Shown here in pieces: positions 1 through 64,000 of a stretch of 64,000 nt of DNA. A program made the translations under genes and the position numbers. The notes beneath the pieces were generated by a model. That model had not been told where the DNA came from and did not search any database. It was given only the letters and a program-made list of their open reading frames with translations. Source of the DNA: Dipteris shenzhenensis (Eukaryota). The DNA lies in assembly GCA_047967505.1 (NCBI GenBank), contig CM106538.1; one strand, 5' to 3'. Position 1 is the first letter of the stretch. Every line of letters starts with the position of its first letter.

Positions 1-1370
1 TGGGGTCCGCCTTCACTGCCTTCATTCCTTTCTTTCACTTGCGCTTATGAGCGGTATGGAACTGGCCCCTTGGTGGTTGACCTCCCTCTCTCCTGGCAAG
101 CTTGTTCAGCAAAGATCTTTTACTGGCAAGTATAATGGTAATCTTTGACTTTGCCCATTTCTTTATCTCGGGAGATTCATAGGGGGGAACTTATGATATC
201 ACGTGAGTATACAATAGTTTTTTTTTTTAAAATGAGGCATAAGCTTATATATTAGGGGTGGGGGCCCTTTTTATTTTTTTCTAATATTGAATTTAAGTTA
301 GGGGGCCATGCCATATTTAAGAGGGGGGAAAATAGTATAGGCTACCTTAGGTAACTAGTCCAAACAAGTTTTGGTTTTGTATATGGTTTTAAATAGTCAT
401 AGGAAAAGAAATCTAAAATTTCTTATTATGTAATCTAAATGCTTGAGAAAGAACATAGATTTAAGAAAAGGGGGGAACATAATAGAATTTTGGTGGTATC
501 TTATAAGCTTAAATAGGGGTGTTTTATCATTCTACATAGTTAATGCACGCAGGTGACGTCCCCCTTCAATGAAGAGTGAATCCCTTGGGTTCTCCATGAA
601 CTCAAGATTAGGGGGATTGGGATACCTAGAGCGTACAGTATTGATGGTATCATCAATCAACCTTTTTTGTTGCTCTTTGAATAGAAGAAAGCAATCTTAT
701 AGTTGTTAGCAACTACAGAGTGCATGAAGGCCATGATGTCCTTTCCCCGTGCATTCATCAAGATGTCTCCTGTCATAGTTATATCATAGAAGATCATACC
801 ATCACCCTATGGCACATCTGCATCATCTCAATCCTCCTCGCCTCCACCATTACTGTCAAATCACTGTGCCATGCATCCCCCAAAGCTCGCCCTGCTACTA
901 TGCCTACTGTCCTATCATGACGAGCTAGTACGCTAGGTACTCGTCTTTGGAGAAGAAACTAATGACCGCATGGGAGTACACTGGCGGCTCCGCAAGAAAG
1001 AAGGACCTCCTGACGACAGGGGAGAAGGAACTCCAGACCACCGCAAGGAAGAAGGGACTGTTGATGATTGCAGGGGAGAAGTGACTCCAAACCACAGGGA
1101 ATAAGGGACTCTTAATGATCGGGAAGAAGACTAGTAGTTCTGTCGTCTGCTGGGCTGTCTTGACTCCACAAGAGTAATCTCAGTTGGTGTGGGTATGGGG
1201 TGGTTTGGAGTCTCTACTGTCGACTCTTGGGGGGTATTTTGAGTACTCATCAAGTATGTATATAACTCTTGAGGAGTAGGAGGGTACCTCAAAATGTTAT
1301 ATAACTATTGTAATATGGCATCCCGAAGATCAGGCGAGACCCTTGAAGAGCTTCCTGGCCACATGATGAA
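1..1370 (-). pseudogene. CACTA accessory (TnpA/Ptta-En/Spm-like) gene, left arm of fold-back, decayed
   Basis: Colinear nucleotide homology to 25100-26060, e.g. GTGCATGAAGGCCATGATGTCC and CTTCCTGGCCACATGATGAACT. Interrupted by a MITE and by stops. Confidence 0.75.
167..589. mobile_element. MITE (CCCGRGGGATTCAC TIR family), 423 bp
   Basis: TIRs are CTCGGGAGATTCAT (167-180) and GTGAATCCCTTGGG (576-589). The 8-bp TSD is degenerate, TTCTTTAT/TTCTCCAT, and the empty site TTCTCTAT is seen in the opposite arm near 2960. It is a reverse-complement homolog of 47826-48393. Confidence 0.85.
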
Positions 1371-1593
1371 CTACAGAAAAGAAGAGAAGAAGATTTTCAT
1401 CATGCATGCAATCCCGTGATTTCCATCATGTATGCCCTCTTTCCATCATGCATGCAATCCTGTGATTTTCATTATGCATGCCCTCTTTCCATCATGCACG
1501 CAATCCCATGATTTCCATCATGCACGTAATCCTGTGATTTCCATCATGCATGCCCTCTTTCTTTATCTCGCTCTCATGCTGCAGTCTAATTTT

Positions 1594-1764
1594 TCTCATG
1601 CAATCACTTATTTCCATCATTCATGCAATCCTTTATTTTCTCACGGATGCTTAAGGCATTGAAAATTCGACTTTTAGCATCTAAAAGTCGAATTTTCAAT
1701 GCCTTAAGCATCCGTGAGAAAATAAAGGATTGCATGAATGATGGAAATAAGTGATTGCATGAGA
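1594..1764. repeat. Perfect 84-bp-arm inverted repeat with 3-nt spacer (CAT, 1678-1680), centre of the fold-back
   Basis: 1594-1677 is the exact reverse complement of 1681-1764. It sits within TTTCCATCATGCATGC-type repeats (~1395-1915). Confidence 0.95.
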
Positions 1765-1939
1765 TAAAGAAAGAGGGCATGAGAAAAATTGGATTGCAGC
1801 ATGAGGGCGAGATAAAGAAAGAGGGCATGCATGATGGAAATCATGGAATGCATGCATGATGGAAAGAGGGCATGCATGATGGAAATCACGAGATTGCATG
1901 AATGATGGAAATCTTCTTCTGTTCTTTTCTGCAGTCCAT

Positions 1940-3680
1940 CATGTGGCCAAGAAGCTCTTCAAGAGCCTCGCTTGATCTTTGGGATGCCGTATAATAGTAG
2001 TTACATAACATTTTGGGACACCCTCCCACTCCTCAAGAGTTATACACATACATGATGAGTACTCAAAACACCCCATAGGAGTCGATAGTACAGACTCCAA
2101 ACCAACCCATATCCACACCATCTCAGATTAATCCTGTGGAGTCGAGACAGCCCAGCAGACAGCAGAGCTGCCAGCCTTCTCTCCGATTATTAAGAGTCCC
2201 TTCTCCCTTGCAGTCTGGAGTCCCTTTTTCCCTACAAGCATCAGTAGTCCCTTCTCCCCTGAGGTGGTCTCTCGGGGGGTTCACTATGTATAAACCCTCT
2301 ATATCATGTGCGTTCAAGGCCTAATTCTAAAATCCCTTATCTGTAAATTTTCCATTAATAAAATATACCCCTTTTCTATACAAATCTCTAAATTTTTTCC
2401 AAAACTATTTTAAATAGTCCCTTATGTATATTTATTTCTATAAATTTTAGAAATAAAAAATATCCTTCTGTTGAACTCACGTGATAGGGTTACATATGAT
2501 GAGTGACCCCCCCGAGGGTGGTCTGGAGTCTCTTCTCCCCTGCCGTCAGGAGGCCCTTCTGCCTCACAGAGCCCCAAGTGAACTCTCATGGTCAGGAGTC
2601 CCTTCTCCAGAGATGAGTACCCAACGCACTAGCTCATCATAACAGGGCAGCAGACGTAGTAGCAGGGAGAGATATGGGAGGTGCATGGCACAATGCTTTG
2701 GGAGTAATGGTAGAGGCGAAGAGGATTCAGATGATGTAGACATGTCAGAGGGTGATGGTACAATCTTCTATGACATCACTGTGACATGAGGCATCTTGAT
2801 GGATGTACAGGGGAAGAACATCATGGCCTTCATACATTGTATAGTTGCTAATAACTACAAGATTGCTTTATTCCATTTAACGAGCAGCAAAAAAGATTGG
2901 CTGATGATACCATCAAATGCTGTATACTCTAGGTATCCCAATTCCCCCAATGTTGAGTTCATAGAGAAATGGACAAAGTCAAAGATTATCATCATACTTG
3001 CAAATAAAAGATCTTTGCTTAAGAGACAACAGGCACTAGTCAAGATTGCCAGAGAGGGAGGTCAATCACTAAAACCAGCCCCACACCACTCATAAGCGCA
3101 AGTGAAAGAAAGCAATCAAGGTAGTGAAGGAGGACCCCAATCTAAGGACCCCAGTCTACAACACGTGGAGGCACAAAGGATCTAAATGGAACAATATGAA
3201 GACATGCATTTTAGAGCAAGGGATATTGCATCATGGGAGGCCCAATTTGTAAGTATCGATCTTAAATTATATTGAGTTTATGTGGTTTATTATTGAGGTT
3301 GCTTCTTTGTACTAACCGCTCTGCAAATTGTGTCATCTTGTAGCTTGATATCATGGGTGGGTACTCTACTCCTATCGAGACAGCCTACCATCATGGACAT
3401 TGCAGATGACATACATGGAGGCACTTCTATGATGGGGGGTTGACTAATGAGGAGCACTATATCTGGGCTATTGGAGCGCCCCCTAGGTATTTAAAAGTAC
3501 TTAAATAATATCAATATTATAAATAAAGATTTAATTTTTCATACATTGATACATGTTGTCCCTCGTTTATAGACCCCTTGGGATATTTAGGTGGAAGAAG
3601 GTGAGGATATTGAGGAGAAAGAAGGCGATGAAGAAGGTGACGAAGAAGGCGATAAAGCAGATGACTTAGATTAGTCGTAG
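1940..3680 (+). pseudogene. CACTA accessory (TnpA/Ptta-En/Spm-like) gene, right arm of fold-back, decayed
   Basis: ORF 2796-3095 (MDVQGKNIMAFIHCIVANNYK...YSRYPNSPN...KWTKSKIIIILANKRS) matches ORF 24877-25563 of element C, with the same intron positions. Confidence 0.8.
2271..2516. mobile_element. MITE related to the CCCGRGGGATTCAC family, 246 bp
   Basis: TIRs are CTCGGGGGGTTCAC and GTGACCCCCCCGAG. There is a perfect 8-bp TSD GGTGGTCT (2263-2270, 2517-2524) and an AT-rich interior sharing CTCACGTGATA with the other copies. Confidence 0.9.
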
Positions 3681-4323
3681 AAGTAGTGCTAGAATTAGTG
3701 CTAGGTCCTCTTTTTTGCACTTGAAGCCATTGGCTTGGCTTCATGCCTCTCTTGTATATACACTTCTCTTATTTTTATACTTGAATCCACAGGTGGCTTG
3801 GCTTCATGTTATATGTATATACAAGCACTTTTTGGGCTATGAATTAATATACACTCCTTTTATTTTTCTGCATTCAATTTCCTTGTGCAATGTTCTATCA
3901 ATGAATTCCATGTGAACTAAATGTTTTGGAGTTGTAATATTTTATTTGGAATTATAATCGTCGGCTATAGACATTCATGGAATCGTGCTAATTAAAATGC
4001 GGTTGGCTGTAAGAATTGAATTGCACATTGTAGAAATGGGATTCGTACAATCACACAACATACATAGCATTCTGTTCAACCACAGAGAATTCTGTTTAAA
4101 AAATAATAATTCTATAGAGCGTCTATAAGTGTGTCTTTTTGTTTTGTTTTTTTAAAATTTCTATAAAGCATCTAATAATGCATCTATAGATGCGTTTGTC
4201 TATTATATAGACACGCATGTAGACATGGGTCTATAGACGTGCAAATAGATGCACCCGTAACTATTTTTAAAAATTAAGGAAATGCGTATGTATGTGCATA
4301 TATGGATGCATTGTGTTATTGTG

Positions 4324-4790
4324 TGAGCCAAGTCCAGCGTGCCAAACTCCAACTCTATACCGAGTTGATCTCCTATATCATCATCGTACTCTGGCATTGT
4401 ACGTTTACCTAAGACTTGATCTTGTAATTCCCCTTCTTCAATAAAAACAGGTCATTCTTAATCATCATCTTCTTCCTCAATATCGTGATCTCCATCTTCC
4501 TCCCGCATGATGTCATTATGTGCATCTTTCTCTTGGCTCATATTGTGATCTTCATCTTCTTCGCTAGATCCATTTGGATCAATTGGATCTAGCATTGTTG
4601 GTAGTGGCATCTCCATATCCACATCTCCATCTTCAAAAATCTATTTACTTCGTGGTGCAACTTGAATCACGTACCACCATCTTGGATTAGAATGATCCGG
4701 ATGAAAAGCCACCTATATTGAAGATGGGCGTCAAATGCCATCAATTATATGAATTTATGCTTAAATATTACGAAGATAAAGAATATCTGT
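4324..4790 (-). pseudogene. CACTA transposase 3' exon fragment (acidic tail)
   Basis: Reverse-complement homolog of 31880-32310 (FHPDHSNPRWWYVIQVAPR; EYDDDIGDQLGIELE...GTLDLA). Confidence 0.85.
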
Positions 4791-4799
4791 GATGACAAA

Positions 4800-5130
4800 T
4801 TTCTTCTCAAAAATAGCAATGAGATATTCCCATATTGCATGAGAAGAAGGAAAAATACATCCAATAAAAGAGAATCATGTAGAGCAGATAAAATATACCG
4901 AGACAAGCTGCTTTATCATGAGAACTCCAATCGGTAGAGTCAGATCTCCATTGCTCAAAGAGAGAGCCCTCAGTCACAAGAGCATGATTCGCAGTTGGAT
5001 CAATAGGTTGGGATGGACAAACGAGATCACCAAAAACAATATCAAAAAGATTATCGCCTTCAAGTATCAATAACATCTTCACTTTCCAACCAGAAAATCC
5101 TTGTTCTTAAAACAAAGGAACAGATTGTTG
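4800..5130 (-). pseudogene. Copia-like gag N-terminal fragment
   Basis: Translation WKVKMLLILEGDNLFDIVFG...W...DKAA resembles the Copia gag N-terminus (DUF4219/UBN2-type). No pol or paired LTR found. Confidence 0.55.
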
Positions 5131-6354
5131 GCCATAAGGAAAGCCGTTGACGATTATAGACATTGCCATCATGCCTTGGGAAAATACATGTGTGTCATAT
5201 CTCATGACAATGAATCAGAACGCAATTGTCGCTCTGACAAAATAGAACTCGAGATATGCCAAAAAGGGATAAAATATGTCACAGGAGTATGCTAGAAATA
5301 GCATACATGCAAAGAAAAGCACTATGAGCTCGAAACCAAGATATTTTTGGAGAAAAGCACTACGAGCGTGCCGATCATGAAACCAATACGTTCATCATGA
5401 AACTAAGATATTCTTGGAGAAAAGTGCTACGAGTGTGCCAATGATAAAGAAACCAAGACAAGAGTAGTCGGCACAAAAAATGATGTAACTTTCACTCCGA
5501 AGGCCGATCGGGGCATTTAATAGCTCAAAACAAAGAGCACAATGACCCTCAGAAAATGTTACTCCTAGTGTGATCAATATGGACCCCACCCACGCACATG
5601 AACTTCGACATTAAACTTTATCCAAACTGCATCTAGTGGGATGATCCCACTCGAAAGAGGAGGTGCTTTGTGTTTATTTCCCTACAAAAGAGAGAAAACA
5701 TACCATTTTGAGAAAATTAATTAGTGAAAGGAGGAGTTTGGAGAAGCAACATTCCAAAGGGTATGGATTGAGGAGATGAAGAGAAGCCTACAAACAAGGA
5801 GAAAGCATGAAAACAATAGGTAGAGCTTTCATACTCTTCTCTTTCATGATTGTTTTTCATGTATTGTTTCTTCCTTTAGAGAAAGGAAAGAAAAGGAAAT
5901 GAGGAGAGAAACTTTAGAGAAAGGAAGGGCTTAGGGGAAGTGAAATTAGAGGAAGGAAATCAAGAGAAGAGGTAGAAATAAAGACAAAGAAACCAAACAA
6001 ACTTGAAATAGAAGGGGAAGAGAGGAATTCTTACCTTGAGATGGAGAGGGAGTTGTAACAAGTCTTGTAGGTGCAGAGGAACAATGTAGGAGAGGATGGA
6101 AAGGTGGGAGCGGGAGGGAGGAGGCAGGTATGAGGAGGCAAGGGTTACGGCTGATCATAAGCTGAAAGAGAAAGTGAGAGAGAAGATCACACAAAAAAAT
6201 TGAATGGCTTTGCAGGTATAACAATGCGGGTTTCTGGTTCCCAGAATCCGTCGGTAGTACAAGCCTTGGTATGAAAGTGGGTATATAAAAGCAGAGCATT
6301 GATATTGACATCGATATTGTTGTCAATATATATTGATGCCCATACCAATTAAAT

Positions 6355-6600
6355 AGGGGTTTTAGGAGGTTTAGGGTTTTTGGGAGTTTAGGGATTAGGG
6401 TTTAGCGATTAGGATTTTTAGGGGGGCTTAGGAGACTTTGGGAGGTAAGTAGGTGTTTGAAGGGATTTAGGGGGGTTTAGGCCCTAGGGTGTTTAGGAAA
6501 AGAGAGGGATTAGGGGGTTTAAAGGAATTTGGGGGATTTGGATGTTTGGGTGTTTGACTTGACTTAGGGGGATGGTTTTGGATGTGTTTAGGTGGAGAGG
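6355..6600 (+). repeat. Degenerate telomere-like G-rich array (TTTAGGG variants)
   Basis: Runs such as GGTTTAGGGTTTTTGGGAGTTTAGGGATTAGGGTTTAGCGATTAGG. Confidence 0.6.
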
Positions 6601-6649
6601 ATGAGTAGTGACATAGGGGGCCACCTCCCGAGAGTTTGGTAAGAGGATG

Positions 6650-8260
6650 CTTATCAGAATATGTTAGAACTGCTATCTATAAGAGCAGTGGCATTGTAAG
6701 GTATGCTTACTATCATATCACCTTAGTTATATTTCATACAATTTTAAAATTATGATGGATATAAAATATTGAATCTTACAAGTGCATGTCGAATAGGTCA
6801 ATCTCACAAAAAGAGATCTCTGTATGAAGCATTGAGAGGGCTAAAGTGGACTCCATTGAAGCTCTATGCTTGCTTGAGAAGCACTTTCTCTCAAGAATTA
6901 TGATGATCACTTGCTTGTACACATAGTTCATGAGGTTGCCATTGCAGGCACTGTTCATAGTTGTTGGATGTCTTTCCTTGAACAGTTTATGAAAACCTCG
7001 AAGGGATCTATAAGGCAAAGATCTAGACCCAAAGCAAGCATGGTGGAGGAATGGCTTGTGTAAGAGTCATTAGTATACATCATAGAGTTTCTTGCATCCA
7101 TGGATCCTAATATGTTACATGCTTGGAACATCAAGGATGATGATCATGCCATTGCATAGGTTCCCCAAGGTAAAGGAGTTGCAAGAAAGATCAGCAAAGA
7201 GCAAAGAGAGAAATTCAATAAGTTTTGTGTCCTCAATAGTCCCGAGATGCAAAAATGGGTAGACAGATATGAAGAGACCAAAGCAAAAATAATAAATGAG
7301 AGGGTGAGATCTAGAGTCATGCACAGTCGGAGGGTGCCATATCCATCGGACCTTTCTCTTCTCCCTAAACACATGTCCCGTGATTGGCTACAAGAAGCTC
7401 TCCGTGAAGCCAGAGATAATGGAGAGGATATGGCTGATCAAGAGTAGAAGCTTGCAATTAGATGTATGCCACATGTAAGTTTTTAACCTTTCTACTTAAT
7501 TTCGGTATTTATGATCATAATCGCTACAAAATGCATCCTCATTGTTTTAATCATGAATGTTCTTTTGTAGTACACAAAGTACAGTGCATTGTGGTCACAT
7601 GAACGACATTTTTGAGTCAAATGCATCGATTCAAGGAGAGTCACATATATTATGGATTCACGGCTAGGTTTGTATAAGATAGTCGAGAAAGTGCTTTTGA
7701 TAGCAATATTCTCTCCTCACAGTTAGATTATTGTGGGACCATATGTGACATCTATGAAGTTGATTTTAAATAATTTAGAATTTTCATTCTTGATGTCAAA
7801 TGGTTAATAACTATCTACAATGGTCCCAATGCTACGGTTAGGAGAGACAGTTGTGGTTTTTTTGCCGTTGACTCCACCAACCCTGGACCAATGAAAGTGA
7901 ATTTTATTCTTCCAGAGCATTGTGAATAGGTACACACTAATGAATTGATTAAAAGCTAATATCTTTGTTTTCAAACAAATGTTGGTAGATGATCATAAAT
8001 ATATATTTTTTATACTTAAGCATAAATGAGCATAATTAGTAGCTACTAATTTGTATCTTCATGTATGTGGTCTTTCATCTGGATCGTTTGGATCCAAGAT
8101 AGTGGTACATGGTCCAAGTTTCTCCTTGAAGTGAGCAAATTTTTGAATATAGGAATGTGGATACAGAGATGCTGACAGAAGATCCAAATAATGATGCCGA
8201 TGGGTCTAGGAAAGATGATGATATGGGCCACGTAAAAGGTGACAATAATAACACTATAAT
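6650..8260 (+). pseudogene. CACTA transposase 3' half (DUF4218/DUF4216-type region), heavily decayed
   Basis: Colinear with 23630-23999 plus 30885-32050, including introns. Many stops and frameshifts. Confidence 0.85.
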
Positions 8261-8479
8261 GCAGGAAGGCTGTAGATGCAAGGCACCCATTCACCCAGTG
8301 CATTTTTGCTCCTGTGGGACATAGAGTACATGTATGGTCTCCTCACCATGCTTGTACAGAGGTCACAACAGCAAGAGTGGACTAGAAAGTGTAGCTTGGA
8401 GAGAGAGAGCAGCTCCGATAGGGGGAGAGAGAGGGAGAATGTATAGAGGGTGAAATTGAAGGTTGAGTGAAGCTCCAAG

Positions 8480-8760
8480 ACATGCTGTAGCTAGGAATGG
8501 AGGGAGAAAGAGTAGAGGGGGATGAGTAGCTACTCCAGGAGGTGTTGTAGCTAGGAATGGAGGGAGAAAGAGTAGAGGGGGATGAGCAGCCACTACAGGA
8601 GGTACTGAGAAAGAGTAGAGGGGGATGAGCAGCCACTACAGGAGGTACTGTAGCTAGGCATGGAGGAAGAAAGAGCAGAGGGGGATGAGTGGCTGCTACT
8701 GTAGGAGGTGGTGTAGCTAGGAATGGAGAGAGAATGAGCAGCTGCTATAGGAGGTGTTGG
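8480..8760. repeat. Tandem repeat, ~60-bp unit, 4-5 copies
   Basis: Unit GTAGCTAGGAATGGAGGGAGAAAGAGTAGAGGGGGATGAGCAGCCACTACAGGAGGT recurs. Confidence 0.85.
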
Positions 8761-9603
8761 AGAGGGAGAAACACGAGGGAGTAGAGAAGATGCCAAATGA
8801 GTTCCCACGTTTGAAAAATGGAGGGAGAATGGCGCTCGACTAGAGAAGAGGAGGGGGCAAGCCTGTAACAAGCTCAGAGGGGGGAAAAATTCGCCCAGAA
8901 GGGCCCACCACCTCTTGAATGACTTGGAGGTTTGTTTAGGGGAGGTGCATATGGGAGAAGGGTTGAGGGGGGGGGATGGTTTGAGTGGTCCTCGATACGT
9001 AAGAGGAGTAGCCAATAGGGGCTGTTTGTAGGTCTGCCCACCCTCCACCTCAACATGGCATTGCCCCACAAAAAGGAGCACTCCCATTGGTACACCTCAA
9101 ATACCGCACTAATCCCTTGAAATTAGGAAACACTAATTGGGTGCCCTTTGGAGACCCCAATTCTCCCCTAATGAATACAAGAATCGATGTCATTGTTGTT
9201 GGTAAACTATACTTGAGTGTCGATATGGGCGTCGGTGTAGGAATCGATATATACCAACATTGCAGTGTTGGTATAGGCGACATTTTTACAGAAGCTAAAA
9301 AAAAATTATGTGGGGCAGGATGGGGCTTGTTTCAGTCCCATCCTACCCTATATAAATTTTTTTCCATTAAAATCACAATTAAATGCGATACAAATGCAGA
9401 GGTGTACATTACAATTTTGCAATGAAAGTCAACAAAGTGATGTCAATATGCTACAAAAATGGCAAATACGTGGAAGTAATGTGTTAATGTGCTACAAAAT
9501 GGAAAAAGTGCCGAAATCCAAAATGGCAAATCTGCTGAGGTGCACAATCTACTACAAAATGGCAGAAGTGGCGAAATATTGAACCATTAAATATTGTCCT
9601 ATC

Positions 9604-11064
9604 CTACTCCTCGTCATCCTCATCCTCCTCACTCTCGTCACACTTGCTCTCTAGTTTGCATGTGGCCTCCTCACCCTTGGCCGGTCTATGTGTGCCTGAT
9701 CCCTTGCCCTCCTCCGCTGCATCTCGAGCAGATCCTGTCTCTCCGTCCGGATCTCCGGATGGGTCGAACATGCCTCCATAAGAATGAAACAAGTTAGAAA
9801 AACTAAGAGCGTTCATTGTAAGGCAATGGAGATAGTCAAACATTAACGATAAGGAATAGGGTATTCTCACATGACATGCCGTCACCCTTTCCCAATCGAT
9901 GTACACTTCTCTCTAGTTCTCCTTAAACCATGCCTTGGCTCCAATCTTGAAGGCCCTTCTATACTCCTCATTGTCTGGAGGCCTTCCAATCAAAGTTTTG
10001 TGGATCCAAATTCAATTAGTTAGATATGAATGTCAACACATTTGAATGATTGAACATAATAGAAATGCAATAGAAGATAAATATATACTTACCACTCATG
10101 CCTGGTTTGTTGAGTCTACCACCGCTCCCAAGGTGCGAAGGACCTACGGTCTTGAGGAATATCCTTGCTACCGCTACTAAGGCTCATACGCATGCATCTG
10201 GATTGTCCCTAAAAAAATTCTTTGCTTTCTTCCAATCCTTCAGGTCCGGCCAACCTACCTTTGACAACAACATCCCTTATCTCGTATTTATGAGACCTAA
10301 GGAAATGCCCGATGGAAGCAAGCATGGCATTTTTCTCAAACTCAAACTTTTTCTTGAGGGCCTCTATGTAGCCATCCTTGTCTTTATTGTCTAGTTATTT
10401 CTAAGATTTGTGTATATCTTTTGGAAAGTGGGTGCTCACCAATCCTCTCATGTATCTGGTGACCGCCTTCCCTGTCCTCGTCCTATATAACCTCCCCAAC
10501 GCTATTCGCTATGTAGAAAAGCTCCTCACACAAAACAAATTCCAAAGGATTCGCAGTGGATGGAGTAGTAGAGCTAGAGGGGGTGATGTGAGCACTTAAG
10601 GAGTGAGGAGTAACATAGGGAGTGGGCTCTGCGATACCGGTACCTTTGAGCAGAGAGGGCAAGGGACCTGACTGGTATTGCATCTCATGATGAAGTGGAG
10701 AACTGTAGGGATGTGAGTGTGCATACTCGTCTACATCCCTTGAGCCACCACAACAGCCTTCACCCTTACTAGTCTTCCTAGACCTACTATGGGTACCACA
10801 CCCAGTTGATGACCCCTTGGTCGAAGGGGCTATAGGGGATGGTTGTCGAGTAGGAAAATCCATCAATGGCCTTGATCTACCCTGACCGCAGGGTGTAGAA
10901 GAGGGAGTCATTGAGGTCCTCTGGGATAGCAAAGAGAAGAATCTTTTTTCCTCTGCATCGATCATGGATGTGACAGACTCATCAGGACTCCTGACAAAGC
11001 CATGGGCTGCTAGAAAAGGATTTTTCTGAGGGGTAATTGTAGTGTTAGGTCCGAGAGGAGTTGG
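9604..11064 (-). pseudogene. CACTA accessory gene of the A/B family
   Basis: Shares LAAHGFVRSPD, QYQSGPLPS and SHLGSGG motifs with 21531-23087 and has an acidic C-terminus. Confidence 0.75.
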
Positions 11065-11210
11065 TGTTGAGAGAGAAGAAGAAGAGATGATAGACACATC
11101 AAATAGACTCCCAAAGACTGATTCATATTGATCACAAGTTACACATACATAGGTGAGACCTAGTTCAAGTTAAGAAAAGCTATATATAGCTCTAACACCC
11201 CCACTCAAAC
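11065..11210 (-). mobile_element. Short (133-bp) 3' LTR with polypurine tract of a Copia/TRIM-like element
   Basis: The minus strand reads GTTTGAGTGGGGG|TGTTAGAG...TCTCAACA (LTR 11197 to 11065). The accessory gene resumes at 11064. No partner LTR is seen. Confidence 0.6.
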
Positions 11211-13629
11211 AAAGGTCTCTAGCTACGGATGAAAAAACCCTTGGGGAGCACAAGGGAAAAACCTGAGCTCCTATATACAAATATGTAATGCAGATGTGCA
11301 TTTATATACAAAAGGTCACACATAGGTGTGTTAATCTTGAAAGAGAGAAGCTGCAAGAACTCCAAGTTCTGATCGTAGCACTGTGAAGCGTGCCTCACTA
11401 AGTCCTTTAGTGAGAATATCTGCAATCATCTGAGAAGTGGGACAATGTTCAATCATTATCATCCCTTTCTTCACTTTATGTCTAACATAATGGTAATGAA
11501 TAGCAATATGCTTGGATTTGACTTTGGGGAAGAATAGGGAGAACTAGAGCAGCCGATGAACCAGAGGATCAAGTCTTAGGCAGACATACAATAGGAGATG
11601 ATGATGTAGGTGATCAATTGTATGTAAACGTCCTTGAGATAGATATATTTCGCACATAAGACTTGGCTCAGAAGCCTCGATGAAGCCATCAATATAAATG
11701 CTACTGATTCATAGTTTTGACATTGACAAGACTTCTTATGTGTGATTTGGCCCTCACATTTTTATAGTAACATTTTGTACATTAATTTGTACGTTCAGTT
11801 CACTATCAATATATGAGTGTTTTGATCTCAATTTTGGTGTACATACTCTTATATTTTTTATCTTTCAAATGACGAAACTTGTGGTTCAAAATTATTTTGA
11901 GAACCTTGGAAATGACGTTCTGTAAAAACGTCGGTATGGAAAATTGTACCCAGAAGTTGGTGAAGGCATCAGTGCAAGGGTTGGTAGTAGTTGTATGGTA
12001 GTCGGTATGTATGTCAGTATAGGGGTCGGCATATATGCACCCCTATACCAACATACATATCGACTACCATATCGTCTACTATTTTGACGTCTACACCAAC
12101 ACCTTTCCCGCCCGCCAACCGTGCCGATGATCTTCAAGCCTGCACTTGCAAAGCATCGATATAGACATCATTGGAAAGAGGCCCGTGTCTTGTAGTGATA
12201 TACCAGTAACTAGGCTAGCTTAGACTTATGTGATTATCCTAGACTATCTGGGTGGTCGGAACATCATGCAATATATCACCGAGTTCGTTCAAGGTCAAAT
12301 AGTATTTATGTGAATGTCATGAACCAGCATGTTTAAACAAAAAATATATAGATATTTATTTCACAAGATCCCTGGTTGCTGTCAAGGCTATAAGAGAAAC
12401 ATAAGCAAATTTTTTCTATAAGTGGTATGTTCATTTACGAACATTTCCATGTTTACATTTCAAGACATTGCTACCATGAAATTTAGAACAAATAACAATA
12501 TTTAGCTTCATTCATAGTTCCACATCCAAAAATTGATGTGGCTATTTGGCACATGTAACTTAGAACATATGTAAGCTTGCTAGTCCTCAAGAGAGAGAAA
12601 TAATCCAATTGTCTTGCCCCCTCCTGACATGATTGGATGATTATGAGTGTGGTATTCTACCTAGCATGGGATGGCATGCAACCTTAGATCCCTCTCTCTC
12701 CCAAGTAAGCATCTATTAGCAACATCATCATTTGCAACATTATGCTATGTGGACAAATGTCGGTATTTCACACACACTAGTGAAATAGATATAAGCATTA
12801 CTTGTAGAAGCACATACAAGTACTCTTTTTACTAGACTCTAAGCTAGCATACTTTGTAGACCTCGAGATATCTTTTCCACATAAGTGTGGTTTCATGGGG
12901 TACAAATTGTAATATATTAACAAGCTCATATCTAGATTTTCTCACGTGATAACACATGCAAAAGAAGGATCATAAACCTATGTATACTACGATTTATCCA
13001 CACAAGTGCATCATAATTTTGCGAGTTGCGACAAGCCGGAAATTGTGAGCTCCACAACCAGCTAGACTTTGAGCGAGATGAAAATGGCTGACATAGCAAG
13101 CCCACAACCATTTCAAGTCAAGTATCCTCTCTACACTCTAGGATTTTTTTAGTACGTATTTTTAAAGAAAAGTATGTGTTTTTTGAATTAAAAATGCATG
13201 TGGATGTTCAAAATGCAAAAAACTCATTTTTTATAATCGGTCAATGTGCACCGGTTGGCCCACTATATACTGATCGGTGAAAAAATACCGGTCGATGAAT
13301 CACTACACCAACCGGTATATAATAAACCGATCGGTGAAATAAAACACCGGTCGGTATGTTCATGAAAATACCAATCGGTGTAGTGAAATACCGATCGGTG
13401 TGCATCAACCGAACACATTGCATACATGCATTGGCTGCAAAAATTGGCCAGCATGTAGACATACCGGCCGGTATGTCAAGTCGGGTTCTATAAAAGGCAC
13501 GTTCGCATCATTTTTTCCCACCTCTCACCAAAATTCACTGTAGTTTTCCATTGTTTTGTGCATCCGTGCCATTTTTCATTTCTCCTTCAGGATTTTGGTG
13601 AGCTTCTAACCTCAAAATTGTTCTTAGTT

Positions 13630-14165
13630 AGGGTCGAGTGATGGCTCACTTCGACCGGTTGGATTCACCTCGCCTTAGCTGAGAGAAAAGAGAGAGAAAT
13701 ATGTTATATGTTTGTGCTTGCTTGCTTCTGTACATGTGTGTGTGTGTGCTTGCATGATGTGTTTCACTTGGGGCCAGATGAAGACTCGCTTCAGCCAGTT
13801 GGATTCATCTTGCCTCGAGTGATATTCTAGTAGTATCATGATTAAGGTCGGGTGATGGCTTGCTTCGGCCAGTTGGATTCACCTTGTCCCAATTGAGAGA
13901 AAAATAGAGAAAGAGGAATATGTGTGATGCTTATCACTTGGGGCAAGATGATGACTTGCTTCAGTTGGTTGGATTCATCTCGCCTTAAGTGATGTTCTAT
14001 TAGGTAGTATCATGATCAAGGTTGGGTGATGGCCCACTCTGACCAGTTGGATTCACCTCGCTTTGGTCTAGTATCATATATTCATATATGTTGTACGTAG
14101 TTGTCAATAGAGCTGGTTATTGTCTGGATGATAGCTCACTTTGGCTGGCTGGATTCATCTCAACG
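13630..14165 (+). repeat. Six dispersed ~45-bp hairpin-forming repeats
   Basis: Consensus GG..GRTGATGRCTCGCTTCRGCCRGTTGGATTCAYCTCGCC at ~13630, 13770, 13845, 13940, 14020 and 14120. Further copies occur at 61705-61955. Confidence 0.85.
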
Positions 14166-14869
14166 ACAACCTTCCCAATGAGCTCAAGATGTGTGATCAC
14201 ACAATGTTGATCTAGATCATCTTGCTCATTACATTGTGATTGCAGTTATATTTTTTCATGTTTCACCTTTTATAGCCTATCCTTCTTCGATAGCTTGATA
14301 GGGTTTTTGGAGTAATTTGTATGAGGCATGTGCATAGATCTCAATTTTATTTCTTAAATTTTTTTGCATTCATTTTTGTAATGACTGTTGAGTGTTAACA
14401 TAATGCATTAAGATAGGGCCTAGATATCTCAATTACTTAATTGCTATGCGTTGGTTTTTGTATGTACACATCGTGACTCATCGTGGTAGTAGAACCTCAC
14501 GATTGCTTATGTAATGATTGTTTTGTGAATTAGATCCATACCTCTACCTTCCTCATGGCAACGACCCCTTCAAAGAGAGAGAGACACACTTGGAGAATCA
14601 AGTTGCAACACCTTGTCCGTAGGGTGTGCATTCGACATATTATATCATTAAGGAGAAAATAAGAGATATTTCACATACCAAGTCTAAGCTGGATGAAATG
14701 CATCACTGCATACTTGCTCAATTTGGGATGAGGCACGGAGAGGTGGAGCGAACAGAGGAGAAAGAGGCTCTACTAAATTTCCTACCTAGAGTGATGGGTC
14801 ATATAGTTGTACAATGGGAAATGGTAAAGCAGTGAGAGCCCTTGAGAGACACAGCAAGGTCAAAGTTGG

Positions 14870-15772
14870 ATAGGTGGCTTGTAGAAAAGAGGTCCCGCTC
14901 AACAGTCCACCATGCCATGTAAGCATTGCCTAAACTTGGATCTTTCACTTCTAGTTTTGAAATGGCAGACCATACCGGGCTCATTGCATCAGCCGCATCA
15001 GCTATTCTCTTCCAAAGGCTAGCAATGTGAGCCATTTGCTTTATCTTTATGAATTCAGTCCGAGCGTTTTGTGTGGTTGACTCAACTATCCACTTGCTAG
15101 CTTCTATATTGAATAATGTCTCCATTACAACTCCATGTAGCTTGAGCAAACGGTCCAACATTATATAGTTTGTTCCGAAACGTGTTTCGCCAGGTTTCAA
15201 AAATTGTAGTGGATGTTTTGCAAGTCGGTGTTTCTTGAATATGCCCAACAATCTCTCGTGGTTGAGGAAGTATAATACTAATATTTTTCCTTCATCTACA
15301 ATAGCTTTGAACCACACAATCTCTACTGATTTATACCAATCCTCAAGCACAAGGTCAAGGGAATGGCAAGAGCACGATGATGCCCAAATGGTAGGATATT
15401 TTCGATTTATAAAATTTCCAGCTTTCCTACAGTTCTTCACATTATCAGTGATTATCTAAACAATGTTATGCTCCCTAACATCTAGGATTGCAGCCTCCAA
15501 TTATTCAACAATGTATTCACCTATCTTGGCATTACCACTTGTGTCGATGGATTGACGAAAATCCTCCCCCTTAAATGTCACTACCATGATATTGATAAGA
15601 GGCCTCTTGGTGACATTTTTCCATCCATCAATAACAATGGTGCATCCTATTCTCTCAATACCATGGTATACTACTTGCTCCATCTCTAGTTTCATCCTCT
15701 CATAGTATGCATCCAGGTAGTTGTTGCGGATAGCATTGTAACTCGACAACGTAAAGCCTGGACCCGCCTTTT
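14870..15772 (-). pseudogene. hAT transposase core (DUF659-type), C-terminally truncated
   Basis: Motifs GCTIVIDGWKNVTKRPLINIM, ITDNVKNCRKAG, IWASSCSCHSLDLVLED and LKPGETRFGTNYIMLDRL. One in-frame stop is present and the dimerisation domain is absent. Confidence 0.92.
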
Positions 15773-16295
15773 TACTACAAGGCATAGGCCCTTTTCCGAT
15801 GAAAATACCGACGCTTTTTACATTAATTTTTTTTTAAAACAGACACAAACGTCGTTATTAAAGTCATTAAAAGCGTCAAAAAAGAACCGTCGCTATAAAC
15901 TGTCGCTATATAGCGACACTGACAAATGTTGCTATATAGCGACACTGATAATCGTCACTATATAACGACACTGGTAAATGTTGCTATATAGCGACGATTA
16001 ACAGAACTTAAAAAAAACATTAGTGGGGCTAAACAGGGCCATAGCAAGCCCTGTTTTGCCCCACTAATGCTTTTTTTTTGTAATTACAAAAAAAAGAAAT
16101 TTATTACAAAATTTCGCTTGCGAAAAGGGTGATACAAAATCGCTCAAATGAAATGATCGAGCAACAGAGGCATATACATGTCGAACATATATAACATTGT
16201 TTGTTACAAAATTACCCTTTCGAAAAGGGTGATACAAAATTGCTCAAACGAGCGGATATACAAAATGACATACATGGCGAAGTATATGCAAACTG

Positions 16296-16337
<42 letters not shown>

Positions 16338-16345
<8 letters not shown>

Positions 16346-17417
16346 TCAAATCATCCTCGTCCTCATCCTCATCTTATTGGCTTGATCCTTGGTCCTCGTG
16401 AGTTGCGCCTTCTCCCTGATCCTCGTCATGTGCATCTGATCCTTGGCCCTAGTGATCGCTCACCTTCGGTGATGGGACGCTCGAGCTTTGACCCTAAGAG
16501 TGAACCATATAAATTGAAAATTAGATTGGAACTTAAAGAATAATACAATTTAAAAAGTGAGATTACAAGTAGGAGTAGACTTATACTGTGTTAGTAGCCA
16601 CCTCAGCCCAATTGACCGTCGCTCCCATTGCCTCTTGCTCAATAAACCACGGCTTTGTTCCTATGTGAAATGCGCGTCACGTCTCTGCATCTATAGGAAG
16701 ATGACCCATCACAACTTGCTGTGGATCCAATTTATGAGAAAGTGCATGTAATATGTAATAAAACAAATAGAACAATACATTAAATGAGAAGAAGTAGACT
16801 TATCATGGTTGCCTCGAACGCCAACCGTCCGCCTGTACCAAAGTGCGAAGTACCTACGATGTCCAACCATCTCTTTGTAGCCCTCCTCTGACCCTCGAAT
16901 ATTTCGGGATGGTCCCTATTCTGCTTCTTGAAGAACTTCCAATCAGCTTTGTCTGCCCAGCTGGGTTTAGCCATCCCCTTTGTGATGCAAGTACGCAAGG
17001 TTGATCTACGGTGCTTCAAGACCAAACCCATGCACTCTCGCATATAATTCTCATTAAACTCATAATTTGGTCGGTTAGGGTATTTTTGTTTTAATTCTCG
17101 ATGACCGCCTACTTCTTTTGGTCATCTTGATACCGCCAATCGATAGCAATGCCGCTCTTGAAGTGATGGCTCATCAACCGCCTCATGGTGGCCATCACTG
17201 CTTTGCCCTTTCTATTTTCTACTATCTCTCTAGCAGCTGTGATTTGATAGGAGTGATCCTCTGATGAGTAAGGAGGACTGATGATAGTAGAGTCTAAAGG
17301 AGTGGAAGCTATGCGAGCACTTTCGGAGCGAGTAGCAGTGGGAGTAGGAGAGGGCAAGGGACCTGACTGATATTGTGTCTTCGGACCAAGTGGAGACCTG
17401 TAGAGATGTGAGTGTGC
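16338..17417 (-). pseudogene. CACTA accessory gene (TnpA/Ptta-like), 3' part
   Basis: Motifs IDWRYQDD, KPSWADKADWKFFK and SHFGTGG. Inverted copy of ~22000-23087. Confidence 0.85.
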
Positions 17418-18444
17418 GCATGCCATGTCATCAACTCTGCTACGTATTTGCATCGGAACATGTATTATATTCTTGCAATGATGGGAAAGTGTCTCAAGAC
17501 CTTTATTAGTATCCGCTCACCTTGCAAGTCATCTCTATATCATTGTTCCCCACACTTTGGACAACTAGCCAAATCTCCATGCTCATGATGAAAGAGAATA
17601 CAATCATTACGGCAAGCATGGATGGTATCATAATCCATACCCACTGTTGTTAGCATTTTTTCGCTTCATCTCTTGATGCGGGTATGGTATTTGGTGTAGG
17701 CAACATCTTTTGGAGCAACCTATGACAATTCAAACATACATAGGCTTCGAACAATGATAATTCGGTATACACTATCCAAATGATGATTCTCAAAACAAAC
17801 ATAATGATTCTCAGAACAAATAATATCCAAATAATGAGTCAAATTAAAGCAAGAGCTAACCTCATTAAGGCCGAGACACTTGTATCCGACCACCCATACT
17901 TTACTTGCAGATTCAAGATTGAGATACAAGCACGTAGTTTAGACATCCTAGCACCCTCGTACAATTCTGTTGATTGCAACTCTCGCATTTTGACCTCAGA
18001 CTCTGACATCATGTGTACATTGGATATAGTGCCCCTAAAAATAGAATCCATCATGTTGACCATACCCTCGTCATCATCCAGGAGACTATAGTCTTGCTCA
18101 AAGTGTGAAGGTATATGCATACCCTCGTCAGCCTCCTCATCCTGTTTTAAAATTTCGTGTAAATATAAGATCTTGTATTTCCTCGTATCCAATAAGAATG
18201 CGAACTTAAATAGCTTTGACTTACCGATAGTCCATCAACACATGCAACACCAACGATGGGTACTGGTTCGGGCTCCTCCCCATACATCCACAAGTGGCGC
18301 ATGATAATACGACGTTGATGTTGTACTTCTCGCTTGCAATGAGTACAATGATAGTATAACCTCTCTGTAAGCCACTTTGTGCTCCCGGGTGTTGGCACAT
18401 CATCGAACGAGCTTCCACTCTGAGCTTCCACTCGTCGCTTCCAT
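17418..18444 (-). pseudogene. CACTA transposase 5' part (inverted segment B)
   Basis: Motifs CTHCK...RHLWMYG, LNLQVKYGWSDTSVSALMR, YDTIHACRNDCILF...CPKCG, KVLRHFPII and LMTWHA, the typical En/Spm TnpD N-terminus. Confidence 0.9.
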
Positions 18445-19289
18445 CTATACTTATAAAATCACAACATAAGTTGCAAGAAAATATATTAACAGTTATAAAA
18501 TAGCATCTATGAGCTTCCCTTCAACTTAAAACAAAAAGTGTCTTAAAGCGTCGCTATATAGCAACGTTTTGCTCTGTTCCATCGCTATATAGTGACGAAA
18601 AAGCATCGCTATATAGCGATGCTGTGGGTTAAAACCGAAACTCGACGCTATGCATGGCACTTTCTTTAGCACTCTCTAATCTTTCAAGTAAGCAAGGCAA
18701 TCTCTCCTCCCACCTATTTCTGATGACCTCCCACCTATTTTCGACAACCTCCCACTCTATTCTCTACTCCTCACCCTTCTCCTAGCTCTTGTGCTCCCTC
18801 TCCACCCTTCTCCCTCTTTAGTTTATTGAAAGGAAGTTTTTCAAGAGGTGAGTCTGTTTCAACAATGTAGGTTATTTGTTTGTTAGCTTTAGTTTTTTGA
18901 ATGCTTCTCCTTGTATTGCTAAACCTGTAAACTAGTTTTCATGCTTGTTTTCAAAGGATTGAAACAAAAAATGAGATTTTAAGAAAGAAAGAAGACTCAC
19001 CTCTTCTTTCCCTTTTTTGTATTTCTCTTTCTTCTCTTTCTTCTTGTCTCCTCAATCTCCTCCTTTCAAGAAGTTACTTTTGTAATCTCCTCCTTCCTCT
19101 AACATCTTATTTGAAAAATGCTATGTTTTCTCTCTTTTGTAGGGCCACTCCACAACACCGAGCGGGATGTACTATTTCAGATAAGTGCTTTCTCTTTTTT
19201 CCATTTGCTATTTTTGTTATTTGCATTGGCCTATAGCTAATGCCTTAAGCGCTAGCTACAGTGATGGGCGTAGGAACCCTCTCTTCGCC

Positions 19290-21480
19290 TCTCTTTCCTC
19301 TTCTTTCCCTCTTCTCTCCTCTTCTTTCCCTCCTTTCCTTCTTCTCTCCTTGAATCTTTCAATCTCTTTCCTTCTCTTTTCCCCTCTTTCCTTTCCCTCT
19401 TCTTCTCTCTTTCTTTTCCTCTTCTTCTCTATTTTCCTCTTTTTCCCTCTTTCCTTTCTCTCTTTGCCCCTTCTCTTATGCTCATGCATAAGCATAAGCA
19501 TGAGCATATGTTTCATGCTTATGCTTATGCATGAGCATAACAGAAGTAGACACATGCATGAGCATATGTCTCTTTTTCCCTCTTTCCTTTCCCTCTTTCC
19601 CTCTTCTTCTCTCTTTCTCCTTTCTCTTATGCTCATGCATAAGCATAAGCATGAGCATATGCTCATGCTTATGCTTATGCATGAGCATAAGAGAAGTAGA
19701 CATATGCTCATGCATAAGCATGGGCATATGTCTATTTTTCCCTCTTTCCTTTCCCTTTTCTTCTCTCTTTCTTTCCCTCTTTTTCCCTCTTTCCTTTACC
19801 TCTTCTTTTCTCTTTCCCCCTTCTCTTATGCTCATGCATAAGTATAAGCATGAGCATTTGCTCACACTTATGCTTATGCATGAGCATAAGAGAAGTAGAC
19901 ATATGCTCATGCATAAGCATGAGCATATGTCTCTTTTTCCCTCTTTACTTTCTCTCTTTCCCTCTTCTTCTCTCTTTCCCCCTTCTCTTATGCTCATGCA
20001 TAAGCATAAGCATGAGCATATGCTCATGCTTATGCTTATGCTTATGCATGAGCATAAGAGAAGTAGACATATGCTCATGCATAAGCATGAGCATATGTCT
20101 CTTTTTCCCTCTTTCCTTTCCCTCTTCTCTCTTTCTTTCCCTCTTTCTCATTTTTCAATCTCTCTTTCCTTTCTCTCTTCTTCTCTCTTTTCCTCTTTTT
20201 CCCTCTTTCCTTTCCCTCTTCTTCTCTCTTTTCCTCTTTCCTTTCCCTCTTCTTCTCTCTTTCTTTCTCTCTTTTTCCCTCTTTCCTTTTCCTCTTCTTC
20301 TGTCTTTCCCCCTTCTCTTATGCATGAGCATAAGAGAAGTAGACATATGCTCATGCATAAGCATGAGCATATGTCTCTTTTTCCCTCTTTACTTTCCCTC
20401 TTTCCCTCTTCTCCTCTCTTTCTTTCCCTCTTTTTCCCTCTTTCTTTTACCTCTTCTTCTCTCTTTCCCCCTTCTCTTATGCTTATGCATAAGCATAAGC
20501 ATGAGCATATGCTCATGCTTATGCTTATGCATGAGCATAAGAGAAGTAGACATATGCTCTTATGCTCATGCATAAGCATAAGCATGAGCATATGCTCATG
20601 CTTATGCTTATGTATGAGCATAAGAGAAGTAGATATATGCTCATGCATAAGCATGAGCATATGTCTTTTTTTCCCTCTTTTTCTCTTTTTCTTTCCCTGT
20701 TTCTCATTTTTCAATCTCTCTTTCCTTTCCCTCTTCTTCTCTCTTTTCCTCTTTTTCCCTCTTCCCTTTCCCTCTTCTTCTCTCTTTTCCTCTTTCCTTT
20801 CCCTCTTCTTCTCTCTTTCTTTCCCTCCTTTTCCCTCTTTCTTTTCCCTCTTCTTCTCTCTTCCCCCCTTCTCTTATGCTCATGCTTATGCTTAGTAGAC
20901 ATATGCTCATGAATAAGCATGAGCATATGTCTCTTTTTCCCTCTTTTCTTTCCCTCTTCTTCTCTCTTTCCCCCTTCTCTTATGCTCATGCATAAGCATA
21001 AGCATGAGCATGAGCATAAGAGAAGTAGACATATGCATGAGCATAAGAGAAGTAGAGGATATGTCTCTTTTTCCCTCTTTACTTTCCCTCTTTCCCTCTT
21101 CTTCTCTCTTTCTTTCCCTCTTTTTCCCTCTTTCCTTTCCCTCTTCTTCTCTCTTTCCCCCTTCTCTTATGCTCATGCATAAGCATAAGCATGAGCATAT
21201 GCTCATACTTATGCTTGTGCATGAGCACAAGAGAAGTAGACATGTGCTGATGCATAAACATGAGCATATGTCTCATTTTCCCTCTTCTTCTCTCTTTCTT
21301 TCCCTCTTTCCCCTTTTCAAATCTCTCTTTTCTTTCCCCCTTCTCTTATGCTCATGCATAAGCATAAGCATGAGCATATGTCTCCATCTCTTATGCTTAT
21401 GCTTATCATGCATATGTCTCTTCTTTTCCTTTCCCTCTTCTTCCTCTTTTCCTTTGCCTATGCCTATGCCTATGCCTATG
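19290..21480. repeat. Intronic low-complexity array alternating CT-rich blocks with GCATAA/TTATGC palindromes
   Basis: 19622-19695 is a perfect 74-bp palindrome repeated with variants. The array ends before the AG acceptor at 21527-21528. It is the source of many spurious ORFs. Confidence 0.92.
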
Positions 21481-21530
21481 CTTATGTTTGTTTTTTATTT
21501 TTTGTTTTCGTGTTTGTGTCTATGTTAGAC

Positions 21531-23087
21531 ATGGGATCACGTCGCACATCCAACGAGTATGGACAGCCTCACAGGAGGAGAGCTCACGAGCTATATGCTC
21601 CAGAGGACTTTGATTCCTCTCAGGCGACTACCCCGAGGACTACCCCTGGACTCCTCTCAAACCTAGCACTATGACTACCCCTGGTCCGAATCCTCTCGGA
21701 TGTAGCACTGCGACTACCCATCGGGAAACTCCTTTGCTAGCCATGCATGGCTTTGTCAGGAGTCCCGACAAGTTTGTAGCATAGATGAGCGATGAGGAGG
21801 CAGCGAGATTCTTCTCTCTACTATCTTAGAGAACCTCAGCAATTCCCTCCCCTACACCGACGGCTGGACGTACTGCCCAGCCATCCCCTCATGTCCCTTC
21901 GACCAAGGGGTCATCACCTACGCATGCCTCTCGTAAGGGAAGGAAGAGTAGGAAGGGCAGCTTATGTTGTGCTGACTCGAGAGATGTAGACGAGTCAGCA
22001 CACTCACATCCCTACAAGTCTCCACTTGGTTTGGAGACACAATATCAGTCAGGTCCCTTGCCCTCTCCTACTCCCACTGCTACTCGCTCCGGAAGCGCTC
22101 GCATAGCTTCCACTCCTTTAGACTCTACTACCATCAGTCCTTCTTACTCATTAGAGGATCTCTCCTATCAAATCACACCTACCAGAGAGATAGTAGAAGA
22201 TAGAAAGGGCAAAGCAGTGATGGCCACCATGAGGCGGTCGATGAGCCATCACTTCAAGAGCGGCATTGCTATCGATTGGCGGTATCAAGATGACCAAAAG
22301 AAGCCGGCGGTCATTGAGAATTAAAACAAAAATACCCTAACCGGCCAAATTGGGAGTTTAATGAGAATTATATGCGAGAGCGCATGGGTTTGGTCTTGAA
22401 GCACCGTAGATCAACCTTGCGTACTTGCATCACGAAGGGGATGGCTAAACCCAGCTGGGTAGATAAAGCTGATTGGAAGTTCTTCAAGAAGCAGAATAGG
22501 GACCATCCCAAAATGTTCAAGGGTCAGAGGAGGGTTGCGAAGAGACGGCTGGACATCGTAGATACTTCGGACTTTGGTGCAAGTGGATGGTTGGCGTTTG
22601 AGGCAACCATGGTAAGTTTACTTCTTCTCATTTAATGTATTGTTCTATTTGTTTTACTACATATTACATGCACTTTAGTTAACTCTAACTCTCATAAATT
22701 GGATCCACAGCAAGCTGCGATGGGTCGTCTTCCTACAGATTCAGAGACGTGATGCGCATTTCACATAGGAACAAAGCCGTGGTTTATTGAGCAAGAGGTA
22801 ATGGGAGCGATGGTTGATTGGGCTGAGGTGGCTGCTCGCACGGTATAAGTCTACTCCTACTTGTAATCTCACTTTTTAAATTGTTTTATTCTTTAAGTTC
22901 CAATCTAATTTTCAATTTATATGGTTCACTCTTAGGGGGTCAAAGCTCAAGCATCCCATCATTGGAGGCGAGCGATCACCAGGTCCAAGGATCAGATGCA
23001 CGTGACGAGGATCAGGAAGAAGGCACAGCTCACGAGGACCAAGGATCAGGCCAACAAGACGAGGACGAGGACGATTCGGATGAGTAG
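21531..23087 (+). pseudogene. CACTA accessory gene (TnpA/Ptta-like) in inverted segment B
   Basis: ORF fragments 22031-22324, 22372-22635 and 22881-23087 with GT-AG introns. Followed by a second left terminus ...CTTGTAGTA at 23618. Confidence 0.85.
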
Positions 23088-23618
23088 TAGTAGTAGTTTG
23101 CATTTTCTTTGCCATGTATGTCATTTTGTATATCTGCTCATTTGAGCAATTTTGTATCACCCTTTCGAAAGAATAATTTTGTAACAAGCAATGTTGTATA
23201 TGTTCGACATGTATATGCTTTTGTTGCTCGATCATTTCATTTGAGCGATTTTGTATCACCCTTTTTGCAAGGGAAATTTTGTTACAAAAGGATTTTTTTT
23301 ATAATTACAAAAAAAAAAAGGATTAGTGGGGCTAAACAGGGCCATAGCAAGCCCTGTTTAGCCCACTAATCCTTTTTTTTCAGTTCTATTAATCATTGCT
23401 ATATAGCCACATCTACTAGTATCGCTATATAGCGACAATTATCAGTGTTGCTATATAGTGATGTTTATCATCATCGCTATATAGTGACGCTCTATAGCGA
23501 CAGTTCTTTTACGATGCTTTTAACGACTTTAATAACGACATTTGTGTCCGTGAAAAAAAAAATTTTAATGTAAAAAGCATCAATATTTTCATCGGAAAAG
23601 GGCCTATGTCTTGTAGTA

Positions 23619-23999
23619 TTACAAGAAGATGTTAGAAATGCTATATTCAAGATCTGTGGTATTGTGAGGTATGCTTACTATCAAATCGCATTGATTGCAT
23701 TTTCTTCAACTTAAGCTGATTAATCTGTAGACTAATTATGAAAATATCTTACATGGACATGTAAAATAGGTGGATATCTCAAAAAGAGATCTCCATATCG
23801 AGCATCGAGAAGACTAGTGTGGAATCTATCAAAGTAGTATGCTTGCTTGAGAAGCACTTTCCCTCGAGCATTATGACAACTCAAGTCCACTTGCTTGTGC
23901 ACATAGTTCATGAGGTGGCTATTGCAGGTACCGTTCATAGTCGATGGATGTTTTTTCTTGAGCAATTTATGAAAACTTTGAAGGGATTTGTAAGACAAA
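23619..23999 (+). pseudogene. CACTA A transposase, DUF4218-type region (before insertion C)
   Basis: CLLEKHFPSSIMTTQVHLLVHIVHEVAIAGTVHSRWMFFLEQFMKTLKGFVRQ. Confidence 0.92.
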
Positions 24000-24587
24000 C
24001 ACAACAAGACAAAGCACCCATAGATGCGCACACAGACGCGTTTACTGAACTAAATAAAAAACTTACGAGTGCATCTATTTGTGCGTATATTTTTGCATCT
24101 GGAGACCCGTGTCTAATAGCACGTCTATATAGCACACACACGCGTGTATAGATGCACATTTAGACACTTAAATAGATGCTCTTATAAACGTGTTTATAAA
24201 GGCAAAAATAGACACTTGCCGAACAAACAGATGCATATATAGACGCGTTTATAGATGCACTGATAGACGCGCTTTATAATATATTTTTTTAAATTTACAA
24301 AATGCTTGTTGTGTATGCTATATAGTTACAAGAATCCCATTTCCACATTGTGTAATTCAATTCTTACAGCCAACCGCATTTTAATTACAATTCCAAATAA
24401 AACATTACAACTTTAAAACGTAATAAAATTGAAAGCTTAAAAAGTGCTTGTATGTACATATAGCACGAAGCTAAGCCACGTCATGTGGCTTCAAGTACAA
24501 AAAATAAGAGGAGTGTATATACAAGAGGCACGAAGCCAAGCCAGTGGCTTTAAGTACAAAAAAGAGTAGCTAGCACTACTTCTACGA

Positions 24588-26051
24588 CTAATCCTCGCTG
24601 CCTTTCATGCTCCCTTCTGTGCTCCCTTCTGCGCTCCCTTCTGCGCCTCCTTCCTCTTCTTCTTCCTCGTCGTCTTGTGCACGGGCCTGTAAACAAGGGA
24701 CAACATATAACAATGTATGAAAAATCAAATCTTTACTTATAATATTGGCATTATTTAATTACTTTCAAATACCTCAGGGGCCGCTCCACTAGCCCGGATA
24801 TACTGCTCCTCAGTAATCAACCTGTCATCATAGAAGTGCCTCCATGTATCTCCTCTGTGATGGTGGCAGTGGTAGGCTATCTCGATAGGAGTAGGGTATC
24901 TGCCCACGATCTCAAGCTGCAAGACAACACAATTTGCGGAGGGATTAGTACAAAGAAACAACCTCCTAATAAACTACATAAGCAATATAATTTGAGATCG
25001 ATACTTACAAATTGGGCCTCCCATGATTGAACACCCCTTGCTCCAAAATGCGCGCTTCCATATCGCTCCATTTGGATCCTTCGTGCCTCCACGTGCTGTA
25101 GACTGGGGTCCTCCCTCGCTGACTTCATTGCTTTCTTCCACTCACACTTGTGAGCGTTGTGGGGCGGGCCCCTTGGTGGTTGACCTCCCTCGAGCCTGGC
25201 AAGCTCCGCTAGTGCCTGCCTCTTAAGCGAAGATCTTTTATTGCCAAGTATCGTAACAATCTTTGACTTGGCCCATTTATCTGTGAACTGGCGATTGGGG
25301 GGGTTAGGATACCTAGAGCGAACAGTAGCGAGGGTCTCATCAGCCAGCCTCTTTGGCTGATCTTTGAAGTGGATAAAGCAATCTCTATAATTATTAGCAA
25401 TTACAGAGTGCATGAAGGCCATGATGTCCTTCCCATGCGCATCCATCAAGATGTCTCCTGTCTGAGTGATGTCATAGGATATGGTACCATCACCCGGAGG
25501 CACGTCTAAATCATCTGAATCATCATCGTCCCCACCGCCACCCCTCCCAAAGCACTGTGCCATGCATCCCCCACCACTCTCCCTGGTACTATGCTTGCTA
25601 CCGTGTTGTGTCGAGCTCGTACACTGGCCACTCGTAGCTGGAACTGCACGAGACTACGCTGACCACTTATAGCTAGAGAACCGAGTCTTGACTGCATAGG
25701 AGTACGTCGACGGCTCTGCGAGACAGAAGGACCTCCTGACAGCATGGGGGAAGGGGCATAAGATGGCATGGCAGAAGGGGCATAAGATGGCATGGGGGAA
25801 GGGGCATAAGACGGCATGGGAGATGGGCCTCGGCTGTGTAGCTGGCTGGGCTGTGCTGACTCCGCTGGGGTGATCTCAGCTGGTGTGGGGTGGTATGGAG
25901 TCTGTAGTGCTAACTCTTGGGGGGTGTTTAGAGTACCCGTCATATACCTGCATAACTCCGCAGGACTAGGAGGGTATCCTAAAAGGTTATATAAGTCCCT
26001 AAAAATAGACTCCCGGGGATCAGGTGAGCTGGAAGCGCTTCCTGGCCACAT
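24588..26051 (-). pseudogene. Element C accessory gene (TnpA/Ptta-like), nearly intact
   Basis: ORFs 25506-26051 and 24877-25563 (one frameshift), SAHFGARG motif, GT-AG introns, SPMPSYAP repeats and acidic tail. An upstream exon lies near 26400-26550. Confidence 0.8.
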
Positions 26052-26861
26052 GATGAACTGGAAAAAAGAAAAAAAATATATTACTGATGAGTTGAGAAGA
26101 AAGGGGAAGGGAAGAGGGGATTACTGTCAGAGCGCGTCTATTTTTGCGTATAATAGCGCATCTATAGACGCGGCTGTCTGTGTTTGCAAACAGGCTAGAC
26201 GCACTTGTAAATGCGGTTTTAGACGTGCTCTGAGGTGCGCCTATAGACACGCTCCGACAGACGGACTTTTCTAAAAAGTAGAAAAGGACATGCGCCCGAC
26301 ATACCAACGTAACACTGATACCCAAATCATGCGTTTTTTAGATACGAGAAAATACAAATCCAAAGAGAGTAAACTTCCAAAAAAGATCAACTGCAAAAAG
26401 ACTTACCTTGGATAGAGGTATGGAAGGTTCTTCTCCTTTTTCAAAGTTGCTTCTCCTCCTTGTTCGCCCTCCTCTCCTTTAAGCTTGGAAGTAAGTGTGG
26501 GTGCCTTCCTCTTAAGCATCAAAACTATGGATCTGCTAATAACGAAGCAAGCAAGCCACGTGCAGTATAAGTAATGTGAAGAAAAGCGAAGCGAGCACGC
26601 CAAAAGCAGGTTTAAAAGCCGTGTCTATAATCGCATCTAATAGCACATCTATGGGCGCATCTAAATACACAGGGTAGACGCAGTTTTAGATGCGCTTTTA
26701 GATGCGCACCACATAACAAATAGATGCGGTTTTAGATGCGCTTTTAGATGCAAACCACAGAACAAACAGACGTGCTTTTAGATGCACCTATAGACATGCC
26801 ACAGAGTTTAAAATTAAATTTTTGAAGAAGAGCAAATTTTTTTGGGTTGTTTGTTTGTAGG

Positions 26862-29800
26862 ATGTCTTCATCTTCAACAAGTAGCTCCAGTGAGGATGAA
26901 TCCCTCCGTATCCACCATTGCGAAATGTGGTTGGAGCAAAAAATCAAATGTATGTGTGATTGATGTCGAGGAAACCTGTATCGTGCACGCAGGATTACAC
27001 TCAATCACATCTCAAAGTATGGAGAATGGGATGTGATCGTAAACATGGTAAGGGTTTGTAAGTTAAGGTTGATTGAGATACCTATGGGTGTTCATATGTT
27101 TGAGTTATGATCCCGTTTTAATTTGATATAGGATGCAATGCCACACCTGCATATGTTGCCCTATGCTCGCCGTGAGGAGGCGAAGCATCGGCGATATGAG
27201 GTGGGATCTTCAGGAGGGACTGTTAGGATGCATGGAGTGATGGTGATAGTAGCCCTCCACCATTACCTCATGAAGCCATGGAGGAGGAGGTGTTTGATGA
27301 TATGGTGTGGGATTTATATGTCCATCAAGGGAGGGATGATAGCATGGAGCAGGATGATCTTTTTACTGCAGCATCGACTCCACTGTTTGAGGGGTGCACA
27401 TTCTCTATTCTACGTGCCTCCCTTCCTTGAGTTACTAAACTTGCAAACCATCTATGGATGGAGCAATGCAAGTTTGAATGCATCACTCAAGTAAGCTTTA
27501 AAGTCTATTTTGCAAACATGGTGAATTATGCTAGTGGGTCAATTACTCGAATGCTTTTCCTCATTTATGGTCTTCACGTGTAGGCTATTGTGTAAAATGC
27601 TTCCAAGGGAGAATAAATTACCGACCTCAAGAGATATGTGAGCAGGCCTTCCTCGTCACGAGACTTCAACTAGAAAGAAGTCTTGATGTGGACGATGCAT
27701 GACTTCCCAGGCTATGGCGAGTGTTCAGGTAAGCATTGCACTTCTAATTATGAATAGGCAAAGGATGTGGCACCCTAAACCCACCAACTCTTAATTGCAT
27801 CTATTGTTCAGGTCTCACTACATCGGGTTACCATGCATGTCCTATTTGTGGTCCTTCGCTAGTTGCCTCATGGGTAGACGCATTGAATAAGGTCATCTAT
27901 GAGAATCACCATCGATTTCTCCCACCTGATCATCCTAGATATGTTGCCCCTTGGAATGAAGTCCTCCCACAATCACTCACCGTAGGAGATTGGATGAGAA
28001 TTTGGGACGGTTCCATGACTCCTCCACCACTTGGCATGAGCCGGTAAGGGTTTGTAACTATTGTGTGCTATATTGGCTGGAAATAAAGATTTCCCGCTAA
28101 CACCAACTTTTGTTTGAATACTCCATCTTTTATAGTTTACCATATTGGTCCCACCTCAAGATCAATCACCTGCTTGATCCCATGCATATCTTCAAGAATG
28201 TGGCATCTACCATTTGGGAGCATTTGAATGGGACACAAGATTCTATAGGCATAAGGGAGAAACTATGTACCACAGGGAGGATGCGTGAAGCTTGGCCACA
28301 AGAGAGACCAAATGGGCGTGTTTTTTTACCTCGTGCACCGTGGATGTTATCAAAGCTAGAGATGGCGACAGTGAAGCGCGCTATTACTACAATTCGTACT
28401 CCCACTGGATGCATGAGGTGTTTGAAGGGAGCCTTTACAAAGAGCAAGAAAAGAGGTGTAGAGCAATTATATGGCTTGAAATCTCATGATTGGCACAAGA
28501 TGCTCCAAGTAAGTATTTTATGTGCATAATATCTTTTTCCTTTCAAATTTGTGAGTGAATAATTATAAGCAACTAATCAACCACCTCCTCGTGGGTTTAG
28601 TTCATACTACCTACTAGCATTTCACGTAGTGCATCGAAGGACGTGAAAGATTGTATTTACAAGATGGGCGAGCTTGTGAGGTACTTTACATGATACAAAA
28701 TATGATGCGTATCAATGCTCCATGCAAGTTTGAATGCATATTGCTAATATGCTATACTTTTTCATTTCTAGGTATGTGAGCTCAAAGGAAATAGATCCCA
28801 CCATGCTTGAGAATGCTCGAGTTATGTTAGTGGAGGTGGTTTGTTTAGTGGAGGAGACATTTCCACGTTCTATTCTCACAAGCCAACTACATCTTATAGT
28901 GCATTTGGTGGATGAGATTGCTATATGTGGTACTACACATGCATGATGGTTGTTCTTCCTCGAGCACTTCATGAAGACCTTGAAGGGCTTTGTGAGACAA
29001 AATGCAAGACCCGAAGGTAGCATGGCCGAGGGTTGGTTGGTACAAGAGTCACTTGTATATATTTCTGAGTTTCTTGTTGATGTGGATAGCTCTCTCCCAC
29101 GACTATGGAGAGATGATGGAGACCTAAGGATGACCTCTATTGTGCCTCAAGGGAAAGGATGCAACAAAGTAATAGACACGGAGTTGCATAATAGTATCAA
29201 CCTCTTTTGCGTGCTTAATAGTGATGTGATGAAAAGATGGGTGACAAGATACGAGGATGCAAAGGCCAGAAGACAAAAAGAAAGGGCCCTCTTTCGTACA
29301 CACCACGGATCTTGTGTGCCATACCCTCAGTGTCTAAGAGCACTTCTAAAGGATATTCATGTGGATTGGCTACTTGATGAAATGGAGAAAGCTAAGAAAG
29401 ATGAGGGGATGCATATCACAATGGAAGAATGGGAGTATGCTAGGGGATGCATGAGCAAGGTCGGTATATAGAATGTTATGCATAAGTTAGGAGCTTTCAA
29501 TAATTTAGATTGCTTATTTAATTGATTTTTTCTTGGTGTCGTGCACTATGTTCAATGCTATATGGTGTGAGGGCAAGCATTTTCGAACACAACAGATTGA
29601 TGATAAGAGAAACACACAAGATTGCGGCATCATTGCTAGCTTTGAGGGAGCCAATGGAGCCATGGATGATTATTGTGGCATAATCCAAGATATTATTAAG
29701 CTTGACTTTCGATGCTTCTTTGTGTATGTTTTGGATGTAAAGTGGTTTAAGGACGTGGTGGAAAGAGGCCCTAATGCAACAATCAAACGCCATGCAAGTG

Positions 29801-30320
29801 GCTTTGTAACTATTGACTCCACAAAGTTTTGGCAAAGTAGGAAGGACACACTAGTACTACCGCAACAATGTGAACAGGTACTGTGCACACATATAAAAAT
29901 ACTCGCTTTTAAATATTTGATGCAAGAAAAATAACATGATTGTATTTGTGTTTGAATTAGGTTGTCTATCAACCAATGGTGGATAATAATAGATGGTGGC
30001 ATGTCATACCTATTATGCCATGTTCCAAAGTGATGTATAGTACATTTACTAATATGGAGCGTATGGAGGATGATCATGGCCATGGACGTGATGATGACCA
30101 TGATACGAGAGAGGAGGATGATCATGAGATAGGAGATACAGATATTGAGGCCATTACCTGTGAGGACGAGCCTACCATTGGTGATGCTGACTTCGATGAG
30201 CACATGAGTAGCACAAGTAGTAGTGGGTTGAATGTATTTGTAGATCTAAACACTTGTTTGGATTTTGAAGTAGATATTTTGGCAAGGGTTGATCTCATTG
30301 AGGATGAGATTGAACCGTAG
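26862..30320 (+). pseudogene. Element C transposase (TnpD/Tnp2), multi-exon, central part deleted near 27640
   Basis: Motifs LNLQTIYGWSNAS, WTMHDFPGYG, GYHACPICG, LPYWSHLKINHLLDPMHIFKNV, GLKSHDWHKMLQ, ARPEGSMAEGW and DYCGIIQDIIKLDF. Confidence 0.93.
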
Positions 30321-30884
30321 ACCATCATTGATATTGGCAAAACTATTTTACATATTGTCTCATTCTCCTCACCTCACTTAATTCTTGTATATGTGGGCTT
30401 GCAAAAAAGCATTGATGTTTTTGTTAAAATTATGTGCTTTGGTAATCATGGGCAATGTTTGGAAAGCAATGATGCACACCAAAATCTCACTTTATGTATT
30501 CTTTGGTTTGCGTCTATATATGCGTCTAAATATGCATTTGATTCCCAGTGTAAACGCACAAATAAACACACTAATACACGTGCAAATAGACGCGCTGATA
30601 AACGCCATGTTAGACGGGCCAATATTTTCTCAGTTTAGATGCGCAAATAGACATGTTAATACATGCACAAATAGACGCGCTGATAAACGCAATGTTAGAC
30701 GGGCCCATATTTTCTCAGTTTAAACGTGCAAATACACGCGCTATTCAGACGCGCAAATAGACGAGTTGTTAGATGCGCTTTTAGATGTGCCTGTAATTCC
30801 TCTACTCAAGCAACGCCTATAGACGTGCCTGCTATTTTGCGGGTCTACCAAGCGCGTCTATAGTTGCTTTGTGTTGTTGTGAAA

Positions 30885-32327
30885 GAGCAAGACCAGAAGC
30901 AAGCATGGCAGAGGGATGGCTTGTGCAAGAGTCATTAGTATATATCACGGAGTTTCTTGCATCCACGGATCCTGATATGCGGCAAGCTTGGCATAACAAG
31001 GATGATGATCGCATCGTTGGCGAGGTTCCCCAAGGAAAAGGGATTGAAAGAAAGATGAGCGAAGAGCAAATGGAGAAATTCAATAAGTTTTGTATCCTCA
31101 ATAGCCCTGAGATGCAAAAGTGGATTGAGAGATATGAAGTGGACAAAGCAGAAAGAATAAATGCAAAAAAGAGATTCACAGTAATGTACAGGCGATTGCA
31201 ACCATATCCATGGGATCTGGCTCTTCTCCCCACTCACATGTCACTTGATTGGCTACAACTGGCTCTACGTAAAGCCGAACGCGATGGAGAGACAATAAAC
31301 AAGCACGAGCGAGAGTTATCATCTGGATGTATGGTGCATGTAAGTTTCTTACCTTGACGTAATTAAGTATTTATTTGTGGCAATATACGCTATAAAATAG
31401 ATGCATCTTCATTGTTTTAATGATGCTCTTTTATAGTACAAAAAGTACAGTGCATTATGGTCATATGGATGACATTTTTGTGTGGAATGCATCGATTCAA
31501 AGAGACTCACGTATGATTGTGGAGTCATGGCTAACTTCAAACAAGATAGCCAAGCAAGTGCTTCAGATACCAATCTTCTCTCCTCATAGTTGGATTATTG
31601 TGGAACCATATGCGAAATCTATGAAGTTGATTTCAGACGATTTAGTATTTTCATTCTTGATGTAAAATGGTTTAGAACTATTTACAACAGTCCCCATGCA
31701 ACAGTGAGAAAAGATAGTAGCGGTTTCTTTGCAATAGACTCCACCAACATCGGACCGATGAAAGTGATACTTTTGTTCTTCCCAAGCACTATGAGCAGGT
31801 GCATACTAATGATTTAATTAATCAAAGCTTTCGTTTTTAAAGATCCATTGATGCATGTACTTGAGCATAATTTCATATATATAATTGACAACATCTGGCA
31901 CCCATCTTCAATATAGGTGGTTTTTCATCCGGATCGTTCTGATCCAAGATGGTGGTACATGATCCAAGTTGCACCATGAAGTAAGCAAATTTTTGAAGAT
32001 AGAGATGTGGATATGGAGATGCCACTACTAATGCCAGATCCAATTGATCCTGATGAATTTAGCCAAGAAGATGAAGATCACAATATGAGCCAAGAGGAAG
32101 ATGCCCATAATGACATCACACGGGAGGAAGATGGAGATCACGATATTGAGGAAGAAGACAACGATCATCAAGAATTACCACACTTTATTGAAGAAGATGA
32201 TCAAGTACTTTTAGGTGAACGTACGATGCTAGAGTACGATGACGATATAGGAGATCAACTCAGTATAGAGTTGGAGATAGACTTGTTTGGCACCTTAGAC
32301 TTGGCTCAAGATGAACAGTTGATGTAA
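30885..32327 (+). pseudogene. CACTA A transposase 3' part (after insertion C)
   Basis: Motifs ARPEASMAEGWLVQESLVYITEFL and DYCGTICEIYEVDF, then an acidic tail ending at 32327. Confidence 0.92.
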
Positions 32328-32727
32328 ATGCTCTTCATTGATTTTTTTCATCTCAAACTTGGACATGAATATATGAGCTTCAAAGGCTTGATGTACATGC
32401 TCTCATATATTTATTCTCTATGAGATCAAACATGTATGAAAATTTTAAAAAAAATTATCATTGGAAAAAACTAACTTTTATGGCCTATATGAGTAAAAAA
32501 CCTCTCTGAAAAATGTCGCTATAAAATAGTATTTTTGTGTGGCTATATAGTGACACTTAAAAGTCGCTATATAGAGACCTTTGTAATAGTTGCTATATAG
32601 TGGCATTTACCTAAAGTTGCTATATAGCGATGCTTTACAGGATGCCCTTTTCATACCGATGATTAGCACCCCATGTGTGTTAAACGTCGGTATGTAAACA
32701 TCACAATAGGATCCGCGTGTAGTAGTG

Positions 32728-33320
32728 TTTCTATAGATGCCATAGCTCTCTTGCAATGTGGGTTTTGAACCAGGCTTAGTGGGTAACTGGTGCGACAAAT
32801 GGCCTTGAAAGCATCTTGTTGTGCTGTCTGTATATGTTGTTTTCTAAATGACTCTTCCAAAAATCTTTGATGTGAATACACACGCGATTGCGAACGAGAA
32901 ATGTCACTACATTGTCCACTATCCATATACTTCATACAACAGCTTGCCATCTGTGTGAATGAGGCCACACCACTACTTTGAGGTGGCACGTTTACAGATT
33001 GACTAGCTGGAGGTGTGAGTAAATCATCAGGCATACGTTCTTGAGGCTGGGATTGGTGAGGTAAGACTATATCATCAACCTAGTGGTCCATACTTTTAGG
33101 CATTTGGCTGCCTAGAGTGGTTATAACTCTCTCAACTCTTAGCCTTTTGCATTTTCCAACTATTTGTTGCTATTACCCAAGAAACTCTTTTGCATTCTTA
33201 TGCTATAGCCTGATTACTCTTCATGACAAAAGTTGCATTTCCACTTCTTGTTAGGCAACATCGTAACGTAATTGTGAGCCTTTGTTGGATTTCTTCCTCT
33301 TTTTTCTAGAGCCATGCTTC
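32728..33320 (-). pseudogene. hAT F transposase N-terminal part
   Basis: QQDAFKAICRTSYPLSLVQNPHCKRAMASIE joins in frame to KAGPGF at 15772. The upstream CNFCH...H region is a possible BED-finger remnant. Confidence 0.75.
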
Positions 33321-36300
33321 CAATAAATGTTGTAAGAGAAACATACAAAAACTTATATAAGTTCTACATATATTCACATTAGTAATCATGTTCTGGATAC
33401 TACCATATCATTTAGGATCTAGGACACATCACATTATCTTGAATCATTTGCAGTTCTACGTCCAAAATCAATGTGGCTATTTGCAACACTGACTTAGAAT
33501 ACTCCATGCAAGCTTGCTAGACCTCGAGAGAGAGAAATCATCCAATTGTCTTGTCCCCTAATGAAATAATTGGATGATTGTGAATGTGGTAATCTACCTC
33601 TTGAAATAGGCGTGGGATGGCAAATTGCATTTTCCCATGTTCTTCTCTCTCTCGAGTAAGCATCTATTTGCACCATGATCATCCGCAACATCATGCAAAG
33701 CTACAAATTAAAAAGTATGTAATATATTCATAGCTAATTTGTTTCACCTAATAATCTATAAAACACAAGGATAGTGAACCTATGTATACCAATATATTTC
33801 CACATATACGCAACATAATTTTGTGAGTTGCTATGAGTCAGCAATTGCAAGCTCCACAACTAGGTAGACTTTGAGTGAGATGCAAAACTCACAACCCGCT
33901 CAAAGTCAAATATTTCCTCATCAATCTTAAGTACTAGTTTGTAGAGTTTCAGTAATATAAAGTATGAATTTTTTCCACATGCGAGATGTTCCAAGTCAGC
34001 CTAAGTGAACCTCCATCCGGCATGTGGTATAATATTATTCATCAATGAACGAGTTGTTACAAGTCAGCTTAAGCGAACCTCCAACTGGCCCATTGATGTT
34101 TTCTTTAGGTATAGTTACAAGCTATAGTTGCATGCTTATAAATAAATACATATGTTAAAAGTAAGAAAATCATACACACAAACATAAACTATTCCAAAAG
34201 TAAATCATTTCATGCACTAATGTCTACTCTACCATTTTCTTAAATTTTGCTAGTATTTATCTACTTTATTTGATGCATCTAGAATGAAATCTTAAGTTAT
34301 GAAACTAAACTAAAATTCCAAGCCATGCAACTACCTAGTCCTAAGTGACAAGTCATTCCAAAGAGTTTACAATCTATGCAAGTAACAACTTATATAATTC
34401 ATGCATAAAATCAAAATCATCCTTTTTTTCAAAGCTAAGTACAATGTCACATGCAACTAACTTACTCTTCACCTAATAGTATGTATAATGTAAATGCTAA
34501 TTTTCCAGTTAATATCTAAGTGCGAGTGGATTCTGACCAGCAAAAGCGAGCCCACCACTAGCACTAGATACTTTTTTAAACATAGAAGGACTAACAAAAC
34601 TTACAAATTTCTTTTTAGCTTTGTTTATCCTCTTTCTTATGCTTCTTGTCTTTCCCAAGACTCCATAGTATTCTAGGAATCTTAGATTTTGTGATAGTAC
34701 AATTGCAGTGTAGGTATATATAACATTAACAACACCAGCCAGTGTCGATCTTGTTACTTATACCAGTCGGTAAAGAGAAAAACGGGTTGGTGAAGAGAAA
34801 AACCGGTCGGTACTATCAATTATCAGTCGGTGTTGTGTCAAGATATCAGCCGTTATATAGGTATACCAGCCGGGAACTAGAACGAGCCGGGTCTTGGATA
34901 AAATTGCTACTGGGGCATTTTACAATGCCCAAGAGCAATTTTAAAAATGTTTTAAACATTTTAATACATTGTTTTAAAACCAACGTTTTAATACCGCCGC
35001 AAGTCCCTGTCTACACTCTTGTATCCTACCTTATAGAGTACTACTAGTATATAATATTACATTTATATCCACATGTGAGATGTTATAGTCAGCGTATACG
35101 AACCCCCAACTTGCATAAGGACTAATATTTTTCATCAACGAGCGAGTTGTTGCAAGTCGTCTTATGCGAACCTCCACCCGGCCCATTACCTTTTTCTTAA
35201 ATAAAGTTATAGCTATATATTAATAAATAAATGAATGTGCTAAAAAAGACTCGCAAACTATTTCATGCAAGGGTGGTAGCAAGCTAAGGGTGTCCACTTT
35301 TTGTTCACTCCCCAATCCTAAGGAGGTGGAAAAACAAGCTTTTTAGCACACAAAAATGCAAATCTCACCTACTTCCCTATGGATCTAGTCTTTGAAGTCT
35401 TCTGACACAACATCACACTTGCTATTGTGCACACAATCGTATAGTTTGATCGAAAATTCGATGCACACACAAAAAATTTCTTTGTGTCACACGGCATGGT
35501 TCCAGGGTGGTCACACGTTTGTCACGAACAAAGAGTGTCATATTAAATTCTAAATTTCTCACTCATTTTAGATTAAATGTTATTGAAACTTTGTAAGTGG
35601 TCTCTTTGCATTATGTAGAGCTTAACTTGATTTATTGGTAATTTTTTGAATGATTTATCTAATTATAAATAATTATTTATAATAAATAAAGTCATAAAAT
35701 ACATGCATTTTAGTAGCACACCACATTTTTCTAGTATTTTGAATAATTAAGCAAATCCAATTCGGTGGAAGGTTAGTAGGCACATAAGGGTGTGTAGTTG
35801 AATCATCAAATCCCAAATCCAACGGTTAGATTTAGGAAGATTGAAGTTTAATTTTTACTTTTACTCCTTAGAGGATCAACAAAGAATATTAAAAATAAAT
35901 CTAGTAATTCTCAAACATAACCAAACATTTCAAAAATGTCAATATTTTTAGTCCTCTGCATGATGAATAAGAGGAAAAAATTTTGGTTAAATTTGAGTAA
36001 GGGAAACGTACGATATGGCCTCCAACAGTTAAATCTCCCTTTTGTGGGGGAAAAAGGGCCACCCAAGCCTAATACCAAGACAAGGTAGGCTTGGTATTAC
36101 GCTTGGTGAGGTAGGCTAGGAGCATCACCGATCCTAGTGGCAAGCCTTTGGAGCTTGCATGCTGCCCATGTGGAAGGCTGAGTCATCAAAACCATGCCAC
36201 GTTGTTAGACCACGTGGTGCCATCTCATCAAGCAGATGTGACATCATTCCTTGCCATGTCACCTTACATTGCCACACGTGCTGCCACATGTGCCACCTCA

Positions 36301-36571
36301 TCATTCCACATCATCAGCCATGTGATCACACAATGCCACCTTGGCATACCTCCTCAACCTTGCCACGTCACCAATCCCTCCACCTCAATTTGCCATGTCA
36401 ATCTACCACCTCATGAATGCCAAATCATCATGCCACATCACCTTTCAATGTCATCGAAGAGGCCCAGTACCACATCATGACCATGTAAGAAGAGACTATA
36501 TTACCACATCATGACCATGCATGGTGCCACATCAGCCAAATGTATACACATGATGATGTGCGAGGCATACA

Positions 36572-36727
36572 ATACCTCGATCGAGGTATATAACCTGGGT
36601 GAGGCATACAATACCTCGTTCGAGGTATGTGACCGAGGACACCTAGAGATACCTCGATCGAGGTTCATACATACATGCGCAATGCACTGAATACCTCGAT
36701 CGAGGTATGAGGTCTGATCAAGGTATA
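36572..36727. repeat. Cluster of the 18-bp palindrome ATACCTCGATCGAGGTAT upstream of the transposase TATA box
   Basis: About five copies. An equivalent cluster lies at ~46100-46290 in the inner element. Confidence 0.9.
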
Positions 36728-36950
36728 TGATCGGGGCTCTGGGCATAGCAGACCTCTCCACCAAAACTAAGCCAATTAGTATCAATCTTAGCACCTCTCC
36801 ACCAATAATAATGAAGAGCAATCTAAGAGCAATCTAGTGGATGAGTTGAGGCTCTCTATAAGACACCACGTTTTGGTTCATTTCACCCATTCTTAGCCAT
36901 TCTTGCCTCCTCATCACTTTGTCACACCTTCCATCCTACTTTCATTAAGA

Positions 36951-39848
36951 ATGGGTTCTCAAAGCCGTAGAGCTAGTAGACGTGAAAGATGTAGGAACCC
37001 CCCCCCAAATCTCATTGACGAGGAGCGCAAGCGGAAGGCTCGTGAGCGCGAGCTCGCGCTGCCACCGCTGATCCACCTCCAGCTCTACCTCTACATCCCA
37101 CCTCCACCCCCACCCCCACCTCCATTGTCCCCCCATCCTCATCCGCTCCCCTACCTCTAGCCTCCGCCCTTCCCCTAGCCACTTACATTTTGGCCTCCAC
37201 CTCTACCTCTTCCCCCTCCACCCTCCCCCCTCCCCCTCCCCCTCCCCCTCCCCCCGCTCCGCTTGGCGCCTCCCTTCCCTCGTCCACCCTACCATCTCCC
37301 ATTGATCCCCTTGCCCCACCTTGCAGCAGCAGTGTTGCTTCACGACGTGACTTGCCGAAGTCCACTATCCGTCGTCGTACTAGCAAGATTGTGCAGTCTT
37401 TTTTTTGTGACCTCATGCCAGCTTCGCAGTCTTCTCTTCTTACGTCCCTGATTGATCACCCTGACTTGGTAGAGTGTAGGAGGCTTGCTGGTCTTGGTGC
37501 ACGTAGAGATAGGGTTGTATCTAGCGAGGTCCTTAGCAGTGTTCGACGTTCCTATGCTTCTATTAAGCATAGGAACTCTAGTGATGCCTTGGCAGCACGT
37601 CGTGCTATTGTGGCTGCCATTAGTAGACCTCATATGATAGGCCATGTGCGTACCGCTTCACGTCTTCTTCAGATTGCACCGCGCACATTGCGAGCAGGCA
37701 TCATTAGGAGGCAGAGTCTAGAGGATAGTGAGACTGATGCTCTTTGGGCTTCGAGTGGTCGTGCACCTCGCAGCGATCGATTGTTGGATGATTCCACTAG
37801 GTCCTTCATACAACAGTTTTGGGAGGAGCATTGCAGAGCATCCCCGATGTTCAAGAAGGCATTGCGGAAGAGGGTGTCACGCGGTGTGTACATTGAGCAT
37901 GGTGCATGTTTTTTGGAGTGTACCCAGACTGAGTTGTACACTCAGTTTGTAGAGGCGCACCCGGAGTTCAAGATTGGGCAGAGGTCATTTGAGCGATGCA
38001 GGCCATGGTTTGTGCGATGCTCTCAGGAGCGTGACACATGCTGTTGTCGCTACCATGTGGATTTTGGATTGATGTATGACGTATTCCGTTCCCTTGATGG
38101 TCATAGGGGAGTGGTTCCTACTAGCCCTTGCGACTTCATTCATTCCATATTGTGTACACGAGATGGTGATGCTTTATTCCACTCCCTTGATTGTGTGGAA
38201 GGCACGTGTACTTTGTGTGGTGACTTTGCTAGAGTGCCACGAGTTGCACTAGATACTTGTGATGTGCAGATGGTTCGTTGGCAGCAGTATGAGTACTGTA
38301 CCTTGACATTAGATGGTGGTGCACAGTCGAGGAGGTTGCAGCTTGTGGGGAAGGAGACACCACGTGTTGTATTCATTGACTGTTTTCGAGGGAAGCTGTA
38401 CCGCTACATACGCCACTCGCACACTGCGAAATGGGAGGATCGTCAGTTTCGTGCATGTTTGAGGACATTTCCTATAGGGGTGGTTGTCTCAGTGGTGGAC
38501 TTTGCGGAGAATTACACCTTTGCACCACAGCATGAGATCCAATCGGAGTATTATTTCTCCGAACAGGTGACGTGTGATTGAGTATTGATTTTTTCCCCGC
38601 CTCATTATATTGAATTATTTCAATAGTCATATTTTTTTTCAATGCCATATTACAGGTTGCTATATTTGTGCACATTAGCTATCGTCATGCACAGGCTCAT
38701 GTGGATGGCATTGATAGCACCATGGACTCACGCATCATTGTGCGAGAGTATCACTTCTACATTAGTGATGATCGATCGCATGATGCCCATTTTGTGCAGC
38801 ATTGCTTCACTTTGCATGATAGTTTCTTTAGGGATCATGATGTCACATGGCAGCGGCGCTGGATCTGGCCAGACGGTTGCGGTGGTCAGTTCAAATCCGC
38901 TAGACAGTTTTATTAGTTCTGCAGATGGCACCGTGAGACAGGCATTCCGATCACATGGAGCTACTTCGAGACAGGGCACGGTAAGGGAGAGCACGATGGT
39001 GCAGGTGCTTGCGTGAAGCGTGCTTTGCGTCGATACCAGTTGCATCACAGTGCCGATCGCTTCAAGGATGCACATGATGTGGTGCGGTGGTGCAACCAGC
39101 ACTTATCCACTAGTGCTACGTCCCAGTCGCGTGACGATAGGGTGGTGAGCCGGTATTTTTGGTGCGTGGACATTGGGAGTCTTGATCGGTGGAGGCCTTT
39201 TGATTGTCGTTCTGTGCCTGGCACTCTTGATTTCCATTCCATCAGGAGCGTAGGTGAGTCTCACCCCGCGATCTTTTCTCGACGGTTTGCATGTTTTTGT
39301 TCTGCATGCATTGATGATGATTGAGGAGGGTGCTCCATGATACCATGGGCCGATCCATGGGTACGGCGAGTGCTTTCTCCCTTCCAGCCTTGGGAGGAGA
39401 TACATGATGATCAGGATGCAGGATTCAGTTCCTCTAGAGATTATGACCAACTTACAGATATTTTACGTATTGGTGATATCTTCGCGGTTATTGCTTCGGA
39501 GGGCAATGAGGAGGGTGTGGATTATTACTTGTTGCGATGCTCTATGCTGAAGAGTGTGCTGAATGAGGATACAGTGGATGGGCATGGGATGCACTTCAAT
39601 GCTCATAGCATGATCGTAGGTGGCCACTATTTTCAGCAGATACAGAGGCGTGGTCGCATATTGAGTTCCAGGAGTACATGGCGGATCAGGAGGCATACAT
39701 GTATTCTCATCTTGTTGTTGGGATCAAGATTACTTTGAGTCGTGTTCGCACTCGCAAGGCGACGTCCACTCCACGATGGCGCCTTGCAGTGGCGGATCAC
39801 GAGAGCATACTTGCAACTATTGGCATGAGAGCTGATCCTGAGGAGTAG
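36951..39848 (+). pseudogene. Sola2-like transposase, outer copy (2 exons; intron 38567-38655)
   Basis: Motifs DTCCCRYH, VVDFAENY..QHEIQSEY, YISDD..HD, W[S/P]DGCGGQFK and FETGHGKGEHDGAGACVKR give a predicted D-D-D triad. TATA lies near 36856. Contains stops (~38914, ~39322) and frameshifts. Confidence 0.85.
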
Positions 39849-40179
39849 CACATTACATATCATATTTTTTGGGATCATCAGTTGATCAGATTGATTTTTA
39901 TTGGGTATCACTAGTTGATTACACTTTTTTGTATTCGATATGTATAGGCTCACTGTGTGACCGTACCATTGTAATTTTCATGGACTCATATTTTGTATTT
40001 CACTATGATGGCTGTATACACGTTCATACACATCATTGTATTAGATTCTATTTTTAACATGATGTCCGATGTCTTCTCAATGGGATTTGTTGTGTTTGTA
40101 ATACAAAAAATTGTTTATTAGTAGTAATGTTGTAATTTGTTTTGTGCTTTAGGACATTTTAAAAACGTGACTAAGAAAA

Positions 40180-41900
40180 TTCGCGCACGTACTAACGAAA
40201 TACGCGTGTGGACTTGCTTGTTGGGGATGAAACTTCGCACGACTCTTAGGCCACCCTAGACATACATCCACGCGAGATTTGGTCTGAATTGATTTGGTAT
40301 GCGCCACGTGGAAGGTACAATGCGTACATTTTTACAATCCCTACTAGCACTCGTGACTACGTATGAGCTATGGCGCATGTACTAACGAAATGCGCGTGTG
40401 GACTTATCTGTTGGGAATGAAACTTCACACGACTCTTAGGCCACCCTAGACATACACCCACGCAAGATTTGGTCTCCAACTTATTTGGTATGCGCCACGT
40501 GGAAGGTATAATGCGTACATTTTTACAATCCCTACTAGCACGACTACGTGTGAGAAATGGCGCACGTACTAACCAAATATGCATGTGGACTTATCTGTTG
40601 GAGATTAAACTTCGCACGACTCTTAGGCCACCCTAGACATACATCCACGCGAGATTTGGTATGCGCCACGTGGAAGGTACAATGCGTACATTTTTACAAT
40701 CTCTACTAGCACTCGTGACTACGTATGAGCTATGGCGCATGTACTAACGAAATGCGCGTGTGGACTTATCTGTTGGGAACGAAACTTCGCACGACTCTTA
40801 GGCCACCCTAGACATACATCCACGCAAGATTTGGTCTCCAACTTATTTGGTATGCGCCACGTGGAAGGTATAATGCGTACATTTTTACAATCCCTACTAG
40901 CAGGACTACGTGTGAAAAATGGCGCATGTACTAACCAAATATGCATGTGGACTTATCTGTTGGAGATTAAACTTTGCACGGCTCTTAGGCTACCGTAGAC
41001 GTACATCCACGCAAGATTTGGTCTCCAACTGATTTGGTATGCGCCACGTGGAAGGACAAATGCATACATTTTTACAATCCCTACTAGCACGACTAAACCC
41101 TAAACCCTAAACCCTGGACCCTAAATCCTAAACCCTGCTGGGCACGAAACTTCACACGCCTCTTAGGATACCCTAGAAGTACATCCACGCAAGATTTGGT
41201 CTCCAACTGATTTTGTTTGCGCCACGTAGAAGCAATCCCTACTAGCACGACTAAACCCTAAACCCTAAACCCTAAACCCTAAACCCTAAACCCTAAATCC
41301 TAAACCCTGTTGGGGACGAAACTTCACACGCCTCTTAGGCTACCCTAGATGTACATCCATGCAAGATTTGGTCTCCAACTGATTTGGTTTGTGCCACGTA
41401 GAAGCAATCCCTACTAGCACGACTAAACCCTAAACCCTAAACCCTGGACCCTAAATCCTAAACCCTGTTGGGGACGAAACTTCACACGTCTCTTAGGCTA
41501 CCCTAGACGTACATCCACTCAAGATTTGGTCTCCAACTGATTTGGTTTGCGCCACGTAGAAGCAATCCCTACTAGCACGACTAAACCCTAAACCCTGGAC
41601 CCTAAATCCTAAACCCTGTTGGGGACGAAACTTCACACGCCTCTTAGGCTACCCTAGACGTACATCCACGCAAGATTTGGTCTCCAACTGATTTGGTTTG
41701 CGCCACATAGAAGCAATCCCTACTAGCACGACTAAACCCTAAACCCTAAACCCTAAACCCTGGACCCTAAATGCTAAACCCTGTTGGGGACAAAACTTCA
41801 CACGCCTCTTAGGTTACCCTAGATGTACATCCATGCAAGATTTGGTCTCCAACTGATTTGGTTTGCGCCACGTAGAAGCAATCCCTACTAGCACGACTAA
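40180..41900. repeat. Internal satellite (~180-bp then ~120-140-bp monomers) with (CCCTAAA)n telomeric tracts
   Basis: Monomer core GAAACTTCRCACG.CTCTTAGGCYACCCTAGAC.TACATCCACGCAAGATTTGGTCTCCAACTGATTTGG. TAAACCC runs start at ~41094, 41252, 41424, 41582 and 41733. Confidence 0.95.
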
Positions 41901-44249
41901 TCCAAAATCTCACATGTAGTAAAGAAGATTGTGCATGATACGGATTGGGTGAAGTATAACATCGAAGTGCATGCATTTTTGCAAGCACCTTTTCAATGCT
42001 TAATGTTTACAATTACGACACACGGCATTATTTTTAAAATACATTATGTATTAGACGTGTGAATTGAGATATTTGAAATTCAAAATCATACTCTTAATTT
42101 TAAATACGCACATGGGGATGAAACTTTGCACGGCTCTTAGGTTTAGTGTAATAATTGCAAGCATTGATATATACGAAATTCAATATGATAAAGTTGGAAC
42201 TTGAACATGACCAGCGTTAGATATCAATTGTCACAAAATCACCTATAGTCAATATTATTTTTAACATCTTGAAATTTACAAGACCAAAGTAAGTGTAAGA
42301 GGGAGAAATTCACTAGCATAGCCACACCAACCTTTTCCTTTTACATAAACCAAACACCAACACTTTCCCTTGCACCAACTACCAATCCTTTCTCTTGTAC
42401 GTAAACCACCAAATCCAAAAGAAAGTAGTGAAATTAAATGGTGGGCTAACATGCCACACCTTTCTTGTACTCCCATACATGTTAGTGTACCACCAAAGTC
42501 AAAAGAAAATAGTAAAATTAAATTGTGGCCTAACATGTCACACCTTCCTTGTACTCCCATACATGAGTAGAGTTTAAGAGGGAGAAGTGGGATTGTTAAT
42601 ATGTGTATATTTTTTTGGTGCATAGCCACAACAACCCTTTCTTTTTACATAAACCAAATACCAACACTTTTCCTTATACCAACCGCCAATCCTTTCTCTT
42701 GTACATAAACCACTAACTAAATGCAAAAGAAAATAGTGAAATAAAATGGTGGGCTAGCATGCCACACCTTCCTTGTATTCCCATATACATGCATTAATTG
42801 CCAATTGTGTTGATTTCTCTTCTTTATGTTCATTATCTTTTATACATGCATAATAATTAGATTGGTGCATTGGCAAATGTCATATTAAGGAAATTAAAAT
42901 AGTCCTTAGAAACTTGGAAGGCATATGCGATTGTCATTTGGAAGGCACATGTGATTGTGGTTCGAATATGACAAATAATTAGGTCTTGTTTTCTTTGATC
43001 ACCAATTAGCACAAGTATTGTTAACAATAAGAGACAAATTAAACACTGAGTCATAATAAATAACAGCAAAATCATGCAAAGGACAAGTCTAACTCCATTT
43101 TTGAAAAAAATCCCCAAAAATTTTATATTTTGTAAAAATTGTAGGGACAAAATATACGCTTCATGTCAATAATATTAAAAAACTAGAATTGTGAAAAAAG
43201 AATGCATAAAATATTACTTATATTTTATTGCAGAACCTAAAAATGTCTAGTATTATCATTTGCAAAAAGTATTCTCTCCTTTAATTTAAAAAACATGACA
43301 AATTGCAAAGGAGAAGAAACTGCTTCATTCAACTAAGAGAGTTGCTAGAGCTTTTTCTTTGAAATACCAATTGTTTTCTATGCAAGTGCCCATATCAAAT
43401 CCATATACAAGAATTTCTACACCCTACAAACTAAGCATGTCCACACATTGGTGATTTCTCGAATTTTTTCCTTTTGTCATGTTGTTTAAGTATCTCTAGA
43501 TCACACATTCCCTCAAGTTCATTGGTGTTGAAAGAATTTTTTATCAATTGATTTACACATAGGTAACAACATTGCCCTCGGAGTCATGGATAAGTTTTGT
43601 ACCAATATACATTTCTAGAATACTTTTTGTAAATAGCATAAATTGAAAGTTGGTAAAATTGATGTTACTTTAATATCTAATTTCATTTGATGAAACAATT
43701 TTACATTGGGCTATGGCATTGTCTAAAAAAAGTAATTTTCTTTTTATACAAATTAGTTTATCAAATGGTTGAATTTCAACATATTTTGATATTAAGATGG
43801 GAAGGCTAGATTTGGAAGCATGAATATGACAATAGTTGTCTTTTTGAAAAATTGATGAAAATTTGGATTTTGAAACACACTTTATTGACAAACATGAATA
43901 GAATAAAATTTTTGTTTAAAAAATGAAAAACTTTTATCAGCAAAATAAAATTTTCATCCAAAAAAAGATGAATTTTGATATGTTTAATGTTTAATGTTTA
44001 CAATTAATGTTTAATGTTTACAATTACTTCACATGGCATTCTTTTTTAAATACCTTATGTATTAAACAAACTATAAACTGAGATAAACTGAGATAAACAA
44101 AGTGTGAAGAACATCATGAAAGTACGAAAATGCTCATACATCATAAAAGTGGGAACAATATCATGAAAGTACCAAAATGAATCTGTACATCATCATCATC
44201 ATGCTGCAAAAGTGCATCCCTATACAAGAAACGTGTGAAGCCTAAACAA

Positions 44250-44842
44250 TCAATCTAAATCCGAATCTGATAACTCTACATATGATCCTCTAGTGGAACG
44301 CTGACGTGGCTCCTGTATGACCCGCTGCCCAACCGTCCGCTGTGTGCCCTCAGGCAAAGCTAGCTCAGATGGGCCAGCCTCATCACCTGCATGAGATGGG
44401 CCAGCCTCATCCTGATGAAGAGGAGGGCATGCTGCACGCGCCACTGCTACCATCTCTGCCTCCCTCGCCTCCTCTATGTACGCGCGTCTCAGCTCCCATA
44501 GCCGTGCATCTGCGAATACTCGTGCCTCAAATCGAGCGCGAGTAATCATCTCTACATGTGAAAGACGTTGGTCTCGGCCCCGCCCTAGCTGCTGCTCCAC
44601 CCACTGCTGCAATGATGTCTGCAGCTCTGTCTCTCGCTCAATCCGGCGTGCCTCCTCCGCTCGTGCCTCGTCACCTGGCATGAAATCACCGTACGAAAAG
44701 CGTCGTGGAACGCATGATGCAACCACCGATGTATCCGCACCCTCCTGCATCAGCAACGCTCTCTGTGCCTCCTCCCTGTAGTGCTCTGTCAAGACTACAC
44801 GGGCGAATGGATCAACAGCCTGACGATGACCAGGATATAGAT
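44250..44842 (-). pseudogene. Outer-copy RING gene, 3' part (split by the inner element)
   Basis: ORF 44250-44792 matches 51663-52260. It joins 57152 across the AGAT TSD. Confidence 0.88.
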
Positions 44843-46477
44843 GGGAAGTAGCAAGCTAAGGGTGTCCACTTTTTGTTCACTCCCCAATCCTTAGGAGGTG
44901 GAAAAACAAGCTTTTTAGCACACAAAAATGCAAATCTCACCTACTTCCCTATGGATCTAGTCTTTGAAGTCTTCTGACACAACATCACACTTGCTATTGT
45001 GCACACAATCGTATAGTCTGATCAAAAATTCGATGCACACACAAAAAATTTCTTTGTGTCACACGGCATGGTTCCAGGGTGGTCACACGTTTGTCACGAA
45101 CAGAGAGTATCATATTAAATTCTAAATTTCTCACTAATTTTAGATTAAATGTTATTGAAACTTTGTAAGTGGTCTCTTTGCATTATGTAGAGCTTAACTT
45201 GATTTATTGGTAATTTTTTGAATGATTTATCTAATTATAAATAATTATTTATAATAAATAAAGTCATAAAATACATGCATTTTAGTAGCACACCACATTT
45301 TTTTAATATTTTGAATAATTAAGCAAATCCAATTTGGTGGAAGGTTAGTAGGCACATAAGGGTGTGTGGTTGAATCATTAAATCCCAAATCCAACGGTTA
45401 GATTTAGGAAGATTGAAGTTTAATTTTTACTTTTACTCCTTAGAGGATCAACAAAGAATATTAAAAATAAATCTAGTAATTCTCAAACATGACTAAACAT
45501 TTCAAAAATGTCAATATTTTTAGTCCTCTGCATGATGAATAAGAGGAAAAAATTTTGGTTAAATTTGAGTAAGGGAAACGTACAATATGGCCTCCAACGA
45601 TGAAATCTCCCTTTTGTGGGGGAAAAAGGGCCACCCAAGCCTAATACCAAGACAAGGTAGGCTTGGTTAGGTAGGCTAGGAGCATCATTGACCCTAGTGG
45701 CAAGCCTTTGGAGTCTGCATGCTGCCCATGCGGAAGGCTGAGTCATCAAAACCATGCCACGTTGTTAGACCACGTGGTGCCATCTCATCAAGGAGATGTG
45801 ACATCACTCCTTGCCATGTCACCTTACATTGCCACACGTGCTGCCACATGTGCCACCTCATCATTCCACATCATGAGCCATGTGATCACACAATGCCACC
45901 TTGGCATACCTCCTCAACCTTGCCACGTCACTAATCCCTCCACCTCAATTTGCCATGTCAATCTACCACCTCATGAATGCCAACTCATCATGCCACATCA
46001 CCTTTCAATGTCATGGAAGAGACTATATTACCACATCATGACCATGCATGGTACCACATCAGCCAGATGTATACACATGACGATGTGCGAGGCATAGAAT
46101 ACCTCGATCGAGGTATACGACCTGCATGAGGCATACAATACCTCGATCGAGGTATATGACCGAGGACACCTAGGGATACCTCGATTGAGGTTTATACATG
46201 CGTAATGCATTGAATACCTCGATCGAGGTATATGGTCTGATCGAGGTATATGATCTGGGCTCTGGGCATAGCAGACCTTGATCGAGGTATTTGAAGGTAC
46301 AAAACTTAGCCAATTAGTTTCAATCTTAGCACCTCTCCACCAATAATAATGAAGAGCAATCTAGTGGATGAGTTGAGGCTCTCTATAAGACACCACGTTT
46401 TGGTTCATTTCACCCATTCTTAGCCATTCTTGCCTCCTCATCACTTTGTCACACCTTCCATCCTACTTTCATTGAGA

Positions 46478-49400
46478 ATGGGTTCTCAAAGCCGTAGAGC
46501 TAGTAGACGTGAAAGATGTAGGAACCCCCCCCCAAATCTCATTGACGAGGAGCGCAAGCGGAAGGCTTGTGAGCGCAAGAGAGCCTCTAGTGCTCGAGCT
46601 CGCGCTGCCACCACTGATCCACCTCCAACTCTACCTCTACATCCCACCTCCACCCCCACCTCCACCCCCACCCCCACCTCCATTGTCCCCCCATCCTCAT
46701 CCGCTCCCCTACCTCTAGCCTCCGCCCTTCCCCTAGCCACCTACATTTTGGCCTCCACCTCTACCTCTTCCCCCTCCACCCTCCCCCCTCCCCCTCCCCC
46801 TCCCCCTCCCCCCGCTCCGCTTGGCGCCTCCCTTCCCCCGTCCACCCTACCATCTCCCATTGATCCCCTAGCCCCACCTTGTAGCAGCAGTGTTGCTTCA
46901 CGACATGACTTGCCGAAGTCCACTATCCATCGTCGTACTAGCAAGATTGTGCAGTCTTTTTTTGGTGACCTCACGCCAGCTTCACAGTCTTCTCTTCTCA
47001 CGTCCCTGATTGATCACCCTGACTTGGTAGAGTGTAGGAGGCTTGCTGGTCTTGGTGCACGTAGAGATAGGGTTGTATCTAGCAAGGTCCTTAGCAGTGT
47101 TCGACGTTCCTATGCTTCTATTAAGCATAGGAACTCCAGTGATGCCTTGGCAGCACGTCGTGCTATTGTGGCTGCCATTAGTAGACCTCATATGATAGGC
47201 CATGTGCATACCGCTTCACGTCTTCTTCAGATTGCACCGCGCACATTGCGAGCAGGCATCATTAGGAGGCAGAGTCTAGAGGATAGTGAGACTGATGCTC
47301 TTTGGGCTTTGAGTGGTCGTGCACCTCGCAGCGATCGATTGTTGGATGATTCCACTAGGTCCTTCATACAACAGTTTTGGGAGGAGCATTGCAGAGCATC
47401 CTCGGTGTTCAAGAAGGCATTGCAGAAGAGGGTGTCACGCGGTGTGTACATTGAGCATGGTGCATGTTTTTTGGAGTGTACCCAGACTGAGTTGTACACT
47501 CAGTTTGTAGAGGCGCACTTGGAGTTCAAGATTGGGCAAAGGTCATTTGAGCGATGCAGGCCATGGTTTGTGCGATGCTCTCAAGAGTGTGACACATGCT
47601 GTTGCCGCTACCATGTGGATTTTGGATTGATGTATGACGTATTCCGTTCCCTTGATGGTCATAGGGGAGTGGTTCCTACTAGCCCTTGCGACTTCATTCA
47701 TTCCATATTGTGTACACGAGATGGTGATGCTTTATTCCACTCCCTTGATTGTGTGGAAGGCATGTGTACTTTGTGTGGTGACTTTGCTAGAGTGCCATGA
47801 GTTGCACTAGATACTTGTAATGTGCCCCGGGGGATTCACTCTTAGTACAAGGGGGACGTCACCTGCATGCATCAACTTCAAGAAAACCCCCAATATATGG
47901 TCCATGTAACATAATAAAACACCCCTATTTAAGCTTATAAGGATACCACCAAAAGTAGACTATGTCCCCCCCTTCCTTAAATCTATGTTCTTTCTCAATT
48001 ATTTGGATTACATCATAAGAAAGTTCAGATGACATAGATTAGACCATCTTCAAATATTCACCAATGGGTAGTATTGATTTGTTTCCCTACCATGGCCTAC
48101 ATTTAGCTATAGCTCAGGCTTAGTTCATGCGCAATTGGTACATGACCGATTGTCGCTAGTCAAATGTGTATGTGTGTGTGTAATTTTTATGTTTAGGGGG
48201 TAAAAACTTGTATTTCCCTATACCCCTCCCTCTTCCTCCCCAAAGATGTCAAGGCCCCCTAACTTAAATTTAAGATTGAGAAAAATTAAAAAGGGCCCCC
48301 ACCCCTAATGTATAAGCTTATGCCTCATCTCAAAAAACCCCCCTATTGTACACTCACGTGATATCATAAGTTTCCCCTTGTGAATCCCTCGGGTGATGTG
48401 CAGATGGTTTGTTGGCAGCAGTATGAGTACTGTACCTTGACATTAGATGGTGGTGCATAGTCGAGGAGGTTGCAGCTTGTGGGGAAGGAGACACCACGTG
48501 TTGTATTCATTGATAGTTTTCGAGGGAAGCTGTACCGCTACATATGCCACTCGCACAATGCAAAATGGGAGGATCGTCAGTTCCGTGCATGTTTGAGGAC
48601 ATTTCCTACAGGGGTGGTTGTCTTAGTGGTGGACTTTGTAGAGAATTACACCTTTGCACCACAGCATGAGATCCAATCGGAGTATTATTTCTCCGAACAG
48701 GTGACGTGTGATTGAGTATTGATTTTTTTCCCGCCTCATTATATTGAATTATTTCAATAGTCATGTTTTTTTTCAATGCTATATTGCAGGTTGCTATATT
48801 TGTGCACATTAGCTATCGTCATGCACAGGCTCATGTGGATGGCATTGATAGCACCATGGACTCACGCGTCATTGTGCGAGAGTATCACTTCTACATTAGT
48901 GATGATCGATTGCGTGATGCCCATTTTGTGCAGCATTGCTTCACTTTGCATGATAGTTTCTTGAGGGATCATGGTGTCACATGGCAGCGGCGCTGGATCT
49001 GGTCAGACAGCTACGGTGGTCAGTTCAAATCCGCTAGACAGTTTTATTGGTTCTGCAGATGGCACCGTGAGACAGGCATTCCGATCACATGGAGCTACTT
49101 CGAGACAGGGCACGGTAAGGGAGAGCACGATGGTGCAGGTGCTTGCGTGAAGCGTGCTTTGCGTCGATACCAATTGTGTCACAGTGCCGATCGCTTCAAG
49201 GATGCACATGATGTGGTGCGGTGGTGCAGCCCAGCACTTATCCACTAGTGCTACCTCCTCGTTTCAGTCGCGTGACGATAGGGTGGTGAGCCGATATTTT
49301 TGGTGCGTGGACATTGGGAGTCTTGATCGGTCTAGGCCTTTTGATTGTCGTTCTGTGCCTGGCACTCTTGATTTCCATTCCATCAGGAGCATAGGTGAGT

Positions 49401-49990
49401 CTCACCCCGTGATCTTTTATCGACGGTTTGCATGTTTTTGCTCTGCATGCATTGATGATGATTGGGGAGGGTGCTCCATCATACCATGGGCCGATCCATG
49501 GGTACGGCGAGTGCTTTCTCCCTTCCAGCCTTGGGAGGAGGTACATGATGATCAGGATGCGGGATTCAGTTCCTCTAGAGATTATGACTAGCTTACAGAT
49601 ATTTTGCGTATTGGTGATATCTTCACGGTTATTGCTTCGGAGGGCAATGAGGAGGGTGTGGATTATTACTTGTTGCGATGCTCTATGCTGAAGAGTGTGC
49701 TGAATGAGGATACAGTGGATGGGCATGGGATGCACTTCAATGCTCATAGCATGATCATAGGTGGCCACTATTTTCAACAGATACAGAGGCGTGGTCGCTA
49801 TATTGAGTTCCAGGAATACATGGCGGATCAAGAGACATACATGTATTCTCATCTTGTTGTTGGGATCAAGATTACTTTGAGTCGTGTTCACACTCGCAAG
49901 GCGACGTCCACTCCACGATGGCGCCTTGCAGTGGCGGATCACGAGAGCATACTTGCAACTATTGGCATGAGAGCTGATCCTGAGGAGTAG
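46478..49990 (+). pseudogene. Sola2-like transposase, inner copy (intron 48701-48789; MITE-disrupted)
   Basis: Highly similar to 36951-39848. Stops at 47798, ~48458 and ~49589, and a frameshift near 49228. Confidence 0.88.
47826..48393. mobile_element. MITE (CCCGRGGGATTCAC TIR family), 568 bp
   Basis: TIRs are CCCGGGGGATTCAC and GTGAATCCCTCGGG. The 8-bp TSD is TAATGTGC/TGATGTGC. It is absent from the outer transposase (~38260). Confidence 0.93.
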
Positions 49991-50319
49991 CACATTACAT
50001 ATCATATTTTTTGGGATCATCAGTTGATCAGATTGATTTTTATTGGGTATCACTAGTTGATTACACTTTTTTGTATTCGATATGTATAGGCTCACTGTGT
50101 GACCGTACCATTGTAATTTTCATGGACTCATATTTTGTATTTCACTATGATGGCTGTATACACGTTCATACACATCATTGTATTAGATTCTATTTTATAC
50201 ATGATGTCCGATGTCTTCTCAATGGGATTTGTTGTGTTTGTAAAACAAAAAATTGTTTATTAGTAGTAATGTTGTAATTTGTTTTGTGCTTTAGGACATT
50301 TTAAAAACGTGACTAAGAA

Positions 50320-51110
50320 AATTCGTGCACGTACTAACGAAATACGTGTGTGGACTTACTTGTTGGGGAAGAAACTTCGCACGACTCTTAGGCCACCCTA
50401 GACATACATCCACGCGAGATTTGGTCTGAACTGATTTGGTATGCGCCATGTGGAAGGCACAATGCGCCCTAAATCCTTAACCCTGCTGGGGACGAAACTT
50501 CACACGGCTCTTAGGCTACCCTAGACGTACATCCACGCAAGATTTGGTCTCCAACTGATTTGGTTTGCGCCACGTAGCAGGTATAATGCATACATTTTTA
50601 CAATCCCTACTAGCACGACTAAACCTTGAACCCTAAATCCTAAACTTTGTTGGGGATGAAACTTCACACGACTCTTAGGCTACCCTAGTCGTACATCCAC
50701 GCAAGATTTGGTCTCCAACTGATTTGGTATGCGCCACATGGAAGGTATAATGCGTACATTTTTACAATCCCTACTAGCATGACTAAACCCTAAACCCTAA
50801 ACCCTGAACCCTAAATCCTAAACCCTGTTGGGGATGAAACTTCACACGGCTCTTAGGCTACCTTAGACGTACATCCACGCAAGATTTGGTCTCCAACTGA
50901 TTTGGTATGCGCCATGTGGAAGGTATAATGCGTACATTTTTACAATCCCTACTAGCACGACTAAACCCTAAACCCTGAACCCTAAATCCTAAACCCTGTT
51001 GGGGATGAAACTTCACATGGCTCTTAGGCTACCCTAGACGTACATCCACGTAAGATTTGGTCTCCAACTAATCTAGTTTGCGCCACGTGGAAGGTATAAT
51101 GCATACATTT
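50320..51110. repeat. Internal satellite with telomeric tracts, inner copy
   Basis: Same monomer as 40180-41900 with fewer copies. TAAACCC runs at ~50620, 50784 and 50962. Confidence 0.92.
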
Positions 51111-51662
51111 TTTCAAGCACCTTTTCAATGCTTAATGTTTACAATTACGACACACGGCATTATTTTTAAAATACATTACATGTATTAGATGTGTGAATTG
51201 AGATATTTGAAATTCAAAATCATACTCTTAATTTTAAATACGCACATGGGGATGAAACTTCGCACGGCTCTTAGGTTTAGTGTAATAATTGCAAGCATTG
51301 ATATATACAAAATTCAATATGATATTCAAAATGATAAAGTTGGAACTTGAACACTTTTTCAATGCTTAATGTTTACAATTACTTCACATGGCATTCTTTT
51401 TTAAATACCTTATGTATTAGATGTGTGAATTGAGATATTCGAAATTCAAAATCATACTCCTAATTTTAAATGTTTATGTTACATTTAAACAAACTATAAA
51501 CTGAGATAAACAAAGTGTGAAGAACATCATGAAAGTACGAAAATGCTCATACATCATAAAAGTAAGAACAATATCATGAAAGTACCAAAATGAATCTGTA
51601 CATCATCATCATCATGCTGCAGAAGTGCATCCCTATACAAGAAATGTGTGAAGCCTAAACAA

Positions 51663-53608
51663 TCATCCTGAATCAGAATCTGATAACTCCACATATGATC
51701 CTCTAGTGGAACACTGACGTGGCTCCTGTATGACCCGCTGCCCAACTGTCCGCTGTGTGCCCTCAGGCAAAGCCGGATCAGATGGGCCAGCCTCATCACC
51801 TGCATGAGATGGACCAGCCTCATCCTGATGAAGAGGAGGGCATGCTGCATGCGCCACCGCTGCCATCTCTGCCTCCCTCGCCTCCTCTATGTATACGCGT
51901 CTCAGCTCCCATAGCCGTGCATGTGCGAATACTCGTGCCTCAAATCCAGTGCGAGTAATCATCTCTACATGTAGAAGACGCTAGTCTCGGCCCCACCCAA
52001 GATGCTACTCCACCCACTGCTGCAATGATGTCTGCAGCTCTACCTCTCGCTCAATCCGGTGTGCCTCCTCTGCTCGTGCCTCGTCACCTGGCATGAAATC
52101 ACCATATGAAAAGCGTCGTGGAATGCACGCTGCAACCACCGATGTATCAGCACCCTCCTGCATCAGCAACGCTCTCTGTGCCTCCTCCTTGTAGTGCTCT
52201 GTCAAGACTACACGGGCAAATGGATCAATGGCCTGACGATGACCAGGATATATATCATCCATGCCTAGTCCTCTATATGTGGCCACATCAATGTCAGCAA
52301 AGCATACAGGGCACACTTATCATGCCACCATGTGGCGGGTCATGCAATGGAGATGTGCGATGTGGCCGCACCCTAGTCCAAACCACCCTACGGTGTCAAA
52401 CTCCTCGTGGCAAAGGACGCAAGTGGCAGTAGGAAGCCTGGCTATGACTGCTGCGTCTATGGGTGTCCTAGTCGGCACATCTACAGGAGGAGCAGGGTAT
52501 AGGGCCACACTGGGGTCGAGATCCTATGGCGAGATGGATCACGACTAATATGCCTCAGCTGCAAAATATAGTGCTCCGCACGATGGTATGCTATGCGTGT
52601 CCGAATCCTCTGCTCCTCCAAATCTGTCTGCAACAGTCGTACACGAGACTCCATCTCCTGACGCAATAGATGTGCCTGCAATGCAAACATGTCGCATACA
52701 TGGTGAGAATTAACCAAAAAACTTCAGTTCAAAACACGCTACAAAAAAATAAACTAACATAATCAAAATAACTAATGCGTACAGCCTCCAACTCTGCAAT
52801 CCGTGCGTCTCGAGCCTCCAACTCGTGCTGAGGCGGTGTAGATGTGGGAGGTGGTGTAGATGTGGGAGGCTCCATCGATGATCAAGGTGGGGGAGGTGGA
52901 ATCGAAAGTGATCTCGATAGGGCAGAGACCATGTGCTACAAGGATGATGCCACTGAATGAACATCCCCCCTAATCTGTCCTCCAACAGCTCGCAATGCCG
53001 GTGCAGGGATGGTGTGCAACTCTGGTGCCTCGCGTCGACACCGAACACCTGCAATCTGACGCTCCTGACGCCCCATCCTACCATGTCCCGCTCTTGATCC
53101 TAGACGGGTACTAAGGTAGTCTACCCGATGACCAAGCACAAACTCAGCATATAGCTGCATGGCAAATGACCTGGCTATCTGACGGTTGTGAGGCAATCGA
53201 CCACCATTCGCAACGAGATATCTCGGATAAATGTGTGCTGCTATGATGGGGTGCCTACAACGTAAAATATGCAAGGGGTCGCATCGCCTGAGTGTGACCA
53301 TCCCAAAACATATCCTCTAAGGCCTGCCTGTGATGTGACTCACGCTCAAACAACTGTCGAATGGCTCTCCAATCCAAGCCACCACCAGTGATCTCTGCCT
53401 CAGCCTGTGCCTGAAAGCTATCCACAATGTCCTCAACTGTGTCCAATCGACCCAGAGCCTCAATAACTGAATCTAGACTCGCAACCAAGTGAGGGGGTGC
53501 CCTAGCATCCTGCAGTGCCCTCATCTCAGCTCTCAGCATCTCTATCTGCATACGAATAGTGGTGCTAGAACCTGTGCGCTGGCTAGTGCATGCACAAAAA
53601 AAACACAT
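51663..53608 (-). pseudogene. Transposon-borne RING-H2 finger protein gene, inner copy
   Basis: CVLCHEEFDTVGWFGLGCGHIAHLHC-x10-CPVC fits C3H2C3. A coiled-coil-like segment lies upstream and there is an intron near 52680-52775. Stops and frameshifts are present. Confidence 0.82.
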
Positions 53609-54499
53609 GGAAATTAATATTCTATTTGGGTAATGAAAATAATATTCTATTCAATATGACTTATAATCTATTTACGTAATGAAAACTATTTGTACGTACT
53701 CCTTGATGAGGTAGGATGTCATTGGGATCATCCTATGCACCTACCGGTAGATGGGCCAAATGTTTGGCTCAATATTATGTTTATCAAACTCAATATTATT
53801 AAAAATTCTTAATTTTGATTAAAATTTTTTCAAACTCTAGTTGTTGCATTTTTAAACTTAGATGTCTCAAATATTTTTTCCTTATATGTTTCCCTTTTTT
53901 TACTTTTTATCCAATATGAAACTTTTCCACATGTGGTGTAAGGACCACATTGTCCACTTATGGCCCCTATACTAAGGACAGATAGTGGAAAGGTTTGGTT
54001 AATAAGACCTTCTTTGAATGCTTTACTGCCTTGGGTTTGCAATAGATATGGAGGAGATAGAAGGATACCTAATACATTACTTTGAACGATACACAAGCAA
54101 GGCGCATCTAGTATTTCTCGGACTACACATTAAAAAAGAGAGCGGGTTGACACTACAGACCTTTTAAAGCGAGAACTTTGAGAAAATAATTAAGCCTTTT
54201 CAATATTATCTATTTTGGTTGGGCAATCCACCTCAACTAGTGGCCATTCTTATAGATCATCACTTGGTTCCCATGCTTGGGGAGAGAGGAGACCTTTGGA
54301 CAATCATAAATTACGTATGTGTTTTCGATGCGCTGGTGCATTTAGAAGATCCAATTAGCCATACGCTTATGCATCTAACCACTCTAGTGTTGGGGTCTTT
54401 GCCCATGTGGTGTGGTGTTTTAGGGATAATGCCCATGTGGTGTTTTATACAGCCTACTTACTCTACCTAAATTATGAAACAACTCTTAACCAACTATAT

Positions 54500-56260
54500 A
54501 ATCTATAATATTCCACATAAAAGATGATTTTTTGAAAGATGGTTTTGAAGACTAAAATTTAAACGTTTTTTTATTTAAATAAAAATAGCACCAATTTCAA
54601 AAATAGCATAAAACCTACTTTAATCTCTCTTTTTCTTGTTCTTGTTTTCTTGTTTTCTTGTTTTTAATACATGATTTTTCTATTTTAACAAAATTCTTAT
54701 TTTCTTGTTCTTGATACATGATTTCTAAAAACAAAATTTAAACGTTATATTAAATTCAAAACTTCAGTAATTTGTAAACTTCACTTATAAATTTTTTTTA
54801 ATAGATTATTTTAAAAAATAAATTACATACTTTTTGACATTTAAATAAAAACTTCACTAACTTAAACTCTTATTTTCTTTTTTTAAAAAGATCATTTTTA
54901 AAAATAAAATTTAAACATTTTTTTATTTAAATATAAATAACACTAATAAAAAAAATATCTTTAATCTCTTTTTTTTAAAAGATGATTTCAAAAAACAAAA
55001 TATATACATTTTCAGGCTTTAAATAAAAAATTACGTAATTCCAAAAATAATTTAAAAAAACTTTAAAATGCATTTCAAATTTAGAAATATTTTATAATTA
55101 TTCCTATAAACTAAAATTTAAACGTTTCTTTATTTAAATAAAAATAGCACTAATTTAAAAAATAACTTTAATCTCTTTTTTTTAAAAGATGATTTTAAAA
55201 ACAAAATATTTACATTTTCACATTTCTAATAAAAAATTACGTAATTCAAAAAATAATTTAAAAAAACTTTAAAATGCATTTCAAATTTAAAAATATTTTA
55301 TAATTATTCCTATAAACTAAGATTTAAACGTTTTTTATTTCAATAAAAATAGCTCTAATTTAAAAAAATAACTTTAATCTCTTTTTTTCCAAAGATGATT
55401 TTTAAAAACCTAATTTTTACATTTTCACATTTTAAATAAAAATTTAAAATGCATTTGAAATTTGAAATATTTTATAATTATTCCTATGAACTAAAATTTA
55501 AACGTTTTTTTATTTAAATAAAAATAGCTCTAATTTAAAAAATAACTTTAATCTCTTTTTTTTCAAAGATGATTTTAAAAAACAGAATTTTTACATTTTC
55601 ACATTTTGAATTAAAAATGTCATAATTCAAAAATTTTAAAAAAACTTTAAAATGCATTTCAAATCTAAATATATTTTATAATTATTCCTGTGAACTAAAA
55701 TTTAAACATTTTTTTATTTAATTAAAAATAGCTCTAATTTAAAAATAACTTTAATCTCTTTTTTTTCAAAGATGATTTTAAAAAACAGAATTTTTACATT
55801 TTCACATTTTGAATTAAAAATGTCGTAATTCAAAAATTTAAAAAAAACTTTAAAATGCATTTCAAATTTAAAAATATTTTATAATTATTCCTGTGAACTA
55901 AAATTTAAACGTTTTTTTATTTTAAAAAAAATAGCTCTAATTTAAAAAATAACTTTAATCTCTTTATTTTCAAAGATGATTTTAAAAAACAATAATTTTT
56001 ACATTTTCACATTTTAAATTAAAAATGCCGTAATTCAAAAATTTAAAAAAAATTTACAAATGCATTTGAAATTTAGAAATATTTTATAATTATTCCTATG
56101 AACGTTTTTTTATTTAATAAAAATAGCTTTAATTAAAAATTTTTTTTTTTCACATTTTAAATTAAAACTGTCGTAATTCAAAAATTTCAAAAAAACATTA
56201 AAATGCATTTGAAATTTAGAAATTTTTTATAATTATTCCTATAAACTAAAATTTAATTAA
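54500..56260. repeat. Very AT-rich tandem array, ~185-bp unit, roughly 8-9 copies
   Basis: AAAATGCATTTCAAATTTA..ATATTTTATAATTATTCCT..GAACTAAAATTTAAACGTTTTTT recurs. Present only in the inner element. Confidence 0.9.
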
Positions 56261-56407
56261 ATTTTAGCAAAAAAAAATGCTACATAAAAAAAACCCTACT
56301 TGGACTCTCCCGCTCCGTCCATCTCTGTCGATGTCCGTCGGTCGCTCTCCGTCGCTGGCGCAATTCCGTCGACGTCCCGCAAATCCGAAATCGGTCAATG
56401 AGGAAGA

Positions 56408-57051
56408 GCTCGATCGAGGTATGCAGAATGAGGGGGGTCACTCTCCTTTTATAAGAAAATTTAGGGTTTCCCTACCTTGATCGAGGTATTTCGCATGCAA
56501 CATACATATCAGATCAAGGTATAGACATGCCACGATATCTCGATTGAGGTATTTTGACATGCCCATACATCTCGTTACATCTACCTCGATCGAGGTATAG
56601 ACATGCCACAATACCTCGATCGAGGTATTGTGACATGCCCATACATCTCGGTACATCTACCTCGATCAAGGTATTGACATGCCACGATACCTCGATCAAG
56701 GTATGTCGGCAGCAGCCGGATGCCACATGTCTCGATTGACGTATTCGACATGCGGCCAAGTCATCGGTCCAACATACCTCGATCGAGGTATGTCATCTGC
56801 CCTGTCGGATGGCACATACCTCGATCGAGGTATGCTGGACATGCCACATTACCTCGATCAAGGTTTAGCTGGATTGCCAGGATACCTCGAACGAGGTAGA
56901 TGTGGCATGTATAGGTGGCTTGCCAGCAAACCTCGATCGAGGTATAGGCTCGGTCCGATGAAAAAAGCCCAGCACCTCGATCGAGGTATTGGCTTGGCTC
57001 GGTTGTCCTCGTGTGTGATTTTCATTGGAACTAATACCTCGATCGAGGTAT
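56408..57051. repeat. Right subterminal cluster of TACCTCGATCGAGGTA palindromes (inner element)
   Basis: More than a dozen exact or near-exact copies spaced ~30-50 bp apart. Confidence 0.93.
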
Positions 57052-57151
57052 TGCAGACGAAGCAAAACCTTTGTATTTTCACTCGAGCGGGTGTCACACT
57101 CACCCGAAAGTGGTCCGGAAGTGGACACCCTTAGCTTGCTACCACCCAGAT

Positions 57152-58528
57152 CATCCATGCCCAGTCCTCTGTATGTCGCCACATCAATGTCAGCAAAGCA
57201 TACAGGGCACACTGAGAACGTGCCACCATGTGGCGGGTCATGCAATGGAGATATGCGATGTGGCCGCACCCTAGTCCAAGCCACCCTACGGTGTCAAACT
57301 CCTCGTGGCAGAGGATACAAGTGGCAGTAGGAAGCCTCGCTATGACTGCTGCGTCTATGGGTGTCCTAGTCGGCACATCTACAGGAGGAGCAGGGTATAG
57401 GGCCACGCTGGGGTCGATCCTATGGCGCGATGGATCACGACTAATATGCCTCAACTGCAAAATATAGTGCTCTGCGCGATGGTATGCTATGCGTGTCCGA
57501 ATCCTCTGCTCCTCCAAATCTGTTTGCAACAGTCGTACGTGAGACTCCATCTCCTGATGCAATAGATGTGCCTGCAATGCAAACATGTCGCGTACATGGT
57601 GAGAATTAACCAAAAAACTTCAGTTCAAAACACGCTACAAAAAAATAAACTAACATAATCAAAATAACTAACCTCGTCCCTAGACTCGGCCAACAATGCC
57701 TCCAACTCTGCAATCCATGTGTCTCGAGCCTCCAACTCGTGCTGAGGCACCGTAGATGTGGGAGGTGGTGTAGATGTGGGATGCTCCATCGATAATCGAG
57801 GTGGGGGAGGTGGAATCGCAATAGATCTCGATAGGGCAGAGACCATGTGCTGCAAGGATGATGCCACTGAATGAACATCCCCCCTAATTTGTCCTCCCAC
57901 CACTCACAATGCCGGTGTAGGGATGGTGTGCAACTCTGGTCCCTCGCGTCGACGCCCGAACACCTACAATCTGACGCTCCTGACGCCCCATCCTACCACG
58001 TCCCGCTCCTGATCCTGGACGGGTACTAAGGTAGTCCACCCGATGACCAAGGACAAACTCAGCGTAAAGCTGCATGGCAAACGACCTGCGGTTGTGAGGC
58101 AATCGACCACCATTTGCAGCGAGATATCTCGGATAAATGTGTGCTGCTATGATGGGGTGCCTACACCGTAAAATATGCAAGGGGAGCCCTGATCGTGGTC
58201 GCATTGCCTCGGTGTGACCATCCCAAAACATATCCTCCAAGGCCTCCCTGTGATGTGACTCACGCTCAAACAACTGTCGAATGGCTCTCCAATCCAAGCC
58301 ACCACCAGTGATCTCCGCCTCAGCCTGTGCCTGAAAGCTATCCACAACGTCCTCAACTGTGTCCAATCGACTCAGAGCCTCAATAACTGAATCCAGGCTC
58401 GCAACCAAGTGAGGGGGTGCCCTAGCATCCTGCAGTGCCCTCATCTCAGCTCTCAGCATCTCTATCTGCATACGAATAGTGGTGCTAGAACCTGTGCACT
58501 GGCTGGCGCATGCACAAAAAAAACACAT
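57152..58528 (-). pseudogene. Outer-copy RING gene, 5' part
   Basis: ORFs 57884-58528 and 57131-57613 match the inner copy (CILCHEEFDTVGWLGLGCGHIAYLHC...CPVC with a 2-nt frameshift). Confidence 0.85.
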
Positions 58529-58649
58529 GGAAATTAATATTCTATTTGGGTTATGAAAATAATATTCTATTCAATATGACTTATAATCTATTTACGTAAT
58601 GAAAACTATTTGTACGTACTCCTTGATGAGGTAGATCCTATGCCCATAC

Positions 58650-59219
58650 ATCGATCGAGGTATTCTTGACATGCCCATACATCTCGGCACATCTACCTCG
58701 ATCGAGGTATTGGCATGCCACGATACCTCGATCGAGGTATTCTTGACATGCCCATACATCTCGGTACATCTACCTCGATCGAGGTATTGCCATGCCACAA
58801 TACCTCGATCGAGGTATTGTGACATGCCCATACATCTCGGTACATCCACGTCGATGGAGGTTTTGACATGCCACGATACCTCGATCGTGGTATGTTGGCA
58901 GAAGCGGGATGCCAAGTCATGTGTCCAGCATACCTCGATCGAGGTATGTCATCCGCCCTGTTGGCTGCCCTGTCGGATGGCACATACCTCGATCGAGGTG
59001 TGCTGGACATGCAACCTGACCTCGATCGAGGTTGAGCTGGATTGCCACGATACCTCGAACGAGGTAGATGTGGCATGTATAGCTGGCTTGCCAGCAAGCC
59101 TCGATCGAGGTAGAGGCTCGGTCCGGTGAAAAAGTGCAGTACCTCGATCGAGGTATTGGCTTGGCTCGGTTGTGCTCGTGTGTGATTTTCATTGGAGCTT
59201 ATACCTCGATCGAGGTATT
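58650..59219. repeat. Right subterminal cluster of TACCTCGATCGAGGTA palindromes (outer element)
   Basis: More than a dozen copies, colinear with 56480-57051. Confidence 0.93.
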
Positions 59220-59315
59220 GGAGACCGAAGCAAAACCTTTGTATTTTCACTCGAGCGGGTGTCACACTCACCCGAAAGTGGTCCGGAAGTGGACACCCTT
59301 AGCTTGCTACCTCCC

Positions 59316-59680
59316 GCAACTAAAATTAAAAGCATAAGTCCTTCCAAAGTAAAGTAGTTCATGCAACTAACAAATTTACATCCTAGGTCTTTCCAAAGAC
59401 ACCTAAATATTTCATACGACTAAAATTAAATCCTAAGTTCTTCCAATGTAAAGCATTTCATGCAACTAGCAAATTGACATTTAGGTCTTTCCAAAGACAC
59501 CTAAAATATTTCATACAACTAAAATTAAAATCCTATGTCTTTCCAAAGTAAAGTATTTCATGTAATCAACTATTTAAAATCGTAAGTCTTTCCAAATACA
59601 CTTAAAATGTTTCATGCAACTAAAATTAAAATCCCAAGTCTTTCCAAAGGCACCTAAAATGTTTCATGCAAGTAACAAAC
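59316..59680. repeat. ~60-bp tandem repeat in hAT G (target of the outer Sola2-like copy)
   Basis: Unit TTCATGCAACTAAAATTAAAATCCTAAGTCTTTCCAAAG. A degenerate counterpart lies at ~34200-34470. Confidence 0.85.
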
Positions 59681-61157
59681 CTATTTTCCTATTAGTATTT
59701 AAGTGCTAACTATCCAATTAATATCTAAGTGTGCAATTAGATTTTGGTTGGCAAACGAGGCCACCACCGGCACCAAAATACTTTTTACAAGGATCAACAA
59801 ATCTTCCAAATTTATTTTGTATCTTTGTCTATCCTTGTTTTTAATACTTCTGGTTTCCAAGAGTCTCCATGAAATATGGGGAATCTCGATAATGTGAATA
59901 GTATGAATGCAACAGTGAGTTTATGTAAATGATATACACCATACAATGTAGCTAAATATCATGTAGTATAATCCCGAATCACTGTGTAGTAAATAGACAC
60001 ACCGTGCAACATATAGGACATCATGTGGTAGATTAAAGTACCGTGCAGTATGCCACCATTTCGCCACACGGTATACAAACTTATTGCATGGTACTTATCT
60101 ACAGCTACATTCTTAATAAAAATTTGCTACTAGTCCCTTGTAAAATTCCCCTAGGCTGATCAGAACATGTTTAGAACGTTTTATTACCACATTCTAAAAC
60201 GAATTATGTTTAAAATTTACCACAAATCTTTGGTCCTAGTGAGGGAATGAGTTACAGTTCTCATCTAATCAATGATATTACACGTCTTTTCCTACAAATC
60301 CTGTGATGTTACAATTATTTCCACCCATATTTGTTAAAGGACATCCTAGTAACTAGTTCATTAACACACAACAATGGATATTTTTAATGCTTGAGCATGA
60401 TGCATGGTAAGAAAGAGGAAATATGCATGTGAAATCATGCAAATGATATCTGATCCACATAAAACATTGCAAGCACAAGTATATTAGTTTCTTGGGAGGG
60501 TCACTCAATAATATATGTAGCTATCATGTGAGTTTAACATAAGGGCATATTTAATTTCATTTTTTCTCACATTTTCACAGACAGAATGGTGTTGTAAAAA
60601 GGATTTTGGAAAAAAATGTACAAATTGAATAGGAAAAGGTTGCATTTTATTAATGAAAAATTCACGGATAAGGGGTTTTATAAATAGGCCTTGAACGCAT
60701 GTGATATATAGCGTTTATACATTGTGAACCCCTCGAGATTAGTTCAATCAAGGATTGTGAAAAATATCATACCCATTGGACACTATATATATATATGCAC
60801 ATATGCTAGAAGCATATATCCAATCTACATAAAAATTTACAAGAATAAGGATATTGTTCTTGTTTAGGCTTGAAAAGTATCATACCCATCAGACACACAC
60901 ATATGCCAAAAGCACACTGATGCATATTTTCAACACTCAAGCATGATGCATATTTTCAATCATTAGGCATGATGCATGGTAAAAAATGTGGAAGTACTCA
61001 TGCCCAAATTACGTGAAAATGATATTTGATCTACGTCAAAAACTTGCAAGAACAATTATATTAGTCTCATTAAGGCATACACAAAGTATCACATCCATTA
61101 GACACACACTTATTCTAGAAGTACACTGATACAAATTTATAACACATGTACAACACA

Positions 61158-62041
61158 CTGGGATTTTTTTAGTACGTTTTCTTTGAGAAAAGAACGTATT
61201 TTTTGAATTAAAAATGCATGTGGACGTTCAAAATGCAAAAAATGCATTTTTTACAACTGGTCACGGTTGACCGGCTATATACCGATTGGTAAATCCCAAC
61301 ACTGTCCAGTATTTTTTTGAAAATACCGATCGGTGTTGGGATTTACCAGTCGGTGCAAATTAATTGGTCAGTGAATCACCACACTGACTGGTATACAACA
61401 AATTGGAAGGTGAATCACCACACCGATCGGTATACTCAAGAAAATACCGGTCAGTGTAGTGTGACACCGATCGGTGTGCATAGACCAAATGCGTGGCATG
61501 CCTGCATTGGCCACAAAAAGCGACTGGTGTGTGGACATACTGGCCGGTATGTCGATTTAGATTCTATAAAAGGCCCCCTTCGCATCATTTTTTTCTATAG
61601 TTCACCGAAATTCGCCGGAAATTTCTGCAGTTTTCTGCATCTTCGCTATTTTTCACTCTCCTACAAGCTTTTGGTGAGATTCCAACCTCGCTATTGTTCT
61701 CAGTTAGGGTCGAGTGATGGCTTGCTTTGGTCGGCTGGATTCACCTCGCCTTACTTGAGAGAAAAGAGAGAGAAATATGTCATATGATTGTGCTTGCTTA
61801 CTTCTATGTGTGTGATTGCATGATGTGTTTCACTTAGGGCAAGATGATGAGATGCTTTGGCCGATTGGATTCATCTCGCCTCAAGTGATGTTCTAGTAGT
61901 ATCAGGATTAAGGTTGGGTGATGGCTCGCTTGGGCCGGCTGGATTCACCTCATCCCAATTGAGAGAGGAATATGTATGATGCTTATTTATGCATGCTTAT
62001 ATGTGTTTGAATGTCTGATGTTTATCACTTGGGGCCGGATG
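61158..62041 (+). mobile_element. Second copy (H) of the left arm of F, interrupted by a Copia element
   Basis: CTGGGATTTTTTTAGTACG... is colinear with 13138-13950, including ACCGATCGGT motifs, TATA box and hairpin repeats. Confidence 0.8.
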
Positions 62042-62385
62042 TGTTGGGATAAGTATGATCAAGGGCTTGCTCTATGGTGCATGTGTGCATCTAGGGGAGT
62101 CACATGTGTGTTTGTGTGTGTTGTAAAGGCACATCAAGTGCTATGATGTGTCTAGTGTGTGACCTAAGTGATGATGTAAGACAAAGGCAATCCACTAATG
62201 TAGGGATTGATTCCCACTGATCTAGGGGCTGATTGCCACTTATGTAGGGAAGGTTATACCTTCTCCCCCTTTCTATAAGAGAGAAACCTCTCTCTCACAA
62301 TCATAATAGAGAACTACCATCTTTCTTTCATTGTGCTCTCACACCTCTTGCAAGATGCATCTATTCTATCCTACGAGATCCTACA
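62042..62385 (+). mobile_element. Copia 5' LTR (344 bp)
   Basis: TGTTGG...CCTACA boundaries, TATA near 62274, followed by a PBS after 2 nt. Confidence 0.85.
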
Positions 62386-62387
62386 CT

Positions 62388-62399
62388 TGGTATCAGAGC
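62388..62399 (+). promoter_or_regulatory. Primer-binding site for initiator Met tRNA
   Basis: Exact TGGTATCAGAGC. Confidence 0.95.
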
Positions 62400-63237
62400 T
62401 TTAGGTTCTAGATCTAGCCTAGCCTAGCATTAGATGCTATCTCAAGCATAAACTACAAGTTTCTTCATCTTCTCCATTTTCCTCCTTCTTCCCAAAATCT
62501 TTGAGAGCTGTGTTCTCTGCCTACAAACAACCATTTGAGCTACAAACTCCTCACATATGGGCAAAATTCCATCTGCAAGCATTTGGTGAAATTTTGTCTA
62601 TATGCGCAATGCCAACACTCACACTCCTCGATGAACATTCGTGCAATTTTGCCTCTGTACCTACCTATCTGCAAATTCCTTTGAGCCCATGCTGGATGAC
62701 ACTGAGGGCAAGCTGCTGCTGAAATCTGATCTCATTTGGACAATAGATGGGAAAATGACAAAAAACTAGTCGGTCTTCTCAAGCTTGGCTATGGCAACCT
62801 GATGCAACATTGCACCTCTCCTTGCTGGTAGCCCTTCTCTGGTATAAGGCCCTTCTTCCTGCATAAAAATCCCCTTGAATAGAGCTATGAGTTGTGAGAA
62901 TTGCACCCTCCAAGTTCTGGTCTCTGTTTTGGACAATTTCGACAATGTTGTGAGTTTGATGCTACAGTAGATGCTACTTTAGCATTTTTGATGTTTTAAA
63001 GTGTTGAATAGCATCAGTACAACTGTGGCTACAACTTTACTTAAAGCTATTATACTTGGATTTGCTTGGAATACTTTCATTTAGCCACCTCTATGAAGCA
63101 TGCAAGTGAAAGCATCATTGATTTGTAGTATGGAATTTGGTTACAAGTCTTTGCTACTCTAAATGCTTGTATTTTGAAGCTCTTCAACTGTTTCTAGCCT
63201 TGTAAGAGAGTAGACACTGCCCATTTTAGACCCTCTC

Positions 63238-63971
63238 ATGGCTACCATCTTGAATATGGATAAGTTCAATGGTAAAGGCTTTCACACATGGCAGATGAAG
63301 GTTAAGTTCAAAGCATTAATGAGGGAAAACCTCTGGGGGCTTGTCAAACCTGCTTCAACTACTTCTTCAACAGCCTCTAATGCTGGAGAATCCTTAGCTC
63401 CGACACATTTGGTAAGAGATCCTGCTAGAGAGGAGAAAGCCTATGGCATCATTGCTCTTGGCTTAGGAGATGACTATATTCATCACATTTCTAATTTAGA
63501 GTCTCCTTCTGAAGCTTAGCAGAAGCTTGACATTATTTTTGGTGCTAGCTCTCACATCTCAAAATTGTCACCGAATTAAAGATGGCTAGTGGCACTCCTT
63601 TGGCTGCCCATGTCAATTATATGCGGAGTCTCATGACTCAACTTGCTTCTATCAACTCTCCAATCACTATAGATGATGCAATGAAAGTGTTGCTCAAAAG
63701 TATGCCTGAAGATTATGATCATGTTGTTACCACTTTGAAAAATCTTCCTAATCCTACTCTTGAAGGTCTTATTACTGCTCTTCAAGAAGAAGAAAGGCAC
63801 ATGGAACTCCGGAGAGGCAAAGACATAGCCTATGCCATAAAAACTCAAAAGGGGAAGTTTTCACCTTGCAAACATTGCGGGAAGACTAATCACCTCTCAA
63901 AAGATTGCTTCAAGATCAATCCTTGCAAACATTGTGGCAAAAACAATCGCCATGAAAAGTATTGTGCATGA
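63238..63971 (+). pseudogene. gag: Copia gag (UBN2-type) with two CCHC zinc knuckles
   Basis: Motifs DKFNGKGFHTWQMKVK, VLLKSMPEDYD, CKHCGKTNHLSKDC and CKHCGKNNRHEKYC. Stop at 63517 and a frameshift. Confidence 0.9.
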
Positions 63972-64000
63972 GCATATGCTCATATGCTTATACATAAACA

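Follow-up and report, generated by a model that had tools for sequence, protein, structure and literature searches.

The window analysed here, a stretch of 64,000 nucleotides of contig CM106538.1 from Dipteris shenzhenensis, contains a DNA transposon in which a spliced gene with a RING-H2 motif faces the transposase gene. The question raised by this locus is whether that second gene is a dedicated accessory factor of the transposon, as the initial annotation had proposed, or a fragment picked up at random. The reading that we consider probable, if well short of certain, is that a cut-and-paste transposon had a lineage-specific second gene, of which the stretch holds the decayed remains, that this gene was once selected, and that its product would have acted as a RING helper protein.

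Two nested copies of one transposon

Self-BLAST and a comparison of the ends show that the window holds two copies of one DNA transposon, with copy B nested inside copy A (Table 1). When position 44842 is joined to position 57152, the resulting empty site corresponds to uninterrupted copy B sequence at 52236-52275, and the core of the TIRs occurs exactly four times in the window and never in shuffled sequence. The element has transposed into a copy of itself, and it is a cut-and-paste DNA transposon with 29-bp TIRs and 4-bp TSDs; the nested self-insertion records the 4-bp TSD of the family as well as its past activity. Both copies in the window are dead. Between the 5' end of the RING gene and the 3' subterminal repeats, copy B carries an AT-rich block whose counterpart in copy A is only 66 bp long (58635-58699). 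Contigs from two public DNA runs, X2 and X3, extend past 53777 into B-like sequence.

Table 1. Positions in the window of the two transposon copies and of their parts.
Feature	Position	Strand	Description
Copy A, whole span	35271-59315		interrupted by copy B
Copy A, left part	35271-44842	+	5' TIR, transposase, tandem repeats, 3' part of RING gene
Copy A, right part	57152-59315	+	5' part of RING gene, 3' subterminal region, TIR
Copy A, TIRs (29 bp)	35271-35299 and 59287-59315		28/29 positions complementary
Copy A, TSD GCAA (4 bp)	35267-35270 and 59316-59319		
Copy A, transposase gene	36951-39848	+	2 W-to-stop changes, frameshifts
Copy A, RING gene exon 1	57673-58528	-	9-nt deletion, +1 frameshift near 57957, TGA at 57906
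Copy A, RING gene intron	57579-57672	-	consensus GTAAGT donor
Copy A, RING gene exon 2, first part	57148-57578	-	ends at copy B insertion
Copy A, RING gene exon 2, rest	44250-44842	-	197-codon intact tail and stop
Copy B	44843-57147	+	12,305 bp, in exon 2 of copy A RING gene (self-BLAST, ends, empty-site comparison)
Copy B, TIRs (29 bp)	44843-44871 and 57119-57147		27/29 positions complementary
Copy B, TSD AGAT (4 bp)	44839-44842 and 57148-57151		
Copy B, transposase gene	46478-49990	+	frameshift; 567-bp MITE-like insertion at 47826-48392
Copy B, RING gene exon 1	52783-53608	-	N-terminal helical domain, Pro-rich linker, heptad-like start
Copy B, RING gene intron	52683-52782	-	GT..AG, phase 0, ends TTGCATTGCAG
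Copy B, RING gene exon 2	51663-52682	-	heptad-like stretch, RING-H2, charged helical region, S/D-rich end, stop
Copy B, C3H2C3 RING-H2	52302-52421	-	2 stop codons between ligands 6 and 7
Copy B, AT-rich block	53715-56511		21% GC, ~200-bp tandem repeats

The transposase is large, and its three acidic motifs VDFAENY, WSDGC..QFK and GHGKG.HDGAG are conserved in four metagenome relatives aligned with the two transposase pieces of the window. These pieces matched no Pfam family and no PDB sequence; a protein atlas listed only unnamed animal clusters for them, the sole Pfam lead in it being DUF7869 (score 0.82), and a literature search for DUF7869 found no paper. In the accessible part of PMC10741241, Sola elements combine a DDD transposase with 4-bp TSDs and TIRs that vary, and are said to be rare among flowering plants, and Sola RNase H-like domains are reported to lack a Pfam match (PMC5751038). 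The duplications GCAA/GCAA and AGAT/AGAT, together with the 29-bp TIRs, agree with the Sola pattern of a 4-bp TSD plus TIRs. We infer that the element lies in or near the Sola superfamily, since it has 4-bp TSDs and a DDD-like triad and matches no Pfam family. Other superfamilies with 4-bp TSDs were set aside on general grounds, TTAA being the target of Kolobok and piggyBac and an rve integrase a necessary part of Ginger. VANDAL elements, to which we return below, are Mutator-like and have 9-bp TSDs.

The RING gene, its lesions and its history of selection

In both copies the RING gene has two exons and about 600 codons and is convergent to the transposase, and its protein consists, in order, of a family-specific helical N-domain, a heptad-like charged stretch, the RING-H2 motif and a C-terminal region that is charged and rich in S/D at its end. 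The copy B gene runs on the minus strand from an ATG at 53608 to a stop at 51665-51663, and the N-terminal motifs reported earlier, HPIIAAHIYPRYL... and FAMQLYAEFVLGHRVDY, are present there in copy B, on the minus strand. The initial annotation had spoken of a spliced gene encoded by both copies; the two exons and the convergent arrangement stand for both, but neither copy encodes the protein now, and the gene of copy A, although present, is split by the copy B insertion. The acidic tail also described there is limited to about the last eight residues of the protein, which ends in ...SYVELSDSDSG, and to two DEAGPS repeats; the rest of the tail does not share this character.

The lesions differ between the copies. 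Copy B has six in-frame stops, two in exon 1 (codon starts 52938 and 52884) and four in exon 2 (52322, 52319, 52007 and 51983), two of the six lying inside the RING loop; in addition its frame is shifted twice, by a 14-nt deletion near 53278 and by 2 nt inserted near 52521, and the GTAAGT splice donor has been lost with an 18-nt deletion. Copy A has a single stop, +1 and +2 frameshifts, a 9-nt deletion and the insertion of copy B, which cuts the gene 20 codons past the last RING cysteine into pieces at 58528-57148 and 44842-44250. All stops are private: those of copy B read CAG, CGA, CGT, TCA, CAG and CAA in copy A, and the one in copy A reads CGA in copy B. The indels of each copy are likewise private, as judged against the X2 and X3 contigs. 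Once these private lesions are set aside, each copy contains a complete two-exon ORF from ATG to stop, and its place and orientation within the TIRs are identical in both. Reconstructed in this way, the common ancestor of copies A and B carried the RING gene intact.

The X2 and X3 contigs, which are of high depth (word depth ~340-400), cover 51300-53777. They carry the 14 nt missing from copy B, are without its extra 2 nt, and have sense codons at 52318, 52007 and 51983; of 39 differences from copy B that were checked, 31 match copy A. An open consensus ORF of the family is therefore likely, and not more than likely, since only 40 of the 86 differences between the contigs and copy B are listed and an intact copy was not observed directly.

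Selection was assessed between copies A and B, and the signal comes from these two copies only. Over 581 codons the Nei-Gojobori dN/dS of the RING gene is 0.32, with 47 synonymous and 49 non-synonymous differences. When mutation bias in CG, CHG and CHH contexts is allowed for, 35 synonymous transitions are observed against 20.9 expected (P=0.0002), while the same test in the two shifted frames gives P=0.98 each. No comparable signal was found in the transposase (P=0.17). As far as two aligned copies can tell, purifying selection acted on the RING protein as the family was diversifying. Divergence between the copies is 4.9-7.1% in the RING exons and the 3' end, compared with 2.2-3.4% in the transposase exons. 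An apparent excess of divergence in the RING exons over the intron and flanks was considered as a paradox and dropped: the flanks are AT-rich with few CG or CHG sites, and 6 differences in 367 nt are compatible with the non-CpG rate of the exons.

The C3H2C3 RING proposed in the initial annotation was confirmed. The pattern C-x2-C-x(9-39)-C-x(1-3)-H-x(2-3)-H-x2-C-x(4-48)-C-x2-C turns up a single time when the window is translated in six frames, and in none of 100 shuffles. In copy B it takes the form C-x2-C-x13-C-x-H-x2-H-x2-C-x10-C-x2-C, with both loop stops in the x10 segment. Its counterpart in copy A (codons ~57319-57195, with the +2 frameshift near 57220) has ligands 1-6 in one frame and the last two after the shift, and the eight ligand codons, as well as Cys-Pro-x-Cys, are kept in both copies. 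A Pfam search with the copy B read-through, in which the two loop stops were given as X, stayed under the gathering cut-offs for zf-RING_2 (PF13639; 23.8 vs 27.3 bits), zf-RING_5 (24.0 vs 27.9) and zf-rbx1 (18.8 vs 31 bits), the first two with E=4-6e-5; the shortfall may stem from the X residues. A phmmer search of PDB sequences returned 53 matches at E<=1, and nearly every match that has a name is a RING-type E3 ligase. Synoviolin (E=5e-4) and RNF38 (1.4e-3) score best, RLIM and Arkadia are also among the top matches, and the eight ligands are aligned.

Structure prediction was of low confidence throughout. AlphaFold2 gave an all-helical N-domain from a 6-row alignment (mean pLDDT 57.6), for which a Foldseek search of the PDB found no match at E<=0.001 (best 0.9), and a model of exon 2, with stops read as X and four rows, of mean pLDDT 41.8. 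A complex prediction of transposase residues 110-511 with the N-domain, run without controls, scored 0.00, which speaks neither for nor against binding. Two RNA-seq runs under the same species label (10.2 and 12.9 million records) yielded no reads on 51300-53800, a sampling that is not a test of expression.

We give next to no credence to the idea that there is no gene here at all, and that ORF pieces and a Cys/His pattern arose by chance in GC-rich transposon DNA. Stops and frameshifts do fill both copies, the Pfam scores lie under their cut-offs and both structure models are of low confidence, but the privacy of every stop, the canonical splice sites, a synonymous excess that vanishes in the shifted frames, a RING-H2 pattern unseen in shuffles and the existence of relatives at 34-64% identity, described below, refute it for practical purposes.

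Relatives of both proteins and the origin of the RING gene

An exhaustive HMMER search of 1.84 billion protein representatives with the N-domain found four clusters at 34-57% identity. All are open, unnamed ORFs of 187-258 aa on short contigs, the longest of them 8,859 bp for P0005, with no named or annotated host protein among them. These relatives (P0002-P0005) align across copy B exon 1, and an alignment of the four clusters with copy A and one further cluster member (P0008) has 23 invariant columns. At the position of the RING-gene intron the relatives' ORFs continue into 'VHT...', and it is at this intron position that the relatives, too, appear to end. A further relative, P0013, is 64% identical and heavily C-to-T-decayed, and keeps the order linker, RING, TYRGLGMDD. 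Searches with the N-domain by other routes gave no usable match in the protein atlas and no real one in scans with the N-domain alignment (97 pattern matches in metagenomes, 31 in viral contigs); word-index protein searches at near and longer lengths were blank, and these blanks carry little weight since they overlooked the relatives found exhaustively.

Neither the N-domain searches nor a protein search with exon 2 found a host donor, and nothing near-identical to either part turned up in the protein collections. Because of this, the collections evidently lack the repeat ORFs of this organism, so the negative result for a donor is weak for this species. A Pack-type capture would pair a high-identity host paralogue with a fragmentary or chimeric piece; here no such paralogue was found, in collections from which the organism's own proteins seem to be missing, and the ORF is complete.

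Loci with relatives of the transposase were collected from metagenomes (405 kb; 32-62% core identity); 48 were confirmed at E<=1e-5, and in 18 of these the sequence goes on downstream for 3.6 kb or more. The N-domain was found in none of 49 such loci, nor was the TIR core of the window, and a search for TIRs with 4-bp TSDs round 24 long loci gave no convincing pair. Where the relatives have a second ORF at all, it is a different one. At a locus seen twice (L033/L034), a decayed coiled-coil and a RING-like stretch, weak and also decayed (E=0.005 and 0.002), lie convergent to a transposase of about 30% identity, and two other loci (L019 and L016) have convergent second ORFs of acidic and coiled-coil character with no RING. 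As these last two carry other second ORFs, the comparison suggests that the 3' slot of the element holds interchangeable partner proteins. From its absence beside the 48 distant relatives, the RING gene is, on this comparison of loci, a lineage-specific module that was acquired and not a core part of the transposase family.

The same arrangement has a precedent in the dictyostelid Sola2-Fanzor1 chimeras, where, according to the accessible parts of PMC3627910 and PMC10741241, the 5' transposase part is common and the 3' parts, with the second gene, are entirely different. Those parts also report TSDs of 4 bp, TIRs of short to medium length and a transposase that is large (888 aa in DFa-2) and without a Pfam family, all as here, and in our element too the 3' module has diverged more between copies than the 5' module. 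The cargo differs, being a RING-H2 protein here and a TnpB-like Fanzor nuclease there; the same accessible text gives AT-only TSDs for Sola2 families, unlike GCAA and AGAT, the host here appears to be a plant, and kinship of our transposase with Sola1/2/3 is putative.

An acquired module raises the possibility of a mere passenger, that is, a host RING-H2 gene captured whole and riding along like Pack-MULE or CACTA transduplicates, with a selection signal left by the donor's history or by gene conversion with a functional host paralogue, and owing nothing to any use for the element. We regard this as improbable. The gene is missing at 48 of 48 transposase-relative loci, one weak RING-like lead apart, which marks it as acquired; the higher divergence of its exons and 3' end could reflect exchange; a lineage-specific donor could be overlooked in databases from which the organism's proteins seem to be missing; and accessory genes of this kind are described, in the accessible part of PMC13547354, as fast-evolving and probably host-derived, accessory TE proteins being argued there to arise often through host-protein capture. 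Against this, the ORF, at the same position in both copies, is complete and brings its own start, intron, stop and flanking sequence, no annotated plant protein among the 1.84 billion representatives matches the N-domain, and the relatives are only unnamed ORFs on short contigs plus one C-to-T-decayed copy, which is how repeat-borne genes look. Further, the synonymous excess lies between two transposon copies, which places selection after the gene entered the element, unless conversion was involved. Capture and later use by the element are compatible and not exclusive readings. The earlier proposal of an accessory factor, and not a random fragment, is thus upheld as to fixed place, complete ORF, selection and relatives, and has to be amended in that the gene is lineage-specific and acquired, so that "captured" does not speak against it. 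By the comparisons made so far, the RING gene is a real component of the transposon, formerly a selected accessory gene of a Sola-like element.

What the RING-H2 protein may have done

The cellular RING-H2 ligases synoviolin/HRD1, RNF38, RLIM and Arkadia share with the transposon protein an identical order and spacing of ligands, the CGH..H..C core and CP.C. They are only remote matches (E from 5e-4 to 4e-2) and have no counterpart of the N-domain or the tail, and the element's protein has no transmembrane or known substrate domain. In active RING E3 ligases, Cys1 is typically followed by Ile, Leu or Val and Cys8 by a linchpin Arg or Lys, with a Trp at the fourth residue past Cys6, and the Trp and Arg positions help to bind and activate E2~ubiquitin; many active RINGs lack one or the other. 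Here C-V-L-C and C-P-V-C are kept, while the Trp of synoviolin and RNF38 is replaced by His (CMTRHM) and the Arg after their last Cys by Phe (CPVCF), a Phe also found in P0013. With His and Phe at these E2-related positions, ligase activity may be weak, partner-dependent or absent. That the protein was a ubiquitin ligase acting on silencing proteins, chromatin or the transposase, as first suggested, is a conjecture read from its motifs.

If it was one, the RING would recruit a host E2, the heptad stretch would drive oligomerisation and the N-domain would pick the substrate or partner. Host chromatin or silencing factors would be the preferred class of target, with the transposase or transposition complex as second choice, and the protein would then be a counter-silencing factor whose role is analogous to that of VANC or of viral RING ligases such as ICP0. 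The boldest form of this idea is that a rare Sola-type plant transposon encodes its own ubiquitin ligase, in which the N-domain recruits a silencing or chromatin factor of the host, SUMO-modified or otherwise, and RING-H2 marks it for degradation; the C-terminal ...YVELSDSD may resemble a phospho-regulated SUMO-interaction motif. We hold this version to be quite improbable. If true, transposable elements would thereby have their first counter-silencing factor of the E3-ligase type, an analogue of HSV ICP0, and the RING-like stretch of L033/L034 would point to an old and recurrent partnership.

A different use of the same parts would involve no ubiquitin transfer: RING-H2 and heptad stretch could form a zinc-stabilised interaction or oligomerisation scaffold that aids the transposase in nuclear import, end binding or complex assembly. 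Accessory proteins that help a transposase include MURB, En/Spm TnpA and the Myb-like ORF2 of Harbinger. The His and Phe in place of the active-ligase Trp and Arg favour such a scaffold, as do the acidic or coiled-coil convergent ORFs without RING in the L019 and L016 relatives and the binding of MURB to the N-terminus of MURA described in the accessible part of PMC12973397. On the other side stand the conservation of all eight metal ligands with Cys-Pro-x-Cys, the fact that the closest solved relatives are active E3s, the active RINGs known without Trp or Arg, and the lack of positive evidence for transposase binding. We take a scaffold to be unlikely, if still to be reckoned with.

The helper role that we prefer can be set beside three known systems. 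VANC proteins are the anti-silencing factors of VANDAL elements, which are Mutator-like, in Arabidopsis; in the accessible parts of PMC5735166, PMC10398659 and PMC13547354 they are, like the RING protein, lineage-specific non-transposase proteins that a plant DNA transposon encodes between its TIRs, with a presumed action in trans to the benefit of the element. They are sequence-specific DNA-binding proteins related to MAIN/PMD with no RING-type zinc finger, and for the RING protein an anti-silencing activity is putative. Ulp1-like domains (Peptidase_C48) recur among the non-transposase proteins of active elements, as far as the accessible part of PMC12973397 goes, and in KI-MULEs and other plant TIR elements they too place an enzyme domain of the ubiquitin/SUMO system in an extra ORF. 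They are cysteine proteases that remove a modifier, whereas a RING promotes attachment, and the two have no sequence relation. The N-terminal RING finger of RAG1, in the Transib/ProtoRAG lineage (PMC1131882, PMC4411706), also ties a RING physically to a DDE-type cut-and-paste recombinase lineage, but that RING is fused to the recombinase, of C3HC4 type, animal and domesticated, where ours is a separate, convergent RING-H2 gene.

A literature search found no description of such a RING gene, although supplementary domain tables and Repbase entries could list one, and the word "RING" occurs 0 times in the accessible main text of two recent plant TE-protein atlases (PMC12973397, PMC13547354). As a whole, the locus hints at a helper protein that was encoded by a transposon and belongs to an as yet undescribed kind.

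To our knowledge, DNA transposons have few accessory genes, each confined to its own lineage, and for most of them no function has been established. Those known from plants work by DNA binding (VANC), by a deSUMOylation-type protease (Ulp1-like) or by binding the transposase (MURB), and the RING finger of RAG1, from outside plants, has E3 activity. A selected, stand-alone RING-H2 gene would add a ubiquitin-conjugation arm to these accessory functions, and its protein of ~600 residues, with a separable N-domain and RING, would be a concrete starting point for studying the relation between a rare Sola-like plant element and its host.

A transposon nested in a copy of itself

Self-comparison of the window and inspection of the ends revealed two copies, A and B, of one DNA transposon; their limits, target site duplications (TSDs) and terminal inverted repeats (TIRs) are collected in the table together with the genes they carry. 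Within the window a 22-nt TIR core is present at exactly four sites, two per strand; 100 shuffles contained none. When copy B and one AGAT are taken out, position 44842 joins 57152 and the joined sequence reproduces, with one mismatch, the uninterrupted 52236-52275 of copy B; the insertion (44839-57151) falls in exon 2 of copy A's RING gene. The TSDs, the TIRs and the restored empty site thus demonstrate that this transposon family was once mobile, produces 4-bp TSDs and here jumped into its own copy.

Coordinates of the two transposon copies and of their genes in the window
Feature	Coordinates	Strand	Remarks
Copy A	35271-59315		TSD GCAA on each side; 29-bp TIRs, 28/29 complementary
Copy B	44843-57147		12,305 bp; TSD AGAT (4 bp, perfect); TIR 27/29; inserted in copy A
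Transposase, copy A	36951-39848		convergent to RING gene
Transposase, copy B	46478-49990		convergent to RING gene
RING gene, copy A, exon 1	58528-57673	minus
RING gene, copy A, intron	57672-57579	minus	consensus GAG/GTAAGT donor
RING gene, copy A, exon 2	57578-57148, then 44842-44250	minus	continues past the copy B insertion
RING gene, copy B, exon 1	53608-52783	minus
RING gene, copy B, intron	52782-52683	minus	phase 0, ends in TTGCATTGCAG
RING gene, copy B, exon 2	52682-51663	minus

Searches of Pfam and of PDB sequences with the transposase gave no match, and a protein atlas offered only animal clusters, all unnamed. When metagenomes were scanned with 160 residues of the transposase, 49 loci with relatives at 32-62% identity came out. 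The alignment of four metagenome relatives with the two transposase pieces of the window shows conservation of VDFAENY, (H)W(I/V)WSDGC..QFK and GHGKG.HDGAG, three motifs that are candidates for a D-D-D triad. All four relatives are continuous where the transposase of the window is interrupted within ...SEQ/V.IFVH... (approximately 38571-38650 and 48705-48789), which confirms the intron at this position. Sola elements are characterized, in PMC10741241, by a DDD transposase, 4-bp TSDs, variable TIRs and rarity in flowering plants, and PMC5751038 gives them no Pfam counterpart. Given the 4-bp TSDs, the TIRs, the candidate triad and the lack of a Pfam match, the element appears to be Sola-like by published description. 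TIR/TSD pairs around the loci of the transposase relatives were not found.

The copies also differ in insertions and repeats. The transposase exon of copy B is interrupted by 567 bp (47826-48392) that look like a hAT-type MITE, judging by their imperfect inverted ends (CCCGGGGGATTCAC... / CCGAGGGATTCAC...) and the flanking 8-bp duplication (TAATGTGC / TGATGTGC). Upstream of the RING gene, copy B contains a 2.8-kb block of 21% GC (53715-56511), with tandem repeats of ~200 bp at 54902-56256, in place of which copy A has 66 bp; as contigs from public DNA runs continue into B-like sequence, this AT-rich block probably belongs to the full element and was lost from copy A. Copy A has an additional 1.9-kb block (30% GC, 42190-44083) and more units of the ~160-190-bp tandem repeats lying between the 3' ends of the convergent genes (40183-41900 in A, 50467-51116 in B). 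Short degenerate repeats, seen in translation as recurring YLDRG / TSIEV, occupy the subterminal regions at both ends (36501-36833, 46028-46360, 56438-57134 and 58700-59315) and are putative transposase-binding sites. Other transposon remains in the window are a DUF659 ORF (hAT-associated, E=2.9e-9, 14799-15455) and a DUF4218 ORF (CACTA-associated, E=4.4e-9, 28947-29471), and 1.1-kb inverted repeats, 91% identical (16328-17417 / 21998-23097), surround a tandem array (19289-21410) in which both GC and AT skew are strongly negative (-0.33 to -0.37) and long spurious ORFs run in several frames.

Decay and selection of the RING gene

The initial annotation had described a spliced RING-H2 gene in both copies, convergent to the transposase. 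Its coordinates are exact: in copy B it runs on the minus strand from the ATG at 53608 to the stop at 51665-51663. The convergent arrangement was found in both copies. The ~600 residues encoded comprise an N-terminal region, all-helical in a low-confidence AlphaFold2 model (mean pLDDT 57.6), followed by a linker rich in Pro, a heptad-like stretch of charged character across the intron, a second linker (...SVALYPAPPVDVPTRTP...), the RING motif (C-x2-C-x13-C-x-H-x2-H-x2-C-x10-C-x2-C) and a charged C-terminal region of ~200 residues that ends in ...SYVELSDSD. The spliced gene is indeed carried by both copies, but neither is intact and the protein is no longer encoded. Over 2,208 aligned positions the two are 94.7% identical. 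In copy B there are six stops, of which two (TGA, TAA) fall within the RING loop; 14 nt are deleted, 2 nt are inserted, and a further deletion of 18 nt removes the splice donor. Copy A has one stop, +1 and +2 frameshifts, a 9-nt in-frame deletion and the insertion of B. Every stop is a sense codon in the other copy (CAG, CGA, CGT, TCA, CAG and CAA in A at the six stops of B; CGA in B at the stop of A), and therefore the RING frame was open in their common ancestor. Transition differences between the copies (51663-53608) affect 17-25% of CG, 7-13% of CHG and 2-3% of CHH sites, the footprint expected from plant-type cytosine methylation in silenced repeats.

A search of public DNA runs detected runs with ~31% of the 31-mers of the stretch, and contigs from two DNA runs (X2 and X3) were placed on 51300-53777. 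The whole RING gene is covered by a 2,865-bp contig of X3 and overlapping contigs of X2, at a mean word depth of ~340-400 in runs of only 1.6-2.6 billion letters; word depth does not equal copy number, and its high value is taken only as a sign that many near-identical copies collapsed. Against copy B the X3 contigs show 87 differences, chiefly A>G and T>C, so that copy B holds the T/A state. The contigs have sense codons at three stops of B (52318, 52007, 51983), hold 14 nt absent from B and an A-like insert at the donor, and do not have the 2 nt added in B. When 40 listed of the 86 substitutions were compared with copy A, 31 of the 39 within the A-B alignment matched it. Without the checked lesions of B and mostly A-like, the contigs thus place the family consensus nearer to an open frame than either copy. 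Copy B is the younger insertion, yet it stands further from the high-depth contigs than A, the same 31 of 39 checked differences being private to B.

The gene had been proposed to be a dedicated accessory factor, and its dN/dS between A and B, 0.32 (pS 0.111, pN 0.037; Nei-Gojobori, 581 codons, two copies), agrees with this, from 47 synonymous and 49 non-synonymous differences. Since methylation-driven transitions could bias dN/dS, we compared the observed counts with a randomization that redistributed the transitions among sites of their own context class (C>T or G>A; CG, CHG or CHH). Synonymous transitions numbered 35 vs 20.9 expected, non-synonymous 36 vs 48.6 and stops 5 vs 6.5 (P=0.0002). 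The same randomization in the shifted frames gave P=0.98 in both, so the signal is specific to the RING frame; the synonymous excess comes mainly from exon 2 (P=0.0008; exon 1, P=0.06). With stops near neutral expectation, the A-B divergence is therefore selected change in active lineages mixed with later neutral decay. That this interval, for all its lesions, holds no gene at all is hardly credible beside a signal confined to one frame. In the identical test the transposase had no significant synonymous excess (21 vs 17.4 expected, P=0.17; 821 codons, A vs B).

Divergence between A and B is 2.2-3.4% in the transposase exons, 4.9-7.1% in the RING exons and 6.6% in the 3' subterminal region, all of similar GC content; the latter two diverged 2-3 times as much as the first. 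Transversions are ~4 times commoner in the RING exons (29/1,764 nt vs 10/2,463 nt in the transposase). The greater divergence of the RING exons and 3' end suggests, from two copies, that A and B are mosaics, in which the 3' module (RING gene plus 3' end) comes from more distant sublineages than the 5' module.

The RING-H2 domain and relatives of the protein

Translated in six frames, the window contains the complete C3H2C3 pattern once; 100 shuffles gave no match to it. With X placed at both stops, the RING reaches 24.0 bits with Pfam zf-RING_5 (cut-off 27.9) and 23.8 bits with zf-RING_2 (cut-off 27.3), that is, E=4-6e-5 but under the curated cut-offs. Its best PDB sequence matches are RING-H2 ligases: synoviolin (5e-4), RNF38 (1.4e-3), RLIM, RNF8 and Arkadia. 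Every ligand aligns with those of synoviolin/RNF38-type ligases, whereas their Trp four residues past the sixth ligand is His and their Arg after the eighth is Phe, the latter also in P0013, a decayed relative matching exon 2. These Trp and Arg positions of RING-H2 domains contribute to E2 binding and activation. Given both replacements, action as a ubiquitin ligase is plausible, not assured. A protein with all ligands aligned and these two residues replaced could also have been a non-catalytic partner, which we consider rather unlikely.

With the 228-residue N-terminal ORF of copy A as query, HMMER was run exhaustively against 1.84 billion representative proteins and found four relatives of the N-domain (E=2.6e-14, 5.9e-12, 4.0e-7 and 6.1e-5; 34-57% identity; 187-258 aa). 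Their clusters have 3, 2, 5 and 1 members, all nameless, whose contigs in Logan or ENA assemblies are no longer than 8,859 bp. The four align across all of exon 1, and an alignment of six sequences (copy A, the four relatives and a cluster member, P0008) has 23 invariant columns. The relatives continue into '...VHT...' at the intron start of the window's gene, which looks like read-through by an intron-blind gene caller. ORFs preserved at ~40% identity imply long-term protein-level constraint on the N-domain. A word-index search with exon 2 returned one protein, P0013, 64% identical across the linker, the RING and TYRGLGMDD; several of its RING cysteines are replaced by Tyr (TGY to TAY), and it is a further decayed copy. 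Searches with the N-domain and exon 2 matched no annotated plant protein, which makes a conserved host gene a less likely donor. The same searches found no near-identical protein in the protein collections, which therefore seem to be without this species' own ORFs, so that a lineage-specific donor is possible.

A variable second gene and its likely role

Constant association of the RING gene with this transposase, raised by the initial annotation, was not borne out, the N-domain being unmatched in the 49 loci of transposase relatives. Against these loci (405,356 bp), tblastn with nine pieces of the RING gene and its relatives gave nothing at E<=1e-3, the N-domain HMM nothing at E<=10 and the RING-H2 pattern no occurrence; the transposase is matched at E<=1e-5 in 48 loci, of which 21 extend at least 2.0 kb downstream and 18 at least 3.6 kb. 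One locus, present in two metagenomes (L033/L034), carries a decayed RING-like stretch (18649-18837 within 18649-18981, minus strand) 7.6 kb downstream of a ~30% identical transposase, to which the stretch is convergent. It reads heptad-like and then ...C-x2-C-x13-C-G-H-x2-H-x2-C-x3-H-V-V-S, with six ligands, without the canonical last Cys pair and with the unusual His for Trp of the window's RING; its matches are too weak for a call, with E=0.005 in tblastn, 0.002 for the HMM, 6e-6 pairwise and 0.024 for Pfam. Two loci whose transposases are 41-44% identical have convergent second ORFs (L019, 539 aa, 3686-5302 minus; L016, 252 aa, 3769-4524 minus), with long poly-Glu/Asp runs and, in L019, a coiled-coil-like C-terminal part; neither contains a RING or resembles the RING gene of the window. 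Since L019 and L016 hold other convergent ORFs and other relatives are without the RING gene, the 3' slot of this transposase family is occupied by varying second genes. The same pattern of exchanged 3' parts is described for Sola2-Fanzor elements, in which, according to PMC3627910, the 5' part is common and the 3' part wholly different. Given the selection on the RING frame, a mere passenger seems distinctly improbable.

Accessory proteins of plant DNA transposons are established, many through capture and re-use of host domains, according to the main texts of two plant-TE protein atlases (PMC13547354, PMC12973397). 'RING' has no occurrence in these main texts, although supplementary tables or Repbase might list one, and the main texts searched mention neither a stand-alone RING-H2 accessory gene nor one of any kind in a plant Sola-like element; literature searches likewise turned up no relevant description. 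The formerly open, selected RING-H2 gene is a lineage-specific module of a once-active transposon with 4-bp TSDs. We favour, with some confidence, an E3-type accessory gene, whose preferred targets would be host chromatin or silencing factors and, second, the transposase; its protein would have served the element in trans, either as a RING-type E3 or as a RING scaffold.
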